DNA from: a candidate division TM6 bacterium GW2011_GWE2_36_25
Lineage (GTDB): Bacteria > Babelota > Babeliae > Babelales > UBA12409
Reading direction: 5' to 3'
DNA: 64,000 nt
NCBI GenBank assembly: GCA_000991575.1
Contig: LBRU01000009.1
Span: 698-64,697, forward strand
Notes under the pieces: generated by a model
Database searches by the model: none
What the model was told of the DNA's origin: nothing
What the model saw: only the letters and a program-made list of their open reading frames with translations
Position numbers and translations under genes: made by a program
In this document: positions 1 to 64,000 of the stretch, in pieces
Layout of the letters: each line of letters starts with the position of its first letter
Position numbering within the stretch: position 1 is the first letter of the stretch

Positions 1-1110
1 GAGAGTAATGACATCACCTTCTCTTAAAGGCTCCTGCATGCTCCCCACATCGTGCGGCTCTAAACCAAGATAATGGCCAATACCATGCGTAAAATATTGT
101 GCATAACCCTTTTTTTCAAAAAATTCAACCGCGAGATGCTGCAATGATTCATGGGGCTTTTCTTTATTATTCAACCACATACCAGGCTTTACTAATGATG
201 CAATATAATCTTGGCATGCAAGTACTATCGCATAAATAGCACGTTGTCTTTGCGTGAATTTTCCTGAAATAGGAACCGTACGTGATAAATCAGCACAATA
301 ATGATTATATGATGCGCCGCAATCAATTAAAAGTAATTCATTCTTTTTCAACTGAGTATCACAATCAGCATAATGTAAAATCGTTGCGTTTTTGCCCGCA
401 GCAACAATCGAAGGAAAAGCTTCTCGTGCACCTCCAGCGATTATACCATACGTAAGGCCAGCAAGAACGTCACGCTCACAATCTTCTTCATTAATCAATT
501 CAGTCGCAGAAATAATCGCATCAGTCGTAATTCTGACTGCGTTAAAAATTTGAGCTACTTCATCTTTATCTTTTTCACGACGCATTTGGGCAACAATATC
601 ACTAATGTCAAGGATATTTTTCAATGAGTGCCATTGCTTTAAACGATCAATAAGTGACACCTGTTGAACATAATTAAATCCAGCTAATGGATAACAGGTA
701 AAAATATTTGGACTTTTTTCCAGCTCATGCAATAAATTTTTATATTCATTTTGAGCAAATAATGGAGAAAGCGCATAACCAGAAACATGTTCGCCAAAAT
801 ACTCTATTGCATCAACGCCAACGCGACGCGCTTCCCCATCAGTCTTTTCAATAACACCTGCCATCCACTGTTTTCTTTTACCATTGGTATCAGGAATAAA
901 CAACGTTGTTTTTCCATTGAAATCTATCTTGATCGCAAGCGCTGATTCAGAAATACCGGTAAAATAAAAGAATGTTGCGTCCTGACAAAAAGCTCCATGC
1001 GCCGATTCAAAGTGAGCCCATAAAAAAACAGCACCATCTTTTGATGAAAAACGAGTTTTTATCTTTTCAACTAATTGTTTTCGACGCTCAATAAATATTT
1101 CTTTATTCAT
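1..1110 (-). CDS. pepP: Xaa-Pro aminopeptidase (M24B), C-terminus cut by window edge
   Basis: Not in the ORF track because it runs off the window. Reverse translation from ATG at 1108-1110 gives MNKEIFIERRKQL... and, near the edge, ...THGIGHYLGLEPHDVGSMQEPLREGDVITL. This matches the HGxGHxLGLxxHD metal-site signature of M24 prolidases. The frame is exact (1110 nt = 370 codons). Confidence 0.8.
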   Translation of the reverse strand, partial: MNKEIFIERRKQLVEKIKTRFSSKDGAVFLWAHFESAHGAFCQDATFFYFTGISESALAIKIDFNGKTTLFIPDTNGKRKQWMAGVIEKTDGEARRVGVDAIEYFGEHVSGYALSPLFAQNEYKNLLHELEKSPNIFTCYPLAGFNYVQQVSLIDRLKQWHSLKNILDISDIVAQMRREKDKDEVAQIFNAVRITTDAIISATELINEEDCERDVLAGLTYGIIAGGAREAFPSIVAAGKNATILHYADCDTQLKKNELLLIDCGASYNHYCADLSRTVPISGKFTQRQRAIYAIVLACQDYIASLVKPGMWLNNKEKPHESLQHLAVEFFEKKGYAQYFTHGIGHYLGLEPHDVGSMQEPLREGDVITL

Positions 1111-1113
1111 TTT

Positions 1114-1716
1114 TTAAAACTCTTTTCGTTGTGCGACTGCTTTATACAAAGTAAGTCGATCCATAAATTCAAGTGATGAACCAACAGGCATTCCTTGTGC
1201 AAGACAGGTAATTTTGATGTTTTTATCACTTATTTTATCAGCGATATATGCAGCGGTTGTCTCACCTTCAGGTGTCTGGTTAAAAGCAAAAATAAGCTCT
1301 CGAATGTTTTCCAAACGTTTTATCAACAATGCAATAGATAATTGCTCGGCCCCAATACCATCAAGAGGACTTAAAACACCACCTAAAACATGATACAGCC
1401 CATTAAATGCCCCTGATTTTTCAATTGCCAAAATATCTTGCCATGATGCAACAATACAAATGAGCGTTTTATCGCGCCTTGCCGATGCACAAAACTGACA
1501 ACTACCATCTTTCTCTTGCCATGCCCAACAAATCGGACATTTAACAATCTGTTGCTGTGCATGTAATAGCAATGAACAAAACTCTTTCATCTGCTCATCA
1601 GACATCTGCAAAAAATGGGTCGCAACACGATAAAGATTTTTTGACGCCAAATAAGGCACTTTTTGCAACTGCCGTATCAACTTATTAAGTGAAGGCAACT
1701 GGTCTAATACATTCAT
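1114..1716 (-). CDS. recR: recombination protein RecR
   Basis: 200 aa with a C4 zinc finger (CPICWAWQEKDGSCQFC) followed by a Toprim-like region (LICIVASWQDILAIEKSG...). Length is typical of RecR. Confidence 0.9.
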   Translation of the reverse strand: MNVLDQLPSLNKLIRQLQKVPYLASKNLYRVATHFLQMSDEQMKEFCSLLLHAQQQIVKCPICWAWQEKDGSCQFCASARRDKTLICIVASWQDILAIEKSGAFNGLYHVLGGVLSPLDGIGAEQLSIALLIKRLENIRELIFAFNQTPEGETTAAYIADKISDKNIKITCLAQGMPVGSSLEFMDRLTLYKAVAQRKEF

Positions 1717-3251
1717 CTTTTAACTTTAATAAGCCAATTTTCTAAGCCGCCCATAAAAAAAGTCGTTACCATAAATAAAACAACACCCGATGCTAATCCC
1801 GTCATAAATGCGCCCATTATTAACGCAACGCCATACATGACAAATTGCTGCTGTTGCTTTTGTTTTTTGTTGGTTAATGAACTAACCAAAAAGCCAACCC
1901 CTGTTAAAATGGGTAAAATATAATAAGGATCTGGTGCTGACAAATTTGGAATCCATAAAAATGAAGCATGATATAATTCAATTGCAGAAGATAACAGACG
2001 ATTTAAAACAATAAAAACTGGCAACTGTAAAAAGAGGGGCAAACATCCTGCAGCCATCTTTCCAAAGCCATGTTTACGATATAACTCCGCCTGCTCTTGC
2101 CTGAATCGCTCAGGATCATTGTGATATTTTTGCTTAAGATATTGAGTCTTTTTTTGTAAATCAGCCTGACTCTTCATCGACTTTTCTAAATTAAGTTGTC
2201 CCTGAATGGTAAATGGCAATAAGAGCAACCGTATAAGCAATGTCAATAAAATAATCGCAATGCCATAATTTTTAATATATTTGTAGAAAAAATTAAGAAC
2301 AAGCAAAACAATCTTAATTAAAGGAGACAAAATACCATAATTTAACAACTGTTCAAGGCGTGGATCAACAGCGCCCATAATGGACGCTTGTTTTGGTCCA
2401 ACATAAAATTTCAAAAGCCATGAACCCGCACCCTTAATTTCAGCACTTTCAAGTTGCATCATCAAAATGTCTTGCGGTAAATCTGAATTAAATGCAGCAC
2501 GATAAACAAAATTATCTTGATCATGCGTCATTCCATGAACAAAAAACTGATCTGCTGCACCAAAAATAGATGGTTTGCGCCAGGTCTTATTCATTATTTC
2601 ATTTAATTTATTATAAACCTTTAATGTTTGAACATTTGTCACCTCATTAACAAATGCACAAACTTGATTCGCTTTCATACCGGTTACTTGTGGCGCAGGA
2701 AAAAAGAGGCGCATCTTACTCAAATCAGTTGCTTTTTTATCCAAAGCAATCTGCAAACTCATTTCTGGATACTTTTTGTTAATGGTAAAAATTTTATGAA
2801 CTAAATTGCCTTCAAAAGAAGCACTATAATTTAAAACAATAGACTCTTCCGTCTCTTTTTTTTCTTGCAAATTATAATAGAAAGGTGTCTTTCCATCAAA
2901 TGCAAGTAAGAATGCTTTTTGTTGACGATCCACGTTGTCAATGTCAATCAATGATTCTTTGCCATGTTTAAAAGAGATTTTATCTAAGACAGCACCCGCT
3001 GTTGAAAATGTTAATTGAGCATAATCGGTTTCAAATTGTACTTGATCAGCTGTTCTATCTTCATGTTCAATAAAATCAATATCCCACCGCAATGGAGCAA
3101 CTGCCTGTGGTTCATGTTTTACTTCATAAACTTGGCCTGAAGCAACCTCCTCTTGAGGAGCCTCTTTTGCTTTCCTTCCTAAAAAATAGTTAAAGCCAAT
3201 GGCAAAAAGAAGCGTTAAAAATAGAGGAACTATCAATCCCCGTATATTCAT
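1713..3251 (-). CDS. yidC: membrane protein insertase YidC
   Basis: 512 aa with an N-terminal TM, a large periplasmic domain and a C-terminal multi-TM core (GIAIILLTLLIRLLLLPF...QKYHNDPERFRQEQAELYRKHG) typical of YidC/Oxa1. It overlaps the recR start by 4 nt. Confidence 0.9.
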   Translation of the reverse strand: MNIRGLIVPLFLTLLFAIGFNYFLGRKAKEAPQEEVASGQVYEVKHEPQAVAPLRWDIDFIEHEDRTADQVQFETDYAQLTFSTAGAVLDKISFKHGKESLIDIDNVDRQQKAFLLAFDGKTPFYYNLQEKKETEESIVLNYSASFEGNLVHKIFTINKKYPEMSLQIALDKKATDLSKMRLFFPAPQVTGMKANQVCAFVNEVTNVQTLKVYNKLNEIMNKTWRKPSIFGAADQFFVHGMTHDQDNFVYRAAFNSDLPQDILMMQLESAEIKGAGSWLLKFYVGPKQASIMGAVDPRLEQLLNYGILSPLIKIVLLVLNFFYKYIKNYGIAIILLTLLIRLLLLPFTIQGQLNLEKSMKSQADLQKKTQYLKQKYHNDPERFRQEQAELYRKHGFGKMAAGCLPLFLQLPVFIVLNRLLSSAIELYHASFLWIPNLSAPDPYYILPILTGVGFLVSSLTNKKQKQQQQFVMYGVALIMGAFMTGLASGVVLFMVTTFFMGGLENWLIKVKR

Positions 3252-3407
3252 ACATCAGTCCTTATTTTTTATTAATAGAAACATTTTTTATCATTTTAAG
3301 ACTATCATACAAATTCAAAAAGAGCTAGCCAAAGCCTTTACGAAAAGATACCTTAATGATATAGTGAAGTTTCTGTAGTAAACCGAAAATCAAAGGGGAT
3401 CAAATCC

Positions 3408-3758
3408 ATGAGAATGCAGCCAGCTCATTTTCGCATCGGAGAACTCGCACAAAAAATTGGTGTTGAACGATTCGTTATCCGTTTTTGGGAAAAAGAATTT
3501 CAAATTAAATCTCATCGCTCAGATGGGGGACAACGATTCTTTACGCATAAAGAATTTGAAACATTTAAAACAATTAAACACCTTCTTTATGAGCAAAAAT
3601 TCACCATCGAAGGCGCAAAAAAAATCTTAAAAGATAACAAAAAATTGATTATCGGTTCCTACCGTACAACATTAAGCGCTCATGCAACAAATGATGAACT
3701 CTATTTAAAATTAAAAAAACTTCAAAGCCAATTAATTAAATTACGAGAAGTCCTCTAG
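3408..3758 (+). CDS. MerR-family HTH transcriptional regulator
   Basis: The N-terminal motif IGELAQKIGVERFVIRFWEKEF is a MerR-type winged HTH. The C-terminal part is coiled-coil-like. Confidence 0.65.
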   Translation: MRMQPAHFRIGELAQKIGVERFVIRFWEKEFQIKSHRSDGGQRFFTHKEFETFKTIKHLLYEQKFTIEGAKKILKDNKKLIIGSYRTTLSAHATNDELYLKLKKLQSQLIKLREVL

Positions 3759-3771
3759 CTATTTAACGACT

Positions 3772-5154
3772 ATGTACAAAAAAAAGGGACACATTCATTT
3801 TATGGGCATCGGCGGCATTGGCATGAGCGGTATCGCCAAAGTTCTCAAATGCCAAGGATACGAAGTTTCTGGCTGTGATCTTGATCATCAGCAAAAAAGT
3901 ATCTTTCAACTAAAAGAACTTGGATGCCCGATTGCTACTGCTCATCATTCTGAATTGTGTAAACAAGACAGTATCGATATTCTCGTCTATTCATCAGCAG
4001 TTTCAAAAAATCATCCAGAAATTATTCATGCGCAGCAACGAGGAATTCCCGTTATTCCGCGTGCGATTATGCTTGCAGAATTAATGCGCACCAAATATGG
4101 CATCGCCGTTGCAGGTGCTCATGGAAAAACGACAACCACATCCATGATTTCTCATATCTTAATGCAGGCACAATTACATCCAACGGTTATAATTGGTGGA
4201 CATTTAAAAAATATTTCAACCAATGCTCAATTAGGGAGTGGCAATTTTCTCGTCGCAGAAGCGGACGAAAGTGATCGCTCCCTGCTCAATTTGCACCCGA
4301 CACTAGCACTTGTTACCAATATCGATCTTGAACACTTGGATACCTACAAAGATCTTGATGATATCAAAGATACATTTAAGCAATTTTTAAACAATCTCCC
4401 CTTTTATGGAAAAGCATTTCTCTGCATAGATGATCCCGTTATTCGTTCTATTTTACCACTACCACACCTTAAAGTGATTACCTATGGACTTTCAGAAGAT
4501 GCTGATATGTGCGGCAAAGACCTTCAATTGGAAAAAACAACATCTCACTGTACCGTTTATGAAAAAAATAATAAACTTGGCACACTCGAACTCCCATTAG
4601 CAGGCGAACACAATATACAAAACGCATTGGGAGCTCTTGCCGTTGCATGCGATCTTGAAATTCCATTTTCTACGAGTGCTGATGCACTCAAAACATTACA
4701 AGGTATCGAAAGAAGATTTTCTTACCATGGAACGTACAAAGGGGCAGAACTTTTTGACGATTATGCCCATCATCCAAAAGAGATTGCAAGCATTCTTAAA
4801 GTTGCACGTCAACGGGCGCAAAAAAAATTGCATGTCGTTTTTCAACCACACCGTTTTTCACGCACGTATCATTTATGGAATGAATTTCTTAACACCTTCC
4901 TCACCAGTCAAATCGACAGTCTTATTATCACAGATATCTATCCGGCGAGCGAGGCCCCTATTCCGCACATTTCAAGCGAAAAACTCGTTGCAGCACTTCA
5001 ACAACAAAACCCTGCTTTTAAAACAACATATATTCCTTTGGATGATGAATTTAACGCAATCATTAAAAACCTCAATGAACACATCGAAAAGGATGACCTC
5101 ATTCTCTTTCTTGGTGCGGGCAAAGTTTATCAAATTCCTTACAAATTGAAATAA
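3772..5154 (+). CDS. murC: UDP-N-acetylmuramate--L-alanine ligase
   Basis: IHFMGIGGIGMSGIAKVL at the N-terminus, P-loop GAHGKTTTTSMI, and the Mur ligase middle and C-terminal domains. Length 460 aa. Confidence 0.95.
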   Translation: MYKKKGHIHFMGIGGIGMSGIAKVLKCQGYEVSGCDLDHQQKSIFQLKELGCPIATAHHSELCKQDSIDILVYSSAVSKNHPEIIHAQQRGIPVIPRAIMLAELMRTKYGIAVAGAHGKTTTTSMISHILMQAQLHPTVIIGGHLKNISTNAQLGSGNFLVAEADESDRSLLNLHPTLALVTNIDLEHLDTYKDLDDIKDTFKQFLNNLPFYGKAFLCIDDPVIRSILPLPHLKVITYGLSEDADMCGKDLQLEKTTSHCTVYEKNNKLGTLELPLAGEHNIQNALGALAVACDLEIPFSTSADALKTLQGIERRFSYHGTYKGAELFDDYAHHPKEIASILKVARQRAQKKLHVVFQPHRFSRTYHLWNEFLNTFLTSQIDSLIITDIYPASEAPIPHISSEKLVAALQQQNPAFKTTYIPLDDEFNAIIKNLNEHIEKDDLILFLGAGKVYQIPYKLK

Positions 5155-5212
5155 ATACTTGTTTTTAACTTTTTCTTTTTGTTAATCTAGTAATTAGAAA
5201 AGGAAAGGGAAA

Positions 5213-5476
5213 GTGATGAACAAATTTTTACTATTTTCACTTTTATTGCTCGTCAGCACTCATTTACTCAGCGTCCCTCGAGATGTAAGAGGTCGGCGAG
5301 GTGGACATGGGTGGCACCGCGGATATTATCCTGGTTGGCGAGGTGGTGCAGTAGCTCCTTATGCAGTAAATCCTTATTGGGGTTATAACCCGTGGTATTA
5401 CGGGGCTGGTCCTGGTGTTGGATTTGGTATCGGGGCGCCGAATGGTGGTTTTTATTTCAATATTCCCATTGATTAA
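5213..5476 (+). CDS. small secreted Gly/Tyr/Trp/Arg-rich protein
   Basis: Signal peptide MMNKFLLFSLLLLVSTHLLS. An AGGAAAGGGAAAG purine run lies upstream. The mature part is low complexity (GWHRGYYPGWRGG...GPGVGFGIG). Confidence 0.5.
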   Translation: MMNKFLLFSLLLLVSTHLLSVPRDVRGRRGGHGWHRGYYPGWRGGAVAPYAVNPYWGYNPWYYGAGPGVGFGIGAPNGGFYFNIPID

Positions 5477-5491
5477 AAAAGGAGTTGTGAG

Positions 5492-5782
5492 ATGAAAAAA
5501 CAGATATTTTTAATTTCATTGTTAGTTTTATTAATACCAATACATCAAGCAAAAGCTGGCGTTCATAGTGCGGCAGCAGTCGCTGGGGGCACTATTGGTG
5601 GTATCGCAGGTGGTATTTTAATTGGGTACCTCATTGGCAAACATGTTTCTAAAAAAAATAAAGAAGCAAAAACTGTACAAAAAACAACAAAAACAAACAA
5701 AAGTAAAAAGGCTAAAAAAACTAAAGCTGAGCCAGCAGTAATACAAACAACGGACGCAGCTCCCGAAGCAAAAGCTGCGTAA
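5492..5782 (+). CDS. small secreted/membrane glycine-zipper protein with Lys-rich tail
   Basis: RBS AAGGAG upstream, a signal peptide, a GGTIGGIAGGILIGYLIG glycine zipper, and then a KKNKEAKTVQKTTKTNKSKKAKK tail. Confidence 0.55.
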   Translation: MKKQIFLISLLVLLIPIHQAKAGVHSAAAVAGGTIGGIAGGILIGYLIGKHVSKKNKEAKTVQKTTKTNKSKKAKKTKAEPAVIQTTDAAPEAKAA

Positions 5783-5835
5783 ATAAAAAATGAGTGGGCA
5801 CTAAAAATGCCACCACTCAAAAATAGGAGGTTATC

Positions 5836-6111
5836 ATGAGAAAAATTTTAATCGTTACATTACTTTTAAGCACCCTCTCTCTTTCAGCTAAATACTCAAA
5901 TGATGACGAATACCCAAACACGCCACCCGTTGTAGGATCAGTTAAAGCTGCAGCTGAAGCACCTGCAGATATTGTCGCTGGATTAGGAGGCAAATCAATT
6001 TATGAAGATGAGGATGATCGCCTTCCAATTATTGGTGGTGTAGAAGCCGCCGGAGAAGGTGCAGCAAATATTGTTACAAGTTTTTTCGGAAAAGATATTC
6101 ATAAAAAATAA
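5836..6111 (+). CDS. small secreted protein with internal duplication
   Basis: RBS TAGGAGG upstream and signal peptide MRKILIVTLLLSTLSLSA. The motif VGSVKAAAEAPADIVAGLGGKSIYEDEDD is repeated as IGGVEAAGEGAANIVTSFFGKDI. Confidence 0.5.
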   Translation: MRKILIVTLLLSTLSLSAKYSNDDEYPNTPPVVGSVKAAAEAPADIVAGLGGKSIYEDEDDRLPIIGGVEAAGEGAANIVTSFFGKDIHKK

Positions 6112-6126
6112 TTATAAGGAGATATC

Positions 6127-6372
6127 ATGAAAAAGATTTTTATTTCATTACTTTTAATTATGTTATGTACCCCAAAACAAACTAAGCCTAACGGGGAAGG
6201 CCTTGGCATTGGTCTCGGCGTAGGCGCCTTAACCGGTATCGCCATTGGTGCCGCAGCTTCAAGATCTCGTGAACCAAAAGTAGTTTATGTAAGAGCGCCA
6301 GAAAACGATGAAGAAAATGATGAATACACTGATGACGATGATTACCAATCATTTGATGAACAAGATAATTAA
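6127..6372 (+). CDS. small secreted glycine-zipper protein with acidic tail
   Basis: RBS AAGGAG upstream, a signal peptide, a GLGIGLGVGALTGIAIGAAAS zipper, and an acidic C-terminus (ENDEENDEYTDDDDYQSFDEQDN). Its last codon and stop lie inside the repeat element beginning at about 6367. Confidence 0.5.
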   Translation: MKKIFISLLLIMLCTPKQTKPNGEGLGIGLGVGALTGIAIGAAASRSREPKVVYVRAPENDEENDEYTDDDDYQSFDEQDN

Positions 6373-6577
6373 GAACCTCGCAGCAAGCTACGAGGTATAA
6401 CGCTCGTATGGTTCGACTTGCTACATCCTGGGCAAAGTCGAAGGGTCACCACGAGCGCGCTCATCCTGATGCTTCGTCTGCGCTCAGCACTAAAGGCTGC
6501 GCTCATCCTGAGCTTGTCGAAGGATATGAGCGAATATAATGATTATGAAGCAAGCTTCGAGGAGTTTTACCTGTAAA
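6367..6577. repeat. composite hairpin-repeat element, family 1 (copy A, 211 bp, contains one 42-bp unit)
   Basis: It aligns end to end with the reverse complement of 20775-20943, with about 10 substitutions plus one extra 42-bp unit (TGCTTCGTCTGCGCTCAGCACTAAAGGCTGCGCTCATCCTGA). It contains the hairpin modules CGCTCGT...ACGAGCG and CGCTCAT-CCTGAG-CTTG-TCGAAGG-AT-ATGAGCG (6500-6532). Confidence 0.85.
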
Positions 6578-6595
6578 AAGAATTAAAGGGAAAAA

Positions 6596-6931
6596 ATGAA
6601 AAAATTATTTTTGTCGATCTTACTCTTAATTCCTTTGCAACAGTATGGTTGTTGTGGCGGCGATGGGTGGGGCTGGGGGCCTGCCGTTTTTGGCACAACG
6701 ATGGCAGCCGGTTTAACGGCAGCAGCAGTCTCTTCAAGCAACCGGCCTCAAACGGTTGTCATTGAAGAGCAACCAAAAAGAAGTGCAAAAAAAGAGATTA
6801 TGTATCTGCGCAAACAGATGAAAAAACTCATGGCGGATAATCAAAAAATGAATGAAATGATGCATGGGCTTCAGAAGGAAAATACGTCACTTAAAAAGGC
6901 GCTCAATCTGAGCCAAGCCACAGGTGCTTAA
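6596..6931 (+). CDS. small secreted protein (Gly/Trp N-terminal part, coiled-coil C-terminal part)
   Basis: Signal peptide MKKLFLSILLLIPLQQYG, then CCGGDGWGWGPAVFG, a hydrophobic stretch and a Lys/Met-rich helix. Confidence 0.5.
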   Translation: MKKLFLSILLLIPLQQYGCCGGDGWGWGPAVFGTTMAAGLTAAAVSSSNRPQTVVIEEQPKRSAKKEIMYLRKQMKKLMADNQKMNEMMHGLQKENTSLKKALNLSQATGA

Positions 6932-7320
6932 TTATTTTTGTGATGCACAACATCAACGCGGACTAAAGTAATATGTCGATGAGGACGAAGAGAAATAACG
7001 GCAACTCTGTATGGTTTTGCAAAAATCAAAACAGACTCATCTGAATTGTTTTCACCCGTTACATCCCACCCGAGACGCTCCATTTCAGCACGATAATACG
7101 TTGATAATTCGTCAACTGTTTTTGCGGTATTATAAGCGAAACTGGTCTCTGAAATCGATGCGCTCAATGGGCGACAATTTAATGGAATTGGAATATCTGA
7201 AAGGCGTGCCTCACATAATTGAATATCTATCGGGGCCCTTTTTTCTTTGAGGCAGCCCGTACATAGTAAACATAAAGCAGCCGTAATGAGAAATCTCATG
7301 ACGACTGCTTTATTCATCAT
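6928..7320 (-). CDS. possible lipoprotein, unknown function
   Basis: The N-terminal hydrophobic segment ends in LLCTGC, a loose lipobox. It converges on the previous gene with a 4-nt overlap. Confidence 0.45.
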   Translation of the reverse strand: MMNKAVVMRFLITAALCLLCTGCLKEKRAPIDIQLCEARLSDIPIPLNCRPLSASISETSFAYNTAKTVDELSTYYRAEMERLGWDVTGENNSDESVLIFAKPYRVAVISLRPHRHITLVRVDVVHHKNN

Positions 7321-7329
7321 ATCTTCTTT

Positions 7330-7791
7330 TTATTCTTGTTCAGTTGCTTCTGGCTGTTTTTCAACAACCTTTTTTACTGCAGTTTTTTTCTTTGAAGCAG
7401 CTGCTTCTTCTCGTTGTTTTTTAGTTAACATTTTTTCTTTAAAGCGAGCAACTTTACCAACACGATCACGCATATAATAAGCTTTTGCACGACGTGTTTT
7501 ACCTTGTCGCACAACATTGATGCTTTTAATTATTGGTGAGTAAAAAGGAAAAATACGTTCAACGGCCACATTATTTGCACCAATTTTACGCACAGTAAAA
7601 GTACTTGATGCACCTTTTTTGCGCATTGCAATAACATCACCTTTAAAAATTTGAACGCGTTCCTTATTTCCTTCTGCTTCAGGAACTAATTGATGAACCT
7701 CAATGGTATCACCGATCCAAAATTGAGGAAAGTCGCGCTCTGTCACGCCAAGATTTAGAATTGTCTCACTTGTTAATTTTTCCGCTCTCAT
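7330..7791 (-). CDS. rplS: 50S ribosomal protein L19 with Lys/Glu-rich C-terminal extension
   Basis: The core ...IGDTIEVHQLV..GNKERVQIFKGDVIAMRKKGASSTFTVRKIGANNVAVERIFPFYSPIIKSINVVRQGKTRRAKAYYMRD matches L19. About 35 extra C-terminal residues follow. Confidence 0.9.
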   Translation of the reverse strand: MRAEKLTSETILNLGVTERDFPQFWIGDTIEVHQLVPEAEGNKERVQIFKGDVIAMRKKGASSTFTVRKIGANNVAVERIFPFYSPIIKSINVVRQGKTRRAKAYYMRDRVGKVARFKEKMLTKKQREEAAASKKKTAVKKVVEKQPEATEQE

Positions 7792-8004
7792 TATAGTAGG
7801 CCTTTTAATATATTATAGAATAATCTTCGAAATTTTAGAGATCTTTCTTTTATTAATATAGCTAAAAAAGACCATTCTGCCAAGAAAAAAGTTATCGCTC
7901 TCGCCCAACGCAAATAAAATTTTATAATTGACAAAAATTGATAATTTGGCATACTTATAATACAAATAAAATATAAAAGAATTTTTCTAAATGGAGGCTA
8001 TCAA

Positions 8005-10305
8005 ATGAAAAGTTCACGTTTTTTGAGCATATTTTTATTATGCTCAACACTTCTTAATACTCAGATAACAACCGCAATGGATGGCGCTGATCAACAACAT
8101 CAAAGTACACAAAGCTCTTCCGAAACACACGTTTCAGAGGAACCCTCATCACCAGAGACACCCCCAATAGATGAACAAATTGAAACATCTTCAGAAACAC
8201 CTGTGTCAGAAGAGGCCGAAGAACTCGTATCACCAGAGAGATCCCAAATAGATCAACAAGTTGAAAACATTCCTTCAGAAACACATTTGGCACAAGAGGT
8301 TATTGAAGAAGATACATTTCATGAATCAGAAGCTGAAAGCGAAATGCCTGCAATTCAATTTGATGATGAACTTTCAGTATCGGATGAAAAGCCAAAACGA
8401 TCTATTCTATTTTCACTTCTATCTTCATTCATTAACTGGGGTGGTCATATCGTTGGAAACGCCCTGGCTGAAGGATTAGAAGAAGTAAGAAGAATGGTAA
8501 TTCAAGAAGCGGCACGAAGGGGTCAAAGATATGTTGCGGGCAAAGTAGTTACTTTAGCCCAAACCGCAGCACCCCATATTATGAACGCAACACACTCTAT
8601 TTATCGTAAATCATATGATTTTTCTGATAGGCACCCCGTTCTCTCATTATTCACACCTTCAACACTAGCAACTCTTTCTGGAATAACGGTCGCCTCCCTG
8701 GCCGCAAAAAGCGACTTAGTGCCAACCTGGGTAAAAGTTCTCGCTGTTGGTGGAGGAGCTTACTTTGGCGCACTTCAATTAGAAGCACCGTTTCAAGTTC
8801 TTCGTGGCAAACGCTTTTTCATACAACAAGATCATCAAGATTCTCCATCTCTTGAAGAAATCTTTCGATCACAACCAAGAATAATTACAAAAATTATTGA
8901 TACATTACGTGATCAAGATCTTTATGGTGGCTTTTATTATGAAACAAATGGCACAATCTCAGTCTACGGTGAAAATTCTTCAGCTGAAGATAAGCGCAAT
9001 GTTATCAGAGCAATTGCTCGAGAAGCAAACATACCCGTCTTCTTTATAACAAAAGAAGATTTTGAAAATTCTCCAGAAAATGCTCTTAATACCGTACTCA
9101 AAATCATTAAAAAAGCAGATGCCGCAGCTTTTGCTTATAATACCACCTGCTCATTTGTCTGTTTTGAGAACTTCATGGAATTGTTTAATGAATATGAAGA
9201 AATAAGAAACTTGATATCAAGCATTAGATTATGGAACCCATTATATTCTCTTCACCGCATCATATTTTGGGGCATAAATCAACAAGAATCACATGATGAA
9301 CGTCTGAGAGATCAGTTCTTCTCATTTAAATTACAGCTTACACAATCAAGCGAAGGCCATGAAGCAGCGGCCCCATCATTAAAAGTAATACCTCAACATA
9401 TTCCAACCTTTAAGCCAATTAATTTTAGGGAAGACAAGAAAAACGAATTACCATGTTATGAAGCTAGCGATTTAACACTCGAAGATATTACTGGCGGTTA
9501 TCCTGAAGCAATCGAAGTAATTGTTCATGAATTATCAACTCAGACCCCTGGCCAAGGTGCTGATGGAGTCTTATTATGGGGAAAACCCGGCACCGGAAAA
9601 ACAAGACTTGCTCGTGCATTAGCCGGAACATTTAATGTGCCCTTTTTTAACGTTAAGATTTCACGCGTATTACAAGAAGGAACAAACGCAGGAAACTTCA
9701 TCAATGCTCTTTTTGAAAATGCACATAAAAAAGCAATCAGTGATAAGTCAAAATATGCAATTATATTTTTTGATGAATGCGACAGTCTCTTGCAACCACT
9801 TTCTAAAATAACAGATCCAACTATACGATCAGCAAACGTTGCTCTTCGTTCACAATTGAGTGGTTTCACGCAAGACAAAAAAGTTATCTGTATTGCTGCT
9901 GCAAACTCATCACCGAATAAATTAGATGAAGCATTGCTTCGACCAGGAAGATTTGGCACCCACATTCACTTCAAATTACCCAATGCACAAGCTCGTCAAG
10001 AAGTACTGATTTATTACTTATCAGAAATGGAAGATCCTGCGGAAGCTCAAAGAATTGGGAAAAATTTTGTATACGATACCAAAGGGTTTTCTCAAGCAGA
10101 CCTTGAACAGCTCGTTAAAGATTCAAGACGATGGGCAGAAGCATTTGGCTCAACCATCGAAAAGCAACTACCAATCGTATTATCCAATATGAAAAAAAGC
10201 AAAAATCGTGTCACTAAAGACAGATTGGAAGATGAAGCTTATGCGTATTCATCATCAGAAGATGAGGATGATGTTTTAGGCACCGGCAAAGAAGAAGTAG
10301 AATAA
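8005..10305 (+). CDS. membrane-anchored AAA+ ATPase with signal peptide and acidic N-terminal repeats
   Basis: Walker A GKPGTGKT, Walker B IIFFDECD, and second region of homology ...LDEALLRPGRFGTHIHFKLP. There is an N-terminal signal peptide, about 2.3 copies of an ~80-bp acidic repeat (SSETHVSEE..PE..IDEQIE; 8110-8300) and two central hydrophobic segments. No protease domain is present. Confidence 0.8.
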   Translation: MKSSRFLSIFLLCSTLLNTQITTAMDGADQQHQSTQSSSETHVSEEPSSPETPPIDEQIETSSETPVSEEAEELVSPERSQIDQQVENIPSETHLAQEVIEEDTFHESEAESEMPAIQFDDELSVSDEKPKRSILFSLLSSFINWGGHIVGNALAEGLEEVRRMVIQEAARRGQRYVAGKVVTLAQTAAPHIMNATHSIYRKSYDFSDRHPVLSLFTPSTLATLSGITVASLAAKSDLVPTWVKVLAVGGGAYFGALQLEAPFQVLRGKRFFIQQDHQDSPSLEEIFRSQPRIITKIIDTLRDQDLYGGFYYETNGTISVYGENSSAEDKRNVIRAIAREANIPVFFITKEDFENSPENALNTVLKIIKKADAAAFAYNTTCSFVCFENFMELFNEYEEIRNLISSIRLWNPLYSLHRIIFWGINQQESHDERLRDQFFSFKLQLTQSSEGHEAAAPSLKVIPQHIPTFKPINFREDKKNELPCYEASDLTLEDITGGYPEAIEVIVHELSTQTPGQGADGVLLWGKPGTGKTRLARALAGTFNVPFFNVKISRVLQEGTNAGNFINALFENAHKKAISDKSKYAIIFFDECDSLLQPLSKITDPTIRSANVALRSQLSGFTQDKKVICIAAANSSPNKLDEALLRPGRFGTHIHFKLPNAQARQEVLIYYLSEMEDPAEAQRIGKNFVYDTKGFSQADLEQLVKDSRRWAEAFGSTIEKQLPIVLSNMKKSKNRVTKDRLEDEAYAYSSSEDEDDVLGTGKEEVE

Positions 10306-10309
10306 TTCG

Positions 10310-11686
10310 TCAATGATTGCGCTGTTGTAAACCGAGCCAACGATCAAGAATAACTGCAGCCGCTGATCTTACCGAGAGATGATTAAAATCAGACAGCCCT
10401 TTAATTGGCATCAAGAGATAATCACATCGTTTTAAGACCGCATCTGCTAACCCGGATGCGGTTCCTAATAATAAGAGAACGGGACGTTCTTGTTTCCAAA
10501 CTATCTGTTGATCATAAAAAGTAATTTGAGGAATTTCAGCATGCTTTTTCGCTGAAGTTGCAATCAGCAAAGGATCTTTCCCTGTCTCGTTCTTAATTTT
10601 TTCAATCGTCTCATCTAATGATATTGATAAATCAACCAGCTGTACCGCCCGATGACGATGCAGATTATATTCTTTACCTTTGGTTGCCCAAAAATCGAGC
10701 AATGTTTGCGTAATCTTCTGCTGATCTTCCAGAGGGGTCACAATAAAATATTTTTTTAATCCATACGTTGCGGCTGAACGAGCAATGTCATGAATATCGA
10801 GAGACGTCACAGAACTGGTGCCCACCCGGTTTTCTTTTAAATTCACATCAACATGCATCAATGCAAGATAATGTGGCGGAATAATTTTTTGTGCCTCACT
10901 AACAAGACGCTCATTCAAGTCAAAAGAACGAAACCATTCAAAATGCCCCCCTAACAGCGTTCGTTTAAGCGCTTGTTCTTCACGCCATTCTGAAATTTTT
11001 TGATGATTTCCGGACCTGATAATTTCGGGAACTTCCATTCCTTGCCACTTCAATGGCTCGGTATATTCTGGATAATCAACCAACGGCCCAGAAAATGAGT
11101 CTTTTTCAACTGATTCGTCTTTACCCACAACCCCTGGAACATAACGCAAAACCGCCTCTAAAAGAACCATTGCGGGCAAATCGCCACCCATTAAGACATA
11201 ATCACCAATCGAAATGATCTCGTCAGCATAATGTGCCTCAACCCGCGCGTCCATTCCTTCATAACGGGCTGGCAACAGCATAATGTGCTGTTTTTCCTGT
11301 AAAACTTGTGAGATTCGTCTCGCATGAAATTGATTTAAGGGTGTCCCATGGGGTGAAAAGAAAATCTTGTACGAGCGGCCAAATTTTTGCTCCTGAGAGG
11401 CAATTGCACGCTCTAGTATATCAGGCTTAATAAGCATTCCAGCCCCAGGGCCAAAAGTCGGTGCATCTATCCTTTTTTTAGGCGCTGCAAAAGAGAATAG
11501 ATCGGTCACTTCTGAGGTAAAAATACCTTTTTCTTGTGCCCGACCTATTAAACTTTCTTTAAGAAACGGCTTATATAATTCAGGGAATAACGTTAGAATT
11601 GAAACATTCACGGGCTTATTTTGCCTCTTTTTCTTCCTTTTCAACATGAAGCTTTTTGGAAGCTTTTTCAGCTTTTGGCTCAGCAA
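10310..11686 (-). CDS. trmD: tRNA (guanine37-N1)-methyltransferase TrmD fused to a second SPOUT-type (PF09936-like) methyltransferase domain
   Basis: The N-terminal half (VSILTLFPELY...GDYVLMGGDLPAMVLLEAVLRYVPGV...) is TrmD. The C-terminal ~190 aa (LALMHVDV...VTSLDIHDIARSAATYGLKKYFIVTPL...LLLLGTASGL...NHLSVRSAAAVILDRWLG) resemble the stand-alone SPOUT family often encoded next to trmD. The annotated ATG overlaps rpsP; the true start is probably ATG 11647 or GTG 11611. Confidence 0.8.
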   Translation of the reverse strand: MLSQKLKKLPKSFMLKRKKKRQNKPVNVSILTLFPELYKPFLKESLIGRAQEKGIFTSEVTDLFSFAAPKKRIDAPTFGPGAGMLIKPDILERAIASQEQKFGRSYKIFFSPHGTPLNQFHARRISQVLQEKQHIMLLPARYEGMDARVEAHYADEIISIGDYVLMGGDLPAMVLLEAVLRYVPGVVGKDESVEKDSFSGPLVDYPEYTEPLKWQGMEVPEIIRSGNHQKISEWREEQALKRTLLGGHFEWFRSFDLNERLVSEAQKIIPPHYLALMHVDVNLKENRVGTSSVTSLDIHDIARSAATYGLKKYFIVTPLEDQQKITQTLLDFWATKGKEYNLHRHRAVQLVDLSISLDETIEKIKNETGKDPLLIATSAKKHAEIPQITFYDQQIVWKQERPVLLLLGTASGLADAVLKRCDYLLMPIKGLSDFNHLSVRSAAAVILDRWLGLQQRNH

Positions 11687-12050
11687 CTTCTTCTTTTACT
11701 TCCACTGCTTCAACCTGAGCTTTTTTAGCTTTTTTTGTAGATTCTTCTGCTTTAACTTCTGTAGCTTCTGCAAGTAATTCTTCTACAACAATCTTTTCAG
11801 CTTTTGATTTTGAGCCTTGCTTAAATTTCTTATATAATTTTTTTACTGAATCGGATGGAACAGCACCCTTCTTAAGCCACTCATCAATGCGATCCACGTG
11901 AAACTGTACATATTCACCAGTCACTGGATTATAAGTGCCCAAGTTTTCTAAGTATTTGCCATCACGCATTTTACGTGAATCAATTGCTACAATACGAAAA
12001 ACTGGAGCATGTTTTTTTCCAAAAAGTGCCAATCGTAACCTAACTGCCAT
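11616..12050 (-). CDS. rpsP: 30S ribosomal protein S16 with long Lys/Glu/Ala-rich C-terminal extension
   Basis: MAVRLRLALFGKKHAPVFRIVAIDSRKMRDGKYLENLGTYNP... is canonical S16. About 60 extra charged residues follow. Confidence 0.9.
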   Translation of the reverse strand: MAVRLRLALFGKKHAPVFRIVAIDSRKMRDGKYLENLGTYNPVTGEYVQFHVDRIDEWLKKGAVPSDSVKKLYKKFKQGSKSKAEKIVVEELLAEATEVKAEESTKKAKKAQVEAVEVKEEVAEPKAEKASKKLHVEKEEKEAK

Positions 12051-12069
12051 ATAATCCTCAAATCACCTA

Positions 12070-13401
12070 TTATTTAAAAAAGTTTCCAAAAGACTTGTTC
12101 TTCTTTAAAAGTTTAACAAACTGTTTACTTTGTTCAAATTTTTCTAACAATGCGCGCACATCAGCTTGTGTCGCACCCGCACCTTTGGCAATACGAGCAA
12201 TGCGCGATTTGTCGATTATCGAAGGAGATCGACGCTCATCAGCTGTCATTGAATTGATAATGACGCGAAAACGCTTCATCTCTTGTTCGCCCTGAGCAAT
12301 CTTTTCTTTGCTCAATTGTCCAGTCATCCCACTCATGCCGGGCAAAAATTTAAGAATAGAGCTCAACGAACCAATCCGTTTCATCATGTCCATCTGTTTT
12401 GCAAAATCATCCAATGAAAATTCGCCACTCATAAACGCTTTTGCTGCAGCATCTTGTTCTTCTTTTTTAATCTGCTCATTTGCACGCTCCAAAAGCGTGT
12501 CAATATCGCCCATTCCCAAGATGCGCTTTGCTGCACGATCAGGATAAAATTGTGCTAATTCATCGACTTTTTCACCCGTGCCAACAAACAAAATCGGTTT
12601 TTTTAATGCGTAAGCAAAAGCAAAAGAAGCACCAGCACGTGTATCACTATCCGTTTTAGTAAGGAGCGCTCCATCAAAACCGACCGCCTGCTCAAATGCC
12701 TTTGCTACATTAAGTGATTCTTGTCCGGTCATTGCGTCAAGAACCAAGATTTTTTTTGATGGCTGAATAATCGCATCGAGATCTTTCAATTCTTGCAACA
12801 TCTGGTTATCAACATGTAAACGACCAGCAGTGTCAAGCATTAAGAGATCGTGTGAGCCCTCATTAAATTTTCGCTGAATTTCACGCGCAGCCTCAATTGG
12901 GTCAGTTGATTGCGCACGATAAAAATCAACGCCAACCTGCTTTGCTAAAATTTCAAGTTGATCAATAGCCGCAGGACGATAAAAATCTACTGATGCAACA
13001 AGAATATTTTTCTTTAAATCTTTTTTCTTTAAGAAATATGCTAACTTTGCAATACTCGTTGTCTTTCCCGAGCCTTGAAGTCCCATCACAAGAATCGTTG
13101 CGCGAGCAGGTAATGAAAACTGCGCTTGCTTATCAGCAACCGATAAAAAATTAACTAAACGATCATAAATAATTTTGATGAACTGATCAGCTGGATTAAG
13201 CGATTTTACCACCTTTTGACCAAGTGCCTCTTCTTTAACGTGCGCAATAAATTGCTGAACAATATCATAAGGTATATCTGCTTCTAATAATGAATCCTGC
13301 ACTTTGGAAATTGCTTCTTCAATATTATCCTCAGAAAGCTTATGTGTTCCCACAAGACGAGAAAATATGTTAGAAAATTTTTCAGATAAAAAATCAAACA
13401 T
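12070..13401 (-). CDS. ffh: signal recognition particle protein Ffh
   Basis: NG domain with GLQGSGKTTSIAKLA, DTAGR and TKTD motifs, plus a Met-rich M domain (FLPGMSGMTG). Confidence 0.95.
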   Translation of the reverse strand: MFDFLSEKFSNIFSRLVGTHKLSEDNIEEAISKVQDSLLEADIPYDIVQQFIAHVKEEALGQKVVKSLNPADQFIKIIYDRLVNFLSVADKQAQFSLPARATILVMGLQGSGKTTSIAKLAYFLKKKDLKKNILVASVDFYRPAAIDQLEILAKQVGVDFYRAQSTDPIEAAREIQRKFNEGSHDLLMLDTAGRLHVDNQMLQELKDLDAIIQPSKKILVLDAMTGQESLNVAKAFEQAVGFDGALLTKTDSDTRAGASFAFAYALKKPILFVGTGEKVDELAQFYPDRAAKRILGMGDIDTLLERANEQIKKEEQDAAAKAFMSGEFSLDDFAKQMDMMKRIGSLSSILKFLPGMSGMTGQLSKEKIAQGEQEMKRFRVIINSMTADERRSPSIIDKSRIARIAKGAGATQADVRALLEKFEQSKQFVKLLKKNKSFGNFFK

Positions 13402-13637
13402 GTAAATCCTTTTTAAGCCTCTTTATAAAATATATCATTTAAATGAAAAAATTTAAAGATAAGCCTTTCTCTAGGTTTTAAACAACCATTTCGAGTACCT
13501 CATTTCAGAATTTTAAAATGAGCAACAAAAGAGAGGTTTTCCCTTTTTGATTTACCATTAATTTTTAGAATCAATCTGCTAAACAACTCAATGGTTTAAG
13601 CCATTGAGTTGTTATTTTCAATTTCAAGAGAAATATT

Positions 13638-15101
13638 TTATTGCCAACTTTTTCTTAAGAAGTTTTTATATGCATCAAATATTTCTCGATTTTGGCTTAA
13701 CTTCTGCCTTATCTGTTTAAAGGCAAAACGCTTAATTTCTTCATTTTCTAATTTGAGAAATTCGGGCAAGAAATCAATAAACCTAATAGCATCTTCGGTA
13801 TAAACCGTCTGTTCTAATATAAAGCGTTTTATAAATTTTATCACACAAGACATTCTTCGGTCTTCTTGAATTTCATTTATATTTCTCACAATTTCATGAA
13901 CCATTTCCAGATTATTGTTTGAGTAAGCGTACTTTAACAAATCAATGAGAGATCGAGGGTTTATTTTTTCTGCTCCTTTTTTCATGAGTAAAAGAGCAAT
14001 TTTTATATTTCTGAGTGTATCACGATGGATTCCTTTTGTTGCAAAATCTAATACAGACCAACCTTCTGCATCGGTAAGAGTAATATTCGCCCGGAACCTT
14101 AGAAGCTCTTTGGCGGTTTTTCTATTTGCAGATAAAGCGGCGCTCATTAAAGCGGTAACGCCATCTCTGTTTGCTCGATTAATATCAGCACCATTTTCAA
14201 GAAGTAAACGAATAATTTCCGGAGTACCAAGTTCTGCGGCAAACATCAATGGTGATATTCCTGCTCGATAGACAAGAATATCACGTTCATATTTATAGGG
14301 ATCATTTGGATCCAGACCCTTTTTTATGAGCGCTTCAACAGCTATGACGTTATGAGAATGAATAGCAGTAAATAAAGGTGGTTCGCTATATGGCCCATGA
14401 GGAGTTCTAATATCGGCACCATGATTAATAAGAATTTGAACGATTTCGTTGTATCCATGCATTATAGCAAATTGTAAAAGAGTAAGGCGATCAGAGGAAA
14501 AAGAAGTGTCGTTGAGATTAAAACCAGGCATCATTACCAAATGTCTTGTTTGTTCTATATTGTTATTTTTTACTGCTTCGATTAATTGCATTTGACTATT
14601 AGAGGCACCATGATCGAGAAGAAGTTGTGCCATTTCAGTATATCCCTGAGCTCGTGCAAATTCTAAAAGAGTATGGCCTTCAAGCATTAACGACCAAATA
14701 TTGAGTTCTATACCGGGTATTGTTATAAGATCATGTGCACGATCTATATTGTTATTTTTTACTGCCTCAATTAATTTCATTTGACTATTATATGCACCGT
14801 GATCAAAAAGAAGTTGTGCGATTTCCGTATACCCATGACTTTGAGCAAATTCTAAAAGGGTAAGCCCTTCAATTGTTAAATAACAAGTATCGAGGTTAAT
14901 ACTTCCACTTGTGATAAGCTCCGATGCCTGCTTTACATTATTAGTTTTTATTGCTTCGATTAATTGTTCAGTGAGCCATTCGGTGGTGCGGAAAAATCTT
15001 GCAATTGATAAAGGCAGATGGTCCAAAAACTCAGCTTGTGCCGGCGATAAGCCCAAAAAATTATTGACAAAAAGGAGATTTTTAAAATTTTCATATCGCA
15101 C
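13638..15101 (-). CDS. ankyrin-repeat protein
   Basis: Multiple ANK consensus stretches (TPLMFAAELGTPEIIRLLLENGADINRANRDGVTALMSAA). In addition there are three ~62-aa tandem repeats (LIEAVKNNNI...LLEFA.A.GYTE.AQLL.DHGA). Confidence 0.85.
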   Translation of the reverse strand: MRYENFKNLLFVNNFLGLSPAQAEFLDHLPLSIARFFRTTEWLTEQLIEAIKTNNVKQASELITSGSINLDTCYLTIEGLTLLEFAQSHGYTEIAQLLFDHGAYNSQMKLIEAVKNNNIDRAHDLITIPGIELNIWSLMLEGHTLLEFARAQGYTEMAQLLLDHGASNSQMQLIEAVKNNNIEQTRHLVMMPGFNLNDTSFSSDRLTLLQFAIMHGYNEIVQILINHGADIRTPHGPYSEPPLFTAIHSHNVIAVEALIKKGLDPNDPYKYERDILVYRAGISPLMFAAELGTPEIIRLLLENGADINRANRDGVTALMSAALSANRKTAKELLRFRANITLTDAEGWSVLDFATKGIHRDTLRNIKIALLLMKKGAEKINPRSLIDLLKYAYSNNNLEMVHEIVRNINEIQEDRRMSCVIKFIKRFILEQTVYTEDAIRFIDFLPEFLKLENEEIKRFAFKQIRQKLSQNREIFDAYKNFLRKSWQ

Positions 15102-15272
15102 CCCTATTTACTATTTGTTTTTAATTATATCATAATTAATGATTTTTTCAATAAAATTCGTCTAAAACTTAAAGAATTTAAAACGATATTTTCATCTTTT
15201 TCTTCACAACCAAGCACCATTATCAATCTTTCAACTTTGGGAAAAAAAGACGAAAAGAATCAACACAATAGT

Positions 15273-16064
15273 TTAATCATTTTTTTGATCACTTTGTGCG
15301 TGATGATAACAACCCCTACCTTTTAACTTCTTTGCTATTTCAAGTATCTCTTCTTTACAGAGGTAACCATTTTGAAGATATTTTTTCCCTGAATCTGAAC
15401 ATCTTTTTGGCCTAAATTCAGCTATTTCTTTAACACAAAGCTCACATCCAGTTGCCAGAAACCCTTCAGTATCAGCTTTATATTCCTCTTTATGTCGAAA
15501 AAAATCTGTGACCTTCATATATAAAAAAATTGTCACAGGAAGGGATGCTAAAGTCAAATAGCCAGAATATCCTTTTGTTAATTCATAAAAACCTACAGAA
15601 CCCTGCAAGATGAAAGCGCCTATACCAGGCCAAATAAGATTCCATAGATCTCTATACCGATATTTTTTATGAACTGCTTCATGATGAAAACAACCATTTA
15701 GCGCCCCAAAAGGAATTTTTTCCATTCCTCTGAGGCAATAAATATGATGAGTAAAACAATTGTAATGGGCAGGGGAAACATTTATAACCTTCTCTGCAGA
15801 AAGCTCCTCTTTCTCTGAAGTAGTTGAAGGATGATCCTCCTCTTTGACTATGCTTACATTCCCAAAATAGTAAATATCCGATGGCTCAACGCCAACATCT
15901 TCTTGTGCTTTTTTTCCCATTTCTTGAAGTTCCTTTGAAGCTAACGGGGAACTTTTCAATCCCAAATAAAATTTTATCGAATCAAGCCATCCCGCTTGAA
16001 GAGGAAAAACTGATAATCCTAAACATAAAAAAATAATACTAAATTTCTTTTTAAACATAGCCAC
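15273..16064 (-). CDS. putative membrane-associated zinc metalloprotease-like protein (HExxH)
   Basis: Signal peptide, an HEAVH motif (FHHEAVHKKY) followed by two hydrophobic segments and a Cys-rich tail. I do not recognise the family. Confidence 0.35.
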   Translation of the reverse strand: MAMFKKKFSIIFLCLGLSVFPLQAGWLDSIKFYLGLKSSPLASKELQEMGKKAQEDVGVEPSDIYYFGNVSIVKEEDHPSTTSEKEELSAEKVINVSPAHYNCFTHHIYCLRGMEKIPFGALNGCFHHEAVHKKYRYRDLWNLIWPGIGAFILQGSVGFYELTKGYSGYLTLASLPVTIFLYMKVTDFFRHKEEYKADTEGFLATGCELCVKEIAEFRPKRCSDSGKKYLQNGYLCKEEILEIAKKLKGRGCYHHAQSDQKND

Positions 16065-16304
16065 CCCTCAAAAAATAATTTTCTATTATAAATATATCGA
16101 AATTGGTAATTTTTGCAAGTTTTTTACCCAAACAAAGCCATCAAGCCATCCACAAGTTTAAAAGTTAATAAATACTGAGCTGTATCGAAATATGAGCAGA
16201 AAGATCCTTGAGCATCATACATTTCAGCGACAGAAAATAAAAAAACTTACTTTTATGCATCTTTTCTACAAATACAATCCTTATGAGTTAATTTCAGAAA
16301 AAAA

Positions 16305-16727
16305 TTATCTTCTGAGTCTACGATCAAACAGTTTTTTTATGTCATCATCGGTAATATTTACTTTACCAATATAAAATTCACCAATTGGCGTAACCCACCG
16401 AGATGTCTCATGCTCAATAACCATCTCAGCAAAAACAGCAAATGCTCCAACTAATCGATCAACTGGATAAAAAGAAACTAAATTCTTGTAAGTAAAAATT
16501 CCCGAGACCTCCTCATTACAAGGAAATTCACTTCCTGGAACAATCATACAATAAAAAATTTGGCCATCACTTCTCAAAAAAGCTGGGTGCGCCCGAACAG
16601 TCATCCCCTCAACAATACCGGGCAATTCCATCATATTTTTTGCATAAATAATCTGCCATTCCGTCAAACCTGGTTGCATACCACAAAGATTGAACAAAAA
16701 AGAACACGCAATTAATAATTTTTTCAT
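16305..16727 (-). CDS. hypothetical secreted protein
   Basis: Signal peptide MKKLLIACSFLFNLCG. No family recognised. Confidence 0.4.
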   Translation of the reverse strand: MKKLLIACSFLFNLCGMQPGLTEWQIIYAKNMMELPGIVEGMTVRAHPAFLRSDGQIFYCMIVPGSEFPCNEEVSGIFTYKNLVSFYPVDRLVGAFAVFAEMVIEHETSRWVTPIGEFYIGKVNITDDDIKKLFDRRLRR

Positions 16728-16818
16728 AAATGCCCCCGCTATTTTTCATTTCCAATTTTACAAAAAAAACTCTTTAATAAGAATAAACAGAAGGAAAAAC
16801 TTACCTTTTCCTTAATTG

Positions 16819-16827
16819 TGCTATAAT
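16819..16827 (+). promoter_or_regulatory. extended -10 promoter element (TGcTATAAT) upstream of hflX
   Basis: TGCTATAAT lies at 16819-16827, about 27 nt upstream of the hflX ATG (16854). A GAGAGGAG RBS lies in between. Confidence 0.4.
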
Positions 16828-16853
16828 TTAGTCGAGAGGAGCCAGGCTTTATT

Positions 16854-17987
16854 ATGACAAAACCACAAAATATTGAAACCATCGCACACGTACCAACACT
16901 GATCATTGGCATTCAAGCACCATACAATGACACAGAAAACATCGATGCTTATTATGATGAATTTAAAAATTTACTCAAAACCAATGGGACCACATTTGAT
17001 GCTGAACATTTTATAAAGATTCGCGAAATAAACCAAAAAACATTCATCACACCTGGTAAACTTGAAGAAATACGCAAACTTTGTGAAAAGCACGCAATAG
17101 AAGAAGTCTACATCTCTGAACCAATTACAACGTTACAAGCAAAACATTTAGAAGATTATCTTAACTGCAAAGTATTTGATCGCACTGATCTTATTCTCGA
17201 AATTTTTAAAAAAGCAGCACAAACTGCCGAGGGAAAAACGCAAGTAGCAATCGCAACACTTGAACATGCCAAAACGCGTCTAGCCGGAAAAGGAATCTTT
17301 TTAGAACAGCAACGCGGTGGTGGTGGTGCCGGCACAAAAGGTGGGCCAGGAGAAACACTCAAAGAACGCGAAAAACGAGTCATTAATGCTAAAATTCAAC
17401 AACTGAGAAAACAACTTGAAACACTTCATCGTGCACGTGAAACACAACGCAAAAAAAGGATTGCAGCACACGTTCCCCAAATCTGCTTAATTGGATACAC
17501 TAATGCGGGCAAATCGACTATTTTAAATACGTTAACAAAAGCACAAGTCCTGGCTGAAAACAAACTTTTTGCAACGCTTGATACCACAACACGCGAATTA
17601 TATATTAATGGTATAAAAAAGGGCGTATTATCTGATACGGTCGGCTTCATTCAATATCTTCCACATAAATTAATTGACGCGTTTAAATCAACGCTTTCTG
17701 AACTTCAATATGCAGACCTTTTACTTGAAGTTGTTGATGCATCAGACCCTGACTGGAAAGCTCATATCGATGTTGTTCAAGACATTCTCGATGATCTTGA
17801 AGTAGAAAAACCGATTCTTTATGTCTTTAATAAGATTGATAAATGTTCTGAAGAAATAAAACAGAGACTTGAAGATGACGCACAAAAATATCAGCCCTAT
17901 GTCATTATCTCTGCAAAAGAACGCGAAACCATGAAACCACTTATTGATTTTCTTGATCAATGGAAAGTTGAAAAACTCCCATCATAA
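16854..17987 (+). CDS. hflX: GTPase HflX
   Basis: HflX N-terminal domain with a Gly-rich loop (GGGGAGTKGGPGETLKE), then G1 GYTNAGKST, G3 DTVGF and G4 NKID. Confidence 0.9.
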   Translation: MTKPQNIETIAHVPTLIIGIQAPYNDTENIDAYYDEFKNLLKTNGTTFDAEHFIKIREINQKTFITPGKLEEIRKLCEKHAIEEVYISEPITTLQAKHLEDYLNCKVFDRTDLILEIFKKAAQTAEGKTQVAIATLEHAKTRLAGKGIFLEQQRGGGGAGTKGGPGETLKEREKRVINAKIQQLRKQLETLHRARETQRKKRIAAHVPQICLIGYTNAGKSTILNTLTKAQVLAENKLFATLDTTTRELYINGIKKGVLSDTVGFIQYLPHKLIDAFKSTLSELQYADLLLEVVDASDPDWKAHIDVVQDILDDLEVEKPILYVFNKIDKCSEEIKQRLEDDAQKYQPYVIISAKERETMKPLIDFLDQWKVEKLPS

Positions 17988-18045
17988 AAAACATTTATTG
18001 AACAACTATCATTTCTGTTTAAAATAATAATTTTCGTACAAGTTC

Positions 18046-18480
18046 TTAGTTAACAAAGGGCAATTTATTCCAAATATGAGCAACACTAGATTTTACTTTA
18101 TCTCGCGTTTTCCAAAGTAATGGCATCGATGCCGTCACACATAATGCAGAAAGTGCATAAGGGTGTGTTTTGCAAAATTCAACAGTGCTTTTTGATGCAC
18201 GTAAAAGTGCATCTTGCGCATGGCTCATACCTTCTTTTGCTGACTTAACAACCGCACGCACCCCCTTTACTACTCTAATAGTGTGCCGCAACCTTCTTAC
18301 TTTTGTTGGTGCTTGAGCGATAAGGTGACCAACATTTTTCACGTGCTGCGGAACCTTTTTTATTGCCTCCTTCATCACAATCATTTTTTGGCGAACGGGA
18401 GCAATATTAATGGAATTACGAGCATCAATTGAAAAGAATAACAAACTAAAAAGCGAAAGAATAATTATCTTTCTGTCCAT
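18046..18480 (-). CDS. secreted paralog family A, member 1
   Basis: It has a signal peptide. The C-terminal half (AQDALLRASK...LLWKTRDKVKSSVAHIWNKLPFVN) is paralogous to 18546-18953. Confidence 0.5.
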   Translation of the reverse strand: MDRKIIILSLFSLLFFSIDARNSINIAPVRQKMIVMKEAIKKVPQHVKNVGHLIAQAPTKVRRLRHTIRVVKGVRAVVKSAKEGMSHAQDALLRASKSTVEFCKTHPYALSALCVTASMPLLWKTRDKVKSSVAHIWNKLPFVN

Positions 18481-18545
18481 AGAAGTTCCTCCATTATCAA
18501 TTCTTTTGAAGATAAAGGCCCCTCTACACGAGAGGCCTCATCATT

Positions 18546-18953
18546 TTATTTAACAAAAGGTAATTTCTTCCACATTTTTACAAATGCTGATTTTACCTTA
18601 TTTCTTGTCTTCCAAAGCACTGGTGTAGCTGCAGTAACAACGATGGCTGTTACGACACAACGAGGATGCTCGTAAAAAGCTCCGGCAACACGCCCGGAAG
18701 CAAACATTAATGCATCTTGAGCTTTTGCAAAACCATGTTTTGCTCCAGATATTACTTGTTTTGGAGCAGCATAAATTCCGCTCGCTATAGTGCGTGATGC
18801 ATTGGCAACATGATGAACGCGACTTTCGCAAAATTGAACCGTGCCATGAGCACCATTTTTGCAAGAAGAGATAACACCATCCAATGTAATGGCATTCAAT
18901 GATGAAAGTGATAATAAACTAACAACTGAGAGAACGATTGTTTTCTTATTCAT
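18546..18953 (-). CDS. secreted paralog family A, member 2
   Basis: I place the start at MNKKTIVLSV (ATG 18953), not at the track start 19007. The C-terminus ...AQDALMFASG...VLWKTRNKVKSAFVKMWKKLPFVK is paralogous to member 1. Confidence 0.5.
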   Translation of the reverse strand: MNKKTIVLSVVSLLSLSSLNAITLDGVISSCKNGAHGTVQFCESRVHHVANASRTIASGIYAAPKQVISGAKHGFAKAQDALMFASGRVAGAFYEHPRCVVTAIVVTAATPVLWKTRNKVKSAFVKMWKKLPFVK

Positions 18954-19016
18954 AATAATTCCTCCATAAAAAAACAAATTAATATTTTTAATCGCACATT
19001 GGAGCACAATAATTAT

Positions 19017-19310
19017 TCAAAAAACTAACTCCATTGGAATCAATTGGTTGCATTTCTGTTTGTACTTCAGCATCGACACAACGGGATTTTGCATAATCCA
19101 ACCCTTAAAATATGCTCGTCTATTTTTGAGTTTGATACATGCGGCCACCGTTAAAGCGCCACCACATGCAATATATCCTGCAAGTATTTTCAAACCATAA
19201 CGGTCTAAAAAACGCCCGCACTGAGCAAGAACCGGTTCACAAATACCTGCTTGTATTGAAGACAATGAAACTAAACTTAACAACGAAAGAATAAGTATTT
19301 TCTTATTCAT
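19017..19310 (-). CDS. secreted paralog family B, 46-bp-deletion variant (frameshifted C-terminus; possibly decaying)
   Basis: Start placed at MNKKILILSLL (ATG 19310). It is near-identical to 19345-19692 up to ...RRAYFKGW. After that a 46-nt deletion relative to the neighbour changes the frame. Confidence 0.45.
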   Translation of the reverse strand: MNKKILILSLLSLVSLSSIQAGICEPVLAQCGRFLDRYGLKILAGYIACGGALTVAACIKLKNRRAYFKGWIMQNPVVSMLKYKQKCNQLIPMELVF

Positions 19311-19344
19311 AATAATTCCTCCATAAAAAAACAAATTAATATTT

Positions 19345-19692
19345 TTAATCGCACAAAAAACTAATTCCATTGGAATCAATTGGTTGCGTTTCTGTTTGTA
19401 CTTCAGCATCGACACAACGGGATTTTGCATAATCAATCTCCATTTGCAACTTTTCCCTTCCATAGTTGTATCCTTCATTCCAACCCTTAAAATATGCTCG
19501 TCTATTTTTGAGTTTGATAACGGCGGCTAAAGCTAAAGCACCACCACACGCAACATATCCTGCAAGTATTTTCAAACCATTACGATCTAAAAAACGACCG
19601 CACTGAGCAAGAACCGGTTCACAAATACCCGCTTGCAATGAAGATAAAGACATTAAGCCTAAAAGAGATACTACCAAAGCCTTCTTATTCAT
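19345..19692 (-). CDS. secreted paralog family B, full-length member
   Basis: MNKKALVVSLLGLMSLSSLQAGICEPVLAQCGRFLDRNGLKILAGYVACGGALALAAVIKLKNRRAYFKGW... It has a signal peptide followed by a TM segment. Confidence 0.5.
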   Translation of the reverse strand: MNKKALVVSLLGLMSLSSLQAGICEPVLAQCGRFLDRNGLKILAGYVACGGALALAAVIKLKNRRAYFKGWNEGYNYGREKLQMEIDYAKSRCVDAEVQTETQPIDSNGISFLCD

Positions 19693-19710
19693 AATAATTC
19701 CTCCATGTTT

Positions 19711-20190
19711 TTAGCCAATATGACAATCCATAACGCCTGATTGCACCATGCAATACAGAGCCTCATTAACAAACTCATCGCTTTCCATAATTTGTTTCTC
19801 TAAATTTTTTAATTTTAGAGAAAAATCTTTCCATCTTTGTTCAAGAAAAAGATATTTATCGCTATACACATGCTTATTCAGATCACGCACACAAGCCAAT
19901 AATGGATAAAGCGAATGACTAAACTTTTTTTGTACAGCAAAAATAATGTGTGATGTTTTCTTTAGAGACAAAATTTTTTCATAGAATTTGTGCAAAGCTT
20001 CAAATTCTTTTCTCAATTGAACATGCTCGCGATGCAGTGATATGAAGGCACAAGAAAAGATAATTGCACATACGCTCGATGTACAAACTACTTCAGGAGC
20101 AAAACTTTCAAGAAAATCCCTAGATAATCCAGAATAATTAGATTGGAAAATAAATAAGAATAATACCATCAACCACTTTTTACTTATCAT
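19711..20190 (-). CDS. hypothetical protein with N-terminal hydrophobic segments
   Basis: 159-aa ORF in the same orientation as the surrounding cluster. No family recognised. Confidence 0.4.
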   Translation of the reverse strand: MISKKWLMVLFLFIFQSNYSGLSRDFLESFAPEVVCTSSVCAIIFSCAFISLHREHVQLRKEFEALHKFYEKILSLKKTSHIIFAVQKKFSHSLYPLLACVRDLNKHVYSDKYLFLEQRWKDFSLKLKNLEKQIMESDEFVNEALYCMVQSGVMDCHIG

Positions 20191-20230
20191 CTAAAAAACC
20201 TCTACTTAGGGAAATGGGTACAAACGCCAA

Positions 20231-20632
20231 TTATTTTTCAGAAACCGTCCCCTTTAACATATCAATTACATAGGTACCTGGTTTTTTTACCACTACTTTT
20301 ACTGAACGTTTATGTAAATATCCCAAACCAAAACCTGTTATTACACAAAGAACTTGCTGTTTCCATGGAGATAAAGCATCCCATTGTTTTTTATATTCGA
20401 TACTTTTTTCTTTGATATACGTACACCAATCACCCAAATCTTTTATTACTGATGAGGATGTAGGAAGAACTGCTCCTGAGGCAATTGAATTTATTTGTTC
20501 AGATACCTGAGATTCAGGCACAGACGCAAGAGATGCACCATCTTTATCTGACGAAGAACCATTTGGCACTTCAGCGTAAAGGGAAAGTGAAAAGAAAGAA
20601 CCTAAAAGAAGTGTCAATGAAATCTTATTCAT
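20231..20632 (-). CDS. secreted paralog family C, member 1
   Basis: It has a signal peptide and shares the motif W(D/N)xLSxxKQxxLCxxxGxxLG (QWDALSPWKQQVLCVITGFGLGYL) with 21242-21880. Confidence 0.5.
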   Translation of the reverse strand: MNKISLTLLLGSFFSLSLYAEVPNGSSSDKDGASLASVPESQVSEQINSIASGAVLPTSSSVIKDLGDWCTYIKEKSIEYKKQWDALSPWKQQVLCVITGFGLGYLHKRSVKVVVKKPGTYVIDMLKGTVSEK

Positions 20633-20774
20633 AAGTTTTCCTCCATTTGAAGTTATACTAATAGTTTACCTTTTTTTAAAAAAAACTCAAGAAAAACGGG
20701 GCTTTAAAAACCCCGAATAAAAGTGGTTAAAAACAACACAAATTTAATAAACGTTGAAATAGGCTATTTAATTG

Positions 20775-20943
20775 TTTATAGGTAAAATTCCTCGAAGCTT
20801 GCTTCGCAATCATTGTATTCGCTCATATCCTTCGACAGGCTCAGGATGAGCGCGCTCGTGGTGACCCTTCGACTTTGCTCAGGATGCAGCAAGTCGAACC
20901 ATACGAGCGTTATACCGCGTAGTTTGCTATGAGGTTCTTAATT
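20775..20943. repeat. composite hairpin-repeat element, family 1 (copy B, 169 bp, inverted relative to copy A, lacks the 42-bp unit)
   Basis: Its reverse complement aligns over its full length with 6367-6577, apart from the single 42-bp unit. Confidence 0.85.
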
Positions 20944-20960
20944 GGAAATAAAAACAAAGC

Positions 20961-21194
20961 ATTCACCATGAGCGAGCTTGAAACGGAGTGAAAAGTGAGT
21001 CGAATGGTTTTATCGAACGCTCTTCGTTAAACTTTCTTTGTAATTCAGAAAAATAGAAAACTTTATCGTGCGTTCGGTGAGACCCTTCGAGACACTCGCT
21101 ACGCTCGTTCCTCAGGGCGAACGCGTTAGGTAAAATGGTAAGAATGAAGAATGCGTTCGCCCTGAGCGAAGTCGAAGGGTTTTATCGAACGCGA
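20961..21194. repeat. cluster of three family-2 hairpin modules (fwd 20961-21020 degenerate, rev 21068-21125, fwd 21151-21194)
   Basis: The modules share GCGTTCG..CCTGAG..TCGAAGGG..CGAACGC with the arms at 28155-28300 and 32403-32763. For example, 21152-21192 reads TGCGTTCGCCCTGAGCGAAGTCGAAGGGTTTTATCGAACGC. Confidence 0.75.
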
Positions 21195-21241
21195 GAAGTA
21201 AAAATTATCTTAAAATAAGGATATCAACAATTATCGTAAAT

Positions 21242-21880
21242 TTATTTTTCTGATTTACCAGCTTCTTGAGAAGAAGCATTATCATCAGGTATAAACTTTT
21301 CCGATACTTCAGTTTCTTCTTTTCTCTCAGTTGAAATTTCTTCAGGTTTATAAAAGCTGCTCTCTTTAAAATCATCCCAAATATCTCGTCCAACCGCATA
21401 TAACCCGGCTAAGGTTGCACCCGCAACAGCCATTTTTACCGGAAATCGCGCAACTTTACCTAAAACAATGCCTGATCCTAAACACAAGAGATTTTGCTTC
21501 GTAGATGATAAACCATTCCAATACTGTTGTGCTCTTTTTCCACAAACAAGACTTTTACCTAAAAATTCAACGCTTTCTTTCTTGAATGATCGATAAAAAT
21601 TACGACTTTTCTCATTCAAAGATGTACAAATTTGACAACGCTCCACACTCACCTCAGGTGAAAAGTCGGTTAAAGGAATAACCAAATCTTCTCCTAACCC
21701 CATAGGCACAATACCGGTGCTTGGTAAAAATTCAATTGGTTCAACCTTTTGAGCTTCAGAAATCACTTGAACCTGAGAACCTTTAAAAAATCCTGATAAG
21801 TATTCAAGCGGATTGAAAGCCTGAATTGAAGAGAGTGAAAATAAGGTTAAAAGAGAGAAAACTAAAATTTTCTTATTCAT
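21242..21880 (-). CDS. secreted paralog family C, member 2
   Basis: Signal peptide MNKKILVFSLLTLFSLSSIQA and the motif YWNGLSSTKQNLLCLGSGIVLGKV. The C-terminal tail is acidic. Confidence 0.5.
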   Translation of the reverse strand: MNKKILVFSLLTLFSLSSIQAFNPLEYLSGFFKGSQVQVISEAQKVEPIEFLPSTGIVPMGLGEDLVIPLTDFSPEVSVERCQICTSLNEKSRNFYRSFKKESVEFLGKSLVCGKRAQQYWNGLSSTKQNLLCLGSGIVLGKVARFPVKMAVAGATLAGLYAVGRDIWDDFKESSFYKPEEISTERKEETEVSEKFIPDDNASSQEAGKSEK

Positions 21881-22099
21881 AAAGAACCCCCATTAAAAAT
21901 TTATATTTAACGTTTTCATTCTACCAAAACTGCCAAAAATTGCAAGAAGAATTTAAAGTTTTACTTTTAGTTTTTAGAGGATTGTCGAGATATCAAAATA
22001 TTTTCTTTGAAAAATATTCAAACACCTTTTTTAAAAAGTTTTTAAAATTTTGATGCAATACATTACTCCTGTTACACTAATTCTGCGTAAAGGAGTTTT

Positions 22100-24289
22100 A
22101 TGGATTTCGCTGAATTTTTATCAACCGAATTAAATAACGAACAACAAAAAGCGGTTAGGCATGCAAAAGGACCTCTTCTGGTTATTGCGGGTGCAGGCTC
22201 AGGCAAAACGCGTGTTATAACCAGTCGCATTATCAACCTTATACTCACCGAAAAAGTTACTCCAACTTCAATTATTGCATTAACGTTTACTAATAAAGCT
22301 GCCCAAGAAATGCGTGAACGCGTACAAAAAAGCATTGGCATACCGGCCACTCCTTTTAAAAATAACAGTTTTTTTATTGGAACTTTCCATTCTTATTGCT
22401 TGCGACTTCTTAAAAAAAATGCACACATTTTAAAACTCGATCATTTTTCCATTCTCGATGGCGATGATCAAATAAGCATGTTAAAGAAATTAGTTGATGC
22501 GCATTGCCCTAAAAAAATTCAACCACGCCAAGCTCTTTATCAAATATCCACCCTCAAAAACAATCTCCTCAACCAGCAAGAAACACTCATTGATCCTACC
22601 GTACAAGAACTTTATAATTTATATGAACACGAAAAAAGATTAAGCAACTGTTTAGATTTTGACGATTTACTCATTAAAGCACTTGAACTTTTCAGCTCAA
22701 AAAATTTTAAAACAGCACACCAAAATCATATTCGTCATGTTCTTGTTGATGAATATCAAGATACGAATGTTGTGCAAAATGAATTGCTCAAAGAAATGTG
22801 CCTCGATAAAAAAAAATTCATCATCGATTCACTCTGTGCCGTAGGAGATGAAGATCAATCTATTTACTCATGGCGTGGTGCAACGATTGATAATATGCTC
22901 AATTTCAAAAAAGATTTCCCCGGAACAACACTCATAAAAATTGAACAGAACTATCGCTCAGTAAAACCAATTCTTGAAGCGGCAAATCATATCATTAAAC
23001 ATAATCAAAATCGCCATCCGAAAAAATTGTGGTCAACACGTGAAGGCTCAAACAATATTTTGGAGCTTACGTGCATGTCCGGATTTCAAGAGGCGGATAT
23101 GATTGCGGCAAGTGCTTCATTGTTACAACAAAAAAATGAATTACAAAATTGTGCAGTCCTCTACCGCACCCATTTTCAATCACGTCTTATTGAAGAAGCA
23201 TTAATAAAAAAATCAATTCCGTACAAAATTATCGGCGGCATTCAATTTTATGAACGCAAAGAAATTAAAGACCTGCTCGCCTATTTACGTTTATTAATTA
23301 ATCCTTTTGATAGAATTGCGCTTTTTAGAATACTCAACTGCCCTCCTCGCAGATTGGGTGACAAATTCGCAGAACAATTTCAAAAAGCATGGGAACAAGA
23401 ACCATTTCAAACATTTACTGATATTGCACAAAAACTTTTAGAAGATTTAAAACCTCAACAAAAAAGCAACCTTGAAGATTTTATTAATATTTTCTCATCG
23501 ATAGATCTCTCTTTTTCCCCTGCGCACGCAATCAACCACATGAGCAAAAAATGTGGTTACCTCACTTATCTTAAGGAAGAGTACGAACCCCAAGAAGCAG
23601 AGGCACGCATTCAAAACATTCAAGAATTAATTAATGCTGCTCGCTATTTTGAAGAACAGGGATTAGAAACCACTGAACAATTTCTTCAAGAAATTGCCCT
23701 TTTACAAGATAAAATTAACCAAGAAAATAACACGAACGAACGCCTAACCCTCATGACTATTCACGCAGCAAAAGGACTCGAATTTGACACAATCATTCTT
23801 GCAGGGCTCGAAGAAGGACTCTTGCCCAGTTCAAAATCCCTCGAAAATGAGTCAAATATCGAAGAAGAGCGACGATTATTATATGTAGGTATCACAAGGG
23901 CACGCAAAAAATTAATTCTCTTACAAGCAGGATATCGACACACTTTCGGTTCTATGACTTATCAACAACCCTCTCGCTTCCTCAAAGAACTACCCAATAC
24001 GGGCATTCAGAGGGAAGATTGCTCATATTGGAAAGAATGTCAGACAATTCAATTTTTACGCAGTTTTTTCGGCATAATAGCACCAGAACAGTCAATCCAA
24101 ACCTTTGGCCCCGCAAAAAAATTTAAGGCAGCCTCTAAAAAAGATCTGCACTCGTATCCTTCGACAAGCTCAGGACGAGCGCAGCCTTTAGTGCTGAGCG
24201 AAGCCGAAGCATCAGGACGAGCGCAGCCTTTAGTGCTGAGCGAAGCCGAAGCATCAGGACGAGCGCAGCAGGACGAGCGCAGCCTTTAG
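22100..24289 (+). CDS. uvrD: UvrD/PcrA-family ATP-dependent DNA helicase, helicase core; reading frame terminated inside a repeat array
   Basis: Motif I GAGSGKT, motif II VDEYQDTN, YRS, and motifs V/VI (TIHAAKGLEF...YVGITRARKKL). The final ~45 aa are translated repeat (SGRAQPLVLSEAEA). The TAG stop at 24287-24289 is created by a 14-nt partial repeat unit. Confidence 0.9.
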   Translation: MDFAEFLSTELNNEQQKAVRHAKGPLLVIAGAGSGKTRVITSRIINLILTEKVTPTSIIALTFTNKAAQEMRERVQKSIGIPATPFKNNSFFIGTFHSYCLRLLKKNAHILKLDHFSILDGDDQISMLKKLVDAHCPKKIQPRQALYQISTLKNNLLNQQETLIDPTVQELYNLYEHEKRLSNCLDFDDLLIKALELFSSKNFKTAHQNHIRHVLVDEYQDTNVVQNELLKEMCLDKKKFIIDSLCAVGDEDQSIYSWRGATIDNMLNFKKDFPGTTLIKIEQNYRSVKPILEAANHIIKHNQNRHPKKLWSTREGSNNILELTCMSGFQEADMIAASASLLQQKNELQNCAVLYRTHFQSRLIEEALIKKSIPYKIIGGIQFYERKEIKDLLAYLRLLINPFDRIALFRILNCPPRRLGDKFAEQFQKAWEQEPFQTFTDIAQKLLEDLKPQQKSNLEDFINIFSSIDLSFSPAHAINHMSKKCGYLTYLKEEYEPQEAEARIQNIQELINAARYFEEQGLETTEQFLQEIALLQDKINQENNTNERLTLMTIHAAKGLEFDTIILAGLEEGLLPSSKSLENESNIEEERRLLYVGITRARKKLILLQAGYRHTFGSMTYQQPSRFLKELPNTGIQREDCSYWKECQTIQFLRSFFGIIAPEQSIQTFGPAKKFKAASKKDLHSYPSTSSGRAQPLVLSEAEASGRAQPLVLSEAEASGRAQQDERSL

Positions 24290-24644
24290 TGCTGAGCGAA
24301 GCCGAAGCATCAGGACGAGCGCAGCCTTTAGTGCTGAGCGAAGCCGAAGCATCAGAACGAGCGCAGCCTTTAGTGCTGAGCGAAGCCGAAGCATCAGGAC
24401 GAGCGCAGTCTTTAGTGTTGAGCGAAATCGAAGTATCCGCGCAACCCTCAAGAGAAAGCCATTTTTCAATTCAACATTCCTCTAACAAAAATTTCAATCA
24501 CCAAAAAATAAATTTTTCTGCGAAACACAATACTCCAATAAATAACGATCTAAAAAAGAATAGCAATTACCCCCATAATTCAATTAACACAAAATTAAAA
24601 ACGCACAACGACGCGCTCGTCCTGAGCTTGTCGAAGGATACGAG
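24151..24644. repeat. repeat-bounded insertion inside uvrD/pcrA: 32-bp perfect inverted repeats (24151-24182 / 24613-24644) enclosing a 42-bp tandem array and an AT-rich core
   Basis: Left arm CTCGTATCCTTCGACAAGCTCAGGACGAGCGC is the exact reverse complement of right arm GCGCTCGTCCTGAGCTTGTCGAAGGATACGAG. Both are family-1 hairpin modules. Confidence 0.85.
24171..24436 (+). repeat. 42-bp tandem repeat array (6 units plus one 14-nt partial unit at 24255-24268)
   Basis: The unit is CAGGACGAGCGCAGCCTTTAGTGCTGAGCGAAGCCGAAGCAT. Units start at 24171, 24213, 24269, 24311, 24353 and 24395 (the last is degenerate). Confidence 0.9.
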
Positions 24645-24828
24645 CACATCGATGTGCTTTCAAAAATGTGAATACTCATGGAAAAAGCATCAACCGGTTA
24701 CGCACAAAACATTTGGTGTTGGAGTAATTCAAGATGTAGAAAAAAGGCCGGATGGTTCAACACACATCACGGCCAAATTTAAAAATGGTATCAAAAAAAT
24801 TGATAGCAAATTTTTAGAAGCAGTTTAA
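24289..24828 (+). CDS. uvrD: detached C-terminal segment of the same UvrD/PcrA helicase (different frame)
   Basis: It ends in WKKHQPVTHKTFGVGVIQDVEKRPDGSTHITAKFKNGIKKIDSKFLEAV. This is the conserved PcrA/UvrD C-terminal Tudor-like domain (W..G..V.H..FG.G.V......V.F...G.K.L...F). It has no start codon or RBS of its own other than a GTG inside the repeat. Confidence 0.7.
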   Translation: MLSEAEASGRAQPLVLSEAEASERAQPLVLSEAEASGRAQSLVLSEIEVSAQPSRESHFSIQHSSNKNFNHQKINFSAKHNTPINNDLKKNSNYPHNSINTKLKTHNDALVLSLSKDTSTSMCFQKCEYSWKKHQPVTHKTFGVGVIQDVEKRPDGSTHITAKFKNGIKKIDSKFLEAV

Positions 24829-24873
24829 ATGAAACAATGAGAAGCATTCACACGCGGTCCCAATAAAATCAAT

Positions 24874-25884
24874 TCAATATTTTGTAACGGTAATAGTTGT
24901 CTCTTTTTCAATTTCACTGACATCTAGATGCGACGAAATTTGTAAATTTTTATTAATAATTCGTGCAATAACTTCACATTTACCAAGTGAATCAATAAAA
25001 AACAATTTATCTTCTTTTTCGTTTCGACACATATGAGATATATCAAAACGTGACATCCCCCGATTGAAAAATCTTCTCTTGGTTAAAAAAAGAGGTAAAT
25101 CTAAAGAAGGCAGATCAAAAACCTCATGCGTTTCTCGATTGAAATAAAAAAAGGGATCTCTTTCTCGTCTCATCTCACTTATTGAGTAAAAACCCCGTTC
25201 TTCCTCACTCAAAAGAGCCAAGAGCTCTCCTTTCTGGTCCCACGCCGGCATAGCAGAAGTACTCATTGCAGCAAAAATAGGATTGGAAACATTACATTCT
25301 TCAGTATCAATAATGAATCCTTGATAATTATAACGACATGGAAGCGGATGCTTATAACGAAAAAAAGCTAAATTACGATTATCTGAATTCCACGTTAATA
25401 GAGGAGGACGATCACATCCTATGCCAGGCACAATGATACTTTTTTGCAATGTTCCACGAAACAGTCCCTGTTTATAATGACCTCTTTTTAAACTTTCCTT
25501 ATCATAAATATAAACACGGTCTATAAAAGTTTTTTTATTACGTCCCACAATTGCAACATAATCACCACGCGGAGACCACTGTAATGCCACAATAAAATCA
25601 TCATCAAACATCCGCATCGGCCTAAAAAAATATTCTGGCCTACAAAGACTTTTTCCCATTCTACAACATCTCAAGTTATACAATCCTAACATTTGCGCAT
25701 GAAGCCCATCTTCCTTTTCTAGCTGCACAATATTAAGAAACAACGCTCCATCAGGAGAAAAGTCACCGTAAACAGAAGGATCAATTTGATAAAAACTATC
25801 CCCCATCGAAAAGAGATTATTTACCAAGGTTAAAAACACTAAAAAAAATATTTTTTTCATAATCTTTCCCATTTCCCCTTTCAT
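24874..25884 (-). CDS. secreted beta-propeller-like protein, paralog 1
   Basis: It has a signal peptide (likely start MKKIFFLVFL at 25860). The motifs DFSPDGALF, WSPRGDYVAIVG, LTWNSDNRNLAFFRY and AWDQKGELLALL resemble PD40/TolB-type blades. It is paralogous to the next gene. Confidence 0.5.
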   Translation of the reverse strand: MKGEMGKIMKKIFFLVFLTLVNNLFSMGDSFYQIDPSVYGDFSPDGALFLNIVQLEKEDGLHAQMLGLYNLRCCRMGKSLCRPEYFFRPMRMFDDDFIVALQWSPRGDYVAIVGRNKKTFIDRVYIYDKESLKRGHYKQGLFRGTLQKSIIVPGIGCDRPPLLTWNSDNRNLAFFRYKHPLPCRYNYQGFIIDTEECNVSNPIFAAMSTSAMPAWDQKGELLALLSEEERGFYSISEMRRERDPFFYFNRETHEVFDLPSLDLPLFLTKRRFFNRGMSRFDISHMCRNEKEDKLFFIDSLGKCEVIARIINKNLQISSHLDVSEIEKETTITVTKY

Positions 25885-25888
25885 GTTA

Positions 25889-27025
25889 TTAAACTTTTCT
25901 GCGACGCAAAGCAGGCATCAACTCAGCAATTTCTTCTTCTTCACTTTTTTCAAAAGAAAAAAAAGAACCGCGGCCCAGTGTAAGGCGTTTTCCTAATTGG
26001 CGCATTCTTATTTTGTTAAAAAGCTCTTTCAATAATGCTGGATGCCGTTCACATTTAACCTTAATTTCGCCATCCTTATACCCACCTTCTATTTCAATTT
26101 CGGCTGAAAGCATTCGTCCGATATCAATTTTTGCATCTCCTTCTTCAGCAAAAAAAACGAGATCAGAAGAAAAATTAAGTAATTCTGACCCATATGATGC
26201 CCAACAAACTTTCAAAGGAAAAATTTTTTTATGTAAAGCAGCGCTCAAAAATTCTTCCCCCTTCTCTATGCACGTCATTTGGTGATCAAAGACAAAGAAT
26301 TTTTTTATTATTTCATGAGAAAAAATTCCCTCCTCTTCATCATCTACTAAACCCAAAACTTCACCATTAACATCCCAAACTGGATCAAAAACAGACGTTT
26401 CAGCAAATTCAGTCTCAAATTTAAGCGGATTCTCAGATAAGACATCAGCAATTACAATGTTACAGTTGCCATCATAATTATAACGAAGCAAAGCTACATT
26501 GATGTTATTAGGATTCCAGGCAATTGTAGCAGATTTATATTCCCCAAGAGCGGGTAAACTTATAACATTGATGAGCTTCCCCTTTCCCTCTTCAAAAAAA
26601 CGACCTTTATAAACAAACAAAGCTTGATCGCCTGTTCCCTTACTTTGCACCAAGAAAACACAATATTCCCCATCCCATGACCACTGAAAAGATAAAATAT
26701 TCAAATTTTCAGGCGTTCCTTCAGGCCAAAAAATAGCATGTGGTTTTATAACCTGTTCACCTTTATCAACATAATCAATCAACGAATACCAGAAGAAACG
26801 ATCCCGACAAACAGTTGATCCATCACCATTTTGAATAGGCACAACCTTCACATCCAAAAACCCCTCTCCTGATGGATAAAAATCTCCATGAAGATCCTGT
26901 CTTCCCTCTAAATGATCATAAAACCAATCAAGCTGTTGAGCATCTGTACCCGCTGGAATCTGAAACATTCCATTCAGATGAGAAAAAACAATAAAAAATG
27001 AAAAAAATCTTAAAAACTTAACCAT
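25889..27025 (-). CDS. secreted beta-propeller-like protein, paralog 2
   Basis: Start placed at MVKFLRFFSFFIVF (ATG 27025), which is preceded by GAGGGGGAT. The track start at 27112 has no RBS. Motifs WSWDGEYCVFLV, IAWNPNNINVALLRY and VWDVNGEVLGLV parallel paralog 1. Confidence 0.55.
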   Translation of the reverse strand: MVKFLRFFSFFIVFSHLNGMFQIPAGTDAQQLDWFYDHLEGRQDLHGDFYPSGEGFLDVKVVPIQNGDGSTVCRDRFFWYSLIDYVDKGEQVIKPHAIFWPEGTPENLNILSFQWSWDGEYCVFLVQSKGTGDQALFVYKGRFFEEGKGKLINVISLPALGEYKSATIAWNPNNINVALLRYNYDGNCNIVIADVLSENPLKFETEFAETSVFDPVWDVNGEVLGLVDDEEEGIFSHEIIKKFFVFDHQMTCIEKGEEFLSAALHKKIFPLKVCWASYGSELLNFSSDLVFFAEEGDAKIDIGRMLSAEIEIEGGYKDGEIKVKCERHPALLKELFNKIRMRQLGKRLTLGRGSFFSFEKSEEEEIAELMPALRRRKV

Positions 27026-27209
27026 ATCCCCCTCACTATCTAACTTCTTATGCGCTTGAAGCAAAATTAAACAACTCCAATAAAAAATGAGGACTTTTAG
27101 AAAAACAAACATTCTAAAAGAACCATCCTCACATTATTTTAGAATAACAAAATCAAAATTTTTGTCAATTAGAAAATAATCAAAAAAATGAGATAAAAGC
27201 GAGAAAAGT

Positions 27210-27227
27210 GGCCCGCGGATGCGGGCC
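27210..27227 (-). terminator. GC-rich hairpin, probable intrinsic terminator of 27249-27878
   Basis: GGCCCGC-GGAT-GCGGGCC lies 22 nt downstream of the stop. On the minus strand it is followed by ACTTTTCTCGCTTTT. Confidence 0.5.
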
Positions 27228-27248
27228 TAAAAGGAGTACTAAAAATCT

Positions 27249-27878
27249 TTAACGATGCGTTAGTATTGCAACGGCAAGCGGTTTGCCCGCTTTATTGAGA
27301 AGTGTTCCATCTTCAATCAGCGCATTAATATCAGTCTCTTTGTCAAAAATGAGATCTTTTCCAACGACCATACCATTACTTAACTTAACCCCATTACCAG
27401 GAACCAAGAAATATCCTTTATTCGTTCGAATAATTTCATAGTATTTTGTTTGAATTGTTGGATTATCTTGCAGATAAGGGCCACCCCATTCTTGAGGATT
27501 GCGCAGATTCATCGCCCCAACTTCAGAACCAACGAATGAACCAACGGTCAAAAAATCTACATAATTTACATCATGCTCAAAATCTAAAATGCCACATTTT
27601 TCATTAATCAATTCAAAAACTTGTCCCATCTCTTCAACATGGCGCCCAATAATGCGACTGGTAGACATCTTAGCATTGTAAAGTAAAACACCAATTGTTA
27701 TCGCCAATAAAAGAACGAGAATGCCGGCCGTTGAAAATTGCCACCAACGACGCGACATCTTATATTTTTTGATTGAAAATTTACGCGATGAATGTTTTGA
27801 ACTTTCACGCACAACTTTACGTGGTTTCATGTGTCGTAATTTTGCTTGTGCCATATTCTCCTCCATTTCCTCCATCAC
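27249..27878 (-). CDS. hypothetical single-pass membrane protein
   Basis: Basic N-terminus, one TM (FSTAGILVLLLAITIGVLLY) and a globular C-terminal domain. No family recognised. Confidence 0.45.
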   Translation of the reverse strand: MMEEMEENMAQAKLRHMKPRKVVRESSKHSSRKFSIKKYKMSRRWWQFSTAGILVLLLAITIGVLLYNAKMSTSRIIGRHVEEMGQVFELINEKCGILDFEHDVNYVDFLTVGSFVGSEVGAMNLRNPQEWGGPYLQDNPTIQTKYYEIIRTNKGYFLVPGNGVKLSNGMVVGKDLIFDKETDINALIEDGTLLNKAGKPLAVAILTHR

Positions 27879-28154
27879 ACTCGATCTTCTTCTACATTAG
27901 CAAAATTCATTTTTGAAAATAAATAGTTTTAAAAAAATAATCTTATTTATTCGACTCAGTGATTGTTATTCAAAATATAATTATGAAAGAACTTTTAAAA
28001 ATTTCGGGTTTAATAAATACGTTATCATAGACCTCTTCCGAAACAATAAAGCACTCAAACGTTTTTAACGTTGCCCCTATTAATGCTTATATTGATAATC
28101 AAGAAGTTATTCACCATAAATAAATTTGATAATAAAGGTTGAATTTGACTTCAC

Positions 28155-28300
28155 GCATTCGCCATGAGGAACGAGCATAGCGAGTGTCTCGAAGGGTTTT
28201 GCCGAACGCACTTATTAAGATAAATCCATAATGTTACTCAGTGTACGTGTTCGATGAGACCCTTCGAATCGCCATTATAATGGCTCCCTCAGGGCGAACG
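28155..28300. mobile_element. MITE-like internal-deletion derivative of the GIY-YIG element (two inverted family-2 arms, 29-bp core)
   Basis: The arms are 28155-28211 and 28241-28300. The core TTATT/AAGATAAATCCATAATGTTACTCAG matches the first 5 nt (32463-32467) and the last ~30 nt (32674-32702) of the interior of the 32403-32763 element. Confidence 0.7.
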
Positions 28301-28377
28301 GAAGAAAAGCACCTTAATATAAAACAATCGAATATTAACCTGACTTAAATTTCATTGTCTCGGAAGAGATCTCATCT

Positions 28378-29508
28378 TTAATGAAACATAGTATTATAAA
28401 AACATTCTTTAATAGATTGTTGAACCTTTAAGTCTTTTGCATCAGCGATCAACTTATCAACAAACAGATCTTGTGCACTTTTTTCTTCGGGCTCAAGAAT
28501 CTGATGACGGAACACCTTAAAATTTTCATTTGGCTCACAAACTACTTCTGGATCCATCACAATACGTTTTTCAACTAAACCAACTCCCGTTATCTTCTCA
28601 ATTATCGCTGCTAAAGGCTTCCATAGCCGATGATGTTCTAGAGGGGTCCCGCCCGAAATAGCTGTATAAACCAATTGAGGAATTAACTCATTTTGTATAA
28701 GAAAATGCAAAAATAAACCATTTTTTATTCTTGGTATCTCAGTATCAGGAAAAGACAAATTATAATCACTAAGTAAAGATTTTAATAAAGTCCTAAGTGG
28801 AAGATTCACTGATCGACTTTTCGTATAAAGATGAAGGAAAAAATAAAACCATGGCTCCCTGGCAGCTGAAAGAATTTCTGTCCGTACAAAATCATCAGCA
28901 TCATGTATTCTACCAGGCCTCATCTTTTTGTATTCTTCCACGGTCATTCCTCTTAAATGTTCTACTTTTTTACGCGAACGAAGAAATTCAAAATCCTTAG
29001 GCTCCACCCCAGTCTGTAATTGATAAAGCTTTTTTTGCAAGTCTAATAAAAGAGCAATTCTGCCATCTGCAGCATGAAAAAATGATGTATAACCCGGATA
29101 TTTAACCTCGGTTTCAATTATTTGGGCAATTAATTCTGTAACATTTTCATAATGCTTAGGCTTAAGTAAACATGGATGCTTAATCAAAGAAAGAAATCTA
29201 AGAGCAGACAACAATGGTAATTGCATTTTTATAAATTCGCGAAGGTTGAACTTTTTACATCGAAAAGGAGACGCAATCAACCAAGGGAACAATCCTTTCT
29301 CATACAAAAGATTAAATCTTCCCACCTTTTCAACTAATCGACGATATGTTGTCGAACATTGTTCAAGTTCATCACTTTTTTGTTTATCTTTAATTGCCTG
29401 AAACAATCGCAATCCGGCCCCGGCACGATATAATCCACCAAACATCCCATAAGATTGTGGCACTAATAATAAAAGTCCTAAAAATATAAAACGGAAAATC
29501 ATGTTCAA
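28378..29508 (-). CDS. hypothetical secreted protein
   Basis: Signal peptide MNMIFRFIFLGLLLLVPQSYG. Length 376 aa. No family recognised. Confidence 0.45.
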   Translation of the reverse strand: MNMIFRFIFLGLLLLVPQSYGMFGGLYRAGAGLRLFQAIKDKQKSDELEQCSTTYRRLVEKVGRFNLLYEKGLFPWLIASPFRCKKFNLREFIKMQLPLLSALRFLSLIKHPCLLKPKHYENVTELIAQIIETEVKYPGYTSFFHAADGRIALLLDLQKKLYQLQTGVEPKDFEFLRSRKKVEHLRGMTVEEYKKMRPGRIHDADDFVRTEILSAAREPWFYFFLHLYTKSRSVNLPLRTLLKSLLSDYNLSFPDTEIPRIKNGLFLHFLIQNELIPQLVYTAISGGTPLEHHRLWKPLAAIIEKITGVGLVEKRIVMDPEVVCEPNENFKVFRHQILEPEEKSAQDLFVDKLIADAKDLKVQQSIKECFYNTMFH

Positions 29509-29620
29509 ACCTCCAATTCCATTTAGAAATCAACCAAATATAATTATATACAAATAGAAATTTTTGTCAATTAAAGTGCACAAAATTTTGTATCTATCAA
29601 GGTAAAAAAAGAAACAGAAC

Positions 29621-29986
29621 TCATCTATCTGAACAGCTTTTTTCATGCCTTAAACAGTGATAAAGATCATAAAATCCACTCTTGCAAAATCTACAGAAAA
29701 AATTTTTCTTTTGCAGATGAACTCTTTCAATGTGTGGCCATACATCTCGGGCTCTTGAAAGCATTTTTTTACACATAAGACATTGTCTGGGAGAGAATTC
29801 ATCAACCTTTTCAATTTTGAGTAACTCAGCCCAAAATGAAGAATGTCTTTTAATTTTTATCATTAAATAAGTTTTTATCTCGGGAGACAACAAATCTTCT
29901 TCTTGAGAATTTTCTGATCGATCCATTGCACACGCGCAGGAAACCAAATATAAAAAAAATAAAAATCGATTTCTCATATGAAACAC
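29621..29986 (-). CDS. secreted protein with two eukaryote-type C2H2/C2HC zinc fingers
   Basis: It has a signal peptide. Finger 1 is CLMC-x12-H-x4-H (CLMCKKMLSRARDVWPHIERVH). Finger 2 is CRFC-x12-H-x3-C (CRFCKSGFYDLYHCLRHEKSC). Confidence 0.6.
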   Translation of the reverse strand: MFHMRNRFLFFLYLVSCACAMDRSENSQEEDLLSPEIKTYLMIKIKRHSSFWAELLKIEKVDEFSPRQCLMCKKMLSRARDVWPHIERVHLQKKNFFCRFCKSGFYDLYHCLRHEKSCSDR

Positions 29987-29989
29987 AAA

Positions 29990-30379
29990 TTATCTTTGAT
30001 GCACAAATTCATGCGCATCCCGATTGTACTTTGTGCTATAGAATTTTTCACAAAAGTGACATTTAAAGGGTTTTAATTTTTGATGAGTCCTTTCATGCCG
30101 TTCACACTTTGATCTAATGTCAAAAATTTTACCACATACGGAACATGCAAAGGGCACTTTCTCACATTTTTGCGTACACAACTTCGGCCCTTCACCCACC
30201 TTGTCAGTATCAATCATTTTTCGTCTTTTTTCAGGTTTTTCTTCATGTGCTGCACGAGAAAACATTACTAAACTTTCGGCTGCACGAACATCATGTGATG
30301 TAAGCCTTGTATCTCGTTTCTCCATAGCATTAACTGAAAATACGGCGTAAAATAACATTAAAATAATATTTTTTTTCAT
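29990..30379 (-). CDS. secreted protein with two classical C2H2 zinc fingers
   Basis: It has a signal peptide. CSVCGKIFDIRSKCERHERTH and CHFCEKFYSTKYNRDAHEFVH both fit C-x2-C-x12-H-x3-H exactly. They are joined by a TGEKP-like linker (HQKLKPFKC). Confidence 0.7.
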   Translation of the reverse strand: MKKNIILMLFYAVFSVNAMEKRDTRLTSHDVRAAESLVMFSRAAHEEKPEKRRKMIDTDKVGEGPKLCTQKCEKVPFACSVCGKIFDIRSKCERHERTHQKLKPFKCHFCEKFYSTKYNRDAHEFVHQR

Positions 30380-30443
30380 AATTATAAATCCTTATTTTCT
30401 TTTTCTTTTTTTACATAACTGCAAGTCTTTTTCATAAAAACGC

Positions 30444-31190
30444 TCATTTAAATCTTCCTCTTAAAATGGCAACTTGAATTGCAAATCGAACGCTCTTACC
30501 TATTTTCAACTTCAAGGCTTCAAGGCTTCCTTTTATATTAAGATTGAGTTTTTTCTCATGAGAAACTAACACTCGCAACTCTTCAAAAATACGCATGTCT
30601 TTTATAACCACATTAAATTGAGTCCGAGGATTAGAACTTACAATAGTCCCCCGAGCAAAAAGCCAAAGAGGAGGATGTTTAATACATTCAAACGCTTCGA
30701 CTATGCTGTTTCTCAGGTGTTCTACAATGACCGGATCATCGGTAGTTTTCAAAATGTGATCTATTTGTTTTACAATCAATCGCACAAGCATGTGATCTTT
30801 TTCGCAAACCACACGCTCCAGATGATTAATACCTATATCTGAAATGATACGAGCCCCTTTATCAAGAAGAAATTTAACTAGGTGATAATTTTTTTGACTA
30901 ATAGCGATCGCTAAAGGAGTTTCACCTCTTCCATCTATCGCATTAACATCAGCCCCTTTTTGCACAAGCACCCGCGCCATATCATACTGCTTATTCTCAA
31001 TAGCACATATCAATACAGTTATTCCATTTTGCTGAGACTCTAACAAAGATCTATCTTGTTCATACTGAGCGATTACGCTCTCAATATTTCCATTTTTAAT
31101 AGCTTCAAAAAATACTATTCTTGATTCCATTGCAGAACAACAGAAAGCAAAAAATAAAACAGATACAAATAGCAGTTTGCACAATTTCAT
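30444..31190 (-). CDS. secreted ankyrin-repeat protein
   Basis: Signal peptide plus ANK repeats (GITVLICAIENKQYDMARVLVQKGADVNAIDGRGETPLAIAISQKNYHLVKFLLDKGA). Confidence 0.8.
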   Translation of the reverse strand: MKLCKLLFVSVLFFAFCCSAMESRIVFFEAIKNGNIESVIAQYEQDRSLLESQQNGITVLICAIENKQYDMARVLVQKGADVNAIDGRGETPLAIAISQKNYHLVKFLLDKGARIISDIGINHLERVVCEKDHMLVRLIVKQIDHILKTTDDPVIVEHLRNSIVEAFECIKHPPLWLFARGTIVSSNPRTQFNVVIKDMRIFEELRVLVSHEKKLNLNIKGSLEALKLKIGKSVRFAIQVAILRGRFK

Positions 31191-31279
31191 AAAACCTCCA
31201 ATCTAAAAATCAATTTTTTCAAATATATAGTGTTTTATAAATCTAACAAAAATTTTACTATTTGTCAAAAAACTTAGGG

Positions 31280-32287
<1,008 letters not shown>

Positions 32288-32399
32288 TCAATTAAGATTT
32301 TTTATTTAGTATAACATGCGCATAAGAAAATGAAGCGCTTGACTGCTTTTAAACCTTTCACATATCAATGTTCATATTGATAATAAACAGTGTATTTGA

Positions 32400-32766
32400 T
32401 TTCTCGCGTTCGCCCTGAGGGAGCCATTGTAATGGCGATTCGAAGGGTTTTATCGAACGCACTTATTTCATAAAACCAGTCCACCCAAACATAATAAGTC
32501 GTTCTTTTTTTTGACGGGTCCATTTTTTTATTTTTCGTTCTGCTGCTAAGACTTCTAATCTTGAAGTAAATTTTTCTGCATAAACAAGTTTAAGTGGCCT
32601 GCGATTAAAAGTATAACATTTATATAAACCCATATTGTGCTCAGAAATGCGTATCATTGCATTTTAAAATATAAAGATAAAATTCCATAACATTACTTCA
32701 GGTGCGCGTTCGATAAAACCCTTCGAATCGCCATTACAATGGCTCCCTCAGGGCGAACGCGAGAAA
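32400..32766. mobile_element. GIY-YIG nuclease remnant framed by perfect ~60-bp inverted repeats (family-2 hairpin arms)
   Basis: 32403-32460 is the exact reverse complement of 32706-32763 (58/58 by manual comparison; 61 nt including the flanking TTT/AAA). The only cargo is the ORF 32463-32657. Confidence 0.75.
32463..32693 (-). pseudogene. decayed stand-alone GIY-YIG (URI/COG2827-type) endonuclease
   Basis: The ORF reads ..ISEHNMG..RRPLKLVYAEKFTSRLEVLAAERKIKKWTRQKKERLI, which matches the C-terminal two-thirds of small GIY-YIG proteins. The same frame upstream reads MLWNFIFIF-stop-NA-MIRIS. This gives an in-frame TAA (32664-32666) and loss of the GIY/YIG segment. Confidence 0.6.
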
Positions 32767-33056
32767 GAAAATTCACTATAAACTACTATAAATCCATCTA
32801 AAGTATATATTATTTTGTTAAGTTTCAGAATTAAAAATTTTTATTGCCTCGAACACATTGGATAAATGCGAGAGAAGGTTGCGTCAAATAAACTGGACAA
32901 CCTATTCAACAAAGTTTTGGCAACGCGTGAAATCTTCTCGTCTCCATCCATTGCTAAAAGCACGATGGTATTAGACGACGGAAAATAAAAAAAAGAATTA
33001 CCAATTTGCAAGCACGCCACATTCCGTGGTAAAAAATAAAAAAATGGGAATCGCTC

Positions 33057-34364
33057 ATGAAATCAATTTCTTCCACAATCACAACAAAAAAACCGACCAA
33101 AAAAATTACTCATCTTTTAACAGAGGAACAAAAAATTTTACAAGCAACATTTGATTTAAGAGAAACTCCCCAAAAATATGATACTGATTATGCAAGTATC
33201 AATGTTCCTTTTGATGAAAGCATCATTAAAAAAGTAAAAAAAATTATTATTGAAAAACAAAAACTTTCGATTGATAGCCTTGTTGTTATCGGCATCGGCG
33301 GGTCAAATCTCGGCACACTTGCGATTCATCAAGCGCTTAACGGACTTTTATATAATGATCAAAACAAAATACCATCTATTTATTTTGCAGATACCACTGA
33401 TCCACACTATCTTACGCAACTCATTACCATCCTAGAAAATAAACTCAAAAACCATAAAAACATTCTTTTAAACATCGTGACTAAATCCGGTTCAACTGTT
33501 GAAACACTCACTAATTTTCACATACTCATCGAGCTGTTAAAAAAATATCAACTTGATTACAAAAAATATATCGTCGTTACCACTGATCAAAATTCATCAC
33601 TTGATCAATGGGCACAGCATGAAGATATAACCTGTTTGCACGTTCCAGCTTTAGTTGGTGGTCGTTATTCTGTTTTTAGTGAAGTTGGACTCTTTCCTCT
33701 CGGCTTTATAGGTATTGACATTGAACACCTGCATACAGGTGCTCGTGATGCTGTTGAAGCAGCATTAAAAAAAGAAAATGACGTAATCAAAGGCGCACTC
33801 GCCATTTATCATGCTTATCAAGATGGATTAATTATTCACGACCTTTTTATCTTTGCATTAGAACTGGAAGGTTTAGGAAAATGGTATCGCCAACTTTCGG
33901 GAGAAAGCTTGGGCAAACCCTTAAAAGATAATCCTCAAACGCGCTGTATTTTAACGCCAACACTTTCAATAGGAAGTGTTGACTTACACTCAGTTACACA
34001 ACTCTATTTAGGTGGATTACCACCAACATTCACCACATTTATCGGTATTCAGCAATGGAATAAAACAATAAAAATACAAAAAGACAAGACGCTCACATCG
34101 CTTAATAACACCATCCAAGGAAAAACGGTTAATGAAATAATGGATGCTATTTTTTATGGAACGATTGCCGCGTATAAAAAACAGAAAAAACAATTCACCA
34201 TTTTTATGCTTCCACAGATCAATGAATACTCTCTCGGTTATTTAATGCAAACATTCATGATCCAAATGATGTATCTTGGAAAATTATGTAATGTAAATCC
34301 ATTCAATCAACCTCAAGTAGAACTTTATAAAAAAGAAACAAAAAGGATATTAACCCATGCGTGA
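33057..34364 (+). CDS. pgi: glucose-6-phosphate isomerase (short bacterial form)
   Basis: SIS-domain motifs (VVIGIGGSNLG, VTKSGSTVET) and GGRYSVFSEVGL. Length 435 aa. Confidence 0.85.
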   Translation: MKSISSTITTKKPTKKITHLLTEEQKILQATFDLRETPQKYDTDYASINVPFDESIIKKVKKIIIEKQKLSIDSLVVIGIGGSNLGTLAIHQALNGLLYNDQNKIPSIYFADTTDPHYLTQLITILENKLKNHKNILLNIVTKSGSTVETLTNFHILIELLKKYQLDYKKYIVVTTDQNSSLDQWAQHEDITCLHVPALVGGRYSVFSEVGLFPLGFIGIDIEHLHTGARDAVEAALKKENDVIKGALAIYHAYQDGLIIHDLFIFALELEGLGKWYRQLSGESLGKPLKDNPQTRCILTPTLSIGSVDLHSVTQLYLGGLPPTFTTFIGIQQWNKTIKIQKDKTLTSLNNTIQGKTVNEIMDAIFYGTIAAYKKQKKQFTIFMLPQINEYSLGYLMQTFMIQMMYLGKLCNVNPFNQPQVELYKKETKRILTHA

Positions 34365-35727
34365 TTGCATTCTTATTTTATTTGGTGCCTTGGGTGATTT
34401 GGCAAAGAAAAAAATTATTCCGGCGCTCTATTCACTAGTACACAAAGAGCAGCTCGACAATTTACACATCATCGGCACTGATTTAGCAAATATCTCAAAA
34501 CATAACATGCTCAAAGCTGCACAAGAACTTTTGCCTGAAATCGATGAAAAAACATGGCATGCATTTGAACAAATTACACATTATCAGCAACTCGATATTA
34601 ATAATTTAGAAGACTTTAAAAAACTAAAAGAATTTATTGAGGTTATAGAAAAGAAACACAATCTTTCTGGAAATCGATTAATATATTGTGCGACACCATC
34701 AGATCTTTTTAGCACGATTACCAAACAGAGTCATGCTGCCCGCATTATTACCTGCACGTCAATTGAAGAAAGACCATGGCAACGCATTATTTATGAAAAA
34801 CCTTTCGGGCGTGATTACACATCGGCAAAAAAACTTAATAAAGAAATTCACAATTGCCTCAATGAGACACAAGTTTATCGCGTTGATCATTATCTCGCAA
34901 AAGAGCTTATTGCCAATATCACGTTACTGAGATTCACCAATCGAATGCTTGAACCGCAATGGAATCATCATGACATTGCATCGGTAGAAATTATTTTAGA
35001 TGAAGAAATCGGTGTAGCACATCGTGGAAATTATTATAATCAAACAGGCGCTCTTCGCGATGTGGTACAAAATCACATATTTGAACTTCTTGCGTTAGTA
35101 AGCATGGAACCACCGACGACTATTACCGGATCAGACTTACAAGAAAAACGTGCTGAGGTTCTCAAAAATCTTTCTTTCGACAGCGGCATTCTCGGACAAT
35201 ATGAAGGATTTCGTACAATCGATGGTGTAAAAAAAGATTCTATGACAGAAACGTTTGCAGCTCTAAAACTCTTTGTTAATAACGAACGCTGGAAAGGTGT
35301 TCCTTTTTACATTCGTACGGGCAAATGTTTACAAAAAACTAAAAAATTAATTCATCTCAATTTTAAACCAGAACATTGTCGTTTAATCGCCGGCTGTCCA
35401 TTACCCGCAAACCGTTTAACCATTGCTATTGAACCTCACGCAGGATTTTCGCTTGAACTTAATGCAAAAAAACCTGGTTACACAACTACCGTTGTTCCTA
35501 TCACGATGGAATTTTGTCATGAATGTTTATTCGGCGTTTATACACCTCAGGCATATGAAGTAATTTTATTAGAAGTCATTGATGGCGACCAAGGAATCTC
35601 GGTCCGCTTTGATGAAATTGAATACAGCTGGAAAATTATTGATGAAATTTATCGCAAACAATTACCTCTCTATTTTTATAAATGCGGAAGCAATGGACCA
35701 GATGAAGAATTTGAGGGAAAAATATGA
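34357..35727 (+). CDS. zwf: glucose-6-phosphate 1-dehydrogenase
   Basis: N-terminal LFGALGDLAKKKIIPALY, the active-site motif RVDHYLAKE, and EKPFG. It overlaps pgi by 8 nt. Confidence 0.9.
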   Translation: MRDCILILFGALGDLAKKKIIPALYSLVHKEQLDNLHIIGTDLANISKHNMLKAAQELLPEIDEKTWHAFEQITHYQQLDINNLEDFKKLKEFIEVIEKKHNLSGNRLIYCATPSDLFSTITKQSHAARIITCTSIEERPWQRIIYEKPFGRDYTSAKKLNKEIHNCLNETQVYRVDHYLAKELIANITLLRFTNRMLEPQWNHHDIASVEIILDEEIGVAHRGNYYNQTGALRDVVQNHIFELLALVSMEPPTTITGSDLQEKRAEVLKNLSFDSGILGQYEGFRTIDGVKKDSMTETFAALKLFVNNERWKGVPFYIRTGKCLQKTKKLIHLNFKPEHCRLIAGCPLPANRLTIAIEPHAGFSLELNAKKPGYTTTVVPITMEFCHECLFGVYTPQAYEVILLEVIDGDQGISVRFDEIEYSWKIIDEIYRKQLPLYFYKCGSNGPDEEFEGKI

Positions 35728-36716
35728 AGATCGGCATCATTGGTTTAGGAAAAATGGGAAGCGCAATTGCCACACGACTTGCACAAGGAGATCATGATGT
35801 TATTGGTTATGATCCACATGTAAAAATAACCATTAACCGGGTAAAACAAGTTGACGCACTCCAAGCAATCACTCAACAAGAGATTATTTGGCTTATGGTT
35901 CCTGCAGAAGCCATTGATAAAATCTTGCAAGAACTTACACCCCATTTAATTGAAAAAAACATATTGAAAGGCTGCGCTCGTCCTGATGCTTCGTCTACGC
36001 TCAGCACTAAAGGCTGCGCTCGTCCTGATGCTTCGTCTACGCTCAGCACTAAAGGCTGCGCTCGTCCTGAGCTTGTAATTATTGATGGCGGAAACAGTTT
36101 TTATAAAGATTCTAAAAGACGTGCAAGCACATTGGCAAAATCAAACATTTTTTATCTTGATTGTGGAACCTCTGGTGGCATTCATGGATTAAAAGATGGT
36201 TTTTGTTTAATGATCGGTGGCAATGAAGATGCATTTAAAAAAGCAGAACCCATTTTCGAAACAATTGCAGCAAAAGATGGTTATGCCCTAGTTGGTCCTT
36301 CTGGCGCAGGTCATTATGTCAAAATGGTGCATAATGGAATTGAATACGCGTTACTCCAAAGTTATGCAGAGGGCTTTTCAATTTTACACGCAAGCCGACA
36401 ATTTCCCCATTTAAATTTAGAACAAATAAGTGGCTTATGGATGCATGGTTCAATTATACGTTCCTTTTTACTTGAATTAACTCATGAAATTTTTAAAGAA
36501 AAAATAGATTTTAACAAAATTAAAGGAATAATTGGAGAAAGTGGCACTGGTAGATGGGCACAAGAAGAAGCAAATTTATTAGGCCTTAATACACCGGCGC
36601 TTGAAAGTGCTTTGAAAACGAGAAAAGAATCACAGATAAAGGGCGACTCGTTTACCATGAAACTCATCGCCCTTTTACGAAATAAATTTGGTGGCCATCC
36701 TGTTGAAAAAGAATAA
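35724..36716 (+). CDS. gnd: 6-phosphogluconate dehydrogenase (short, YqeC/Gnd-like form) carrying an in-frame repeat insertion
   Basis: MKIGIIGLGKMGSAIA Rossmann start, IIDGGNS, GTSGG and GAGHYVKMVHNGIEYA. A 36-aa insert (KGCARPDASSTLST x2 plus KGCARPEL) sits directly before IIDGGNS. Confidence 0.85.
   Translation: MKIGIIGLGKMGSAIATRLAQGDHDVIGYDPHVKITINRVKQVDALQAITQQEIIWLMVPAEAIDKILQELTPHLIEKNILKGCARPDASSTLSTKGCARPDASSTLSTKGCARPELVIIDGGNSFYKDSKRRASTLAKSNIFYLDCGTSGGIHGLKDGFCLMIGGNEDAFKKAEPIFETIAAKDGYALVGPSGAGHYVKMVHNGIEYALLQSYAEGFSILHASRQFPHLNLEQISGLWMHGSIIRSFLLELTHEIFKEKIDFNKIKGIIGESGTGRWAQEEANLLGLNTPALESALKTRKESQIKGDSFTMKLIALLRNKFGGHPVEKE
35967..36076 (-). repeat. 42-bp unit array (about 2.6 units) inside gnd, opposite orientation to the uvrD array
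   Basis: ATGCTTCGTCTACGCTCAGCACTAAAGGCTGCGCTCGTCCTG occurs at 35986-36027 and 36028-36069, with partial units on both sides. It is the reverse complement of the 24171-24436 unit with 3-4 substitutions. Confidence 0.85.
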
Positions 36717-36720
36717 AATC

Positions 36721-37620
36721 TTACATAAATTTTCTAAATAATTTGCGTAATACACAAAAAGAACCATAGAGTACTGCAGGATACAAAAATGTATGCACCT
36801 GCTCCACACGACGCACCTGTTTAAATGCGTCCTCAAATTGTTCAAACGGTGGTTGAAATGACGTTAAATCTACTTCTTCTGATTTAGCAGATGCTGTTAA
36901 TAACCCATGTTTCTGAAGAATTGTACTCATGACTCTATCTTTGTATGGTCTCAAATATAAATGACGACTACTGTCATCATGAACAAAATAAACATTTTTA
37001 TTGCCATTTTTTTTCAATGCATAATATAACGCTTTTGCATGTACATCAGGTAAAATACAATCTCTCATTGCATGCATGATAACAATAGGACACTCGGTAC
37101 TAATTCTTGAGACTGATTTTATCGGTTGCCTTCCAATGGGACGATAAAACGGATGCCATAATTTTACGATATAAGGCATCCAATATGCCGATAATGGTAA
37201 TTTTGGCAATCCAACTAAAAAGCTTTCTGAAACATCTTTTATTGCCAAATTAGCAGAAGCAAAGGCTCCTTCTAAAAAGACTCCTTTTATACGAGCATCA
37301 TCTTGATGATCAGCAAAAAAATTGAGTGCGGTTGCACCACCATTGCACACGCCATAAATTATGCCCTCTTTTGAAATATCAGAACTCAACCTGCGTCCAC
37401 TCCAAAACTGTCCTAAATCTTTTAGAAACAATGGAAAACTCTCAACAAAAATTATATCAGTTTTATCAGAATCCAATGTTTTTTTTAAATAGGATGTAAA
37501 CTCCCTAAATCTGTCTCCTCTACACCCAGGAGCCGCATACACAGTCAATTTTTTTGAGTCTTTTTCCATTCCAAAGAGACTGCATGAAAAAAGTAAAATG
37601 GAAACTAAATATTTTTTCAT
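36721..37620 (-). CDS. secreted alpha/beta hydrolase, dienelactone-hydrolase-like (G-x-C-x-G nucleophile elbow)
   Basis: Start placed at MKKYLVSILLFSCSLFG (ATG 37620), preceded by GGAGGTTAAT. The track start 37716 overlaps the upstream gene. The GVCNGG elbow suggests a Cys nucleophile as in dienelactone hydrolases. Confidence 0.45.
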   Translation of the reverse strand: MKKYLVSILLFSCSLFGMEKDSKKLTVYAAPGCRGDRFREFTSYLKKTLDSDKTDIIFVESFPLFLKDLGQFWSGRRLSSDISKEGIIYGVCNGGATALNFFADHQDDARIKGVFLEGAFASANLAIKDVSESFLVGLPKLPLSAYWMPYIVKLWHPFYRPIGRQPIKSVSRISTECPIVIMHAMRDCILPDVHAKALYYALKKNGNKNVYFVHDDSSRHLYLRPYKDRVMSTILQKHGLLTASAKSEEVDLTSFQPPFEQFEDAFKQVRRVEQVHTFLYPAVLYGSFCVLRKLFRKFM

Positions 37621-37639
37621 ATTAACCTCCAAATTGTCA

Positions 37640-38680
37640 TTAGCTAGGACGACATCCTGGAAGACCATGATCATCTTCATGATCGCGCTCTCGAGACTCC
37701 GGTTCTCGACCATCAAAAATTCTCTCTAACGCTTCAAGCCTATGACGCAGTTCTATCGCCGCAACGAGCTCACGCGCACGAGCATAAACTCGGTCACGCT
37801 CTGTAAGCGCATGAACAAGTGACAACATTGAACCCAAAATCTCATTATCAGCTGAAGCTTCTTCATGCCCTGCTCGGCCAACAAAACTACTGCGCGGTTC
37901 TTCGGAATTTCGATTTGAAGATAATCCTCTAACAAATCCGCTTGCAAACCTTCTTTCCGCATCTCTACGTCGTGCAGCTAAACCAATTTCTTCAGTTCTG
38001 CCGCGTTCGGATAAATCATTTCTAGCAACTGATCGAGAACTCTCTTCCAATGCAGCTTCCAAATCACGTTCTTCAGCTCTCTCTGAACGATGATCCCCCA
38101 AACCAAAAAATCCTCTTGCAAATCTTCTTTCTGCAGCCCTGCGACGCTCAGCTAAATCACGAGCTTCTGCATCTCTGCGGCTCTCAGCCAATATACGCAC
38201 AAAATCGTGATCGTGGGGATATGATTCATCACTTTCTAATTCATCGTGAGCCGAAGGCCTCACAAGTATTATACCAGGACCTACTTCTCTTACTTCACGT
38301 CCTTCTGAGGCAAATATTGAAAGAAGCGTCGGCAAATCTAATCCATGATCATCATCTGAACGAACACGCACATACTCTTTCTCTAACTCATCTTTAAGTG
38401 GCTTACGGCATACTGGACACCCATAAACACCAACGCCCTCTTTAAGTTGCCTTGTCAAACATTCCTTGTGAAAAATATGTCTTGCGTCACCATCTTCACA
38501 TAATTCTTCACATGTAAGAATAGCTTCCGACGGTTCAATATCACTTAAACAAATTGGACATGTAGCGGTCTTAACTTCTTCAACTTCCGCTGGAATCTCT
38601 TTTTTACCATCAACCTCTTTTTCTTTCCTTGCGTTAATGGAAAAAATTAATAACAACATACAAATAGATAACTTTTTCAT
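37640..38680 (-). CDS. secreted RING-like (RING-H2-type) zinc-finger protein with Arg/Glu-rich repeat tail
   Basis: It has a signal peptide. The motif CPIC-x12-C-x3-C-x6-H-x2-H-x2-C-x13-CPVC resembles a cross-brace RING. The C-terminal half contains the duplicated segment RRRAAERRFARGF / RRRDAERRFASGF and is visibly more GC-rich than its surroundings. Confidence 0.55.
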   Translation of the reverse strand: MKKLSICMLLLIFSINARKEKEVDGKKEIPAEVEEVKTATCPICLSDIEPSEAILTCEELCEDGDARHIFHKECLTRQLKEGVGVYGCPVCRKPLKDELEKEYVRVRSDDDHGLDLPTLLSIFASEGREVREVGPGIILVRPSAHDELESDESYPHDHDFVRILAESRRDAEARDLAERRRAAERRFARGFFGLGDHRSERAEERDLEAALEESSRSVARNDLSERGRTEEIGLAARRRDAERRFASGFVRGLSSNRNSEEPRSSFVGRAGHEEASADNEILGSMLSLVHALTERDRVYARARELVAAIELRHRLEALERIFDGREPESRERDHEDDHGLPGCRPS

Positions 38681-38778
38681 AAAATTCCTTTTTAAAAAAT
38701 AAACATTAAAATCATCATTTAGAATAGCAGAATTGACAGAATTGTCAAATAGAAATTATAAAGATTTGCACATTTAGA

Positions 38779-39078
38779 TTAAAAATTTAAGAAGGCCGCT
38801 AGCGGAATGAGTTCTTGATCAATTCGCTTTTTAAACGAATTATCAATTTTATTGTATTGAATAATGTCCACCGTGAAAGGAAGATCACTTTCTTCAAATT
38901 TTTCTTTGAGAAGTTCATATTCGTAATCAGATATATCACTTTTAAGACAAATATCTAAATCTGAAAAAGGTCTCTGTGTCCCCTTTGCTCTTGAACCAAA
39001 CACATAAACCTGATCGTAATCTTTTAAAATAGTACGAAGAATATCAATGTCTTCAGAGGATATGCCATGTTTTTTCAT
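38779..39078 (-). CDS. minimal nucleotidyltransferase (MNT/MntA-type antitoxin)
   Basis: VYVFGSRAKGTQRPFSDLDI matches the GSxxxG...DxD NTase signature. It is 99 aa long and overlaps the upstream HEPN gene by 4 nt. Confidence 0.8.
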   Translation of the reverse strand: MKKHGISSEDIDILRTILKDYDQVYVFGSRAKGTQRPFSDLDICLKSDISDYEYELLKEKFEESDLPFTVDIIQYNKIDNSFKKRIDQELIPLAAFLNF

Positions 39079-39536
39079 AAATTTTTAATCTGATCTATTA
39101 TTTTTGATAACTGCTTTTGAAAATGAGGCAAAAATTCAAAAATCTCTTTCGCATACATCTCACTATAAATATGCGTCGTCATATTACGTTTTTTTATTAC
39201 CTCAAACCAAATTTTAGGATCTTCAATTAGATGTTCTTTTGCTGCTTCACGAAAAACATCACGCGGATTATTAATATTCAAGCCTTTAAATGCAAGAACT
39301 TTTTTGAGCATCTTCCATAATAATTCATAGGTAAACTCAAATCGCTGAATTGCCCCATCTCGTTCCAATTGCGTTTGAGCCTTAGCGACAGCTTCATCAA
39401 ATGCTCGTTGCGCTTTTATAAGCGGCGCAATATTAATTTTTCCATTCAAAATAGTTATTTCATCCGTCACAGAACCCCTCAAATTATTATCATAATGATC
39501 AGCGTAACAGGAACAAAAAAGAAAACAACTTGGCAA
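39075..39536 (-). CDS. HEPN-domain protein (HI0074/NTase-substrate-binding family; HepT-type toxin)
   Basis: It carries the R-x4-H-x-Y motif (KKRNMTTHIYS) and the FEFTYELLWKMLKKVL helix typical of the HI0074 family. The true start is probably downstream of the annotated ATG. Confidence 0.7.
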   Translation of the reverse strand: MPSCFLFCSCYADHYDNNLRGSVTDEITILNGKINIAPLIKAQRAFDEAVAKAQTQLERDGAIQRFEFTYELLWKMLKKVLAFKGLNINNPRDVFREAAKEHLIEDPKIWFEVIKKRNMTTHIYSEMYAKEIFEFLPHFQKQLSKIIDQIKNL

Positions 39537-39577
39537 AATTGTAGCGGCTTGATAAAAATAAATAAATAAAGGAGTTA

Positions 39578-40402
39578 ATGATGCATCATTATTTCTCTCT
39601 TCTTCATATTTTTTCTTGGTTAGATTGCGTTGAAATTTTGTTTTTCACATTTATCATCTTCAAATTTAGTCGATGGTTGCGACAAGATCAACGAAGTAAT
39701 CTGCTCGGTTATTTTTATTTGGGTGCAACAGGACTTCTCTTGGCACACTTATTTGACCTGGAAGCTATCAAACAATTTTATCAGATAAGCTGGCCTATTA
39801 TGTTGATGATTTTCATCATAATTCATCAAAAGAGTCTACAAAAAAATTTCGTTGCTGCACGAACGTTGACGCCAGCTAAATATCCGGAGCAAGGTTCCTG
39901 GCTCTCATTAATCATGGGCGCTGCATTCAAAGGACTTCAACATAAAAAAAATCTTACCTTTGTTATTGAAGGAAAAGATGAACTTGAAGAATTCATTAAT
40001 AAACCCATTACCGTTAATAGCCCTATTCAAGAATCACTTCTCAATATGATCATCGAAAGTTCAATTACTCAATCAGAAACCATGATATTACTCACCCATT
40101 ATGGAAAATTAATCGGACTCAATGGCTCTTGGCAAAAAGAAATCGATCCACTCTGGTTAGATAAAAAATATGAAACGTACGAAATATGGGAACAAGGAGC
40201 TCTTTATTGGAGTCATCACATTGATGCACTCGTTTTTCAAGCTGATCCATTAACAAAAACAATTACGCTTATTGCCCGCGGAACGAGGGTTCCTCTGCTC
40301 ACCAGTGATAAAGCGACTTCAATCATTGAACAATATATCCGCAAAAACCAATTACCACCCCTACAAAAAAAGACACAATCGCAAGAAGGAGCTCTTTCAT
40401 GA
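39578..40402 (+). CDS. CdaA-like membrane protein (diadenylate-cyclase fold, catalytic motifs not conserved)
   Basis: The 3-TM N-terminus aligns with CdaA (VEILFFTFIIFKF... IIIHQKSLQKNF versus B. subtilis VDILLVWYVIYKL... IIIFQPELRRAL). In the C-terminal domain, the positions of DGA and RHR read SET and SHH. Confidence 0.45.
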   Translation: MMHHYFSLLHIFSWLDCVEILFFTFIIFKFSRWLRQDQRSNLLGYFYLGATGLLLAHLFDLEAIKQFYQISWPIMLMIFIIIHQKSLQKNFVAARTLTPAKYPEQGSWLSLIMGAAFKGLQHKKNLTFVIEGKDELEEFINKPITVNSPIQESLLNMIIESSITQSETMILLTHYGKLIGLNGSWQKEIDPLWLDKKYETYEIWEQGALYWSHHIDALVFQADPLTKTITLIARGTRVPLLTSDKATSIIEQYIRKNQLPPLQKKTQSQEGALS

Positions 40403-40749
40403 ACAATCTTAAATCTATTTTATGCTCAAATTATGTTACCTTTGCGTGCGCATTAATCTTGGGTTACAGTTTATGGCTCATGTTATCTCACAATCAAATT
40501 ATTCAACAAAAAATTACTATTCCCGTAACGATTTACAAAACAAAGAACACGGTAGATATCACCACCTCGATTGAAGCCATGATTGAAGGAGCTCGTCATC
40601 AACTCAGATCAATGTATTATCATCCACCAAAAGTGGCCATTTATCGCGATGAACGCCCCGGAAATCCTGTTCAAATTTATGCAGATGATATTTTGTTACC
40701 TGAAACTTTAAGCGTCATCAATTATTGGCCACACGAAATTACAAACTAA
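40399..40749 (+). CDS. short YbbR/CdaR-like membrane protein
   Basis: There is a 4-nt overlap with the CdaA-like gene. An N-terminal TM (FACALILGYSLWLML) is followed by a beta-rich segment (ITIPVTIY), the usual CdaA-CdaR arrangement. Confidence 0.35.
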   Translation: MNNLKSILCSNYVTFACALILGYSLWLMLSHNQIIQQKITIPVTIYKTKNTVDITTSIEAMIEGARHQLRSMYYHPPKVAIYRDERPGNPVQIYADDILLPETLSVINYWPHEITN

Positions 40750-40837
40750 ATTTATGAGCACATAAAATTTCTTCTTCGGTAGTGTGAAGATTTTTTCTAT
40801 GTTCATCAAAATAATTTAAAAATGATAAATCACCAAA

Positions 40838-41932
40838 TTATAAACCTAAGCGTGCAGATAAAGAACATACCAATGGAATAGAAACCAAAGTCAAGCCGTA
40901 ATTTATCAAATCAACTCCAAGATTAGGTGAAATTTTCGCTGAAATAAAACCAGAAGAGAATGCATAAAGACCTATTATTAGAAAAGTAGATTTACTTGGT
41001 ACATCGAATATCTGATGCATCCCTAAAGCAAATTCTCTTTGAACATAACCTCTTAATGTTAATCGCCTATCGGTTTGAATACCAATCGAACTTCCTTCTC
41101 GTGCTAACACTGAATATAAGGATGATGCAAACATAGGAAACCTAACTGCAAAATCACATTCAGTCATTTGATCACGTTTATCAGCAAGTTCCTTGCCCAA
41201 ATATCTCAGAACATCATATTCAGCAAATTCCTTAAAAAGAGTGTCAAAATCTTGATAATTCAAAGAATTAATCAATCCTTCCCTCAAACTATGTATTACT
41301 AAAAATTGTCCTATTGTTCTCACTGTTACCGAAGGTACTCGTAAACCCTCCAGACTGAAATCTTCCACCATTGGTTGACATGGCAATAATAAATTGCGCT
41401 CAAAACGCTTCTTTAAAAAACCATCAACAAGAAATTTAAGACCCTTTTTTTCACATTGTGCATAAGATTCTTTTGTGCAACGCATTAACTGTCTATATCT
41501 TTTTACAAATTCTTGTAAACAAGAAAGCGCTCTTAAAATATCCAAAATCTCATCCTTAATAAGTTGCATACAAAAATAATCTGCAAGACGATAACACTCT
41601 AAAAGATTTTCTAAACTCATCTTAGACATCTGAGATTTTCTACTTGTTGAATCATTCAGCAATGAAACAAATAATTCAATTATCTCTGAAGGTGCATCAA
41701 CATCAAGGCATTCATCTTTAAACAAAGGTAATGTTTCACGAGCAAGCGTTCCTGATTCAAAAAGCTCTCTCCCCTCTGATTGAAATGCCGTTCGTGGTAA
41801 AAAACTATCAAAAAGAACAGCATCAACTACAAATTCTTTTCCATCAGAACTCTTTAATTTAATGTCATTGGCATCTAAACCAAATATAGTTAAACATCCC
41901 AACCAAAGCGCCAATATATTATATTTTTTCAT
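40838..41932 (-). CDS. secreted/membrane protein with N-terminal Skp1/BTB-POZ-like domain
   Basis: Start placed at MKKYNILALWLG (ATG 41932), preceded by AGGGGTGAT. IKLKSSDGKEFVVD... strongly recalls the Skp1 N-terminus (IKLQSSDGEIFEVD). There are hydrophobic C-terminal segments. Confidence 0.4.
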   Translation of the reverse strand: MKKYNILALWLGCLTIFGLDANDIKLKSSDGKEFVVDAVLFDSFLPRTAFQSEGRELFESGTLARETLPLFKDECLDVDAPSEIIELFVSLLNDSTSRKSQMSKMSLENLLECYRLADYFCMQLIKDEILDILRALSCLQEFVKRYRQLMRCTKESYAQCEKKGLKFLVDGFLKKRFERNLLLPCQPMVEDFSLEGLRVPSVTVRTIGQFLVIHSLREGLINSLNYQDFDTLFKEFAEYDVLRYLGKELADKRDQMTECDFAVRFPMFASSLYSVLAREGSSIGIQTDRRLTLRGYVQREFALGMHQIFDVPSKSTFLIIGLYAFSSGFISAKISPNLGVDLINYGLTLVSIPLVCSLSARLGL

Positions 41933-42172
41933 AATCACCCCTAAAATCTTTGTAAACTTCATACAATCAATTATAGTTAAAAATTTATGTTTGTCAATTT
42001 TTTTAATGATTTTGATGAAGCAAAATTCTCAATGAGCATTTAATCAAAAATATATTCTAACACCCAGATAAGATAGCTTGCTTTTTCATTATCGGGTAAA
42101 CTAGTCTCATAAAGATATTTTTACTATTTATGTAATTTTTAAGATAAGCTCGAAATAAAACCGAAGGTAATT

Positions 42173-42808
42173 ATGATAAAAAAAGTTAAAAGAACCATTT
42201 TAGAGCAGTTACAGTCGCTCTTTCTTAATGGTTTATTTATGTTACTTCCCGTTACCATAACATTTTATCTTTTCAAATTCGCCTTCAGAATTATACAATC
42301 ATGGATTGAACCATTGCGAAGCATCGAACCCGAATATTTGCGCGCCATTCCTTATCTTGAATTTGCACTCGCACTCAGCCTCATTCTTCTTCTTGGGTTA
42401 ATTTCGCGCAATTTTATATTTAAGCAACTCATGCATTATGCAGAAAAAGTCATCTTAAAAATACCACTCATTCGCCCTGTCTATAATGGCTCTAAACAAA
42501 TTGTTCATGCATTCACTCACAACGATAAGACCAGCTTTCAACAAGTCATTTTTATAGAATTTCCACGAAAAGGGGTCTACTCACTCGGATTTCTGACAAG
42601 TGAATTAAAACCAGAATTTGCTCCACATAATGGTGACGACATTTATTACAATGTTTTTATACCCACAACACCAAATCCGACAACGGGCTATTACATTATC
42701 GCAAAAAAAGATGATTTTAAGTTGGCAAACCTCACACGCCAAGAAGCAATGAGCCTAATCATCTCCGGTGGTATTATTCAACCAGAAAGGCCTTTCGAAG
42801 AAGCTTAA
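42173..42808 (+). CDS. DUF502-family membrane protein
   Basis: Two N-terminal TMs (FMLLPVTITFYLFKFAF), the conserved IPLIRPVY and PTTPNPTTGYY motifs. Confidence 0.65.
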   Translation: MIKKVKRTILEQLQSLFLNGLFMLLPVTITFYLFKFAFRIIQSWIEPLRSIEPEYLRAIPYLEFALALSLILLLGLISRNFIFKQLMHYAEKVILKIPLIRPVYNGSKQIVHAFTHNDKTSFQQVIFIEFPRKGVYSLGFLTSELKPEFAPHNGDDIYYNVFIPTTPNPTTGYYIIAKKDDFKLANLTRQEAMSLIISGGIIQPERPFEEA

Positions 42809-42831
42809 AATAGATTCTTCAGGCAATCTTG

Positions 42832-43764
42832 TCATGTGTAAAATAATAAAAAGACTTGCTCAAGCATTATTTCAGATCCCCCATTTTTTAAATTAAAGTC
42901 AATGTCGACTATTCGTTGATGAGCATCTTGAAAAATAGACTGCTCCCATTTTTTCCAATCTTTCTGCAAAAAAGAAAAAGGTAACCGAAAACCAATTTTA
43001 CGCGCTTCAATATGGTTATTGTTTTTTTTACAGGAGATGTAATAATATGCACGGAAAAATTGTTCAGAAAAATAACTCATCCAAAAGGGAAATTCATAAT
43101 CTTTTTGCAACTGACGCCATTGCTTCAAAAAACTCCGTTTATCTCCGGCAAATAATGCGCCACTCAAATTAAAGAGAGAGGATTCAGGCTTAATAATTGA
43201 AGTTAACCAATCATTCAAAAAGGAGCTTCGTGCAGAACCAAGCACCTGTGCATATTCCACCATTTGCATCACGTGATCTAACGAAAGGACACCCACTTTT
43301 TTAAAGATTAATTCAGCAGTATAACGTAACCGTTCACGGTCTTCTGGTGACCATAATGATAAAAGATCTTTGAAAAAAATATAATCAATCTGTTCGGGCA
43401 AAGAAATCAATTTCATATTTTTATCTGAAAATTCTTTAGTAGTAAAAAATAAAATGGAGTGGGGCCCTTTATAATTAGATAAATAAGTCATCCACTGCAT
43501 ATAATTTTTTAATGATAAAGTTGAAAGATCTCCCAACCAATAGATATTTTGGTGTCCTAAAAAACTCATTTCCAATTGTGCACGAATCTGTGCTAATTCA
43601 GCATCTTGCATATCAATGTAGAGCATTTTTAATCCACACTGCAACTGAATATAATCACGAATTTTTTTTAGAAAAAGCAAAGGATAACTGGTTCCAGCAA
43701 AACCAATCATAAAAGAATTTTTTATATATTTTTCAGGAGCTTCAATTAATTGTTTAAGATTCAT
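42832..43764 (-). CDS. holA: probable DNA polymerase III delta subunit
   Basis: The 310-aa size and pattern (...QLEMSFLGHQNIYWLGDL...) resemble HolA domain I. The assignment is weak. Confidence 0.4.
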   Translation of the reverse strand: MNLKQLIEAPEKYIKNSFMIGFAGTSYPLLFLKKIRDYIQLQCGLKMLYIDMQDAELAQIRAQLEMSFLGHQNIYWLGDLSTLSLKNYMQWMTYLSNYKGPHSILFFTTKEFSDKNMKLISLPEQIDYIFFKDLLSLWSPEDRERLRYTAELIFKKVGVLSLDHVMQMVEYAQVLGSARSSFLNDWLTSIIKPESSLFNLSGALFAGDKRSFLKQWRQLQKDYEFPFWMSYFSEQFFRAYYYISCKKNNNHIEARKIGFRLPFSFLQKDWKKWEQSIFQDAHQRIVDIDFNLKNGGSEIMLEQVFLLFYT

Positions 43765-43811
43765 AAAAAATTTCTCTAAAAAAATCAGATTTTTCTTTTT
43801 ATCAGAAAATA

Positions 43812-44528
43812 TTAAAGAGTCCGTTCCTTAATAAATGAACACAATTCCTGAATGCCTTTTTGAGCAAGTGCGCGCATTTCGTCAAACTGTTGCCATGAAA
43901 CAGTTCCTAATTCAGCAGTTCCCTGAATTTCAACAATTTCATCATGATCAGTAAGAATAAAATTAAAATCGCTATCAATATTATTATCTTCAAAGGCATT
44001 CAGATCAAGAATGGCTGTCCCATCAAAGGCGCCTGTTGAAACCGCGGCAACTTGATTCTTAATAATTGATTGTTCAATAAATTTTACATCAAGCCAATAT
44101 TGTACCGCTAAATTCAATGCAGACTGCGCACCACACACCGCAGCACATCGCGTACCTCCATCGGCTTGCAAAACATCACAATCAACCATAATAGTATTTT
44201 CGCCAAAACGAGATAAATCAACAACTGACCGTAAAGCTCTTCCAAGAATACGAGAAATCTCTATTGAACGCCCATTACGCTTAAATGAGGAAGACTCGCG
44301 CGGCGAACGTGTCACTGTTGCTGCTGGTAACAATGCGTACTCTGCCGTCAACCATCCAGTTCCTTTACCACGTAAAAAAGGCGGAACACCTTCTGCAAGT
44401 GTCACCGCACATAAAACTTTCGTTTTTCCTATTTCGAATAAAACCGAACCGGGAGCATATTCAAAAATACCTTTCGTGATCTTCAATTCACGAAGTTGAT
44501 CTAACGCTCTCCCATCAGCTCGTTTCAT
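43812..44528 (-). CDS. rph: ribonuclease PH
   Basis: MKRADGRALDQLRELKITKG..., GTGWLTAEYALLPAAT and DCDVLQADGGTR are canonical RNase PH motifs. Confidence 0.95.
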   Translation of the reverse strand: MKRADGRALDQLRELKITKGIFEYAPGSVLFEIGKTKVLCAVTLAEGVPPFLRGKGTGWLTAEYALLPAATVTRSPRESSSFKRNGRSIEISRILGRALRSVVDLSRFGENTIMVDCDVLQADGGTRCAAVCGAQSALNLAVQYWLDVKFIEQSIIKNQVAAVSTGAFDGTAILDLNAFEDNNIDSDFNFILTDHDEIVEIQGTAELGTVSWQQFDEMRALAQKGIQELCSFIKERTL

Positions 44529-44707
44529 AATATTCCTTGTAATTTTCTTTAAAATCTATTTTTTTATTATACCACGAAACAACATTTCACGCAGCCGTCC
44601 ATCTCCTCATTCTTAAAAAATCATTCATTTTTTTATTCTTTCTTCCCTGGCTAATATCAATTCACAAAATCTCAAAAAACCCATTCTAAAATTTATTTAT
44701 AAAACTC

Positions 44708-44737
44708 TTGCAATAATAACAATAACAATAATATACT
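44708..44737 (+). promoter_or_regulatory. candidate sigma70-type promoter (TTGCAA-N18-TATACT) for 44776-45198
   Basis: TTGCAA at 44708-44713 and TATACT at 44732-44737. AAAGGAGG RBS at about 44762-44770. Confidence 0.3.
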
Positions 44738-44775
44738 TAAAGTGTAAGTTTAACTTCTTCAAAAAAGGAGGAATT

Positions 44776-45198
44776 ATGAAGAAGATATTATTAGTACTCT
44801 TACTTTCAAATACCGCCTCAATCTTTGGTTTAAGTGGCAAACTTGGGGAAAACATGAATGATAAACTAAGATACGGTGGTGATTTGGACAAATATATGAC
44901 TGGAGACTACAACATGAAACGAGAAGCGCTAACATTGTTTCAGAGATTACTCAGAAACGGTCTCGTTCCCCTATCTGCAACAGGACGTGAATATGTTATG
45001 GGGCCTTGTCTGGTTATTGGAAAGGACGATAAAGGTAAATATCAAATATTTTTGGGCACATCAGCTGAAGGAATAAGTAGACCTAGTAATGGACGTTACC
45101 AGATAAGTATTGGAAATGGAAAATTCATCGAAACTATCGAATCAGATATATTTGTACCTAATCCAATGGAAAAGGGTAAATTAGAAATACAAAGCTAA
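44776..45198 (+). CDS. hypothetical secreted protein
   Basis: Strong RBS and signal peptide MKKILLVLLLSNTASIFG. No family recognised. Confidence 0.5.
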   Translation: MKKILLVLLLSNTASIFGLSGKLGENMNDKLRYGGDLDKYMTGDYNMKREALTLFQRLLRNGLVPLSATGREYVMGPCLVIGKDDKGKYQIFLGTSAEGISRPSNGRYQISIGNGKFIETIESDIFVPNPMEKGKLEIQS

Positions 45199-45221
45199 AA
45201 TCTATCAATTTATAACTTGAA

Positions 45222-45251
45222 AAAAGGCTCCTTTTCAAAAAGGAGCCTTTT
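45222..45251. terminator. bidirectional intrinsic terminator between convergent genes
   Basis: AAAAGGCTCCTTTT-C-AAAAAGGAGCCTTTT is a perfect hairpin flanked by A and T runs on both strands. It lies between 44776-45198 (+) and pnp (-). Confidence 0.7.
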
Positions 45252-45270
45252 AATTCTTAATAAAAGAATA

Positions 45271-47373
45271 TTATTTTTTATGTTCTTTTTTTTCAGTATC
45301 AGCAAGACCTAAACGAATTCTTCCAGTTTCAGGATCATAATCCAAAACTTTAACGCGCAATGTTGAACCTATTGGATAATCTTTTGCTATCGTGCGTTGC
45401 TTATCTTTAGGAATTGCTGAGATGTGTAAAAGACCAGCTTGCCCTGGAACTAAATCTACAAAAATACCAAAATCTGCGATTCGGGCAACGGTTCCATTAA
45501 AGAATTCACCTGCAGTAATTTGTCCCGCAATAACTTTAACCCAGTTAATTGCTTTTTCAATATCTGCTTCAGGGCCACCAAAAATATTAACGCGACCACT
45601 TTCATCGATATCAATGGTTGTCTTGGTTTTATCGATAATCTCTTTAATAACCTTGCCACCACCACCAATAACAGCACCAATCTTATCTGGATTAATTTGT
45701 ATTGAAATAATTTTTGGAACTAACGGTGAAAGTTCTGGACGAGGTTCTTTCATAACTTTTTGCAGTTCATCAAGAATATGCAAACGACCTTGACGTGCTT
45801 GCTCTAAAGCTTGCTCAAATACCTCTCGAGGAAAACCACCACGATACTTAATATCCATCTGAATAGCGGTAATACCATCTTTAGTACCCGCAACTTTAAA
45901 ATCCATCAAACCATAGGCATCTTCAAAGCCAGTCAGATCGGTTAATACTTGGAATCTCCCTTTTGAGCTCATCAACAATCCCATAGCAACACCGCTCACC
46001 ATCGATGAAATAGGAACGCCTGCATCCATCAATGCCATCGTTGAACCACAAACGGTCGCCATAGAACTTGAGCCATCAGAAGATAAAATATCGGTCAAAA
46101 TACGTATCGTATACGGAAAATCATTTTTATCAGGCAAAACAGGCAACAAAGCTGTTTCAGCTAAATTACCATGTCCAACTTCACGTCTTCCAGGACCACG
46201 CATTGGACGAACTTCACCAACCGAAAATGGTGGAAAATTATAATGCAACATAAACGGTTTATTTGAATCTTCGTCAATTAACAACTCGGTACGCGGCTCA
46301 TCTTGCGCACTTCCCAATGTCGCAGACGTCAATGCCTGTGTTGAACCACGTTGAAATAACGAAGAACCATGAACATCAGGCAATAAACCAACAGAGGTAC
46401 TTATTTCACGAACTTGTGTAAAAGAACGACCATCAATTCGCTTACCGTCAGCAAAAATCAAATCAGTAGCTTTAGGTTTTAATTCTTGTTCTAAAACATA
46501 TTCAATAAAATTGTCAGGGATCTCTTTTTCTTCAATAATCGCTTTGTATTCTTGAAGAAATCCTTCTTTCAACGCTGCCATAGCCTCAGAACGTTCTTTT
46601 TTATCTTTTTTACACAAGCTTCGCACACGCTCTTCAGTCAAATAATCAGCAGCTCTTTTTTGCCAAGCATCCCAATCAAATGGCAATTCAATTGCATCTT
46701 TTTTTACAGAAAGATCTTTAACAATCTCTTCTTGCCAGGCAACTTGTTCTTTAATAACTTCATGACCAAGAAACAGCGCTTCAATTAAATCTTTTTCTGA
46801 CAATTGATTCGCCGCACCCTCAACCATATTGATACCTTCTTTGGTACCTGAAATCAAAAATTTAATATCCGATTGCAAACGTTCTTCATGCAATGGGTTA
46901 ACTTTAAACTTGCCATTAATGCGTGCAATCTCTACCGTACCAATTGGTCCCATAAATGGAACTGGGGAGGTGCTTAATGCAATGGAAGTTGCCAACGATG
47001 CAAGCGGCGCAGGAGAATGCTTTCCATCATATGACAAGAGAAGGATGTATATTTGTACTTGATTAAAATAACGTTCGGGAAAAAGTGGACGAATTGCACG
47101 ATCAATTAAACGCGCTGTTAAAATTTCCTTATCGGTCCATTTACCTTCACGCTTAAAGTAACCGCCTGGAATTTTACCTGCCGCAGAAAATTCTTCTCGA
47201 TAATCAACGGTTAACGGCAAAAAGCCTGGAAAATCTTTGGCTTCAGACTGAACAACGGTTGCTAATACAATAGTTCCACCTTGTTGCAACCAAGCAGCAC
47301 CGGCTGCCTGTTGTGCATATTTACCAAGTTCAACTGAATACCCAAGACTATTTAATGTAAATTTTTTTGACAT
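45271..47373 (-). CDS. pnp: polyribonucleotide nucleotidyltransferase (PNPase)
   Basis: Two RNase PH-like domains followed by KH (GGGGKVIKEI) and S1 (GTVARIADFGIFVDL) domains. Length 700 aa. Confidence 0.95.
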   Translation of the reverse strand: MSKKFTLNSLGYSVELGKYAQQAAGAAWLQQGGTIVLATVVQSEAKDFPGFLPLTVDYREEFSAAGKIPGGYFKREGKWTDKEILTARLIDRAIRPLFPERYFNQVQIYILLLSYDGKHSPAPLASLATSIALSTSPVPFMGPIGTVEIARINGKFKVNPLHEERLQSDIKFLISGTKEGINMVEGAANQLSEKDLIEALFLGHEVIKEQVAWQEEIVKDLSVKKDAIELPFDWDAWQKRAADYLTEERVRSLCKKDKKERSEAMAALKEGFLQEYKAIIEEKEIPDNFIEYVLEQELKPKATDLIFADGKRIDGRSFTQVREISTSVGLLPDVHGSSLFQRGSTQALTSATLGSAQDEPRTELLIDEDSNKPFMLHYNFPPFSVGEVRPMRGPGRREVGHGNLAETALLPVLPDKNDFPYTIRILTDILSSDGSSSMATVCGSTMALMDAGVPISSMVSGVAMGLLMSSKGRFQVLTDLTGFEDAYGLMDFKVAGTKDGITAIQMDIKYRGGFPREVFEQALEQARQGRLHILDELQKVMKEPRPELSPLVPKIISIQINPDKIGAVIGGGGKVIKEIIDKTKTTIDIDESGRVNIFGGPEADIEKAINWVKVIAGQITAGEFFNGTVARIADFGIFVDLVPGQAGLLHISAIPKDKQRTIAKDYPIGSTLRVKVLDYDPETGRIRLGLADTEKKEHKK

Positions 47374-47395
47374 ATTAAAACCTAAAATAAAGGAC

Positions 47396-47656
47396 TTATT
47401 TTCTTAACCCTAATTCTTTTACAAGTCCTTTATATATTTCCTCGTTATTTTTTTTAAGGTATTGCAAAAATCTTTTGCGTTGATTAACTTTCGTTAACAA
47501 CCCACGTTTGCAACTAAAATCTTTCATATTAACCTGACAATGTTCATGTAGTTTATTAATTTCATCAGTCAGTGTAATAACTTGTAATTCAACAGATCCT
47601 GTATCTTTCTCATGCTTCTTAAATTTATCGATAAGCGAAGCAACTTTGTTTACCAT
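47396..47656 (-). CDS. rpsO: 30S ribosomal protein S15
   Basis: 86 aa with ...HEKDTGSVELQVITLTDEINKLHEHCQVNMKDFSCKRGLLTKVNQRKRFLQYL, located upstream of pnp as usual. Confidence 0.9.
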   Translation of the reverse strand: MVNKVASLIDKFKKHEKDTGSVELQVITLTDEINKLHEHCQVNMKDFSCKRGLLTKVNQRKRFLQYLKKNNEEIYKGLVKELGLRK

Positions 47657-47688
47657 ATCAGTTTAAAACCTCTTAAGATTAATGTAAA

Positions 47689-47763
47689 TGGTAGGCGCGA
47701 GCGGAATTGAACCGCTGACCCTTGCTACGTCAAAGCAATGCTCTACCCCTGAGCTACGCGCCT
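47689..47763 (-). tRNA. tRNA-Val (anticodon GAC), CCA encoded
   Basis: Manual cloverleaf: AGGCGCG-TA-GCTC-AGGGGTA-GAGC-A-TTGCT-TTGACGT-AGCAA-GGGTC-AGCGG-TTCAATT-CCGCT-CGCGCCT-A-CCA. Confidence 0.85.
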
Positions 47764-50700
47764 ATGCTAATTTCTTCCTCAGCTTCTCTTTTCTCCTGCT
47801 CAGCAGCCATCTTTTCCAATTCAGATATATCTTCACCGATATATTTCTCACGGAAAGACTTTATGCCGGTTCCAGCTGGTATTAATTTACCAATACTGAC
47901 ATTTTCTTTCAAGCCGTAAAGATGATCAACAATACCCGCAACAGCAGCTTCACTTAAAATACGTGTTGTTTCTTGGAAAGATGCCGCCGAAATAAAGCTT
48001 TCTGTATCCAACGATGCCATCGTAATACCCATCAATACAGATTTAGCAACAGCAACTCGCTTGCCTTCTTCTTTTAATGATTGGTTGACCATTTTAAAAT
48101 GAATCTTGTCAACACGATCACCAACTAAAAAGTCTGAATCACCTGCATTAACAACACGAACCTTGCGCATCATTTGGTGTACGATAACTTCAACGTGTCG
48201 ATCATCAACATCAATACCATGCAAACGATAGATAATCTGAATTTGATTAACCAAATATTTTTGCAAAGCCGTTGGACCTAAAATACGTAAAACATCATGC
48301 AGCACTGGTTCACCAGATGTTAATGGATCACCTGCCGAAACATGTTCACCATTAATAACATTAAGCTGCTGACCACGTGGTATAAAGTAATCAAATTTAT
48401 TCTTTCCAGAAACAACGCTTACTTTAATCATTCCACGATGCACACCGCCGAGAACAACTTCACCATCAATATCTGAAATAATCGCGGGATCTTTTGTTAC
48501 ACGTGCTTCAAAAAGTTCTGCAATGCGGGGCAAACCACCGGTAATATCTTTTGCTTTTGCCGCTTGCTGCGGAATCTTAACTAAAACATCACCGATACCA
48601 ACTTTTTTATTTGGATCAACAACTAAATAAGCTCCCGCAGGTAAATAATACTGTGCAATTTCAGTCCCCGCATCATCAATAATGCTCAAAGCTGGTTGAT
48701 AACGATCACCTTTTTGCTCAAGAATTACACGCTGCATTTTATTTGCTGTCTCATCAAAACGTTCTTGCAGCGTTATATTTTCAATTAAATCAATATATTT
48801 AACCGCACCAGCCTTCTCAGTCAAAATAACCTTGTTATCTGAATCCTGTTCAAAAAGCTTGGTACCCTTCTTAACCTGTTGTCCATCAGCAACAAAAATT
48901 TGTGCACCATATTGAAGCGTATACTCTTGAAGTTCTCGTCCTTCAGGAGAAAGAATACTTAACTTTGATTTTCTACTCATCACAATAGTGCTATCATCGC
49001 GTCTTTGAACAATACGCGCACCACTCAATTTAACAATACCATCTTGTTTAGCTTTATATGTTTGTTCAATCAAACCACTAACCGCGCCACCAACGTGGAA
49101 GGTTTTCATGGTAAGCTGCGTTCCTGGCTCACCAATTGATTGTGCAGCGATAACACCAACCGCTTCTCCCGTAGCAACAAAAGCACCACGAGAAAGATCC
49201 ATGCCGTAACAATGCGCGCAGACACCTCGACGAGCTTGACACAAAAGAACAGAACGAACTTTAATTTTAGAAACAGCTGAGTCACCAATTACTTTCACCA
49301 AGTCTCTATCAACAAGCGTTCCTTGCTTTGCAAGTAATTCACCTGAAATAGGATCCTTCAAATCTTCTGCCAAGACTCTACCATATGCACGTCGAGCAAC
49401 GGGGCAAATAATATCACCCGATTCACGAAGATCTTCTAGCTCAATATAACCTAATGTTTGACAATCACGCATGGTAATAATAACGTCTTGCGCAACATCA
49501 ACTAAACGTCGTGTCAAGTAACCAGAGTTTGCCGTTTTTAACGCGGTATCTGCCTGACCTTTACGGGCACCGTGTGTAGAAATAAAGTACTCAAAAACGC
49601 TTAAACCTTTTTTAAAGTTACTTTTGATTGGCGTTTCCATAATCTCGCCTGAAGGCTTAGCCATCAAACCACGCATACCAACTAACTGTTTAACCTGCTC
49701 TTTGGTACCCTTTGCACCAGAGTCAAGCATCATAAACACTGAGTTAAATGGGGTAAATTTATTATCTTTATTTTCAAACGCAGTCTTGTCTTGCTGTTCT
49801 AATTCTTGTTGCATTTGTCCGGCAACATCAGCCGTTGCCTGACCCCAAATGCTAATTACTTTACTATGTCGCTCACCATCAGTAATTGCACCTTCACGAT
49901 ACAATTTTTCAACACGTTGCACTTCTTTTTCGGCTTTATCAAGAATTTCTTCTTTCTTTTGAGGAATAATCAAATCTTCAATACCAAAAGAAGTTCCCGA
50001 TGACGTTGAATAGGTAAAGCCAAGCTTTTTAATGTTATCAAGCATGACGACCGTCTTTTCACGACCAAATGCATAGTAAATTTTTTCAATTAAACGCGCA
50101 ACGTCACTCTTCTTAACAACATGGTTAATCCAAGAAAAATCAGCGCCATCTGGCAATGCACGATAAAGAATCACACGACCAACCGTTGTCGATATAATTT
50201 CTCCAGATTCTAAGCGAACCTTAATTTGAGCATGTAAAGCTGCAGCCCCAGTTTGAAATGCTGAAACAACTTCATTCGTACTTGCAAAGACTATACCTTC
50301 ACCCTGGGCACCACGACGTAGTTTTGTCATGTAATAAAGACCGAGTACCATATCTTGTGATGGAACGGTAATTGGACGTCCATTAGATGGAGAAAGTAAA
50401 TTTTTACTCGAAAGTATCAATTCTCGCGATTCAGCCTGAGCCTTAATACTGAGTGGTAAGTGAACTGCCATTTGGTCACCGTCAAAGTCAGCGTTAAATG
50501 CAGCGCAAACTAATGGGTGAATAGAAATAGCTTTACCTTCAATAAGCACAGGGAAGAACGCTTGGATGCCCAATCTATGCAATGTTGGTGCACGATTTAA
50601 AAGAACAGGGCGTTCTTTAACAACTTCTTCAAGAACATCCCAAACAACATCTTCATTCTCTTCAACTAATCTTTTTGCAGCCTTCAAATTAGGTGCATTT

Positions 50701-51875
50701 TCACACCGAACAAGTTCGGCTAAAACGTAAGGCTTAAATAATTCAAGCGCAATAATTTTTGGCAAACCACATTGGTCCATCTTTAATTCTGGATCAACAA
50801 CAATTACTGAACGACCAGAATAGTCAACACGTTTACCAAGTAAGTTCTGACGGAAACGGCCTTGCTTACCACGAAGCATTTCACTCAAAGATTTAAGTGG
50901 TCGCTTACTTGAGCCACGAACAGGTTGTCCACGACGGCCATTATCAATTAATGCATCAACTGACTCTTGAAGCATCCGTTTTTCATTTTTAATAATGACT
51001 GACGGTGCTTCAATATCAATTAAACGTCTTAAACGAATGTTGCGATTAAGAACCCGACGATAAAGCTCATTCAAATCTGAACTTGCGAACCTACCACCTT
51101 CAAGTGGAACTAATGGTCGCAAATCTGGTGGTAAAACGGGCAAAACTTCCAAAATCATTAAATTTGGTGTTAAACCAGCGTTAAGCAAATCAGAAAGAAT
51201 CTTTACACGACGCATTAATTTGTGACGAGTCGTTACCGATGTTGATTTCTCATACTCTTTCTTTAAGATACTCAATTCAAGGGCAAGATCCATCTTAGAA
51301 AGCACTTCACGCACAACTGCCGCACCCATATCAGCTTTAAATCCTGTATCCTCTGGATGAGCAATGCAATAATCTTCATATTCGGTGCTTGTTAAAACTG
51401 TTTTCATCGGATAAGGAGAATTACCTTGATTAATAACCATGTAGGCGTCAAAATAAGTAACGCGTTCCAAATCTTTAACAGCTAAATCCATAATTATGCT
51501 TAAATAACTTGGAATGCCTTTGAGATACCAAATATGCGAAACCGGTGCAACAAGTTCGATATGTCCCATGCGTTCACGACGAACACGTGCTTGGATAACT
51601 TCAACACCACATTTTTCACACGTCACACCACGATGTTTCATTCGCTTGTATTTGCCACAGTTACATTCCCAATCTTTAACTGGACCAAAAATTCGTGCGC
51701 AAAAAAGACCATCTTTTTCTGGTTTTAATGTTCGATAGTTAATCGTTTCAATCTTTTTTACTTCGCCATAAGAAAGCGAACGAATTTTTTCAGGAGAAGC
51801 GAGTGATAAACGAACAGCATTAAATTGTGCAGCATTAACATACTCCTTAAACCGTGCAAGCATCTGACTATTCAC
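47754..51875 (-). CDS. rpoC: DNA-directed RNA polymerase subunit beta'
   Basis: Zn-binding CNCGKYK...C..C, catalytic NADFDGD, 1373 aa. The stop TAG (47754-47756) lies inside tRNA-Val. Confidence 0.97.
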
Positions 51876-54800
51876 TTATTTCCTCCCTGCTTCCCTTAAA
51901 TAAATCAACTTGTAAAGCTAAACTTTGAAGTTCCTTAATCAAGACATTAAACGATTCTGGTAATCCTGGATCCGGAATCTCTTTGCCATCACCGCGAACA
52001 ATCGTTTCATACACTCTATGACGACCCGTAACATCGTCAGATTTATACGTCAACATTTCTTGTAACGTATATGCTGCACCATATGCTTCAAGAGCCCAAA
52101 CTTCCATTTCACCAAAACGTTGACCACCAAACTGAGCCTTACCTCCAAGAGGTTGTTGTGTTACTAATGAGTAAGGACCAACAGAACGAGCGTGCAATTT
52201 GTCATCAACCATATGATTCAATTTCATCATATAAATTGAACCGATTGTTACTGGTTGTTCAAAATATTCACCCGTACGGCCATCGCGCACAACATAAGCT
52301 CCTGATTGCGTCAAATTAAGCTCTTTTAATAAAGGCGAAATGTCTTCATCAAATGAAGCACCATCAAAAACTGGCGTTGCAAAAGAAAGACCCTTTTCAG
52401 CAGTACGTTCAGCAAGCTCGAGAATTGCGCGTTTTCCGTAGGCTTCTTCGTATTCTTTCATAAACGATTTACCATACCATTTTTCTAATTGGGAAATCGC
52501 CTGATCCATACGCTTTTCTTCAATGAGTTCCCGCAATTGACGTCCAGCCTGAATGCCTGCAAAACCAAGTATTGTTTCTAAAATTTGGCCAACATTCATA
52601 CGCGAAGGAACACCGATAGGATTAAGCACAACGTCAACAGTTCTTCCATCATCGAGATACGGCATATTTTCACGTTGAACAACCGTGGAAACCACACCTT
52701 TATTACCATGGCGCCCTGCCATCTTATCACCAACTTGTACATGTCGTTTAGATGCAACATATACCTTAATCATTTTGATAACGCCAGAAGGCAATGGGTC
52801 GCCCTTCTTTAACGAGCTAATACGTTCTTTTCTTAAATTTTCTAAAATAGAAAGTTGCGTCTCATAAGTTTGCAACAGACGATTTAACTTATCATTAGTA
52901 GTTTCGTCATCGGTTTTTAGAGCAAGCAACTTTTCTGGCGCAAGTTCACGCAAAGCATCAACATCAAACGTTTTCTTATTTTTTAGAAGCTTTGCACCAA
53001 TTTTTGCGGCAGGCCCCTGCTTTTTCATTAATGCTATAGCTCTATCTGAAACCATTTCACCCAAAATGCGTAATTGCTTTTCATGTTCTGAATCAAACTT
53101 TGCCGTTTGAGCGGTTACAACATCTTTATAACGCCTATCCTTACGAATGCCGCTTCGAGAAAAGACTTTAACATCAACAACCGTTCCATCAATTCCTGGT
53201 GGCACGCGCAATGAAGTATCACGAACTTCACGCGATTTTTCACCAAAAATAGCACGGAGCAATTTTTCTTCTGGGGAATATTGCACATCACCTTTAAGCG
53301 TAACTTTGCCGACTAAAATATCTCCCGGTCGCACACGACTACCAATGAGCACAACCCCGTCTTCATCAAGTGCACTTAATGCTTTTTCACTTACATTAGG
53401 AATGTCGCGAGTAATTTCTTCAGGGCCAAGCTTTGTATCACGCGCCTCAGCAATGTATTCATCAATGTGAACCGACGTCATAACATCTTCAGCAACGAGT
53501 CGCTTATTCAATACAATAGCATCTTCAAAATTATAACCATGCCATGGCATAAATGCGACTAAAAGATTCGATCCCAATGCAAGCTCTCCATTGGTAATTG
53601 CAGTACCATCAGTTAATATCTGACCTTTTTCAATGCGATCACCAACACTCACAATCGGTTTTTGGTGAATCCAGGTACTATAACTGGAGCGTTCAAATTT
53701 TCGTAAATGATAAACATCAACACCGCCAGCTAACCACGCATCAGTCGTCGTGAACGATGCTTCATCGGCACGAACAATAATTTTTTCTGATGAGACATAT
53801 TCAACCACACCCGCATGCCTTGCGCTAATAACTGCGCCTGGCGAAGCTTTACATACTTCTTTTTCCATGCCAGTACCAACCAATGGTGTTTGGCAACGAA
53901 TAAGAGGAACAGCCTGCCGTTGCATATTCGCACCCATTAACGCACGACTCGCATCGTCATGTTCTAAGAATGGAATTAATGCAGATGCAACCGAAACTAA
54001 CTGTTTTGGTGATAAATCTATATAGGTAATATTATCAAGATCGGTATACAAAAAGTTACCTTGGTAACGAGCAAGCACCGTATCTTTTTCAATTTTGTTT
54101 CCAGTTTTATCAACTGCATCAGCCTGTGCAATATATTTGTCTGACTCTTGGAATGCATCAAGAAAAATAACTTCATCAAGAAGTTTACCACCCTTAACAG
54201 GTCGATATGCTGTTTCAATAAAACCTAAATCGTTCACCATCGCATAGGTTGCCAATGACGAAATCAGACCAATCGTTTGACCTTCAGGTGTTTCGATTGG
54301 ACAAATACGACCGTAGTGAGAGGTATGAACGTCGCGAATCTCGTAGGTCGCGCGATCTTTCATAACACCACCAGGTCCCAATGCAGATAAACGTCGCTTA
54401 TGAGCCAATTCTGAAAGCGGATTTGTCTGATCCATAAACTGTGACAGCTGCCCCGTTCCAAAAAATTCACGCATAACAGCAGCTAATGGTTTTACATTCA
54501 AGAAATCTTGTGGCATCAATGATGCATTTAAATCTTGAACTCTAAATCTTTCACGAACAATACGTTCAATACGAGAGAAACCAACATAAAATTGATTACT
54601 CAAAAGTTCACCAACTAAACGTACACGACGATTACCCAAATGATCAATATCATCAAGCTCACCCTCGCCACGTTCACGCATATTCACCAAATAACGCACG
54701 GTCGCGATAATATCTTCAATTGTCAAAGTTGTTATATCTTCTGCAACAGTTAAACCTAATTTTCTATTCATGCGCAAACGACCAACCTTAGTTAAGTCAT

Positions 54801-56205
54801 ATACGCGGGGAGAGAAAAGCATGGTTTCTAAACGTTTAAGAATGTCTTTTATTGATGCGCTATCACCAGGCCATACCTTATAATGCAACTCTTTAAGTGC
54901 TTGATCTTGCGTCATGCAACTATCATGAGCAAGCGTCAACGCAATTGTTGGTTGGAAAACGTATCCGTATGAAGCGATCAACTCAAAAGAAAGACCTTCA
55001 TGTTTCTTGAATTTATCAAAATGATCTTCAGTAAATGGTTCACCTTGACCGGCTAAAACTTCACCGGTTTCGGTATCAACAACATCCTTTGAAAAAACTT
55101 TATTTAAAAGTAGATTTTTTTTGAGTTCTAAATGATCAATTTTAGCTTCATGCAATTGCTTGAGAAGATTTTTTGTGATACGACGGCCAACAAAACCTTC
55201 AAATGATTTGGGCAACATATCTGCTTCTAAACGCTGGCCAATCAAATTATCATTTAATTTCTTTTTAAATGAATCTTTTTCAACATAAATTGCATCTGAA
55301 CTGTAGAACTTAGAAATAATCTCATCGCGAGGAATACCAAGTGCTTGTAAAAATGTCGTAACAAGCAACTTTTTCCTCTTATCAATTCGAACATAAAGCA
55401 AATCATTGTTGTCGAATTCAAAATCAATCCATGACCCACGCATTGGAATAATACGCGCAAGATAATAAGGACGACCACGCAAATCACTTGCTTTTTTGCT
55501 CTGTGAAAAAACAACACCAGGCGATCTATGCAACTGACTTACAACAACACGATCAACGCCATTGATTAAGAAGGTCCCCTGATCACCTAATTTATAACGA
55601 CCCTCATCTTCATAAAGATCTGCCATAACAGGAATATCAGCTAAGAAAATATCCTGTTCTTTAATATCACGAACAGACCTGCTTCCCTCAACATCAACAT
55701 TCCAGCCAATTAATTGAACAGTTATACGAAGAGGAAGTGCAAACGTTTGCCCACTTGAACGACATTCATCAACTGTCATTGGCAACTTCAAGCAAACCCT
55801 TGTTAAGCACGCTGGACATACTCTGTAACGTACAACATCATCTTTTTTACATTTTGGACATTGCATATGTTCATTAATCCTGGAACAACCAGAAGCCTTA
55901 CATGCCAAACAAGTCCAAGAATAACGATTAACAATTCCAGTTAATTTGCCACAGGTACACGCCCAATCACCTAACTGATAACTGACATATTCAAGTGACA
56001 TTTTTCCTTCATAATCAATAGGAAAAATGTCACGTAATACTTTTTCAAGTCCCGTCGGAAACCGCTCTTCTGGAAGATAATCAAGCTGCACAAAATCATT
56101 AAATGATTTTGACTGCACCTCAATTAAATTCGGAACCGGAACAATATCTTTCAGCTTGCCAAATGATTTACGAACAACCTGCTTACTTCGATCCAAGTAA
56201 GACAT
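51868..56205 (-). CDS. rpoB: DNA-directed RNA polymerase subunit beta, with Cys-rich N-terminal insertion
   Basis: Canonical beta motifs are present throughout. The start is placed at MSYLDRSKQVVRKSFGK (ATG 56205), preceded by GGGAGGTG. The track start 56232 is 8 nt from the rplL stop. It overlaps rpoC by 8 nt. Confidence 0.95.
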   Translation of the reverse strand: MSYLDRSKQVVRKSFGKLKDIVPVPNLIEVQSKSFNDFVQLDYLPEERFPTGLEKVLRDIFPIDYEGKMSLEYVSYQLGDWACTCGKLTGIVNRYSWTCLACKASGCSRINEHMQCPKCKKDDVVRYRVCPACLTRVCLKLPMTVDECRSSGQTFALPLRITVQLIGWNVDVEGSRSVRDIKEQDIFLADIPVMADLYEDEGRYKLGDQGTFLINGVDRVVVSQLHRSPGVVFSQSKKASDLRGRPYYLARIIPMRGSWIDFEFDNNDLLYVRIDKRKKLLVTTFLQALGIPRDEIISKFYSSDAIYVEKDSFKKKLNDNLIGQRLEADMLPKSFEGFVGRRITKNLLKQLHEAKIDHLELKKNLLLNKVFSKDVVDTETGEVLAGQGEPFTEDHFDKFKKHEGLSFELIASYGYVFQPTIALTLAHDSCMTQDQALKELHYKVWPGDSASIKDILKRLETMLFSPRVYDLTKVGRLRMNRKLGLTVAEDITTLTIEDIIATVRYLVNMRERGEGELDDIDHLGNRRVRLVGELLSNQFYVGFSRIERIVRERFRVQDLNASLMPQDFLNVKPLAAVMREFFGTGQLSQFMDQTNPLSELAHKRRLSALGPGGVMKDRATYEIRDVHTSHYGRICPIETPEGQTIGLISSLATYAMVNDLGFIETAYRPVKGGKLLDEVIFLDAFQESDKYIAQADAVDKTGNKIEKDTVLARYQGNFLYTDLDNITYIDLSPKQLVSVASALIPFLEHDDASRALMGANMQRQAVPLIRCQTPLVGTGMEKEVCKASPGAVISARHAGVVEYVSSEKIIVRADEASFTTTDAWLAGGVDVYHLRKFERSSYSTWIHQKPIVSVGDRIEKGQILTDGTAITNGELALGSNLLVAFMPWHGYNFEDAIVLNKRLVAEDVMTSVHIDEYIAEARDTKLGPEEITRDIPNVSEKALSALDEDGVVLIGSRVRPGDILVGKVTLKGDVQYSPEEKLLRAIFGEKSREVRDTSLRVPPGIDGTVVDVKVFSRSGIRKDRRYKDVVTAQTAKFDSEHEKQLRILGEMVSDRAIALMKKQGPAAKIGAKLLKNKKTFDVDALRELAPEKLLALKTDDETTNDKLNRLLQTYETQLSILENLRKERISSLKKGDPLPSGVIKMIKVYVASKRHVQVGDKMAGRHGNKGVVSTVVQRENMPYLDDGRTVDVVLNPIGVPSRMNVGQILETILGFAGIQAGRQLRELIEEKRMDQAISQLEKWYGKSFMKEYEEAYGKRAILELAERTAEKGLSFATPVFDGASFDEDISPLLKELNLTQSGAYVVRDGRTGEYFEQPVTIGSIYMMKLNHMVDDKLHARSVGPYSLVTQQPLGGKAQFGGQRFGEMEVWALEAYGAAYTLQEMLTYKSDDVTGRHRVYETIVRGDGKEIPDPGLPESFNVLIKELQSLALQVDLFKGSREEISE

Positions 56206-56240
56206 CAAGCGGCACCTCCCACTATCATTCAAAAAACAAC

Positions 56241-56630
56241 TTATGCTAATTCTACTTTTGCGCCAGCTTCTTCTAGCATCTTCTTCATCTTCTCTGCTTC
56301 TTCTTTAGGCGCTGCCTCAGCGATAACTGTTGGTGCGCTTTCAGCTTTTTCTTTAGCTTCAGTTAAACTCAAGCCATTAATTAATGCACGAAGCGCTTTA
56401 ATTACCTTGATCTTTTCTGGGCCAGCGTCTTTTAATGTAACTTTATATTCAGTCTTCTCTTCAGCAGGAGCTGCAGCACCAGCGGCGGCACCAGCTACAG
56501 GTGCGGCTGCAACAGGCATTGCTGCAGAAACACCAAACTCTGCTTCGAGCGTCTTCACTAAATCAGCAAGATCTTTTACTGACATTCCAGATATTTGCTT
56601 TACAATATCTTCTGTTCCTTTAGATGGCAT
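56241..56630 (-). CDS. rplL: 50S ribosomal protein L7/L12
   Basis: Ala-rich hinge and C-terminal domain [25 protein letters not shown].... Confidence 0.95.
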
Positions 56631-56665
56631 AGTAGTACTCCAATTATGTTAATTGTACAACAATG

Positions 56666-57193
56666 TTATGCTTCTTTCTCTTTTTTTTCAGCAATTTGCT
56701 TAAGCACGACAAGAAGCCGAACAAGCATCATATTAAGCACGCCCACAAACTGTGTAATAGGCATTTGCATTGTTCCAACAACTTGCGCAAGCAAAATTTC
56801 TCTTGATGGCAAGGTCGCCAAATACTTAACAGTATCAGCATCCAAATACTCTTTTTCAACATAGCCAAGAACAATGTCAAAGTTTTCATTATCTTTTACA
56901 AAATCATGTAAAACTTTTGCAACGGCAGTTGGCTCTTGTTGAGCAAAAATAACACCTCGCTCTTCATGCAGATAAGGCATAAAACCTTCATAGGCAGCAT
57001 TATCACTTAGTGCACGTTTTACCAGTCGCATTTTTGCAACCTTAAGTCGCGCACCTTTACCACGCAACTTACTGCGCAAATCTTGCATCACATTAACTGA
57101 TAATCCGCTGCACCCAACCAAAAAAGCTGCTTCAGCCTGATCAAAATTTTTTCTTAATGAATCAACTAATGCTTCTTTCTCTTGACGATTCAT
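56666..57193 (-). CDS. rplJ: 50S ribosomal protein L10
   Basis: MNRQEKEALVDSLRKNFDQAEAAFLVGCSGLSVNVMQDLRSKLR... Position in the rplKAJL operon supports the call. Confidence 0.9.
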   Translation of the reverse strand: MNRQEKEALVDSLRKNFDQAEAAFLVGCSGLSVNVMQDLRSKLRGKGARLKVAKMRLVKRALSDNAAYEGFMPYLHEERGVIFAQQEPTAVAKVLHDFVKDNENFDIVLGYVEKEYLDADTVKYLATLPSREILLAQVVGTMQMPITQFVGVLNMMLVRLLVVLKQIAEKKEKEA

Positions 57194-57201
57194 GAATTAT
57201 C

Positions 57202-57900
57202 CTACACCTTAAACATATCATCAATAGCAATTTCTATACCAGGCCCCATGGTAGATGAAATAGCAACCTTCTTAATAAACCTTCCTTTTGCTGCCGCAGG
57301 ACGTGAAGCAACAACCGATTTCATAAGTGCCAAAAAATTCTCATGAAGTTTTTGTTCTTCAAAGGATTTTTTTCCTATTGGCACATGAAGCAATCCGGTG
57401 CGATCACTCTTAAAAAATGTTTTACCTTTTTTAAGTTCAGCAACAATCGAACCAACATCGAAGGTGACGGTGCCAACTTTTTTATTTGGCAACAGACCAC
57501 GCGGACCCAACAATTTTGCTAATTTTCCAACAGCACCCATCATATCGGGTGTAGCAACAGCATTGTCAAATTCAAGCCAACCACCAAGAACCTTTTCAAT
57601 CAAGTCCTCGGCACCAACAAAATCTGCACCTGCTTTCTCTGCTTCATCAGCGTATTTGTCTTTAGCAAAAACAACCACACGCGATTTTTTACCAACCCCA
57701 TGCGGATACATCACTGAACCACGAACAGCTTGTTCGGATTTTCCTGCATCAATTCCCAAATTAATATCAACACCAACGGTTTCATCAAATTTGGCATAAG
57801 CTACTTTTTTAACTTCACTTATGGCTTCTTGTGCAGCCACTTTTTTATGACCACCAAGCACCTTAATCGCAGTTTTATATTTTTTACCTCGCGTTGCCAT
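57202..57900 (-). CDS. rplA: 50S ribosomal protein L1
   Basis: ...KFDETVGVDINLGID...RGSVMYPHG.GK..RVVVFA... is typical of L1. Confidence 0.95.
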   Translation of the reverse strand: MATRGKKYKTAIKVLGGHKKVAAQEAISEVKKVAYAKFDETVGVDINLGIDAGKSEQAVRGSVMYPHGVGKKSRVVVFAKDKYADEAEKAGADFVGAEDLIEKVLGGWLEFDNAVATPDMMGAVGKLAKLLGPRGLLPNKKVGTVTFDVGSIVAELKKGKTFFKSDRTGLLHVPIGKKSFEEQKLHENFLALMKSVVASRPAAAKGRFIKKVAISSTMGPGIEIAIDDMFKV

Positions 57901-57908
57901 ATGTGTCC

Positions 57909-58331
57909 TTAATCTTTTACCTCAATACCCATACTTCGAGCGCTACCAGCAATAATTTTTTTTGCTTGTTCAACATCAAATGCATTTAAATCTGCCATTT
58001 TAGCTTGAGCAATTTCCTCGACATCTTTCCAGGTAATGCTCGCAATTGGACCCGTATGAACAGCCGCTCCCTTACCTACTTTCGCCTTCTTCTTAATCAG
58101 TTCAGATGCTGGTGGCGTCTTGGTAACAAAACTAAAACTACGATCCGTATAAACGGTAATAGCTACAGGAACTGTTTCACCTTTGCGACTTGCTGTTTCA
58201 GCATTGAAACGCTTGCAAAAGTCCATGATATTTACACCATGCTGACCAAGAGCTGAACCGACTGGTGGCGCAGGAGTCGCAGCACCACCGTGAATTTGTA
58301 ACTTTATCAATGTCTTAATTGGTTTTGCCAT
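57909..58331 (-). CDS. rplK: 50S ribosomal protein L11
   Basis: [35 protein letters not shown] is canonical L11. Confidence 0.95.
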
Positions 58332-58342
58332 TGTGCAACCTA

Positions 58343-58864
58343 TTAATGTTTAACCTGATCAAAACTTAACTCTACCGGTGTCATCCGACCAAAAATACTG
58401 ACCATTATTTTAAGTCGCTCATTTTCTGCATCAACCTCTTCAATAACACCAACAAAACCTGCAAATGGGCCCCCTGTTATATCAACCTGGCTTCCCACCG
58501 CAAATTCTGGCGTCTCACTTTTAACAACCACTTCTCCTTTAATTGTCTTAATAACACGATCAATCTCTTTTTGAGAAAGCGCCATAGGCTCTTTACCGCC
58601 TAAAAATTTTAAAACACGGGGAGCGCTATTCACCAATTGATATGTTTCAGGATTTTGCTCCATTTCAATTAAAATATACCCAGGGAACAATCTTTGATCT
58701 TTTGCTTCCTGAGCAGAAAAAATTTCTTTTACTTGCGTTGATGGAATCAGAATATCACCAAAAGAATCAGTTAATCCCTTTTCCTTAATCCATCGCTCAA
58801 GATCAGCTTTTACCTGATCTTCATAGCCAGCATAAACTTGGATCACATACCATCGTTTCATCAC
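58343..58864 (-). CDS. nusG: transcription termination/antitermination factor NusG
   Basis: NGN domain ([18 protein letters not shown]) plus KOW ([22 protein letters not shown]). Confidence 0.95.
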
Positions 58865-58894
58865 AAGTCCCTGTCCTCGGTTTCCCTATCCCAA

Positions 58895-59089
58895 TCACTG
58901 TGCATAAATAAATTCACTTAACAACCTTAAGCCAAAATCAATTGCACCAAGATAAACAGCAAACGCCGCAATAATGATCAAAACCACTATCGTCGAACCA
59001 ATAAATTCGTTAAAATTTGGCCACGCAACCTTTGCAAGCTCTTGTCGCACTTCTTTAAAAAAAGATATCATTTTTACCATTTTTAACAC
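58895..59089 (-). CDS. secE: preprotein translocase subunit SecE
   Basis: 64 aa with FFKEVRQELAKVAWP followed by a single TM. It lies upstream of nusG. Confidence 0.85.
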   Translation of the reverse strand: MLKMVKMISFFKEVRQELAKVAWPNFNEFIGSTIVVLIIIAAFAVYLGAIDFGLRLLSEFIYAQ

Positions 59090-59133
59090 CTAACACGTCA
59101 ATCTTTCAAACTCCATAATCTGCTTTTTGAGCT

Positions 59134-59210
59134 TGGCAGGCCAGGAGGGATTCGAACCCCCAACCGTCAGATTTGGAGTCTGTCGCTCTACCATTTCGAG
59201 CTACTGGCCT
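59134..59210 (-). tRNA. tRNA-Trp (anticodon CCA), CCA encoded
   Basis: AGGCCAG-TA-GCTC-GAAATGGTA-GAGC-G-ACAGA-CTCCAAA-TCTGA-...-GGGGG-TTCGAAT-CCCTC-CTGGCCT-G-CCA. It sits in the conserved position upstream of secE. Confidence 0.85.
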
Positions 59211-59282
59211 CGAACATCTGCGACATCCACGTCGCCCATTATTTCATCTCTTTTTTTGAGACCACTCTCAAAACTCAGCTTC

Positions 59283-59358
<76 letters not shown>

Positions 59359-59528
59359 CTCTGATACTACTAACAACCTTACATCTTATCTATAAGGTTA
59401 AATTAAAAAAAGAGAAAATACAAATTATATCGTGCTCAGTCAACTTTTCTAACGCTCATTTTTCAACAAAAATTGAATTGTTGAAAAATGCCCTTAAAAA
59501 TAAATATCAAAGTACCATTAACATAAAA

Positions 59529-59604
59529 TGGAGCTGGCGGTCGGACTTGAACCAACGACCTGCTGATTACAAATCAGCTGCTCTACCAACTGAGCTACGC
59601 CAGC
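59529..59604 (-). tRNA. tRNA-Thr (anticodon TGT), CCA encoded
   Basis: GCTGGCG-TA-GCTC-AGTTGGTA-GAGC-A-GCTGA-TTTGTAA-TCAGC-AGGTC-GTTGG-TTCAAGT-CCGAC-CGCCAGC-T-CCA. Confidence 0.85.
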
Positions 59605-59774
59605 AGTTTTACGTTTAAAAGTAAACTGTTTCAATCCATTATATATTAATGTAGTGATTTTTTTAAGATTTTCAACTTTTTTATGTTCTGCATCCAAAAA
59701 AGATATTTTTCGCGCAAACAGCGAACCATTCACATAAAATTTATGTTGTTAAAACCAAGTTAAATAGACAAATT

Positions 59775-59851
59775 TGGAGCGGGAAACGGGATTCGAACCC
59801 GCGACCTACAGCTTGGAAGGCTGTCGCTCTAGCCAACTGAGCTATTCCCGC
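59775..59851 (-). tRNA. tRNA-Gly (anticodon TCC), CCA encoded
   Basis: GCGGGAA-TA-GCTC-AGTTGGCTA-GAGC-G-ACAGC-CTTCCAA-GCTGT-AGGTC-GCGGG-TTCGAAT-CCCGT-TTCCCGC-T-CCA. Confidence 0.85.
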
Positions 59852-59862
59852 ATAACGAAAAC

Positions 59863-59947
59863 TGGTGGCGAGGGTAGGATTCGAACCTACGAAGGCTGAG
59901 CCAACGGATTTACAGTCCGTCCCCTTTGACCGCTCGGGAACCTCGCC
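59863..59947 (-). tRNA. tRNA-Tyr (anticodon GTA), long variable arm, CCA encoded
   Basis: GGCGAGG-TT-CCCGAGCGGTCAAAGGGG-ACGGA-CTGTAAA-TCCGT-TGGCTCAGCCTTC-GTAGG-TTCGAAT-CCTAC-CCTCGCC-A-CCA. Confidence 0.85.
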
Positions 59948-60083
59948 ATACATGTCAATGTCGACAGTATAAGGATAATAGATTTTTCGCTATTTTCAAC
60001 TTTTAACACTTCATTTAATAAAAAACTGACAGACAATTTTATAAATCCCCCGAAAAGACCCGTAAAATCATAAAAAAAGAGAG

Positions 60084-60572
60084 TTATTTAGAATCAATAA
60101 TGATTATGCGTTTTTTAGGATTATCCTCAACATAATCGAGTTTTATGTCGAGTGTCTCACGCGGCAAAATGGACAGTACAATCTCGGGCCATTCAATGAG
60201 CACTTTACATTGTGGCAAGTAAAAATGTTCGTCAAAGCCAGATTCATAAAATTCATTTATTGATTTTAGACGGTATAAATCAAAATGATAAACACATTTA
60301 CTATCAGGCATGTGATACGTAACAAAATACGCAAATGTTGGACTTGTTATGCGGTCTTTAATCCCAAGTTCTTTCGCCAACGAACGAATTAATGTTGTTT
60401 TTCCTGCACCAAGGGGACCAGTAAATGTAACAATTCGCGCCTCTTTAACGTAAGGCAGCAGTTCTTGTGCAACCTTTGGCACATCCTTGAGACCGAACTC
60501 TTTCTTTACCTTTATCATAATGATCAGTATAAAAGGTTCTTTATAAAGCGCAAGTTGCCCCATTTTGCACAT
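60084..60572 (-). CDS. tsaE: tRNA t6A37 biosynthesis ATPase TsaE
   Basis: P-loop GPLGAGKTTLIRSLAKELGI, SPTFAY and HFDLYRL motifs. The start is either a TAATG overlap with the upstream gene (60572) or the internal MIKVKKEF (60518). Confidence 0.85.
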   Translation of the reverse strand: MCKMGQLALYKEPFILIIMIKVKKEFGLKDVPKVAQELLPYVKEARIVTFTGPLGAGKTTLIRSLAKELGIKDRITSPTFAYFVTYHMPDSKCVYHFDLYRLKSINEFYESGFDEHFYLPQCKVLIEWPEIVLSILPRETLDIKLDYVEDNPKKRIIIIDSK

Positions 60573-61156
60573 TAATCTAATCTATCAATCAACTTTTTCC
60601 GCTTACGTTCTTGTTTAGAAAGTTTCTGTGCCGGCTTGTGACGCGGAATCCCTTTTTCAGAAAAATCATCCTTTTTTATTTCCAGATCTTTCGATGCTTC
60701 CATCATAAGATTATCAAGTTCTACAGAAGAATCTGCAGACAACTTAAAAAGCGTTTGATCTCCCGATAGCCCCACAGGCTGCGGTTTTTTTTCTAAATAT
60801 GTATAATAAAATTCAGGCGCCTTCATCGTCTGCTTACCGAGCGTTTCTGCATAGTGCCGCACCGCCCGATCAGAAGAAACAACTAAAATTTGGTACTCAC
60901 GATGTTCTTGTAAGTATTGCGCAATTACCTCATCAGCCGTTTCTTTATAACCAGAATAAATAATAGTTAGTCCACCTTTTTTTTCTTGAAAAGGATAATT
61001 TGATTCTCCACCATCAAAAACAATGATCCCTTGCAATTTTCGCTTCCTAAAATAACCACCAAGTTGCATAATAAATTCATCTCTTTGACGTTGCGATACC
61101 CGCTTTGTTCCCAAAACCTGCTTAATTAAATTATAACCATCAATAACTACGATCAT
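60572..61156 (-). CDS. YacP/Rae1-like NYN-domain protein
   Basis: MIVVIDGYNLIKQ...GIIVFDGG...VVSSDRAV matches the YacP-type NYN (PIN-like) ribonuclease pattern. Confidence 0.65.
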   Translation of the reverse strand: MIVVIDGYNLIKQVLGTKRVSQRQRDEFIMQLGGYFRKRKLQGIIVFDGGESNYPFQEKKGGLTIIYSGYKETADEVIAQYLQEHREYQILVVSSDRAVRHYAETLGKQTMKAPEFYYTYLEKKPQPVGLSGDQTLFKLSADSSVELDNLMMEASKDLEIKKDDFSEKGIPRHKPAQKLSKQERKRKKLIDRLD

Positions 61157-61180
61157 CAGGAATCCTTTTCAACCTCTTTT

Positions 61181-61399
61181 TTAAGATAAGGTTTCAAAGG
61201 AATAGCCTTGAGCGCTCGTGTCAACACGTAAAGCTCTCCACCTCGTTCTTCCCAAGAAAAAAGTCATCTTTTGCAACCAATCGGGCAATTTTTTAAACCA
61301 CCACTCCGTTTTTGGATCTGGAAAATCTTCTTCACAATTCTTCATTGCAGATAAATGCGAAATGAAAAAAATTAAAAGTAAAAATTTTAAACCCCACAT
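61181..61399 (-). CDS. small hypothetical secreted protein
   Basis: Likely start MWGLKFLLLIFFISHLSA (ATG 61399). No family recognised; weak call. Confidence 0.3.
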   Translation of the reverse strand: MWGLKFLLLIFFISHLSAMKNCEEDFPDPKTEWWFKKLPDWLQKMTFFLGRTRWRALRVDTSAQGYSFETLS

Positions 61400-61541
61400 A
61401 TAATCCTTTCTTAAATTACCTCTTTCCCAAAGTATGCCATAAATAGTCTTCAAATTAAAAAGATCATTTTATACAACTTTTGAAAAGAAAATGAGTTATT
61501 GCTAAGCTAAAATTAATCTTCTAAATAAAAAGGGGTCATAT

Positions 61542-62387
61542 ATGTCCCAACTGATTCAAATGAATCAACGCATCAATGCGATAGAAACAATCAAAAAAAT
61601 CACCCATGCAACACGACTTATCGCCATGTCCTCTCATACACGGTTAGCAAACAAAGAACCAATTTTAACCCATTATAAAAACAAAATCACTCAACTTTTT
61701 GCACAACTGATCAATTATAAAAAAGACTTTTATAAAACACTTTTCAATTTTTCACCTACCGCAAATGGCTCTCTTATTATCTTAGTCGGCTCACAAAAAG
61801 GCTTTTGTGGAACCTTTAATGTTATGTTATTCAAATTTTTTGAATCAAAATTTTCTCATTTAACAAAAGATGATGGAATCATTGCCATTGGTAAAAAAGC
61901 TGCAGATTATTTAAAGAAAAAAAAGATTCAACCACTGGAAATATTCAGCAACTTATCAAGCACTACTCTCAACAATATTACCGACCTCATTTCCGAATTT
62001 ATTGAACAACAAATTCCGAATTACAAAGAAGTTATCATTATCAGCAATGAGCCTAAATCATTTTTTCTGCAAAAACCTCATCTAACTATGCTCCTCCCCA
62101 TTGCACCATTACCAGAAAAAAAACAACTTCCGTTTGATACCTATATCTGGCCAGAATCAGAACAACAGATTTTAAAAAATCTTGGCAACCTTTATCTCAG
62201 CGTCAATCTTAATGCAATCTTATTCTCTTCACTTGTTTCAGAACAAGCTGCACGCTTCCAATCAATGGATAATGCCACACGAAACGCAGAAGAATTGCTC
62301 GATGTCATGCGCCGTGATTACAATAAATTACGTCAAACAAAAATAACACGAGAACTTATTGAATTAACCAGCAGTTTCGAACGTTAA
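61542..62387 (+). CDS. atpG: F-type ATP synthase gamma subunit (isolated from other atp genes)
   Basis: The N-terminal helix (RINAIETIKKITHATRLIAMS) and the C-terminal helix (ARFQSMDNATRNAEELLDVMRRDYNKLRQTKITRELIEL) match the gamma-subunit signatures. Confidence 0.8.
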   Translation: MSQLIQMNQRINAIETIKKITHATRLIAMSSHTRLANKEPILTHYKNKITQLFAQLINYKKDFYKTLFNFSPTANGSLIILVGSQKGFCGTFNVMLFKFFESKFSHLTKDDGIIAIGKKAADYLKKKKIQPLEIFSNLSSTTLNNITDLISEFIEQQIPNYKEVIIISNEPKSFFLQKPHLTMLLPIAPLPEKKQLPFDTYIWPESEQQILKNLGNLYLSVNLNAILFSSLVSEQAARFQSMDNATRNAEELLDVMRRDYNKLRQTKITRELIELTSSFER

Positions 62388-62447
62388 AAACTGACAAACT
62401 TTTCCTTTTATGCTACAATGATAACAACTTAGTGGAGGTTAAAATAA

Positions 62448-62864
62448 ATGAAAAAATTAATTCAATTAGCATTCCTAATAACGCTCTTGAATGTTTCAAC
62501 CGTAAAACCGTTCAGCAGCCTCAGGCTTTTTTTAGGTACAACGGCTCTCGTTACAACAACAGCAATTGCTTATCATATCTGGACTCATTACAATGTTACG
62601 CGCACACTTAAACGCCTTTTTAACAGACGATGTGATGAATTAGATCAAAAACTAACTGGCATAAAAAAAGACACCGAAGATCTCAAACTTGATTCAGCCG
62701 AGAACAAAGAGCTTTTAAAGCGTTTACAAGAAGCTACCGGCGAAACTAAACAAATGCTCCTTTTATTGCTTCAAATGCAGTTTTCTCATTTATCTGATGC
62801 TCAAAAACGTGCGTGGCGCCCAATTTTAGAACAAATTGGCGCTCCTCAGATTAACGCTCAATAG
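62448..62864 (+). CDS. hypothetical secreted/membrane coiled-coil protein
   Basis: RBS GGAGG, a signal peptide, a TM segment and a coiled-coil. Its 3' end overlaps murA by 14 nt. Confidence 0.45.
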   Translation: MKKLIQLAFLITLLNVSTVKPFSSLRLFLGTTALVTTTAIAYHIWTHYNVTRTLKRLFNRRCDELDQKLTGIKKDTEDLKLDSAENKELLKRLQEATGETKQMLLLLLQMQFSHLSDAQKRAWRPILEQIGAPQINAQ

Positions 62865-64000
62865 TTTCAATCAAGCATTCTTGTTCATTGCCTAACGCCA
62901 AAATGGTTTCTGACTCTATGCGCATGCAAGCACCAAGGCCGATCAATTTTTCTTCAAGCTTGTCATAACCTCGGCGCCAATGACTGATACCAGTCATCAC
63001 CGTCTTCCCCTTGGCAGCAAGACCTGCTAAAACCAAGGCACATGAAGCACGAATATCAGTTGCGATTACATGAGTACCATAAAGTGCCTCCACTCCTTTT
63101 ACTTGCACCTTATCGCCAAAAATAAATTTTACTTGGGCTCCCATTTTGAGCAATTCACGCACATGTAAAAAGCGATTTTCAAAAACTGTCTCATGAATTT
63201 CACACGTTCCTGCTGCTAAACATTGGGCAACCATCATAGGAGATTGCAAATCTGTTGGAAATCCTGGATATGGTCCCGTCTTAAAAGAGACTGCTTCTGG
63301 CAATGGGGTTGCTTCAATGCGCACACCAACACCATTGTGACCAATTTCAATATGATGCCCCATCTCTTCAAGTTTCATCAAAAAAACATCCATATCATAA
63401 GCACGCGCATTTGTTACAAAAATATCACCCCCTGTTATTGCTCCAGCTAATAACAGGGAACCTGCCTCAAGGCGATCGGCAAGTACTTCATGTTCATATG
63501 GATGCAAAGAAGAAACACCGGTAATTTCGATGGTCGCTGGTGGAAGAATATTTATTTTTGCACCCATCTTTTTAAGAACGACTATTAAATCTAAAACTTC
63601 TGGCTCCAGCGCTGCATTAACAATTGATGTTGTTCCTTCAGTTAAGGTGGCCGCCATCAGAATATTTTCAGTTGCGCCCACACTTGGATATTCAAGCGCT
63701 ATGCGCCCTGCTTGTAATTTCTTTGTTGTTGATTGTAACTCTTCATCAATAAAGTGAATCTCAACCCCCATCTTTTTGAAATTTTTTAAATGGTAATCGA
63801 TCGGCCGTGCACCAATCAAACAACCACCAGGAAAAACAATGTGTGCTCGCTGAAAACGCGCTAACAGAGGACCCATCACCAAAACTGAGGCACGCATTTT
63901 TTTCATAAGTTCGGGACTTACGGTAAATTTGTTTACCGTTCTCGTATCAACCGTCAACCGTTTTAATTCTTGATCAAATGATACTGATGCTCCCAATTCT
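62851..64000 (-). CDS. murA: UDP-N-acetylglucosamine 1-carboxyvinyltransferase, N-terminus beyond window
   Basis: ...RASVLVMGPLLARF..., the GGCLIGARPIDYHL active-site Cys loop, and GATENILMAATLTEG. The frame remains open to the window edge. Confidence 0.93.
   Translation of the reverse strand, partial: ELGASVSFDQELKRLTVDTRTVNKFTVSPELMKKMRASVLVMGPLLARFQRAHIVFPGGCLIGARPIDYHLKNFKKMGVEIHFIDEELQSTTKKLQAGRIALEYPSVGATENILMAATLTEGTTSIVNAALEPEVLDLIVVLKKMGAKINILPPATIEITGVSSLHPYEHEVLADRLEAGSLLLAGAITGGDIFVTNARAYDMDVFLMKLEEMGHHIEIGHNGVGVRIEATPLPEAVSFKTGPYPGFPTDLQSPMMVAQCLAAGTCEIHETVFENRFLHVRELLKMGAQVKFIFGDKVQVKGVEALYGTHVIATDIRASCALVLAGLAAKGKTVMTGISHWRRGYDKLEEKLIGLGACMRIESETILALGNEQECLIETIER

Follow-up and report, generated by a model that had tools for sequence, protein, structure and literature searches.

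A hairpin repeat family accompanying small GIY-YIG nuclease genes in a TM6 genome and in other bacterial phyla

In the REP/BIME systems associated with RAYT proteins (REPtrons, REPINs), one vertically inherited nuclease gene is surrounded by inverted hairpins, while gene-less copies and dimers of these hairpins occur in the genome. The Rickettsia palindromic elements (RPEs), reportedly described by Ogata et al. in 2000, are said to lie in frame in essential genes of an intracellular bacterium, adding peptide segments and keeping the frame; RPE-1 is reportedly about 100-150 bp long. A further group of palindromic repeats, the CGTC-tagged REPs (CGTC-1 to -4), includes Neisseria dRS3 as well as Rickettsia RPE-4 and RPE-6 (Di Nocera, De Gregorio and Rocco, 2013; PMC3733652). 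These repeats correspond to the target hairpins (SRM) of Ssn proteins, which are GIY-YIG enzymes of ~94 aa with flanking hairpin repeats. Ssn enzymes act on single-stranded DNA alone: they cleave the top strand beside the repeat, and neither duplex DNA nor RNA is cut (Chenal et al., 2025, Nat Commun; PMC11893778).

The window analysed here, a stretch of 64,000 nt from the genome of a Dependentiae (TM6) bacterium, contains hairpin modules of the form CGYTCRY-CCTGAG...CGAAGG and a GIY-YIG gene. Judged from sequence comparison, a small single-domain GIY-YIG nuclease probably has these modules as its cognate DNA repeats, the two together making up a system of the Ssn/SRM type and a functional analogue of REP/RAYT. 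The motif CCTGAG-N(0-30)-TCGAAGG has 10 exact matches on both strands of the whole window, with 0 expected from 100 dinucleotide shuffles. Its two parts are also enriched when counted alone: TCGAAGG (16 in the window vs 5.1 expected) and CCTGAG (27 vs 11.7). All six modules delimited in the initial annotation (6500-6532, 6401-6459, 24615-24645, 32405-32460, 28155-28209 and 21153-21192) were placed correctly, and six more were detected on the minus strand (20820-20853, 20851-20909, 21070-21124, 24149-24182, 28247-28301 and 32706-32760). Many copies are gene-less; in total, these 64 kb contain 12 modules and three arrays of a 42-nt unit. This tandem unit (6457-6498, 24183-24450 and 35967-36058) is related to the modules and part of the same system. 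A literature search for the 17-mer DNA sequence and the translated peptides returned nothing relevant.

The GIY-YIG gene of the window (32463-32688, minus strand) is a pseudogene. A 38-nt deletion at 32652/32653 takes out the region of the YIG motif; sister assemblies have an intact gene for 87 aa. Upstream, on the gene strand, a long module (32706-32760, minus) has its 3' end 17 nt ahead of the ATG; downstream, on the opposite strand, another long module (32406-32460, plus) begins 2 nt past the stop codon. The gene lies between these two inverted modules, both heads of which point outward, and the surrounding arms (32389-32460 and 32706-32777) are inverted, 72 nt long and 96% complementary. 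The unit composed of module, GIY-YIG gene and module is present at least three times in the genome. The second copy, at an unrelated locus, shows the same arrangement and 91% identity over ~430 nt, both modules included; the two gene copies differ in nine synonymous and four non-synonymous codons. One copy is a miniature (28130-28335, minus) with an internal deletion. According to the alignment, 244 nt of the ORF are deleted and its initial 13 nt and final 6 nt are left; the shared 3' flank is retained, as are both end modules, namely 28247-28301 (minus) and a degenerate copy with CCATGAGG at 28155-28209 (plus). A MITE or non-autonomous transposon would combine terminal inverted repeats, a target-site duplication and descent from an autonomous element by internal deletion. 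Of these, the miniature shows the internal deletion and inverted end modules; neither an empty site nor a target duplication was found.

The intact 87-aa protein matches Pfam PF01541 over residues 3-74 (E = 1.7e-19). The catalytic residues Y6, Y16, G18, R26, H30 and E63 are invariant in 39 members of the protein clade, whose signature is YILKCxDxSYYIGHT...YTSxRLP...KKWxRxKKE. An NCBIfam search yielded no informative family. Among solved structures of UPF0213/YazA/YhbQ and Slx1 proteins (PDB 1ZG2, 1YWL and 7CQ2), the best relatives of the clade are UPF0213 proteins (E = 3e-21 and 3e-20) and Slx1 is distant; the likeness to all of these lies in size and catalytic motifs. The TM6 protein scores at least as high against UPF0213 proteins as against canonical Ssn. 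We know of no repeat partner of UPF0213 proteins. Relatives of the GKGAKYTR type, from loci in Cupriavidus, Xanthomonas and Legionella, had no flanking hairpin repeats. The relatives found among cluster representatives number 1,508 at E <= 1e-10, a set that includes neighbouring small GIY-YIG families.

Related GIY-YIG genes were surveyed at 80 loci from Alpha-, Beta- and Gammaproteobacteria, Desulfobacterota, Myxococcota, Campylobacterota, Chloroflexota, Nitrospirota, Bacteroidota, Fibrobacterota, Acidobacteriota and Dependentiae. Modules were regarded as gene-adjacent when located within 220 nt, either upstream on the gene strand or downstream on the opposite strand. They were present upstream in 54 of the 80 loci, downstream in 55 and on both sides in 40, compared with ~0.1 in block shuffles. 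At least one side was occupied in 69 loci, at a background density of 0.19 modules per kb, and 11 loci had no module recognized by the search pattern used. The layout of module, GIY-YIG gene and inverted module spans at least ten phyla. A search of other phyla had been proposed in the initial annotation together with the idea that the boxes are recognized, possibly by the GIY-YIG protein or by a host factor. Recognition by the GIY-YIG protein gains support as an association from these counts, and related GIY-YIG proteins do cut single-stranded DNA beside their flanking hairpins (PMC11893778). At loci L181, L184 and L203, TGTCAT stands directly ahead of CCTGAG.

The adjacency of module and GIY-YIG gene holds around the gene, not around each repeat. 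The 17-mer is also present in more than 120 'viral' contigs, and no GIY-YIG gene was found near it in 1.13 Mb from 120 of these contigs; this is expected for dispersed repeats, yet of no help to the case. In 21 loci of Sphingomonadales, the gene is found at a single conserved location, flanked by nrdR and an RNA methyltransferase gene, which speaks against continuing mobility of the gene itself. Such a conserved chromosomal position resembles that of a domesticated RAYT. In many loci, the module is located 8-60 nt from the start codon, as would fit an operator or autoregulation site of the GIY-YIG gene with all other copies being decayed by-products, and the authors who described Ssn also initially considered a regulatory role (PMC11893778). 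This explanation is very unlikely, since modules also occur symmetrically downstream of the gene, dozens of copies are gene-less, some of them within unrelated genes, and copies are nested in each other.

The reading of the modules as cognate repeats of an Ssn-type nuclease draws on several features shared with Ssn and its NTS/SRM repeats (Chenal et al., 2025; PMC11893778). These include a single-domain GIY-YIG protein of ~90 aa; a gene bracketed on both sides by inverted hairpin repeats of 20-50 nt; an oriented, conserved and unpaired 5' head beside the hairpin of each repeat; many gene-less repeat copies elsewhere in the genome; and enrichment in symbionts and intracellular bacteria. The differences concern the head, which is CGYTCRY here and CGTCAT there, and the stem, which is CCT-GA-G / C-GA-AGG with two non-Watson-Crick positions here and a perfect TTCCCGCG palindrome there. 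In addition, the modules described here are nested in each other and inserted in frame in genes; intragenic copies make up only 2% of Neisseria NTS (PMC11893778).

The published SRM pattern (HGTCWY N0-2 YYVSBRH N0-5 WNVSBRG N0-2 RNCYNB) had 0 matches in the window, vs 0.1 in simulated sequences, and only two matches in the 80 GIY-YIG loci, neither of them adjoining the gene. In a positive control, it gave four matches around the Azospirillum gene, corresponding to the four CGTCATCCCCGCGAAGGCGGGGATCCAG repeats of this canonical example. Ssn proteins are delimited by CDD cd10448 or by homology to N. meningitidis SsnA at E < 1e-10. With the SRM-flanked Azospirillum protein, used as a proxy, the TM6 protein shares 35% identity (49 bits), a match which, by our estimate, would miss this threshold in a tblastn search of genome size. 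A second protein clade and a differing hairpin, the latter missed by the published pattern, extend the Ssn discovery of 2025.

Each module consists of an unpaired 5' head CGYTCRY and a short helix formed by an R-Y pair, three covarying pairs, an invariant GAG facing CGA and a closing G-C pair. The stem has eight positions, two being G/A oppositions. The loop is usually CYTGT (5 nt in 80 of 157 short modules) and alternatively a nested hairpin. The GAG/CGA part may form a tandem sheared G.A / A.G pair. Covariation was analysed in 150 distinct modules picked by the head and GAG/CGA alone, so that the stem bases were unconstrained in this set. The inner helix is 96.7% paired, and both sides change in three of its five pairs: UA 91 / CG 48; CG 78 / GC 61; and CG 96 / GC 46. 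The covariation score of 0.323 exceeds that of shuffles (0.163 ± 0.007; 0 of 500 as high) and of slid partners (<=0.136), which supports the proposal of the initial annotation that the hairpin is under selection. The compensatory stem variants among these 150 diverse copies include CCT/AGG, GGT/ACC, GCT/AGC, CCC/GGG, and GTC/GAC. Protein identity was 0.608 within stem types and 0.605 between them (376 of 1000 permutations as large). Given this lack of a co-evolution signal, the three covarying stem pairs are probably not read by the protein.

The invariant parts of the modules are the head and the inner GAG...CGA. GAG follows in 74% of gene-adjacent heads, where it was not a selection criterion, and the head is kept with or without a 3' arm. 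Outside the TM6 genome, a complementary 3' arm is clear only in a minority of modules: a perfect 7/7 arm occurs in 37 of 360, vs ~15 in a control whose leniency, owing to the conserved head and G+C-rich flanks, leaves only this count of perfect arms informative. In the anatomy proposed here, a 3' arm paired with the head belongs to the modules of the TM6 genome only. These data modify the initial picture of variable complementary stems around two invariant boxes. The stems thought to differ between families (GCGTTCG, CGCTCAT, and CGCTCGT) are variants of one head that differ in 2-3 positions. Of the boxes, GAG...CGA is invariant indeed, while the outer three bases of each belong to the covarying stem in relatives. 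The roles had been partly swapped: the supposed 5' stem arm is the conserved and probably recognized head, and half of each box is covarying stem. What had been called the 'variable core' between the boxes often turns out to be the same motif again, in nested form. Neither of the two findings that had been named as counter-evidence, a stem free of covariation or boxes free of conservation, was obtained.

DNA folding recovered the proposed layout (outer stem, 2-6 nt bulge, CCT/AGG) in five of the six modules folded. The short module at 6499-6532 folds with -7.5 kcal/mol (z -2.3); the compound module at 6401-6459 with -14.5 kcal/mol (z -4.2; 0 of 200 shuffles as good); and the module downstream of the GIY-YIG gene, 32406-32460, with -12.3 kcal/mol (z -2.5). 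The z-scores of the other two are -1.7 (21153-21192) and -0.9. The degenerate copy at 28153-28213 and the 42-nt unit fold no better than shuffles.

The same hairpins could act as RNA, being terminators, mRNA-stabilizing structures or small RNAs, with an incidental or regulatory link to the GIY-YIG gene. The TM6 long modules do end with GGG-TTTTAT, a terminator-like tail; a site weakly resembling a promoter is found immediately upstream of the module preceding the GIY-YIG gene; and many REPs have been suggested to be transcribed (Di Nocera et al., 2013; PMC3733652). However, a terminator scan flagged no module, and the T-run is missing from the modules of other phyla. Since the gene-flanking modules lie on opposite strands, the transcript ends would differ in sequence. 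Intragenic copies have both orientations, and Ssn leaves RNA alone (PMC11893778). A search of the window with 4227 Rfam covariance models revealed tRNAs alone at gathering scores; at E <= 1, the region 20700-21300 gave only chance-level matches to U6 and SCARNA7, and no module had a match. No curated RNA family corresponds to the modules, and we consider an RNA function unlikely.

Several of the modules in the window are combined into larger elements. A composite intergenic element (6367-6577, plus) has hairpin-like ends, CCTCGCAGCAAGCTACGAGG and GAAGCAAGCTTCGAGG, which enclose a compound module, a single 42-nt unit and a short module. The compound module (6401-6459, plus) is made of CGCTCGT, an inverted half-module (ATGGTTCGACTTGCTACAT), CCTGGGCAAAGTCGAAGGG, TCACC and ACGAGCG. 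The 42-nt unit (6457-6498, plus) begins with the head CGCTCAT and CCTGA, continues with TGCTTCGTCTGCGCTCAGCACTAAAGGCTG and has no fold by itself. The short module (6499-6532, plus) comprises the head GCGCTCAT, CCTGAG-CTTGT-CGAAGG, a 2-nt bulge AT and the 3' arm ATGAGCG. The second copy of the composite element (20775-20943, minus) is 92-94% identical to the first; it has modules at 20820-20853 and 20851-20909 and is devoid of the 42-nt unit. The compound module of the first copy has CCTGGG, its twin at 20866 has CCTGAG. The sequence AATTAA borders both copies of the element. Further along the window, a degenerate long module (20959-21020, plus) is composed of GCATTCAC, CATGAG...TCGAATGG, TTTTAT and CGAACGC. 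It is followed by a head-to-head pair: a long module (21070-21124, minus), the core of which, AACGAGCGTAGCGAGTGTC, is a nested AC-GAG-CGTAG-CGA-GT motif, and the module GCGTTCGC-CCTGAG-CGAAGT-CGAAGG-GTTTTAT-CGAACGC (21153-21192, plus).

Modules were also found in frame inside two protein-coding genes, one UvrD-like and one 6-phosphogluconate-dehydrogenase (6PGDH)-like, and the intragenic copies have both orientations relative to transcription. The UvrD/PcrA-like helicase gene contains a short module translated as ...YPSTSSGRA... (24149-24182, minus); an array of 42-nt units encoding the 14-aa repeat GRAQPLVLSEAEAS (24183-24450, minus); and, in its C-terminal part, a short module translated as ALVLSLSKDTS (24613-24646, plus). 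Other assemblies show N gaps at this array, and their C-terminal ORFs have 165, 179 or 193 aa. Because of these gaps, the frameshift that splits the gene at 24289 was treated as assembly collapse within the array rather than as biology; a 14-nt partial unit near 24268 is probably of the same origin. The 6PGDH-like gene carries two 42-nt units and a truncated short module (35967-36076, plus) just ahead of the IDGGNS motif. Residues 80-117 of its product are missing from PDB 4e21, in which the gap falls between the adjoining residues 109 and 110.

The number of 42-nt units in the 6PGDH gene is one or two, depending on the assembly. Two in-frame deletions in this gene have a common breakpoint, CCTGAGCTTGT^, in the hairpin loop. 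Site-specific loop cutting was considered as the cause and is kept as a hint only: assembly GCA_000991385.1 has an intermediate form at both the 6PGDH and GIY-YIG loci, so the deletions may be sequential in one lineage. Sequential deletions, like the resemblance of the 42-nt units to a slippage-prone tandem array, are also what one would expect if the modules had no protein partner at all and had spread by slippage, gene conversion and palindrome recombination, their association with the gene reflecting insertion hot spots. Slippage, however, cannot account for a 17-mer and a head conserved in more than ten phyla, nor would it explain why the modules keep a fixed orientation around a single gene family or why an unpaired head that has no complement is conserved. 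Spread of this kind, with no protein partner, is very unlikely.

The in-frame palindromic inserts in protein-coding genes are reminiscent of RPEs, a likeness by description. Unlike those, the TM6 inserts are made of 33-nt and 42-nt units of variable copy number. A partial resemblance to the CGTC-tagged REPs (Di Nocera et al., 2013; PMC3733652) concerns the unpaired tag at one end; the stem of ~8 positions, which opens on a purine-pyrimidine pair and in many cases has A-T followed by T-A; the loop of 4-5 nt; the head-to-head dimers, here at 21070-21192; and the intragenic copies in DNA repair genes, including those for UvrD/Rep helicases. The tag of those repeats is CGTC, TGTC or CCTC, while CGTTC or CGCTC, with one extra pyrimidine, is present here. 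Their stem of 8-9 bp is accompanied by a short CCA tail, whereas 3' position counts revealed no such tail in our modules, in which GAG/CGA positions are part of the stem. Finally, no dedicated enzyme for the CGTC-tagged REPs was found in that report (PMC3733652), whereas the GIY-YIG gene is the consistent neighbour here.

With REP/RAYT systems, the modules share the logic of gene and repeat as well as presumed recognition on single-stranded DNA. The fold of the protein is GIY-YIG instead of HUH/Y1, and the head is CGYTCRY instead of GTAG. We also considered whether the modules themselves are REP-like sequences moved by a Y1 transposase (IS200/IS605 or RAYT), the GIY-YIG gene being a passenger. 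A Y1_Tnp gene is indeed located ~1.2 kb from the second GIY-YIG copy, but it has its own, different flanking hairpins (ACGGCTT...AAGCCGT). Y1 homologues were present in only one of the 80 GIY-YIG loci and in neither the window nor the 120 viral loci, and the modules do not have the GTAG head of RAYT-associated REPs. Y1/RAYT was rejected as a partner on account of the separate hairpins of the Y1 gene and the near-absence of Y1 from the loci; movement by such an enzyme is scarcely credible.

The GIY-YIG protein, taken as the partner of the modules, may act as follows. By analogy with the Ssn enzymes of Neisseria and Wolbachia, a module would fold when DNA becomes single-stranded during replication, repair or uptake, and the nuclease would recognize just one of the strands, binding the head together with the hairpin base, and nick nearby. 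Repeated cutting and repair, or mobilization in trans, could then spread gene-less modules, including into the loops of other modules and into ORFs; the short module is free of stop codons in five of its six frames. The initial claim of function or mobility, as opposed to chance, agrees with the presence of at least three unit copies including a miniature, in-frame inserts in two genes and variants between assemblies. A bolder reading, which we regard as possible but doubtful, is that the CGYTCRY-CCTGAG...CGAAGG modules and the GIY-YIG clade constitute pan-bacterial autonomous and non-autonomous mobile elements. They would be mobilized by a GIY-YIG single-stranded-DNA nuclease and not by a DDE, HUH/Y1 or serine/tyrosine recombinase, and their hairpins would insert preferentially in the loops of other hairpins, giving nested 'Russian-doll' modules, and in frame in essential genes.

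Since the published search pattern misses these modules, the true spread of nuclease-repeat pairs is probably underestimated. The unpaired head and the GA-containing helix, with stem pairs that are freely swappable, offer a candidate specificity for single-stranded-DNA tools. The recurrent junk peptides LSLSKD, RPELVEG, FDKLRT and PSTSSGR, seen in gene predictions and in real proteins such as the UvrD-like and 6PGDH-like enzymes of the window, are explained as translated modules. If the reading as mobile elements is true, they would represent a new mechanistic class of prokaryotic transposon, and a large set of palindromic repeats with a tagged head would gain its missing enzyme. The TM6 population, in which both the nuclease gene and a module exist in an intact, a partly deleted and a further deleted form, provides a natural test of whether such a system is selfish, domesticated or decaying.

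Ten matches to CCTGAG-N(0-30)-TCGAAGG were found in the window and none in 100 dinucleotide-preserving shuffles; CCTGAG and TCGAAGG are each also enriched by themselves. The corresponding modules, composed of a head (CGYTCRY), box 1 (CCTGAG), a core, box 2 (TCGAAGG), and sometimes a 3' arm pairing with the head, span 6.4-36.1 kb and are mostly intergenic, with two intragenic sets. Inspection of the flanks located every module listed in the initial annotation and revealed six more. The layout proposed there was recovered by single-stranded DNA folding as an outer stem, a small bulge, and a CCT/AGG helix (z-scores -0.9 to -4.2), with two exceptions: no hairpin fold was obtained for the degenerate copy at 28153-28213 or for a 42-nt tandem unit. 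The latter forms arrays at 6457-6498, 24183-24450, and 35967-36058; it has the head and bases 1-5 of box 1 in common with the modules. The window matches groundwater-derived genomes of candidate division TM6 (Dependentiae), such as GCA_000991385.1.

A composite element of approximately 170-210 nt surrounds the modules near 6.4 kb; its two copies (6367-6577 and 20775-20943) are 92-94% identical. Its ends are hairpin-like (CCTCGCAGCAAGCTACGAGG and GAAGCAAGCTTCGAGG), AATTAA occurs on either flank of both copies, and in metagenome contig L236 a different upstream gene is joined exactly at the element boundary. This element may be a MITE with target duplication.

A GIY-YIG nuclease gene is bracketed by 72-nt inverted arms, 96% complementary, that have the long modules 32406-32460 (+) and 32706-32760 (-) as their cores. 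This gene has a 38-nt deletion in the window (breakpoint 32652/32653) and a 30-nt deletion in GCA_000991385.1; an intact 87-aa version occurs in two other assemblies (Pfam PF01541, E 1.7e-19). The entire unit recurs, with 91% identity over approximately 430 nt including the modules, at an unrelated locus beside pepP and recR; the two gene copies differ by nine synonymous and four non-synonymous codons. The third copy, at 28130-28335, lacks 244 nt of the ORF, of which 13 bases at the start and 6 at the end remain, together with the two end modules, the spacer, and the common 3' flank. The unit thus occurs at least three times in TM6, once as a miniature; internal deletion is the usual origin of miniature non-autonomous elements. 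Approximately 1.2 kb from the second copy lies a gene for a 161-aa IS200/IS605-type Y1 transposase (803-1288 of locus L213). The Y1 transposase was rejected as the module partner, this gene being flanked by hairpins of its own (ACGGCTTAAAAGCCGT, CCGACGGCTTTTTTAAGCCGTCGG). The 10-mer GAACCTCGCA is common to one flank of the gene and the composite-element end at 6374.

Three haplotypes were distinguished at two unlinked sites, 32652/32653 and 36068-36076 (loci L001, L002, L218, and L219). They form a series: an intact GIY-YIG gene with a full module in a 6-phosphogluconate-dehydrogenase-like (6PGDH) gene; a 30-nt deletion in both; and, in the window, deletions of 38 nt in the GIY-YIG gene and 39 nt in the 6PGDH module. 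Each site has one common deletion breakpoint. In the hairpin loop of the 6PGDH module, CCTGAGCTTGT^ is the starting point of both deletions; a break site at this point and sequential losses within a single lineage are equally possible explanations.

Relatives of the nuclease gene were retrieved from species-representative genomes with an alignment of 39 relatives as the query. The resulting 80 loci originated from Sphingomonadales, Burkholderiales, Lysobacterales, Methylococcales, and Legionella; Geobacteraceae, Syntrophobacter, Thermodesulfobacteriota, Myxococcales, and Sulfuricurvum; and Dehalococcoidia and other Chloroflexota, Nitrospirota, Bacteroidota, Fibrobacterota, Vicinamibacterales, and Babeliales. 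The suggested search for the hairpin beside GIY-YIG genes of other phyla was productive: strict-box modules occurred within 200 nt upstream on the gene strand in 43 of the 80 loci, downstream on the opposite strand in 46, and on both sides in 30. With stem triplets left free but complementary, these numbers rose to 54, 55, and 40, respectively, and 11 loci were module-free; the baselines for this relaxed pattern were approximately 0.1 in block-shuffled loci and 0.19 per kb far from the gene. Pure slippage as the origin of the modules cannot account for their being conserved in different phyla or for their fixed orientation around the gene. RNA-level roles are disfavoured: the flanking modules lie on opposite strands, both orientations occur inside genes, and the modules gave neither terminator calls nor an Rfam match.

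In 21 Sphingomonadales loci from several genera, the GIY-YIG gene is located at one site, between nrdR and an RNA methyltransferase gene. Gene and flanking modules are therefore vertically inherited in this order, which resembles the situation of domesticated RAYTs. TM6 is unlike Sphingomonadales in having multiple unit copies, a miniature, and a deletion series. The 17-mer CCTGAGCYTGTCGAAGG was present in at least 120 contigs of a viral collection, and no GIY-YIG gene was found near it among these listed matches; dispersed gene-less copies would look like this.

Many predicted homologues comprise 110-170 aa instead of approximately 90, probably because gene callers read on into the flanking modules, which lack stop codons. 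In a Sphingomonas protein (L205, 1501-1821), for example, the downstream module encodes the terminal ...SERALRLRSGRTRE. Units similar to the 42-nt repeat adjoin GIY-YIG genes in two unrelated uncultured bacteria (L164, ~2780-3000, three 72-nt tandem copies; L182, ~2380-2470). They consist of the head, xxTGA, TGCTTCG..., and GCTCAGCA-xTAAAsGCTG-CGCTC, and look like a second conserved module type.

The anatomy of the hairpin was derived from 363 distinct modules. The eight bases 5' of box 1 read C-C-G-Y-T-C-R-Y, and the bases immediately before box 1 and after box 2 form a closing pair in 301 modules (shuffles: mean 159, maximum 193). Among modules defined by the head and GAG/CGA only, the outer box triplets covary: CCT/AGG (57), GGT/ACC (29), GCT/AGC (17), CCC/GGG (6), and GTC/GAC (6). 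The inner helix is 96.7% paired, with double changes at three of five pairs (n = 150 sequences). Its covariation score of 0.323, compared with 0.163 in shuffles (0 of 500 reached 0.323) and at most 0.136 for slid partners, bears out the proposal of selection for a hairpin through compensatory change. The roles assigned to stem and boxes were partly revised. Of the boxes described as invariant, the GAG/CGA part is constant but the outer triplets are not. The supposedly variable 5' stem arm is a conserved head, which finds a complementary 3' arm in TM6 folds; outside TM6, a perfect 3' arm was found in 37 of 360 modules versus approximately 15 in a lenient control, being clear in a minority only. 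The head is therefore conserved as a sequence, not as a helix strand.

GAG occupies positions +4 to +6 after 74% of gene-adjacent heads, although it was unselected in that search. Facing CGA, it may form tandem sheared G.A/A.G pairs closed by G-C, a motif stable in both DNA and RNA. Most long cores are hairpins, and many are nested copies of the motif, such as CCTGAG-TAGGGA-CTGAGC-TCG-GCGAAG-GCCCGTA-TCGAAGG in sphingomonads. Stem type showed no relation to protein similarity, which suggests that recognition by the protein would depend on the head and on GAG/CGA at the helix base, not on the covarying pairs.

Two genes harbour inserts. A short module and a 42-nt-unit array, translated as GRAQPLVLSEAEAS repeats, lie 3' of the helicase core (ending at ~residue 608) in a UvrD/PcrA-like gene. 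The 6PGDH gene contains an in-frame insert of two 42-nt units and a truncated module; in PDB 4e21, nothing corresponds to residues 80-117 of the product, and residues 109 and 110 of that structure follow each other directly at the gap. Such inserts are tolerated because most frames are stop-free (five of six in the short module, four of six in the 42-nt unit). The helicase gene is split into ORFs 22100-24289 and 24289-24828 at a 14-nt partial unit (24268-24289). Other assemblies have scaffold gaps there, so the frameshift is taken as an assembly artefact, probably a collapsed tandem array. The 6PGDH gene contains one or two 42-nt units depending on the assembly, and helicase C-terminal ORFs comprise 165, 179, or 193 aa; little weight is given to this variation because array lengths in short-read assemblies are unreliable.

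Further repeats and gene families were observed in the window. At 18419-21925, five repeats (...TTCTTATTCATAATAATTCCTCCAT, which on the coding strand reads GGAGG and then ATGAATAAGAA) correspond to the 5' regions of small, related minus-strand genes encoding signal-peptide proteins (start MNK(K/I)), and similar tandem genes for small secreted proteins occur at 5213-6931. Three adjoining minus-strand genes (29621-31190) encode eukaryote-like proteins, two with C2H2 zinc-finger-like motifs and signal peptides and one with ankyrin repeats, which fits intracellular life in protists. A 189-nt tandem repeat at 14512-14966 has two to three copies of 76-87% identity.

A comparable architecture is known from Ssn (CDD cd10448), ~94-aa GIY-YIG proteins with flanking hairpin repeats named NTS or SRM (Chenal et al., 2025; PMC11893778). 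The enzymes from Neisseria, N. elongata, N. wadsworthii, and Wolbachia cleave only single-stranded DNA, on one strand, beside the repeat, and require a conserved sequence upstream of the hairpin (PMC11893778). Repeats of the same kind were catalogued earlier as CGTC-tagged REPs, including Neisseria dRS3 and Rickettsia RPE-4 and RPE-6, with intragenic copies in repair genes such as those for UvrD/Rep helicases; a dedicated enzyme was not found in that study (Di Nocera et al., 2013; PMC3733652). Our modules share this architecture but differ in sequence. The published SRM pattern had no match in the window and two in the 80 loci, neither gene-adjacent; in the positive control, a GIY-YIG gene of Azospirillum, it detected four surrounding NTS-like repeats, all perfect. 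The TM6 protein shares 35% identity (49 bits) with this canonical SRM-flanked Azospirillum protein and 54% with a Sphingomonas member of its own clade; the clade profile further matched 1ZG2 and 1YWL, both UPF0213 structures (~1e-21). In Sphingomonas locus L127, a GIY-YIG gene with CCTGAG-type flanking modules has a head-to-head pair of canonical SRM/CGTC-type repeats (3974-4080) ~1.2 kb away, so a single genome can contain both repeat families.

Overall, the initial interpretation was supported, apart from the partial revision of stem and box roles. Judged from sequence comparison, the best explanation, which we regard as fairly likely, is an Ssn-type nuclease and hairpin-repeat system whose motif is new and whose protein forms a clade of its own. 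Such a system would widen the very recent discovery of Ssn and offer a well-defined new predicted specificity.

What the first reader, a model, noticed from the sequence alone, without database searches (positions are those of the whole stretch)
24151..24644. Repeat-bounded ~490-bp insertion sitting in frame inside the UvrD/PcrA helicase, between the core and the C-terminal Tudor-like domain
A 32-bp perfect inverted repeat encloses the insertion. The left arm is 24151-24182 (CTCGTATCCTTCGACAAGCTCAGGACGAGCGC) and the right arm is 24613-24644.

Inside lie six copies of a 42-bp (14-codon) unit and an AT-rich, Asn/Lys-rich core.

The whole stretch is stop-free in the helicase frame. The arms translate as ..HSYPSTSSGRAQ.. 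and ..DALVLSLSKDTS.., and the units as SGRAQPLVLSEAEA.

The insertion separates helicase motif VI from the conserved C-terminal domain (WKKHQPVTHKTFGVGVIQDV...).

The arms are the same hairpin module found intergenically at 6500-6532 and 20815-20850. This looks like selfish DNA colonising a protein-coding gene while preserving the frame, analogous in principle to Rickettsia palindromic elements, but the sequence family differs.
Basis: partly seen in the sequence, partly recalled or inferred. Interest (0 to 1): 0.8.

Follow-up and report, generated by a model that had tools for sequence, protein, structure and literature searches.

The report
Palindromic repeat inserted inside helicase gene
A GC-rich hairpin-and-tandem-repeat element of about 480 bp sits inside the flexible tether of the PcrA/UvrD helicase of an uncultured Dependentiae (TM6) bacterium, much like the "selfish" palindromes known from Rickettsia genes, and the apparent break in the gene here is most likely an assembly error.

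Summary
The repeat structure is real: a perfect 32-nt inverted repeat (24151-24182 / 24613-24644), a 42-nt tandem array and a 172-nt AT-rich core. The "stop-free" claim is wrong for this sequence. An extra 14-mer (24255-24268) shifts the frame, so the helicase ORF stops at 24289 and the C-terminal domain lies in another frame. Sibling scaffolds have N-gaps inside this array, one at exactly that position. Independent assemblies give in-frame proteins with 4 and 8 units. The frameshift is therefore probably an assembly artefact.

All 19 orthologs and one close relative (87.7% DNA identity) lack the segment, so it is an insertion into the disordered linker before the Tudor-like domain. It belongs to a modular family: B hairpin 57 nt, unit 42 nt, C arm 33 nt, all multiples of 3. 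Copies also lie between genes (6401-6532, 20820-20909) and in frame in a 6PGDH-like gene (35967-36074) and a 2'-5' RNA ligase.

The 6PGDH insert occurs in graded states across lineages, which suggests an old, eroding insertion. The arm core is an exact 22-mer shared by many phyla. No Rfam family, transposase link or published name was found. Verdict: an RPE-like new member of a known kind, mobilisation mechanism unknown.

The parts
22100..24289 (+). PcrA/UvrD helicase ORF as it stands in this assembly (729 aa = KKQ02838.1). It is cut off by TAG 24287-24289 inside the repeat array.
   Evidence: ORF list. Pfam UvrD-helicase 7e-80 and UvrD_C 1e-72. PDB 1pjr PcrA E 9e-143 over residues 4-633. Database name and source.
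24151..24182 (+). Left C arm, forward orientation. It is itself a small hairpin: CTCGT-AT-CCT[TCGACAAGCTC]AGG-ACGAG. The outer CTCGTAT is also present in the insert-free relative.
   Evidence: Perfect inverted repeat. Module alignment. DNA fold -4.9 kcal/mol. Empty-site comparison.
24170..24435 (+). Tandem array of 42-nt (14-codon) units encoding SGRAQPLVLSEAEA. Five near-identical copies plus a degenerate last copy (24394-24435). The true copy number is unresolved: 4, 6 and 8 or more in different assemblies.
   Evidence: Sibling proteins with 4 and 8 units. Scaffold gaps inside the array.
24255..24268 (+). Extra 14-mer CAGGACGAGCGCAG that shifts the reading frame. Most likely an unmerged contig-end overlap (assembly artefact).
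   Evidence: Spacing 42, 42, 14, 42, 42, 42. Sibling scaffold L124 has a 75-N gap starting right after the same 14-mer; L122 and L123 also have N-runs in the array. P0126 and P0129 are in frame.
24436..24612 (+). AT-rich, Asn/Lys-rich core of the insert (about 30% GC), origin unexplained. It is absent from the insert-free relative and from all orthologs.
   Evidence: Composition. No similarity to units, the B module or any fetched locus. Absent in L001 and orthologs.
24613..24644 (-). Right C arm, inverted copy, 32/32 complementary to the left arm. Translated here as ALVLSLSKDTS.
   Evidence: Long-range pairing of the arms in the RNA fold of 24140-24655, z = -5.6.
24289..24828 (+). Second ORF (179 aa = KKQ02839.1). 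It holds the rest of the array, the core, the right arm and the C-terminal Tudor-like domain (W at 24679 to 24825). In reality it is probably the continuation of the helicase.
   Evidence: CTD profile hits UvrD/PcrA C-terminal domain structures 6yi2, 7egs, 4c2t and 5dma. AF2 all-beta domain with pLDDT about 91.
6401..6532 (-). Intergenic canonical composite of the same family: B hairpin 6401-6457, one 42-nt unit 6458-6499, C arm 6500-6532 (132 nt).
   Evidence: DNA folds: B -10.6 kcal/mol (z -2.9), C -7.5 kcal/mol (z -2.4).
20746..21240 (.). Intergenic mosaic block of about 495 nt holding C arm 20820-20852, B hairpin 20853-20909 and further related GC-rich hairpins (for example 21070-21131). 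The whole block is absent from the sister lineage.
   Evidence: Alignment with L001 1701-1960 shows the block missing, with no clear target duplication.
35967..36074 (-). In-frame insert of the same family (2.6 units plus a truncated C arm) in the 6-phosphogluconate-dehydrogenase-like gene 35724-36716. It splits the NAD_binding_2 domain.
   Evidence: Orthologs lack it. Same-species variants of 343, 333, 330 and 329 aa are all in frame.

Best explanation
The segment 24151-24644 is a copy of a non-coding, modular palindromic repeat family (B hairpin, 42-nt unit, C arm) lodged in the naturally disordered, poorly conserved tether between the PcrA/UvrD helicase core and its C-terminal Tudor-like domain.

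Shown: it is absent from orthologs, and the same modules occur between genes and in frame in two other genes of the same organism.

Why it is tolerated (partly shown, partly inferred):
- Every module is a multiple of 3 nt long.
- Most frames of each module are stop-free.
- The site is a disordered linker.

The protein is therefore read through the insert with 130-190 extra disordered residues. The unit number changes in 14-codon steps, presumably by slippage or unequal recombination (inferred).

The frame break in this assembly is most likely an artefact: two contig ends inside an unresolved tandem array were joined without merging a 14-nt overlap.

The insertions appear old and vertically inherited, and are being eroded by in-frame deletions. 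The arms stay far more conserved than the neighbouring coding DNA, either through structural constraint or through homogenisation between copies.

The step that originally put the element there is not identified. No transposase and no clear target duplication were found. I infer trans-mobilisation or hairpin/microhomology-mediated copying, with selection keeping only frame-preserving events in essential genes.
For: Insertion:
- 19 orthologs (49-73% identity) have only a short variable linker at this position.
- P0128/L001 (87.7% DNA identity in the core) lacks all 480 nt.

Same family elsewhere. In-frame copies occur in 6PGDH and the 2'-5' RNA ligase P0140.

Artefactual frameshift:
- N-runs lie inside the array in L122, L123 and L124.
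- The L124 gap starts exactly after the 14-mer that is duplicated in the window.
- Contig-end fragments P0122-P0125 break in the array. P0126 (8 units, 932 aa) and P0129 (4 units, 876 aa) are in frame.

Coding compatibility:
- C is 33 nt, U 42 nt and B 57 nt.
- 4-5 of 6 frames are open.
- Four same-species 6PGDH variants are all in frame.

Disordered site:
- AF2 pLDDT is about 25 with no secondary structure for residues 665-853.
- This stretch sits between a confident core and a confident CTD.
- The CTD is homologous to solved UvrD/PcrA C-terminal domains.

Age and erosion:
- 6PGDH site states are B+spacer+2U+C (L132, 67% id lineage), 1-2U+C (this species), solo C (L134, 87% id) and empty (L133 and more distant orthologs).
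- The C arm is 32/32 identical between window and L134 while flanks are 83-86% identical. The L132 arm differs by a compensatory pair.
Against: - The frame is broken in the sequence as given, and I could not inspect reads. The 14-mer junction could be a real allele.
- Copy numbers from short-read assemblies are unreliable, so true unit polymorphism is unproven.
- No DNA-level copy of the in-frame JGI alleles could be fetched.
- No transposase, target-site duplication or donor copy was identified.
- The AT-rich core has no detectable relation to the family, so a single composite insertion is assumed, not shown.
- Perfect identity of the two arms and of five units would also fit a recent event.
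- Low pLDDT in the insert partly reflects the absence of homologs in the alignment.
- The protein census found only the 6PGDH and ligase hosts for this frame, so proliferation into genes may be modest.
Confidence: 0.75

Rival explanations
1. The frameshift is real. In this strain slipped-strand duplication of 14 nt inside the array has split the helicase into a CTD-less PcrA (729 aa) and a separate or untranslated 179-aa tail, that is, an incipient pseudogene or a naturally truncated helicase.
For: - The sequence as deposited has the duplication, and both ORFs were annotated separately.
- De Bruijn assemblers do not usually invent k-mers.
- A direct 14-nt duplication at a repeat boundary is a plausible slippage product.
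Against: - The break coincides with the scaffold-gap position in sibling assembly L124 from the same project.
- Two further scaffolds have gaps in the array.
- Other assemblies of the same species give uninterrupted 876- and 932-aa proteins.
- The downstream CTD is intact and conserved.
Confidence: 0.15
2. A recent, active MITE-type transposition. A TIR-bounded element (CCTTCGAC...GTCGAAGG) inserted into a pre-existing 12-nt palindrome CTCGTATACGAG in the linker with a 2-nt AT/TA target duplication. The relative L001 shows the naive empty site.
For: - Filled versus empty site comparison shows a 2-nt duplication and intact flanks.
- The arms are perfectly identical (32/32) and five units are identical.
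- TA duplications are typical of IS630/Tc1-mobilised MITEs (established knowledge).
Against: - The outer CTCRTAT/ATAYGAG is part of the module in every other copy and covaries with its partner. The L001 palindrome therefore looks like an element remnant, not a chance target.
- The same sister lineage also holds a reduced solo arm at the 6PGDH site.
- No TSD is seen at the intergenic block.
- No IS with matching ends was found.
Confidence: 0.2
3. The insert has been exapted. The expandable 14-residue units act as an adjustable spacer that tunes the reach of the RNA-polymerase-binding Tudor domain, and selection maintains the array.
For: - The insert lies exactly in the tether between the core and the CTD.
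- Unit numbers differ among assemblies (4, 6, 8 or more) and always in frame.
- The arms are conserved beyond the neutral expectation.
Against: - A close relative and all orthologs work without it.
- The same units sit in unrelated enzymes and between genes.
- Copy-number differences may be assembly collapse.
- Arm conservation is equally seen in non-coding copies.
Confidence: 0.08
4. The whole insertion is an assembly chimera: repeat reads from elsewhere were wrongly threaded into the helicase gene.
For: The family does mislead assemblers. P0133 is a chimera of the RNA ligase N-terminus and the 6PGDH C-terminus joined through the repeat. Several contigs break inside the array.
Against: Both junctions (helicase to left arm, and right arm to CTD) recur in independent assemblies from NCBI, TPA re-assemblies, JGI and ENA. 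The AT-rich core is unique to this locus.
Confidence: 0.02

Closest known systems
Rickettsia palindromic elements (RPE; Ogata et al. 2000 Science 290:347, summarised in PMC10969869)
   Same: - Non-coding palindromic repeats of about 100-150 nt found both between genes and in frame inside unrelated housekeeping genes of an AT-rich intracellular or host-dependent bacterium.
- The host ORFs stay open.
- Insertions sit at structurally permissive positions.
- Insertions are old, vertically inherited and decaying.
   Different: - The sequence family and host phylum (Dependentiae) are different.
- The element here is built from three separable modules and contains a tandemly expandable 14-codon unit.
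- Its arm core is shared across many phyla, whereas RPEs are confined to Rickettsia.
- Only three host genes are documented so far, against dozens for RPE-1.
- No direct sequence comparison with RPE consensus sequences was run.
REP / BIME mosaic elements and REPIN doublets mobilised by RAYT transposases (Bertels & Rainey 2011; Nunvar et al. 2010; from my own knowledge)
   Same: - Short imperfect palindromes combined in mosaic clusters, as in window 20746-21240.
- Inverted doublets with a short spacer occur in other genomes (L031, L040, L101).
- Stem covariation is present.
   Different: - REPs are typically extragenic and species-specific. Here the copies are also intragenic, and the core 22-mer is shared between phyla.
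- No RAYT was found next to the hairpins in 120 loci.
- The conserved 5' GTAG-type tetranucleotide of REPs is not evident.
Bacterial MITEs with intragenic in-frame copies (ERIC, Correia, QMITE1 of Coxiella, Anabaena MITEs; PMC10969869)
   Same: Terminal inverted repeats, no transposase gene, a size of 100-500 bp and occasional in-frame fusion with host ORFs.
   Different: - The target-site duplication is not established.
- No parent insertion sequence is known.
- The internal 42-nt array and the AT-rich core are unusual.
GC clusters of yeast mitochondrial DNA, including the in-frame cluster in var1 (from my own knowledge)
   Same: GC-rich palindromic modules scattered through a very AT-rich genome, present or absent between strains, sometimes inside a coding sequence without breaking it.
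   Different: An organellar system with an unrelated sequence, and different target and duplication rules. It is an analogy only.

Membership tests
Rickettsia palindromic elements (RPE) | Repeat able to form a hairpin, about 100-150 nt, multi-copy in the genome | tested here: met
   The canonical composite B+U+C is 132 nt (6401-6532). Module hairpins fold at -7.5 and -10.6 kcal/mol. At least 5 loci occur in about 85 kb.
Rickettsia palindromic elements (RPE) | Inserted in frame in protein-coding genes that remain open | tested here: met
   6PGDH-like gene and 2'-5' RNA ligase. The helicase is in frame in sibling assemblies P0126 and P0129 but broken in this window.
Rickettsia palindromic elements (RPE) | Sequence similarity to one of the RPE consensus families; host genus Rickettsia | not tested
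   No RPE consensus was available to compare. The host is Dependentiae. None of the 120 genome stretches carrying the arm core is from Rickettsia.
REP / REPIN (RAYT-associated) | Short imperfect palindromes, often as inverted doublets, with stem covariation | tested here: met
   Doublets in L031, L040 and L101. Covariation at the variable stem position: chi2 17.9, p 2e-5 over 166 unique copies.
REP / REPIN (RAYT-associated) | A cognate RAYT (Y1 transposase) gene flanked by the same repeats | tested here: not met
   phmmer of a Y1 transposase against 4160 ORFs from 120 hairpin-bearing loci gave one hit (L012). That hit is flanked by unrelated palindromes. The IS200-like gene in L134 has its own hairpins. 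Whole genomes were not scanned.
MITE | Terminal inverted repeats and no coding capacity for a transposase | tested here: met
   32-nt perfect inverted repeat. The insert has no Pfam domain (protein 2).
MITE | Target-site duplication flanking the element | tested here: inconclusive
   The helicase site allows a 2-nt AT/TA duplication, but the flanking heptamers are themselves part of the module. No duplication is seen at the intergenic block.
MITE | A related autonomous insertion sequence with the same ends | not testable with these tools
   This needs complete genomes of the lineage. Nothing was seen in the fetched loci.
PcrA/UvrD helicase (host gene) | SF1 helicase core plus C-terminal Tudor-like domain joined by a flexible linker | tested here: met
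   Pfam UvrD-helicase and UvrD_C. 1pjr E 9e-143. CTD profile hits 6yi2, 7egs and 5dma. AF2 gives a confident core and CTD with a low-confidence linker.

The most novel reading that the evidence does not exclude
The arm is one face of an undescribed pan-bacterial hairpin element, CRTCC-TTCGACARGCTCA-GGAYG(AGCG). Its 22-nt core is conserved exactly from Chloroflexota and Sphingomonadales to Acidobacteriota, Elusimicrobia and Dependentiae. It is maintained by structural constraint (compensatory stem changes; arms conserved above the level of flanking genes). It is either spread horizontally or recognised by a conserved cellular factor. In AT-rich, host-dependent Dependentiae it has entered essential genes in modules whose lengths are all multiples of three.
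Probability: 0.3. Interest if true: 0.75.

Novelty: new member of a known kind. Interest (0 to 1): 0.55.

Why it matters
It extends the RPE phenomenon, palindromic repeats living inside essential genes without destroying them, to a second and unrelated lineage of host-dependent bacteria (Dependentiae). That helps separate what is general from what is Rickettsia-specific. General features would be permissive disordered sites, stop-free modules of 3n length, and slow in-frame erosion.

It is also a practical warning. This family breaks or mis-joins short-read assemblies, producing split genes, scaffold gaps and a chimeric protein, so apparent pseudogenes in such MAGs need checking.

Finally, the arm core is an exact 22-mer shared across phyla. 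No Rfam family and no name in the searched literature matches it. If that holds, it is a tractable entry point to a widespread hairpin element of unknown function.

Tried and rejected
- Rfam at gathering threshold on the whole window, and at E<=1 on 24050-24750: only tRNAs, nothing on the element.
- Literature string searches for the peptide and DNA signatures (FDKLR, SLSKH, PELVEG, 11-16-mers): only irrelevant primer or peptide hits. Dependentiae + palindromic + repeat: nothing relevant.
- RAYT/IS200 link: rejected.
- Composite six-frame peptide query against the protein database: insensitive, only 3 hits, though it revealed the RNA ligase host.
- Exhaustive HMMER census with the 6PGDH insert peptide: only the same species' 6PGDH and ligase clusters plus unrelated low-complexity proteins.
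- Fetching DNA for the in-frame JGI proteins P0126 and P0129: not on record. Junction-specific metagenome scan: 0 hits. Unit scan: one unrelated intergenic copy, L170.
- The idea that the AT-rich core is decayed units or a decayed B module: no support against shuffles, and no BLAST hit to other loci.
- The 42-nt units as a stable hairpin: the fold is no better than shuffles.
- L063 (Babeliales) arm doublet inside a 503-aa ORF: no Pfam domain, so it was not counted as a host gene.
Full report
**1. What is in the sequence**

The inverted repeat is exactly as described. The arms are 24151-24182 and 24613-24644, 32 nt each, 100% complementary, with 430 nt between them. No match to the arm appeared in 100 shuffles.

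Between the arms lie:
- a 42-nt tandem array, with units in register from 24170;
- a degenerate last unit (24394-24435);
- an AT-rich core of 30% GC. The array is 58% GC and the window as a whole 37%.

One claim fails. The spacing of unit starts is 42, 42, 14, 42, 42, 42. An extra CAGGACGAGCGCAG (24255-24268) makes the bounded span 494 nt, which is 2 mod 3. The helicase ORF 22100-24289 therefore ends at a TAG inside the array, and the C-terminal domain is read in another frame (ORF 24289-24828).

**2. Source and host gene**

The 729-aa ORF is identical to KKQ02838.1, 'ATP-dependent DNA helicase PcrA', of candidate division TM6 (Dependentiae) MAG GW2011_GWE2_36_25. The 179-aa ORF is KKQ02839.1.

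- Pfam finds UvrD-helicase and UvrD_C up to residue 608.
- The best solved relative is PcrA 1pjr, E 9e-143, over residues 4-633.
- A profile of the last ~56 residues of 17 orthologs hits the solved C-terminal domains of UvrD and PcrA (6yi2 E 7.5e-4, 7egs, 4c2t 695-739, 5dma).

The 'Tudor-like C-terminal domain' label is therefore justified.

**3. It is an insertion**

In an alignment with 19 orthologs (49-73% identity), none has the array or the core. At this position they carry only a short, unconserved linker, usually 20-40 residues and occasionally about 100 unrelated residues.

The same 90% protein cluster holds P0128 (742 aa, contig L001, 87.7% DNA identity over the core). It lacks all 480 nt.

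At the site L001 reads GCACTCGTAT·ACGAGCG. The window reads GCACTCGTAT[CCTTCGAC...GTCGAAGG]ATACGAGCAC.

**4. The frameshift is probably an assembly artefact**

- Three sibling scaffolds of the same species (L122, L123, L124) have runs of 75-100 or more N inside this very array.
- In L124 (GCA_000991965.1, same project) the gap begins right after arm + 2 units + CAGGACGAGCGCAG. That is precisely where the window has the 14-mer twice.
- Four other database proteins are contig-end fragments that stop or start in the array.
- Two JGI assemblies give uninterrupted proteins of 932 aa (8 units) and 876 aa (4 units).
- Removing the 14-mer from the window gives a continuous 904-aa protein with 6 units.
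- L122 has 4 units + gap + 4 units, so the true number is probably 8 or more and is not resolved by short reads.

I could not inspect reads, so a real frameshift allele remains possible (about 15%).

**5. Anatomy of the family**

Comparing all copies gives three modules:
- B: a 57-nt hairpin, CGCTCGTATGGTTCGACTTGC...GCAAAGTCGAAGGGTCACCACGAGCG.
- U: the 42-nt unit.
- C: the 33-nt arm, itself a hairpin CTCGT-AT-CCT[TCGACAAGCTC]AGG-ACGAG.

The copies found are:

| Locus | Position | Composition |
|---|---|---|
| Intergenic | 6401-6532 | B+U+C (canonical composite) |
| Intergenic | 20820-20909 | C+B, inside a ~495-nt mosaic block of related hairpins (20746-21240) that is wholly absent from L001 |
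| Helicase | 24151-24644 | C + U×n + AT-rich core + inverted C |
| 6PGDH-like gene | 35967-36074 | 2.6 U + truncated C, in frame, splitting NAD_binding_2 |
| 2'-5' RNA ligase of the same organism (P0140, L125 10160-10335) | – | B-type half + 28-nt spacer + 2 U + C, in frame |

That makes three host genes in about 85 kb of this species' DNA.

All three modules are multiples of 3 nt, and 4-5 of their 6 frames are stop-free. The helicase uses one orientation and frame; the 6PGDH and ligase genes use another.

The modules fold only modestly as single strands: C -4.9 to -7.5 kcal/mol, B -10.6 kcal/mol, U no better than shuffles. The two helicase arms pair over the long range in the predicted RNA fold (z -5.6).

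**6. History**

The 6PGDH site is occupied in several lineages in graded states:

| Lineage | State at the site |
|---|---|
| L132/P0142 (67% identity) | B + spacer + 2U + C |
| This species | 1 or 2 U + C, with variants of 343, 333, 330 and 329 aa, all in frame |
| L134/P0141 (87% identity, same sample as L001) | Solo C arm |
| L133/P0143 and all more distant orthologs | Empty |

This fits one old insertion that is inherited vertically and eroded by in-frame deletions.

The C arm is 32/32 identical between the window and L134, although the flanking coding DNA is only 83-86% identical. At that level of divergence 0 changes in 32 nt is expected with a probability of about 0.01. The L132 arm differs only by the compensatory pair CTCGT/ACGAG to CTCAT/ATGAG. 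The arms are therefore either constrained or homogenised between copies.

The outer CTCRTAT...ATAYGAG belongs to the module in every copy. For that reason I read L001's CTCGTATACGAG as a palindromic remnant of a lost insert. That lineage also has the most reduced 6PGDH state. The alternative, a naive palindromic target with a 2-nt AT/TA duplication, is not excluded.

**7. The arm core is not private to this genome**

The hosts include:
- Chloroflexota (Dehalococcoidia, SAR202);
- Novosphingobium and other Sphingomonadales;
- Acidobacteriota, Elusimicrobia, Binatia, Wallbacteria and Methylococcaceae;
- other Dependentiae/Babeliales.

It also occurs in 35 IMG/VR contigs.

The flank not fixed by the search pattern is conserved as CRTCC. 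Its R covaries with the Y of the pattern: G:C 48, A:T 54, G:T 37, A:C 16 (chi2 17.9, p 2e-5; G:T over A:C p 0.005). These copies are not phylogenetically independent, so the p-values are indicative only.

Many genomes show inverted doublets with 26-40-nt spacers, which is a REPIN-like arrangement.

No Rfam family matches. No paper in the searchable library contains the signatures. No Y1/RAYT transposase is associated.

My recollection that these sequences appear as 'FDKLR.../...SLSK...' peptides in hypothetical proteins of many phyla was only a lead. The scan is the test.

**8. Consequence for the protein**

AlphaFold2 on the repaired 904-aa protein (alignment A1) gives:
- a confident core (pLDDT 80-93);
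- a confident all-beta C-terminal domain (residues ~855-904, pLDDT ~91);
- pLDDT of about 25 with no secondary structure for residues 665-853, which cover the native linker plus the whole insert (684-843).

Part of the low confidence reflects the lack of homologs for the insert. Even so, the site is the naturally variable tether. The insert most likely just lengthens a flexible leash.

**9. Mechanism, and what remains open**

Shown:
- the segment is an insertion;
- it belongs to a modular family;
- it is compatible with coding;
- it sits at a permissive site;
- it causes assembly problems;
- the arms are conserved.

Inferred:
- read-through translation;
- unit-number change by slippage;
- erosion by in-frame deletion;
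- selection filtering for frame.

Unknown:
- the mobilising activity (no transposase, no clear target duplication);
- the origin of the 172-nt AT-rich core;
- why a 22-nt core is conserved across phyla.

The protein-space census found only the 6PGDH and ligase hosts for the tested frame. I do not claim RPE-scale proliferation.

**10. Classification**

The element works like a Rickettsia palindromic element. The 2024 MITE review summarises RPEs as the extreme case of in-frame MITE fusions (PMC10969869). It also resembles REP/BIME/REPIN mosaics in form.

- It is not a demonstrated member of the RPE sequence families (not compared).
- It fails the RAYT-association test for REPINs.
- It is inconclusive on the target-duplication test for MITEs.

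I file it as a new member of a known kind: in-frame palindromic repeats in the genes of a host-dependent bacterium. The cross-phylum hairpin is the most novel thread left open.

Noticed in passing
window 35724-36716 (insert 35967-36074): The 6PGDH-like gene carries an in-frame insert of the same repeat family. Same-species assemblies differ by in-frame indels (343, 333, 330 and 329 aa). The window version lacks 13 residues of the arm (EGYEYRSELDNPI) that are present in P0134.
   Followed up: yes
L125 10160-10335 (GCA_000991385.1, same organism): The 2'-5' RNA ligase (P0140) has an in-frame insert bounded by a B-type half hairpin and an inverted C arm, with two partly AT-decayed units.
   Followed up: partly
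P0133 (ENA contig of 1209 nt): A chimeric protein: the RNA ligase N-terminus is fused to the 6PGDH C-terminus through the shared repeat. This shows the family causes mis-assemblies.
   Followed up: partly
window 20746-21240 versus L001 1768-1880: A ~495-nt intergenic mosaic of GC-rich hairpins is absent from the sister lineage. It includes a second hairpin type (21070-21131, CCTCAGGGCGAACG) that also occurs in L125 8583-8955. A short motif TTTATCGAACGC recurs three times.
   Followed up: partly
L134 3439-3876 (-) versus window 40749-40838: The sister lineage has an IS200-like Y1 transposase gene (PF01797, E 5e-36) with its own subterminal hairpins. The window has only ~90 nt at that position. 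It has no relation to the repeat family.
   Followed up: yes
L001 2769-3911 versus window 21880-22100: The sister lineage has an extra 380-aa gene with no Pfam hit on record between the 211-aa ORF and the helicase. The window has only a 220-nt spacer there.
   Followed up: no
L132 (P0142) versus L133 (P0143): Two 6PGDH genes are identical over the first ~60 residues and after the insert site, but differ sharply in the ~25 residues just upstream of it. One carries the full insert and the other none. This may be a recombination or conversion tract around the element.
   Followed up: no
L017 7920-8000; L020 (rc) about 2255: In other genomes the arm core lies directly next to a tRNA gene 3' end (Dependentiae L017) and directly upstream of an RNase P RNA-like 5' end (GAGGAAAGTCCGGGCTCC, Novosphingobium L020).
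   Followed up: no
window arms 6500-6532 and 20820-20852 versus 24151-24182, 24613-24644 and 36040-36074: Both intergenic arms carry GGATGAGCG, which gives a TGA in one frame. All genic arms carry GGACGAGCG, which is open in that frame, and the partner base changes to match. The sample is too small to interpret.
   Followed up: partly
window 14554-14966 and 8148-8299: Two other tandem repeats, of period 189 nt (2.2 copies) and period 81 nt (1.8 copies), lie inside ORFs and are unrelated to this family.
   Followed up: no
L063 4960-5050 (Babeliales MAG): An inverted arm doublet with a 14-nt spacer lies inside a 503-aa ORF that has no Pfam domain. It is a possible further in-gene copy in another Dependentiae species.
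   Followed up: partly

What the first reader, a model, noticed from the sequence alone, without database searches (positions are those of the whole stretch)
24255..24289. A 14-nt partial repeat unit frameshifts uvrD/pcrA and detaches its C-terminal domain
Between the second and third full 42-bp units there is an extra CAGGACGAGCGCAG (24255-24268), which is the first 14 nt of a unit.

It shifts the frame so that the next unit is read ..QQDERSL-TAG, with the stop at 24287-24289.

Conceptually deleting these 14 nt joins 22100-24289 to the 24289-24828 frame. The result is one 904-aa ORF that ends in the canonical PcrA C-terminal domain. I verified this codon by codon across the junction.

Four explanations are possible:
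- a recent slippage-induced pseudogenisation or gene split
- a phase-variable (repeat-number-dependent) switch
- an assembly or sequencing artefact in a tandem repeat
- ribosomal frameshifting
Basis: seen in the sequence. Interest (0 to 1): 0.62.

Follow-up and report, generated by a model that had tools for sequence, protein, structure and literature searches.

The report
Scaffold-join artefact inside PcrA repeat array
The apparent frameshift that splits this bacterium's PcrA/UvrD helicase is almost certainly a stitching error by the short-read assembler inside a 42-base tandem repeat, so the gene is probably intact. The repeat itself is a real GC-rich repeat element that sits in frame in the gene.

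Summary
A 42-bp array (24171-24436) contains an extra 14-nt half-unit (24255-24268). It puts TAG at 24287-24289, and removing it gives one 904-aa PcrA/UvrD ORF.

The 14 nt is very probably not biological. The window comes from a TM6/Dependentiae MAG of the Rifle GW2011 project. A later paper from the same group describes that project's data as 150-bp reads assembled with IDBA-UD at maxk 100.
- A sister assembly has a 75-N scaffold gap whose left edge is exactly window 24268.
- The contig to the right of that gap equals window 24269 onward plus 12 extra leading bases.
- A k=100 de Bruijn simulation reproduces both contig ends (98 nt and 96 nt into the array) for any array with at least four identical units.
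- So the window is the left unitig abutted to the right unitig with 12 nt trimmed. A true 26-nt overlap would leave exactly 14 nt duplicated.

Near-identical proteins from other assemblies are intact (876 and 932 aa, 4 and 8 units).

What is real is a ~468-nt in-frame insertion with perfect inverted-repeat ends. It lies in the disordered linker before the Tudor domain and belongs to a dispersed GC-rich repeat family. The same family also sits in frame in the 6PGDH gene.

The parts
22100..24289 (+). PcrA/UvrD helicase core ORF as assembled (729 aa, = KKQ02838.1), ending at the artefactual TAG
   Evidence: Pfam UvrD-helicase E=7e-80 and UvrD_C E=1e-72. It is 100% identical to P0001, 'ATP-dependent DNA helicase PcrA [candidate division TM6 bacterium GW2011_GWE2_36_25]'.
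24171..24436 (+). Tandem array of 42-bp (14-aa, SGRAQPLVLSEAEA) units: four identical 'G' units, one 'A' variant (24353-24394), one degenerate terminal unit (24395-24436), plus the 14-nt partial
24255..24268 (+). The 14-nt 'partial unit'. It is the last 14 nt of the left k=100 unitig, and the suspect join lies between 24268 and 24269
   Evidence: The sister scaffold L003 has its 75-N gap starting right after the equivalent of 24268. Its right contig equals window 24269 onward at offset 12 (3560/3560 identical). Simulated k=100 unitigs end at 98 nt and 96 nt into the array.
24287..24289 (+). TAG stop created by the 14-nt shift. Every unit contains CCTTTAGTG, read as P-L-V in the correct frame
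24289..24828 (+). Downstream ORF as annotated (179 aa, KKQ02839.1): the rest of the array, an AT-rich linker and the C-terminal domain
24679..24825 (+). PcrA/UvrD Tudor-like C-terminal (RNA-polymerase-binding) domain, WKKHQPV...KFLEAV
   Evidence: The profile of 22 orthologous C-termini hits 6yi2, 7egs, 4c2t and 5dma. PF21196 matches 15/22 members, and the window's own sequence scores 16.9 bits, below the cut-off. Domain function from PMC5397179.
24151..24182 (+). Left arm of a perfect 32-nt inverted repeat. The outer 7 nt (CTCGTAT) are also present at the uninterrupted site of a relative, and the inner 25 nt are the element end
24613..24644 (-). Right arm of the inverted repeat (reverse complement of the left arm, 100% complementary)
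24158..24639 (+). Segment absent from the closest insert-free orthologue (L004/P0128). It is 482 nt as assembled and 468 nt (156 codons) without the 14 nt. It includes the array and a unique AT-rich stretch at 24437-24612
   Evidence: Alignment to L004, whose site reads ...CTGCACTCGTAT|ACGAGCGTATC.... P0002 and P0003 orthologues (743 and 739 aa) also lack it. The AT-rich part is unique in the window.
6367..6577 (-). Intergenic copy of the ~170-nt GC-rich palindromic element carrying the same arm plus one 42-bp unit
20775..20945 (+). Intergenic copy of the same element without a 42-bp unit
35967..36074 (-). 2.6 copies of the same 42-bp unit, lying in frame inside the 6-phosphogluconate dehydrogenase-like gene 35724-36716 (+)

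Best explanation
**Conclusion.** The 14-nt partial unit is a scaffolding or assembly artefact, not a mutation.

**How it arose**
- The array has too many identical 42-bp units for 150-bp reads and a k=100 de Bruijn graph to traverse.
- The assembler therefore produced two unitigs. The left one runs 98 nt into the array (2 units + 14 nt). The right one starts 96 nt before the 'A' variant unit (12 nt + 2 units).
- In this MAG the two unitigs were abutted with only 12 nt removed. If the true array has four identical units, the unitigs overlap by 26 nt, so 14 nt (CAGGACGAGCGCAG) are left duplicated and the frame shifts.

**What the real gene most likely is**
- It is most likely one intact PcrA/UvrD ORF of about 904 aa in this sample.
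- The disordered linker between its helicase core and its Tudor domain carries an in-frame insertion of about 468 nt.
- The insertion is bounded by perfect inverted repeats and contains a variable number of 14-aa units.
- It belongs to a dispersed GC-rich palindromic repeat family of this Dependentiae lineage.

**Shown and inferred**
- Shown: the coincidence of the junction with the unitig ends, the intact alleles and the insertion polymorphism.
- Inferred: the exact software step that made the join, and the true unit number.
For: **1. The sister scaffold breaks at the same base.** L003 (GCA_000991965.1, same project) reads flank + 2 units + CAGGACGAGCGCAG + 75 N + AAGCCGAAGCAT + units. Its left contig ends exactly at window 24268. 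Its right contig from base 13 is identical to window 24269 onward over 3560/3560 nt.

**2. Simulation reproduces the contig ends.** In a k=100 de Bruijn graph, any array with >=4 identical units gives a left unitig ending 98 nt into the array and a right unitig starting 96 nt before the A unit. These are exactly the edges seen. Arrays with <=3 units are fully resolved.

**3. The dataset's methods fit.** A later paper from the same group (Castelle et al. 2017), citing Brown et al. for the data, reports 150-bp paired-end HiSeq reads and IDBA-UD with -mink 40 -maxk 100 -step 20 (PMC5220378).

**4. [quoted passage not shown] It lists wrong repeat numbers and unmerged overlaps at scaffold joins (PMC7111523).

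**5. Other assemblies also fail in the array.**
- Two ENA re-assemblies of project samples have N gaps in it (L001, L002).
- NCBI and TPA proteins P0122-P0125 are partial, cut by contig ends inside it.
- P0125 starts AEAS..., which is the start of the right unitig.

**6. Intact proteins exist.** P0126 (932 aa, 8 units) and P0129 (876 aa, 4 units) are identical outside the array and are single ORFs.

**7. The junction lacks a slippage signature.** CAG|CAG has no more than 1 nt of the microhomology expected for slippage (read from the sequence).
Against: - No raw reads could be inspected, so absence of the junction k-mer in the reads is inferred rather than shown.
- The right-hand side of the join is 12 nt inside the predicted unitig rather than at its end, so an extra trimming step has to be assumed. 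I recall that IDBA-UD skips bases of the next contig when the estimated gap is negative, but I could not check the code.
- The DNA of the two intact JGI versions could not be retrieved. Their unit counts may themselves be assembler approximations.
- The array does differ between samples (L002 starts G, T', A), so rare real variants cannot be excluded.
Confidence: 0.88

Rival explanations
1. Real, recent frameshift. A 14-nt duplication in this population split PcrA into a helicase core and a separate polypeptide carrying the linker and Tudor domain, either as pseudogenisation or as a gene split.
For: - The sequence as deposited reads this way, and both ORFs are annotated (KKQ02838.1, KKQ02839.1).
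- A GTG at 24289 overlaps the TAG.
- The array is genuinely polymorphic between samples.
Against: - The junction coincides to the base with the k=100 unitig end that is a scaffold-gap edge in the sister assembly. By my estimate the chance of this for a real event is roughly 1 in 42 x the number of units.
- No other assembly contains the junction. The ORFs starting MLSEAEAS in the ENA contigs follow N gaps, not a frameshift.
- Intact alleles exist.
- The Tudor domain downstream is fully conserved, with no further lesions.
Confidence: 0.08
2. Phase-variable switch. Changes in repeat number toggle expression of the full-length helicase.
For: Unit number differs among assemblies, with 4, 8, and 6 after repair.
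Against: - The unit is 42 nt = 14 codons, so gain or loss of whole units never changes the frame.
- Only a partial unit can shift the frame, and it is seen once, at an assembly breakpoint.
- No other frameshifted allele is on record.
Confidence: 0.02
3. Programmed -1 ribosomal frameshifting joins the two ORFs during translation.
For: ORF2 is in the -1 frame relative to ORF1 and overlaps its stop.
Against: - There is no in-frame X XXY YYZ heptamer between 24139 and 24289.
- The only one, A7 at 24115, lies upstream of -1-frame stops at 24124 and 24136.
- All orthologues, and the near-identical proteins from other assemblies, are single ORFs.
- A +1 shift at CUU UAG would enter a frame that terminates before the C-terminal domain.
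Confidence: 0.01

Closest known systems
Local assembly errors at tandem repeats in IDBA-UD metagenome scaffolds (Chen et al. 2020, Genome Res, PMC7111523)
   Same: - It is the same assembler and the same laboratory pipeline.
- It is the error class described there: wrong repeat content, or duplicated sequence at a scaffold join inside a protein-coding gene with internal repeats.
- The junction sits at the unitig ends.
   Different: - Here the join carries no Ns, so it looks like a clean frameshift.
- The exact software step was not verified.
Rickettsia palindromic elements (RPEs): selfish palindromic repeats inserted in frame in protein-coding genes (Ogata et al. 2000, from my own knowledge; summarised in PMC10969869)
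   Same: - The element is short, non-autonomous and palindromic, in the genome of a putatively host-dependent lineage (Dependentiae lifestyle is from my own knowledge).
- It is inserted in frame in housekeeping genes (PcrA linker, 6PGDH Rossmann domain), and close relatives lack it.
   Different: - There is no sequence relationship, and the phylum is different.
- The element is GC-rich in an AT-rich genome.
- It carries a 42-bp module that amplifies tandemly.
- Its 18-nt core also occurs in many unrelated phyla.
- Transposition was not demonstrated.
PcrA/UvrD with a C-terminal Tudor RNAP-interaction domain behind a disordered linker (Sanders et al. 2017, PMC5397179; Urrutia-Irazabal et al. 2021, PMC8318588)
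   Same: - The helicase core and the C-terminal Tudor-like domain match.
- The insertion lies in the region that paper calls natively disordered and poorly conserved.
   Different: The linker here is about 160-190 aa longer than in close orthologues, because of the repeat insertion.
Contingency loci (phase variation driven by simple sequence repeats)
   Same: An intragenic tandem repeat whose copy number appears to vary.
   Different: The unit length is a multiple of three, so copy-number change alters linker length, not reading frame.

Membership tests
De Bruijn unitig-join (scaffolding) artefact | The anomaly's breakpoint coincides with the end of a unitig predicted from the assembler's k | tested here: met
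   The left side ends exactly 98 nt into the array, which is the k=100 horizon. The right side is the predicted right unitig minus 12 nt. maxk 100 is documented for the dataset.
De Bruijn unitig-join (scaffolding) artefact | Independent assemblies of the same population break or gap at the same place | tested here: met
   L003 has 75 N at the same base. L001 and L002 have N gaps in the array. P0122-P0125 are cut by contig ends there.
De Bruijn unitig-join (scaffolding) artefact | No read supports the junction sequence | not testable with these tools
PcrA/UvrD SF1A helicase | UvrD-helicase ATP-binding domain and UvrD_C domain | tested here: met
   PF00580 at 268.9 bits and PF13361 at 245.7 bits.
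PcrA/UvrD SF1A helicase | C-terminal Tudor-like RNAP-interaction domain | tested here: met
   The orthologue profile hits 6yi2, 7egs, 4c2t and 5dma. 15/22 members match PF21196. The window's own sequence is below the Pfam cut-off (16.9 against 23.9 bits).
Phase-variable contingency locus | Changes in repeat-unit number alter the reading frame (unit length not a multiple of 3) | tested here: not met
   The unit is 42 nt = 14 codons.
Programmed -1 ribosomal frameshift | Slippery heptamer X XXY YYZ in the 0 frame within the overlap window | tested here: not met
   None between 24139 and 24289. The A7 at 24115 is followed by -1-frame stops.
Programmed -1 ribosomal frameshift | The two-ORF arrangement is conserved in relatives | tested here: not met
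   Complete orthologues are single ORFs of about 730-830 aa. Of the proteins in the same 90%-identity cluster, the full-length ones (742, 876 and 932 aa) are single ORFs and the rest are fragments cut by contig ends or N gaps.
MITE / RPE-like in-frame palindromic element | Terminal inverted repeats | tested here: met
   32-nt arms, 100% complementary. 25 nt of each arm are absent from the empty site.
MITE / RPE-like in-frame palindromic element | Target-site duplication | tested here: inconclusive
   There is an apparent 2-bp AT duplication relative to L004. But L004 is a diverged lineage (about 88% nt identity), the site is itself a palindrome (CTCGTATACGAG), and it resembles the outer stem of the element family.
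MITE / RPE-like in-frame palindromic element | Multiple dispersed copies in the genome | tested here: inconclusive
   The arm and the 42-bp unit recur at 6367-6577, 20775-20945 and 35967-36074. The whole 480-nt insert, including its AT-rich core, is unique in the 64-kb window, and the rest of the genome could not be searched.
MITE / RPE-like in-frame palindromic element | Insertion preserves the host reading frame, and close relatives lack it | tested here: met
   468 nt = 156 codons. L004/P0128, P0002 and P0003 lack it. In 6PGDH, P0134 and P0135 are 99% identical downstream of the insertion site, yet only P0134 carries the insert.

The most novel reading that the evidence does not exclude
The frameshift itself is not the novel part. 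What surrounds it may be: a GC-rich palindromic repeat family, undescribed as far as I could find, in a clade of Dependentiae (TM6).
- Like the Rickettsia palindromic elements, it colonises housekeeping genes in frame. Here it sits in the disordered tether between the PcrA helicase core and its RNA-polymerase-binding Tudor domain, and inside the Rossmann domain of 6PGDH.
- It carries a 42-bp (14-aa) module that amplifies tandemly, so that tether length differs between populations.
- The element's 18-nt core, CCTTCGACAAGCTCAGGA, also occurs in hairpin-type repeats of many unrelated bacterial phyla.
Probability: 0.55. Interest if true: 0.45.

Novelty: not a real feature. Interest (0 to 1): 0.12.

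Why it matters
**Practical importance**
- The deposited annotation splits an essential-type helicase into 'PcrA' (KKQ02838.1) and a 'hypothetical protein' (KKQ02839.1).
- Anyone counting pseudogenes, gene splits or loss of the C-terminal domain in reduced, host-dependent Dependentiae genomes would be misled.
- The case also gives a simple, reusable test for suspicious frameshifts in tandem repeats of short-read MAGs: check whether the breakpoint sits exactly k-1 or k bases from the nearest distinguishing base.

**Biological importance**
- The real feature is modest but of some interest: a repeat element tolerated in frame in the flexible tether of PcrA, with copy number that appears to vary.
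- It adds a possible non-rickettsial example of palindromic elements inside coding sequence.

Tried and rejected
- **Apparent independent support for the frameshift.** ORFs P0127 (165 aa) and P0130 (193 aa) start MLSEAEAS like the window's ORF2 and at first looked like the same frameshift in other assemblies. Their DNA (L001, L002) shows that they simply follow N gaps, so I rejected this.
- **DNA of the intact JGI versions (P0126, P0129).**
  - The exact-protein look-up found nothing.
  - A locus-specific 27-mer scan of metagenome contigs found nothing.
  - A protein-guided scan found only distant relatives.
- **Exact look-up of the window's own 729-aa ORF:** not on record.
- **Scan of genome contigs for the 24-nt unit core:** no match, so the source species is apparently not in that collection.
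- **Protein search with a 42-aa peptide spanning the junction:** no scorable hits, so uninformative.
- **Rfam at a permissive threshold over 20500-25000:** only two sub-threshold chance hits, none on the repeats.
- **Full-text searches for the repeat's DNA and peptide strings:** no paper.
- **Hairpin test on the 18-mer core.** I tested whether its flanks in other phyla form an extended hairpin. There was only modest enrichment: 19/126 had >=5/6 complementary bases, against 2.7% in the control.
- **+1 frameshift at CUU UAG (prfB-like).** Rejected, because that frame ends before the C-terminal domain.
Full report
**1. The observation**

- 42-bp units start at 24171, 24213, 24269, 24311, 24353 and 24395. 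The unit at 24353 carries a G->A change at 24356, and the last unit is degenerate.
- Between the second and third units lies CAGGACGAGCGCAG (24255-24268), which is the first 14 nt of a unit.
- ORF 22100-24289 (729 aa) therefore ends ...SGRAQQDERSL-TAG. ORF 24289-24828 (179 aa) is open in the -1 frame.
- Removing the 14 nt gives one ORF of 904 codons.
- The array is 58% G+C in a window of 37%.
- The upstream ORF is a UvrD/PcrA helicase: PF00580 at E=7e-80 and PF13361 at E=1e-72.
- The C-terminal 49 residues score below Pfam's cut-off on their own (PF21196, 16.9 against 23.9 bits).
- A profile of 22 orthologous C-termini hits solved UvrD/PcrA C-terminal domains (6yi2 at E=9e-6, also 7egs, 4c2t and 5dma). 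Fifteen of the 22 match PF21196.

**2. Source of the window**

- The 729-aa ORF is KKQ02838.1, 'ATP-dependent DNA helicase PcrA [candidate division TM6 bacterium GW2011_GWE2_36_25]'. The 179-aa ORF is KKQ02839.1.
- This is a metagenome-assembled genome from the Rifle groundwater project. A later paper from the same group, citing the original study, describes the data as 150-bp paired-end HiSeq reads assembled with IDBA-UD (-mink 40, -maxk 100, -step 20) (PMC5220378).

**3. The decisive comparison**

The 90%-identity protein cluster contains twelve members.
- Two are full-length single ORFs that are identical outside the array: P0126 (932 aa, 8 units) and P0129 (876 aa, 4 units).
- Several are fragments cut at contig ends inside the array (P0122-P0125).
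- P0127 and P0130 start MLSEAEAS like the window's ORF2. Their DNA (L001, L002) shows that they follow runs of N, not a frameshift.

The sister NCBI assembly L003 (GCA_000991965.1, LBSN01000028.1) is the key.
- It reads flank + 2 units + CAGGACGAGCGCAG + 75 N + AAGCCGAAGCAT + 2 units + A unit + last unit.
- Its left contig ends at exactly the base equivalent to window 24268.
- Its right contig, from base 13 onward, is identical to window 24269 onward over all 3560 nt.
- The window is therefore literally 'left contig + right contig minus its first 12 nt'.

**4. Why the contigs end there**

I simulated a k=100 de Bruijn graph on the flanks plus n identical units, the A unit and the tail.
- For n <= 3 the array is traversed completely.
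- For every n >= 4 the left unitig stops 98 nt into the array (2 units + 14 nt). Its last 100-mer still contains the distinguishing flank base C at 24169.
- For every n >= 4 the right unitig starts 96 nt before the A unit (12 nt + 2 units). Its first 100-mer already contains the distinguishing A.
- These are exactly the gap edges in L003 and exactly the left side of the anomaly in the window.
- With four identical units, the two distinguishing bases lie about 174 nt apart. That is longer than a 150-nt read, so no single read can fix the unit number.
- If the true array has four identical units, the two unitigs overlap by 98 + 96 - 168 = 26 nt. Trimming only 12 nt leaves 14 nt duplicated, which is the 'partial unit'.
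- P0125 (KKP95052.1, from a third MAG of the project) begins AEAS-GRAQ..., which is the start of the same right unitig.

I recall that IDBA-UD's scaffold writer skips bases of the next contig when the paired-end gap estimate is negative, and writes Ns when it is positive. That would explain -12 in one sample and +75 in another. This is memory, not a tested fact.

The laboratory that produced the data has itself described such errors (PMC7111523).
- Scaffolds can carry wrong repeat numbers.
- Overlaps at scaffold joins can be left unmerged.

**5. The rival explanations**

*A real 14-nt duplication.* It would have to end, by coincidence, on the very base where the k=100 unitig ends. I estimate the chance at roughly 1 in 42 x the number of units. 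The junction CAG|CAG also has at most 1 nt of microhomology.

*Phase variation.* It fails on structure, because the unit is 14 codons and changes in whole-unit number never change the frame.

*Programmed frameshifting.*
- It lacks a slippery heptamer in the productive interval 24139-24289.
- The only in-frame X XXY YYZ is A7 at 24115, which is followed by -1-frame stops at 24124 and 24136.
- A prfB-like +1 shift at CUU UAG enters a frame that terminates before the C-terminal domain.
- All orthologues are single ORFs.

I could not inspect reads, so I leave about 8% for a real frameshift.

**6. What is really there**

Several relatives lack the inserted segment.
- The closest insert-free orthologue is P0128 on L004 (742 aa, about 88% nucleotide identity). 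It reads ...CTGCACTCGTAT|ACGAGCGTATC... at this site.
- The more distant P0002 and P0003 (743 and 739 aa) also have short linkers.

The insertion has these features.
- The window carries an extra segment at 24158-24639. It is 482 nt as assembled, and 468 nt = 156 codons without the artefact.
- It is bounded by a perfect 32-nt inverted repeat (24151-24182 / 24613-24644). The inner 25 nt of each arm are new relative to L004.
- There is an apparent 2-bp AT duplication. This is weak evidence, because the site is itself a palindrome and L004 is diverged.
- The insert comprises the array plus a unique AT-rich stretch at 24437-24612.
- It lies in the part of PcrA that Sanders et al. describe as natively disordered and poorly conserved, just before the Tudor domain that binds RNA polymerase (PMC5397179).

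The array also differs between samples. L002 starts G, T', A, whereas the window starts G, G. Some polymorphism is therefore real, even though unit counts from short reads are unreliable above three identical units.

**7. The repeat family**

- The arm and the 42-bp unit recur in the window.
  - An intergenic ~170-nt palindromic element at 6367-6577 carries one unit.
  - A second intergenic copy at 20775-20945 carries none.
  - 2.6 units at 35967-36074 lie on the opposite strand.
- The last site lies in frame inside the NAD-binding domain of a 6-phosphogluconate dehydrogenase-like gene (35724-36716).
- Among that gene's orthologues, some have no insert (P0135, P0143, P0145, P0171). One has only the arm (P0132, GCARPELVEGYE). 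Others have units plus the arm (P0133, P0134).
- P0134 and P0135 are 99% identical downstream of the insertion site, yet only P0134 carries the insert.
- This is the behaviour described for Rickettsia palindromic elements (summarised in PMC10969869). Membership in a transposing MITE family is not established: inverted ends were found, the target-site duplication is inconclusive, and dispersed copies were found only in part.
- Rfam has no family for these repeats. The paper library contains none of the strings I searched.

**8. Verdict**

- The biological interpretation (frameshift, detached C-terminal domain) is very probably wrong.
- Novelty of the finding as stated: not a real feature.
- Interest is low (0.12). 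A moderately interesting by-product is the in-frame GC-rich repeat family in Dependentiae housekeeping genes.

Noticed in passing
window 35724-36716 (+), repeat at 35967-36074: The 6-phosphogluconate dehydrogenase-like gene carries 2.6 copies of the same 42-bp unit on the opposite strand. They read in frame as KGCARPDASSTLST x2, inside its NAD_binding_2 domain. Orthologues have no insert, the hairpin arm only, or units plus the arm. P0134 and P0135 are 99% identical downstream of the insertion site yet differ by presence or absence of the insert.
   Followed up: partly
They come from species-representative genomes of many phyla, including Sphingomonadales, Dehalococcoidia, Bacteroidota, Verrucomicrobia, Acidobacteriota, Eremiobacterota, Patescibacteria and Dependentiae. 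It often appears with an inverted partner (CTGAGCYTGTCGAA) or in short tandem runs. I found no Rfam family and no paper containing the string.
   Followed up: partly
window 21741-21834, inside ORF 21242-21880 (-): The sister assembly L003 lacks these 94 nt, which is not a multiple of 3. An ENA contig (L002) begins at window 21834. This is probably another assembly breakpoint or indel between assemblies of the same population.
   Followed up: no
window 21010-21200, 28153-28267, 32405-32460, 32705-32761: A second family of GC-rich palindromic repeats (core GCGTTCGCCCTGAGCGAAGTCGAAGGG) is dispersed in intergenic regions.
   Followed up: no
P0004 (PcrA orthologue, 62% identity, 829 aa), residues ~84-170: A different Dependentiae PcrA carries an insertion of about 85 aa near its N-terminal domain. 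It contains AQDERS and HPERESKD-type peptides, which are translations of the same kind of GC-rich repeat. This suggests that in-frame repeat insertions are common in this phylum.
   Followed up: no
window 14554-14966 and 8148-8299: Two other intragenic-looking tandem repeats, with periods of 189 nt (2.2 copies) and 81 nt (1.8 copies), both multiples of three.
   Followed up: no
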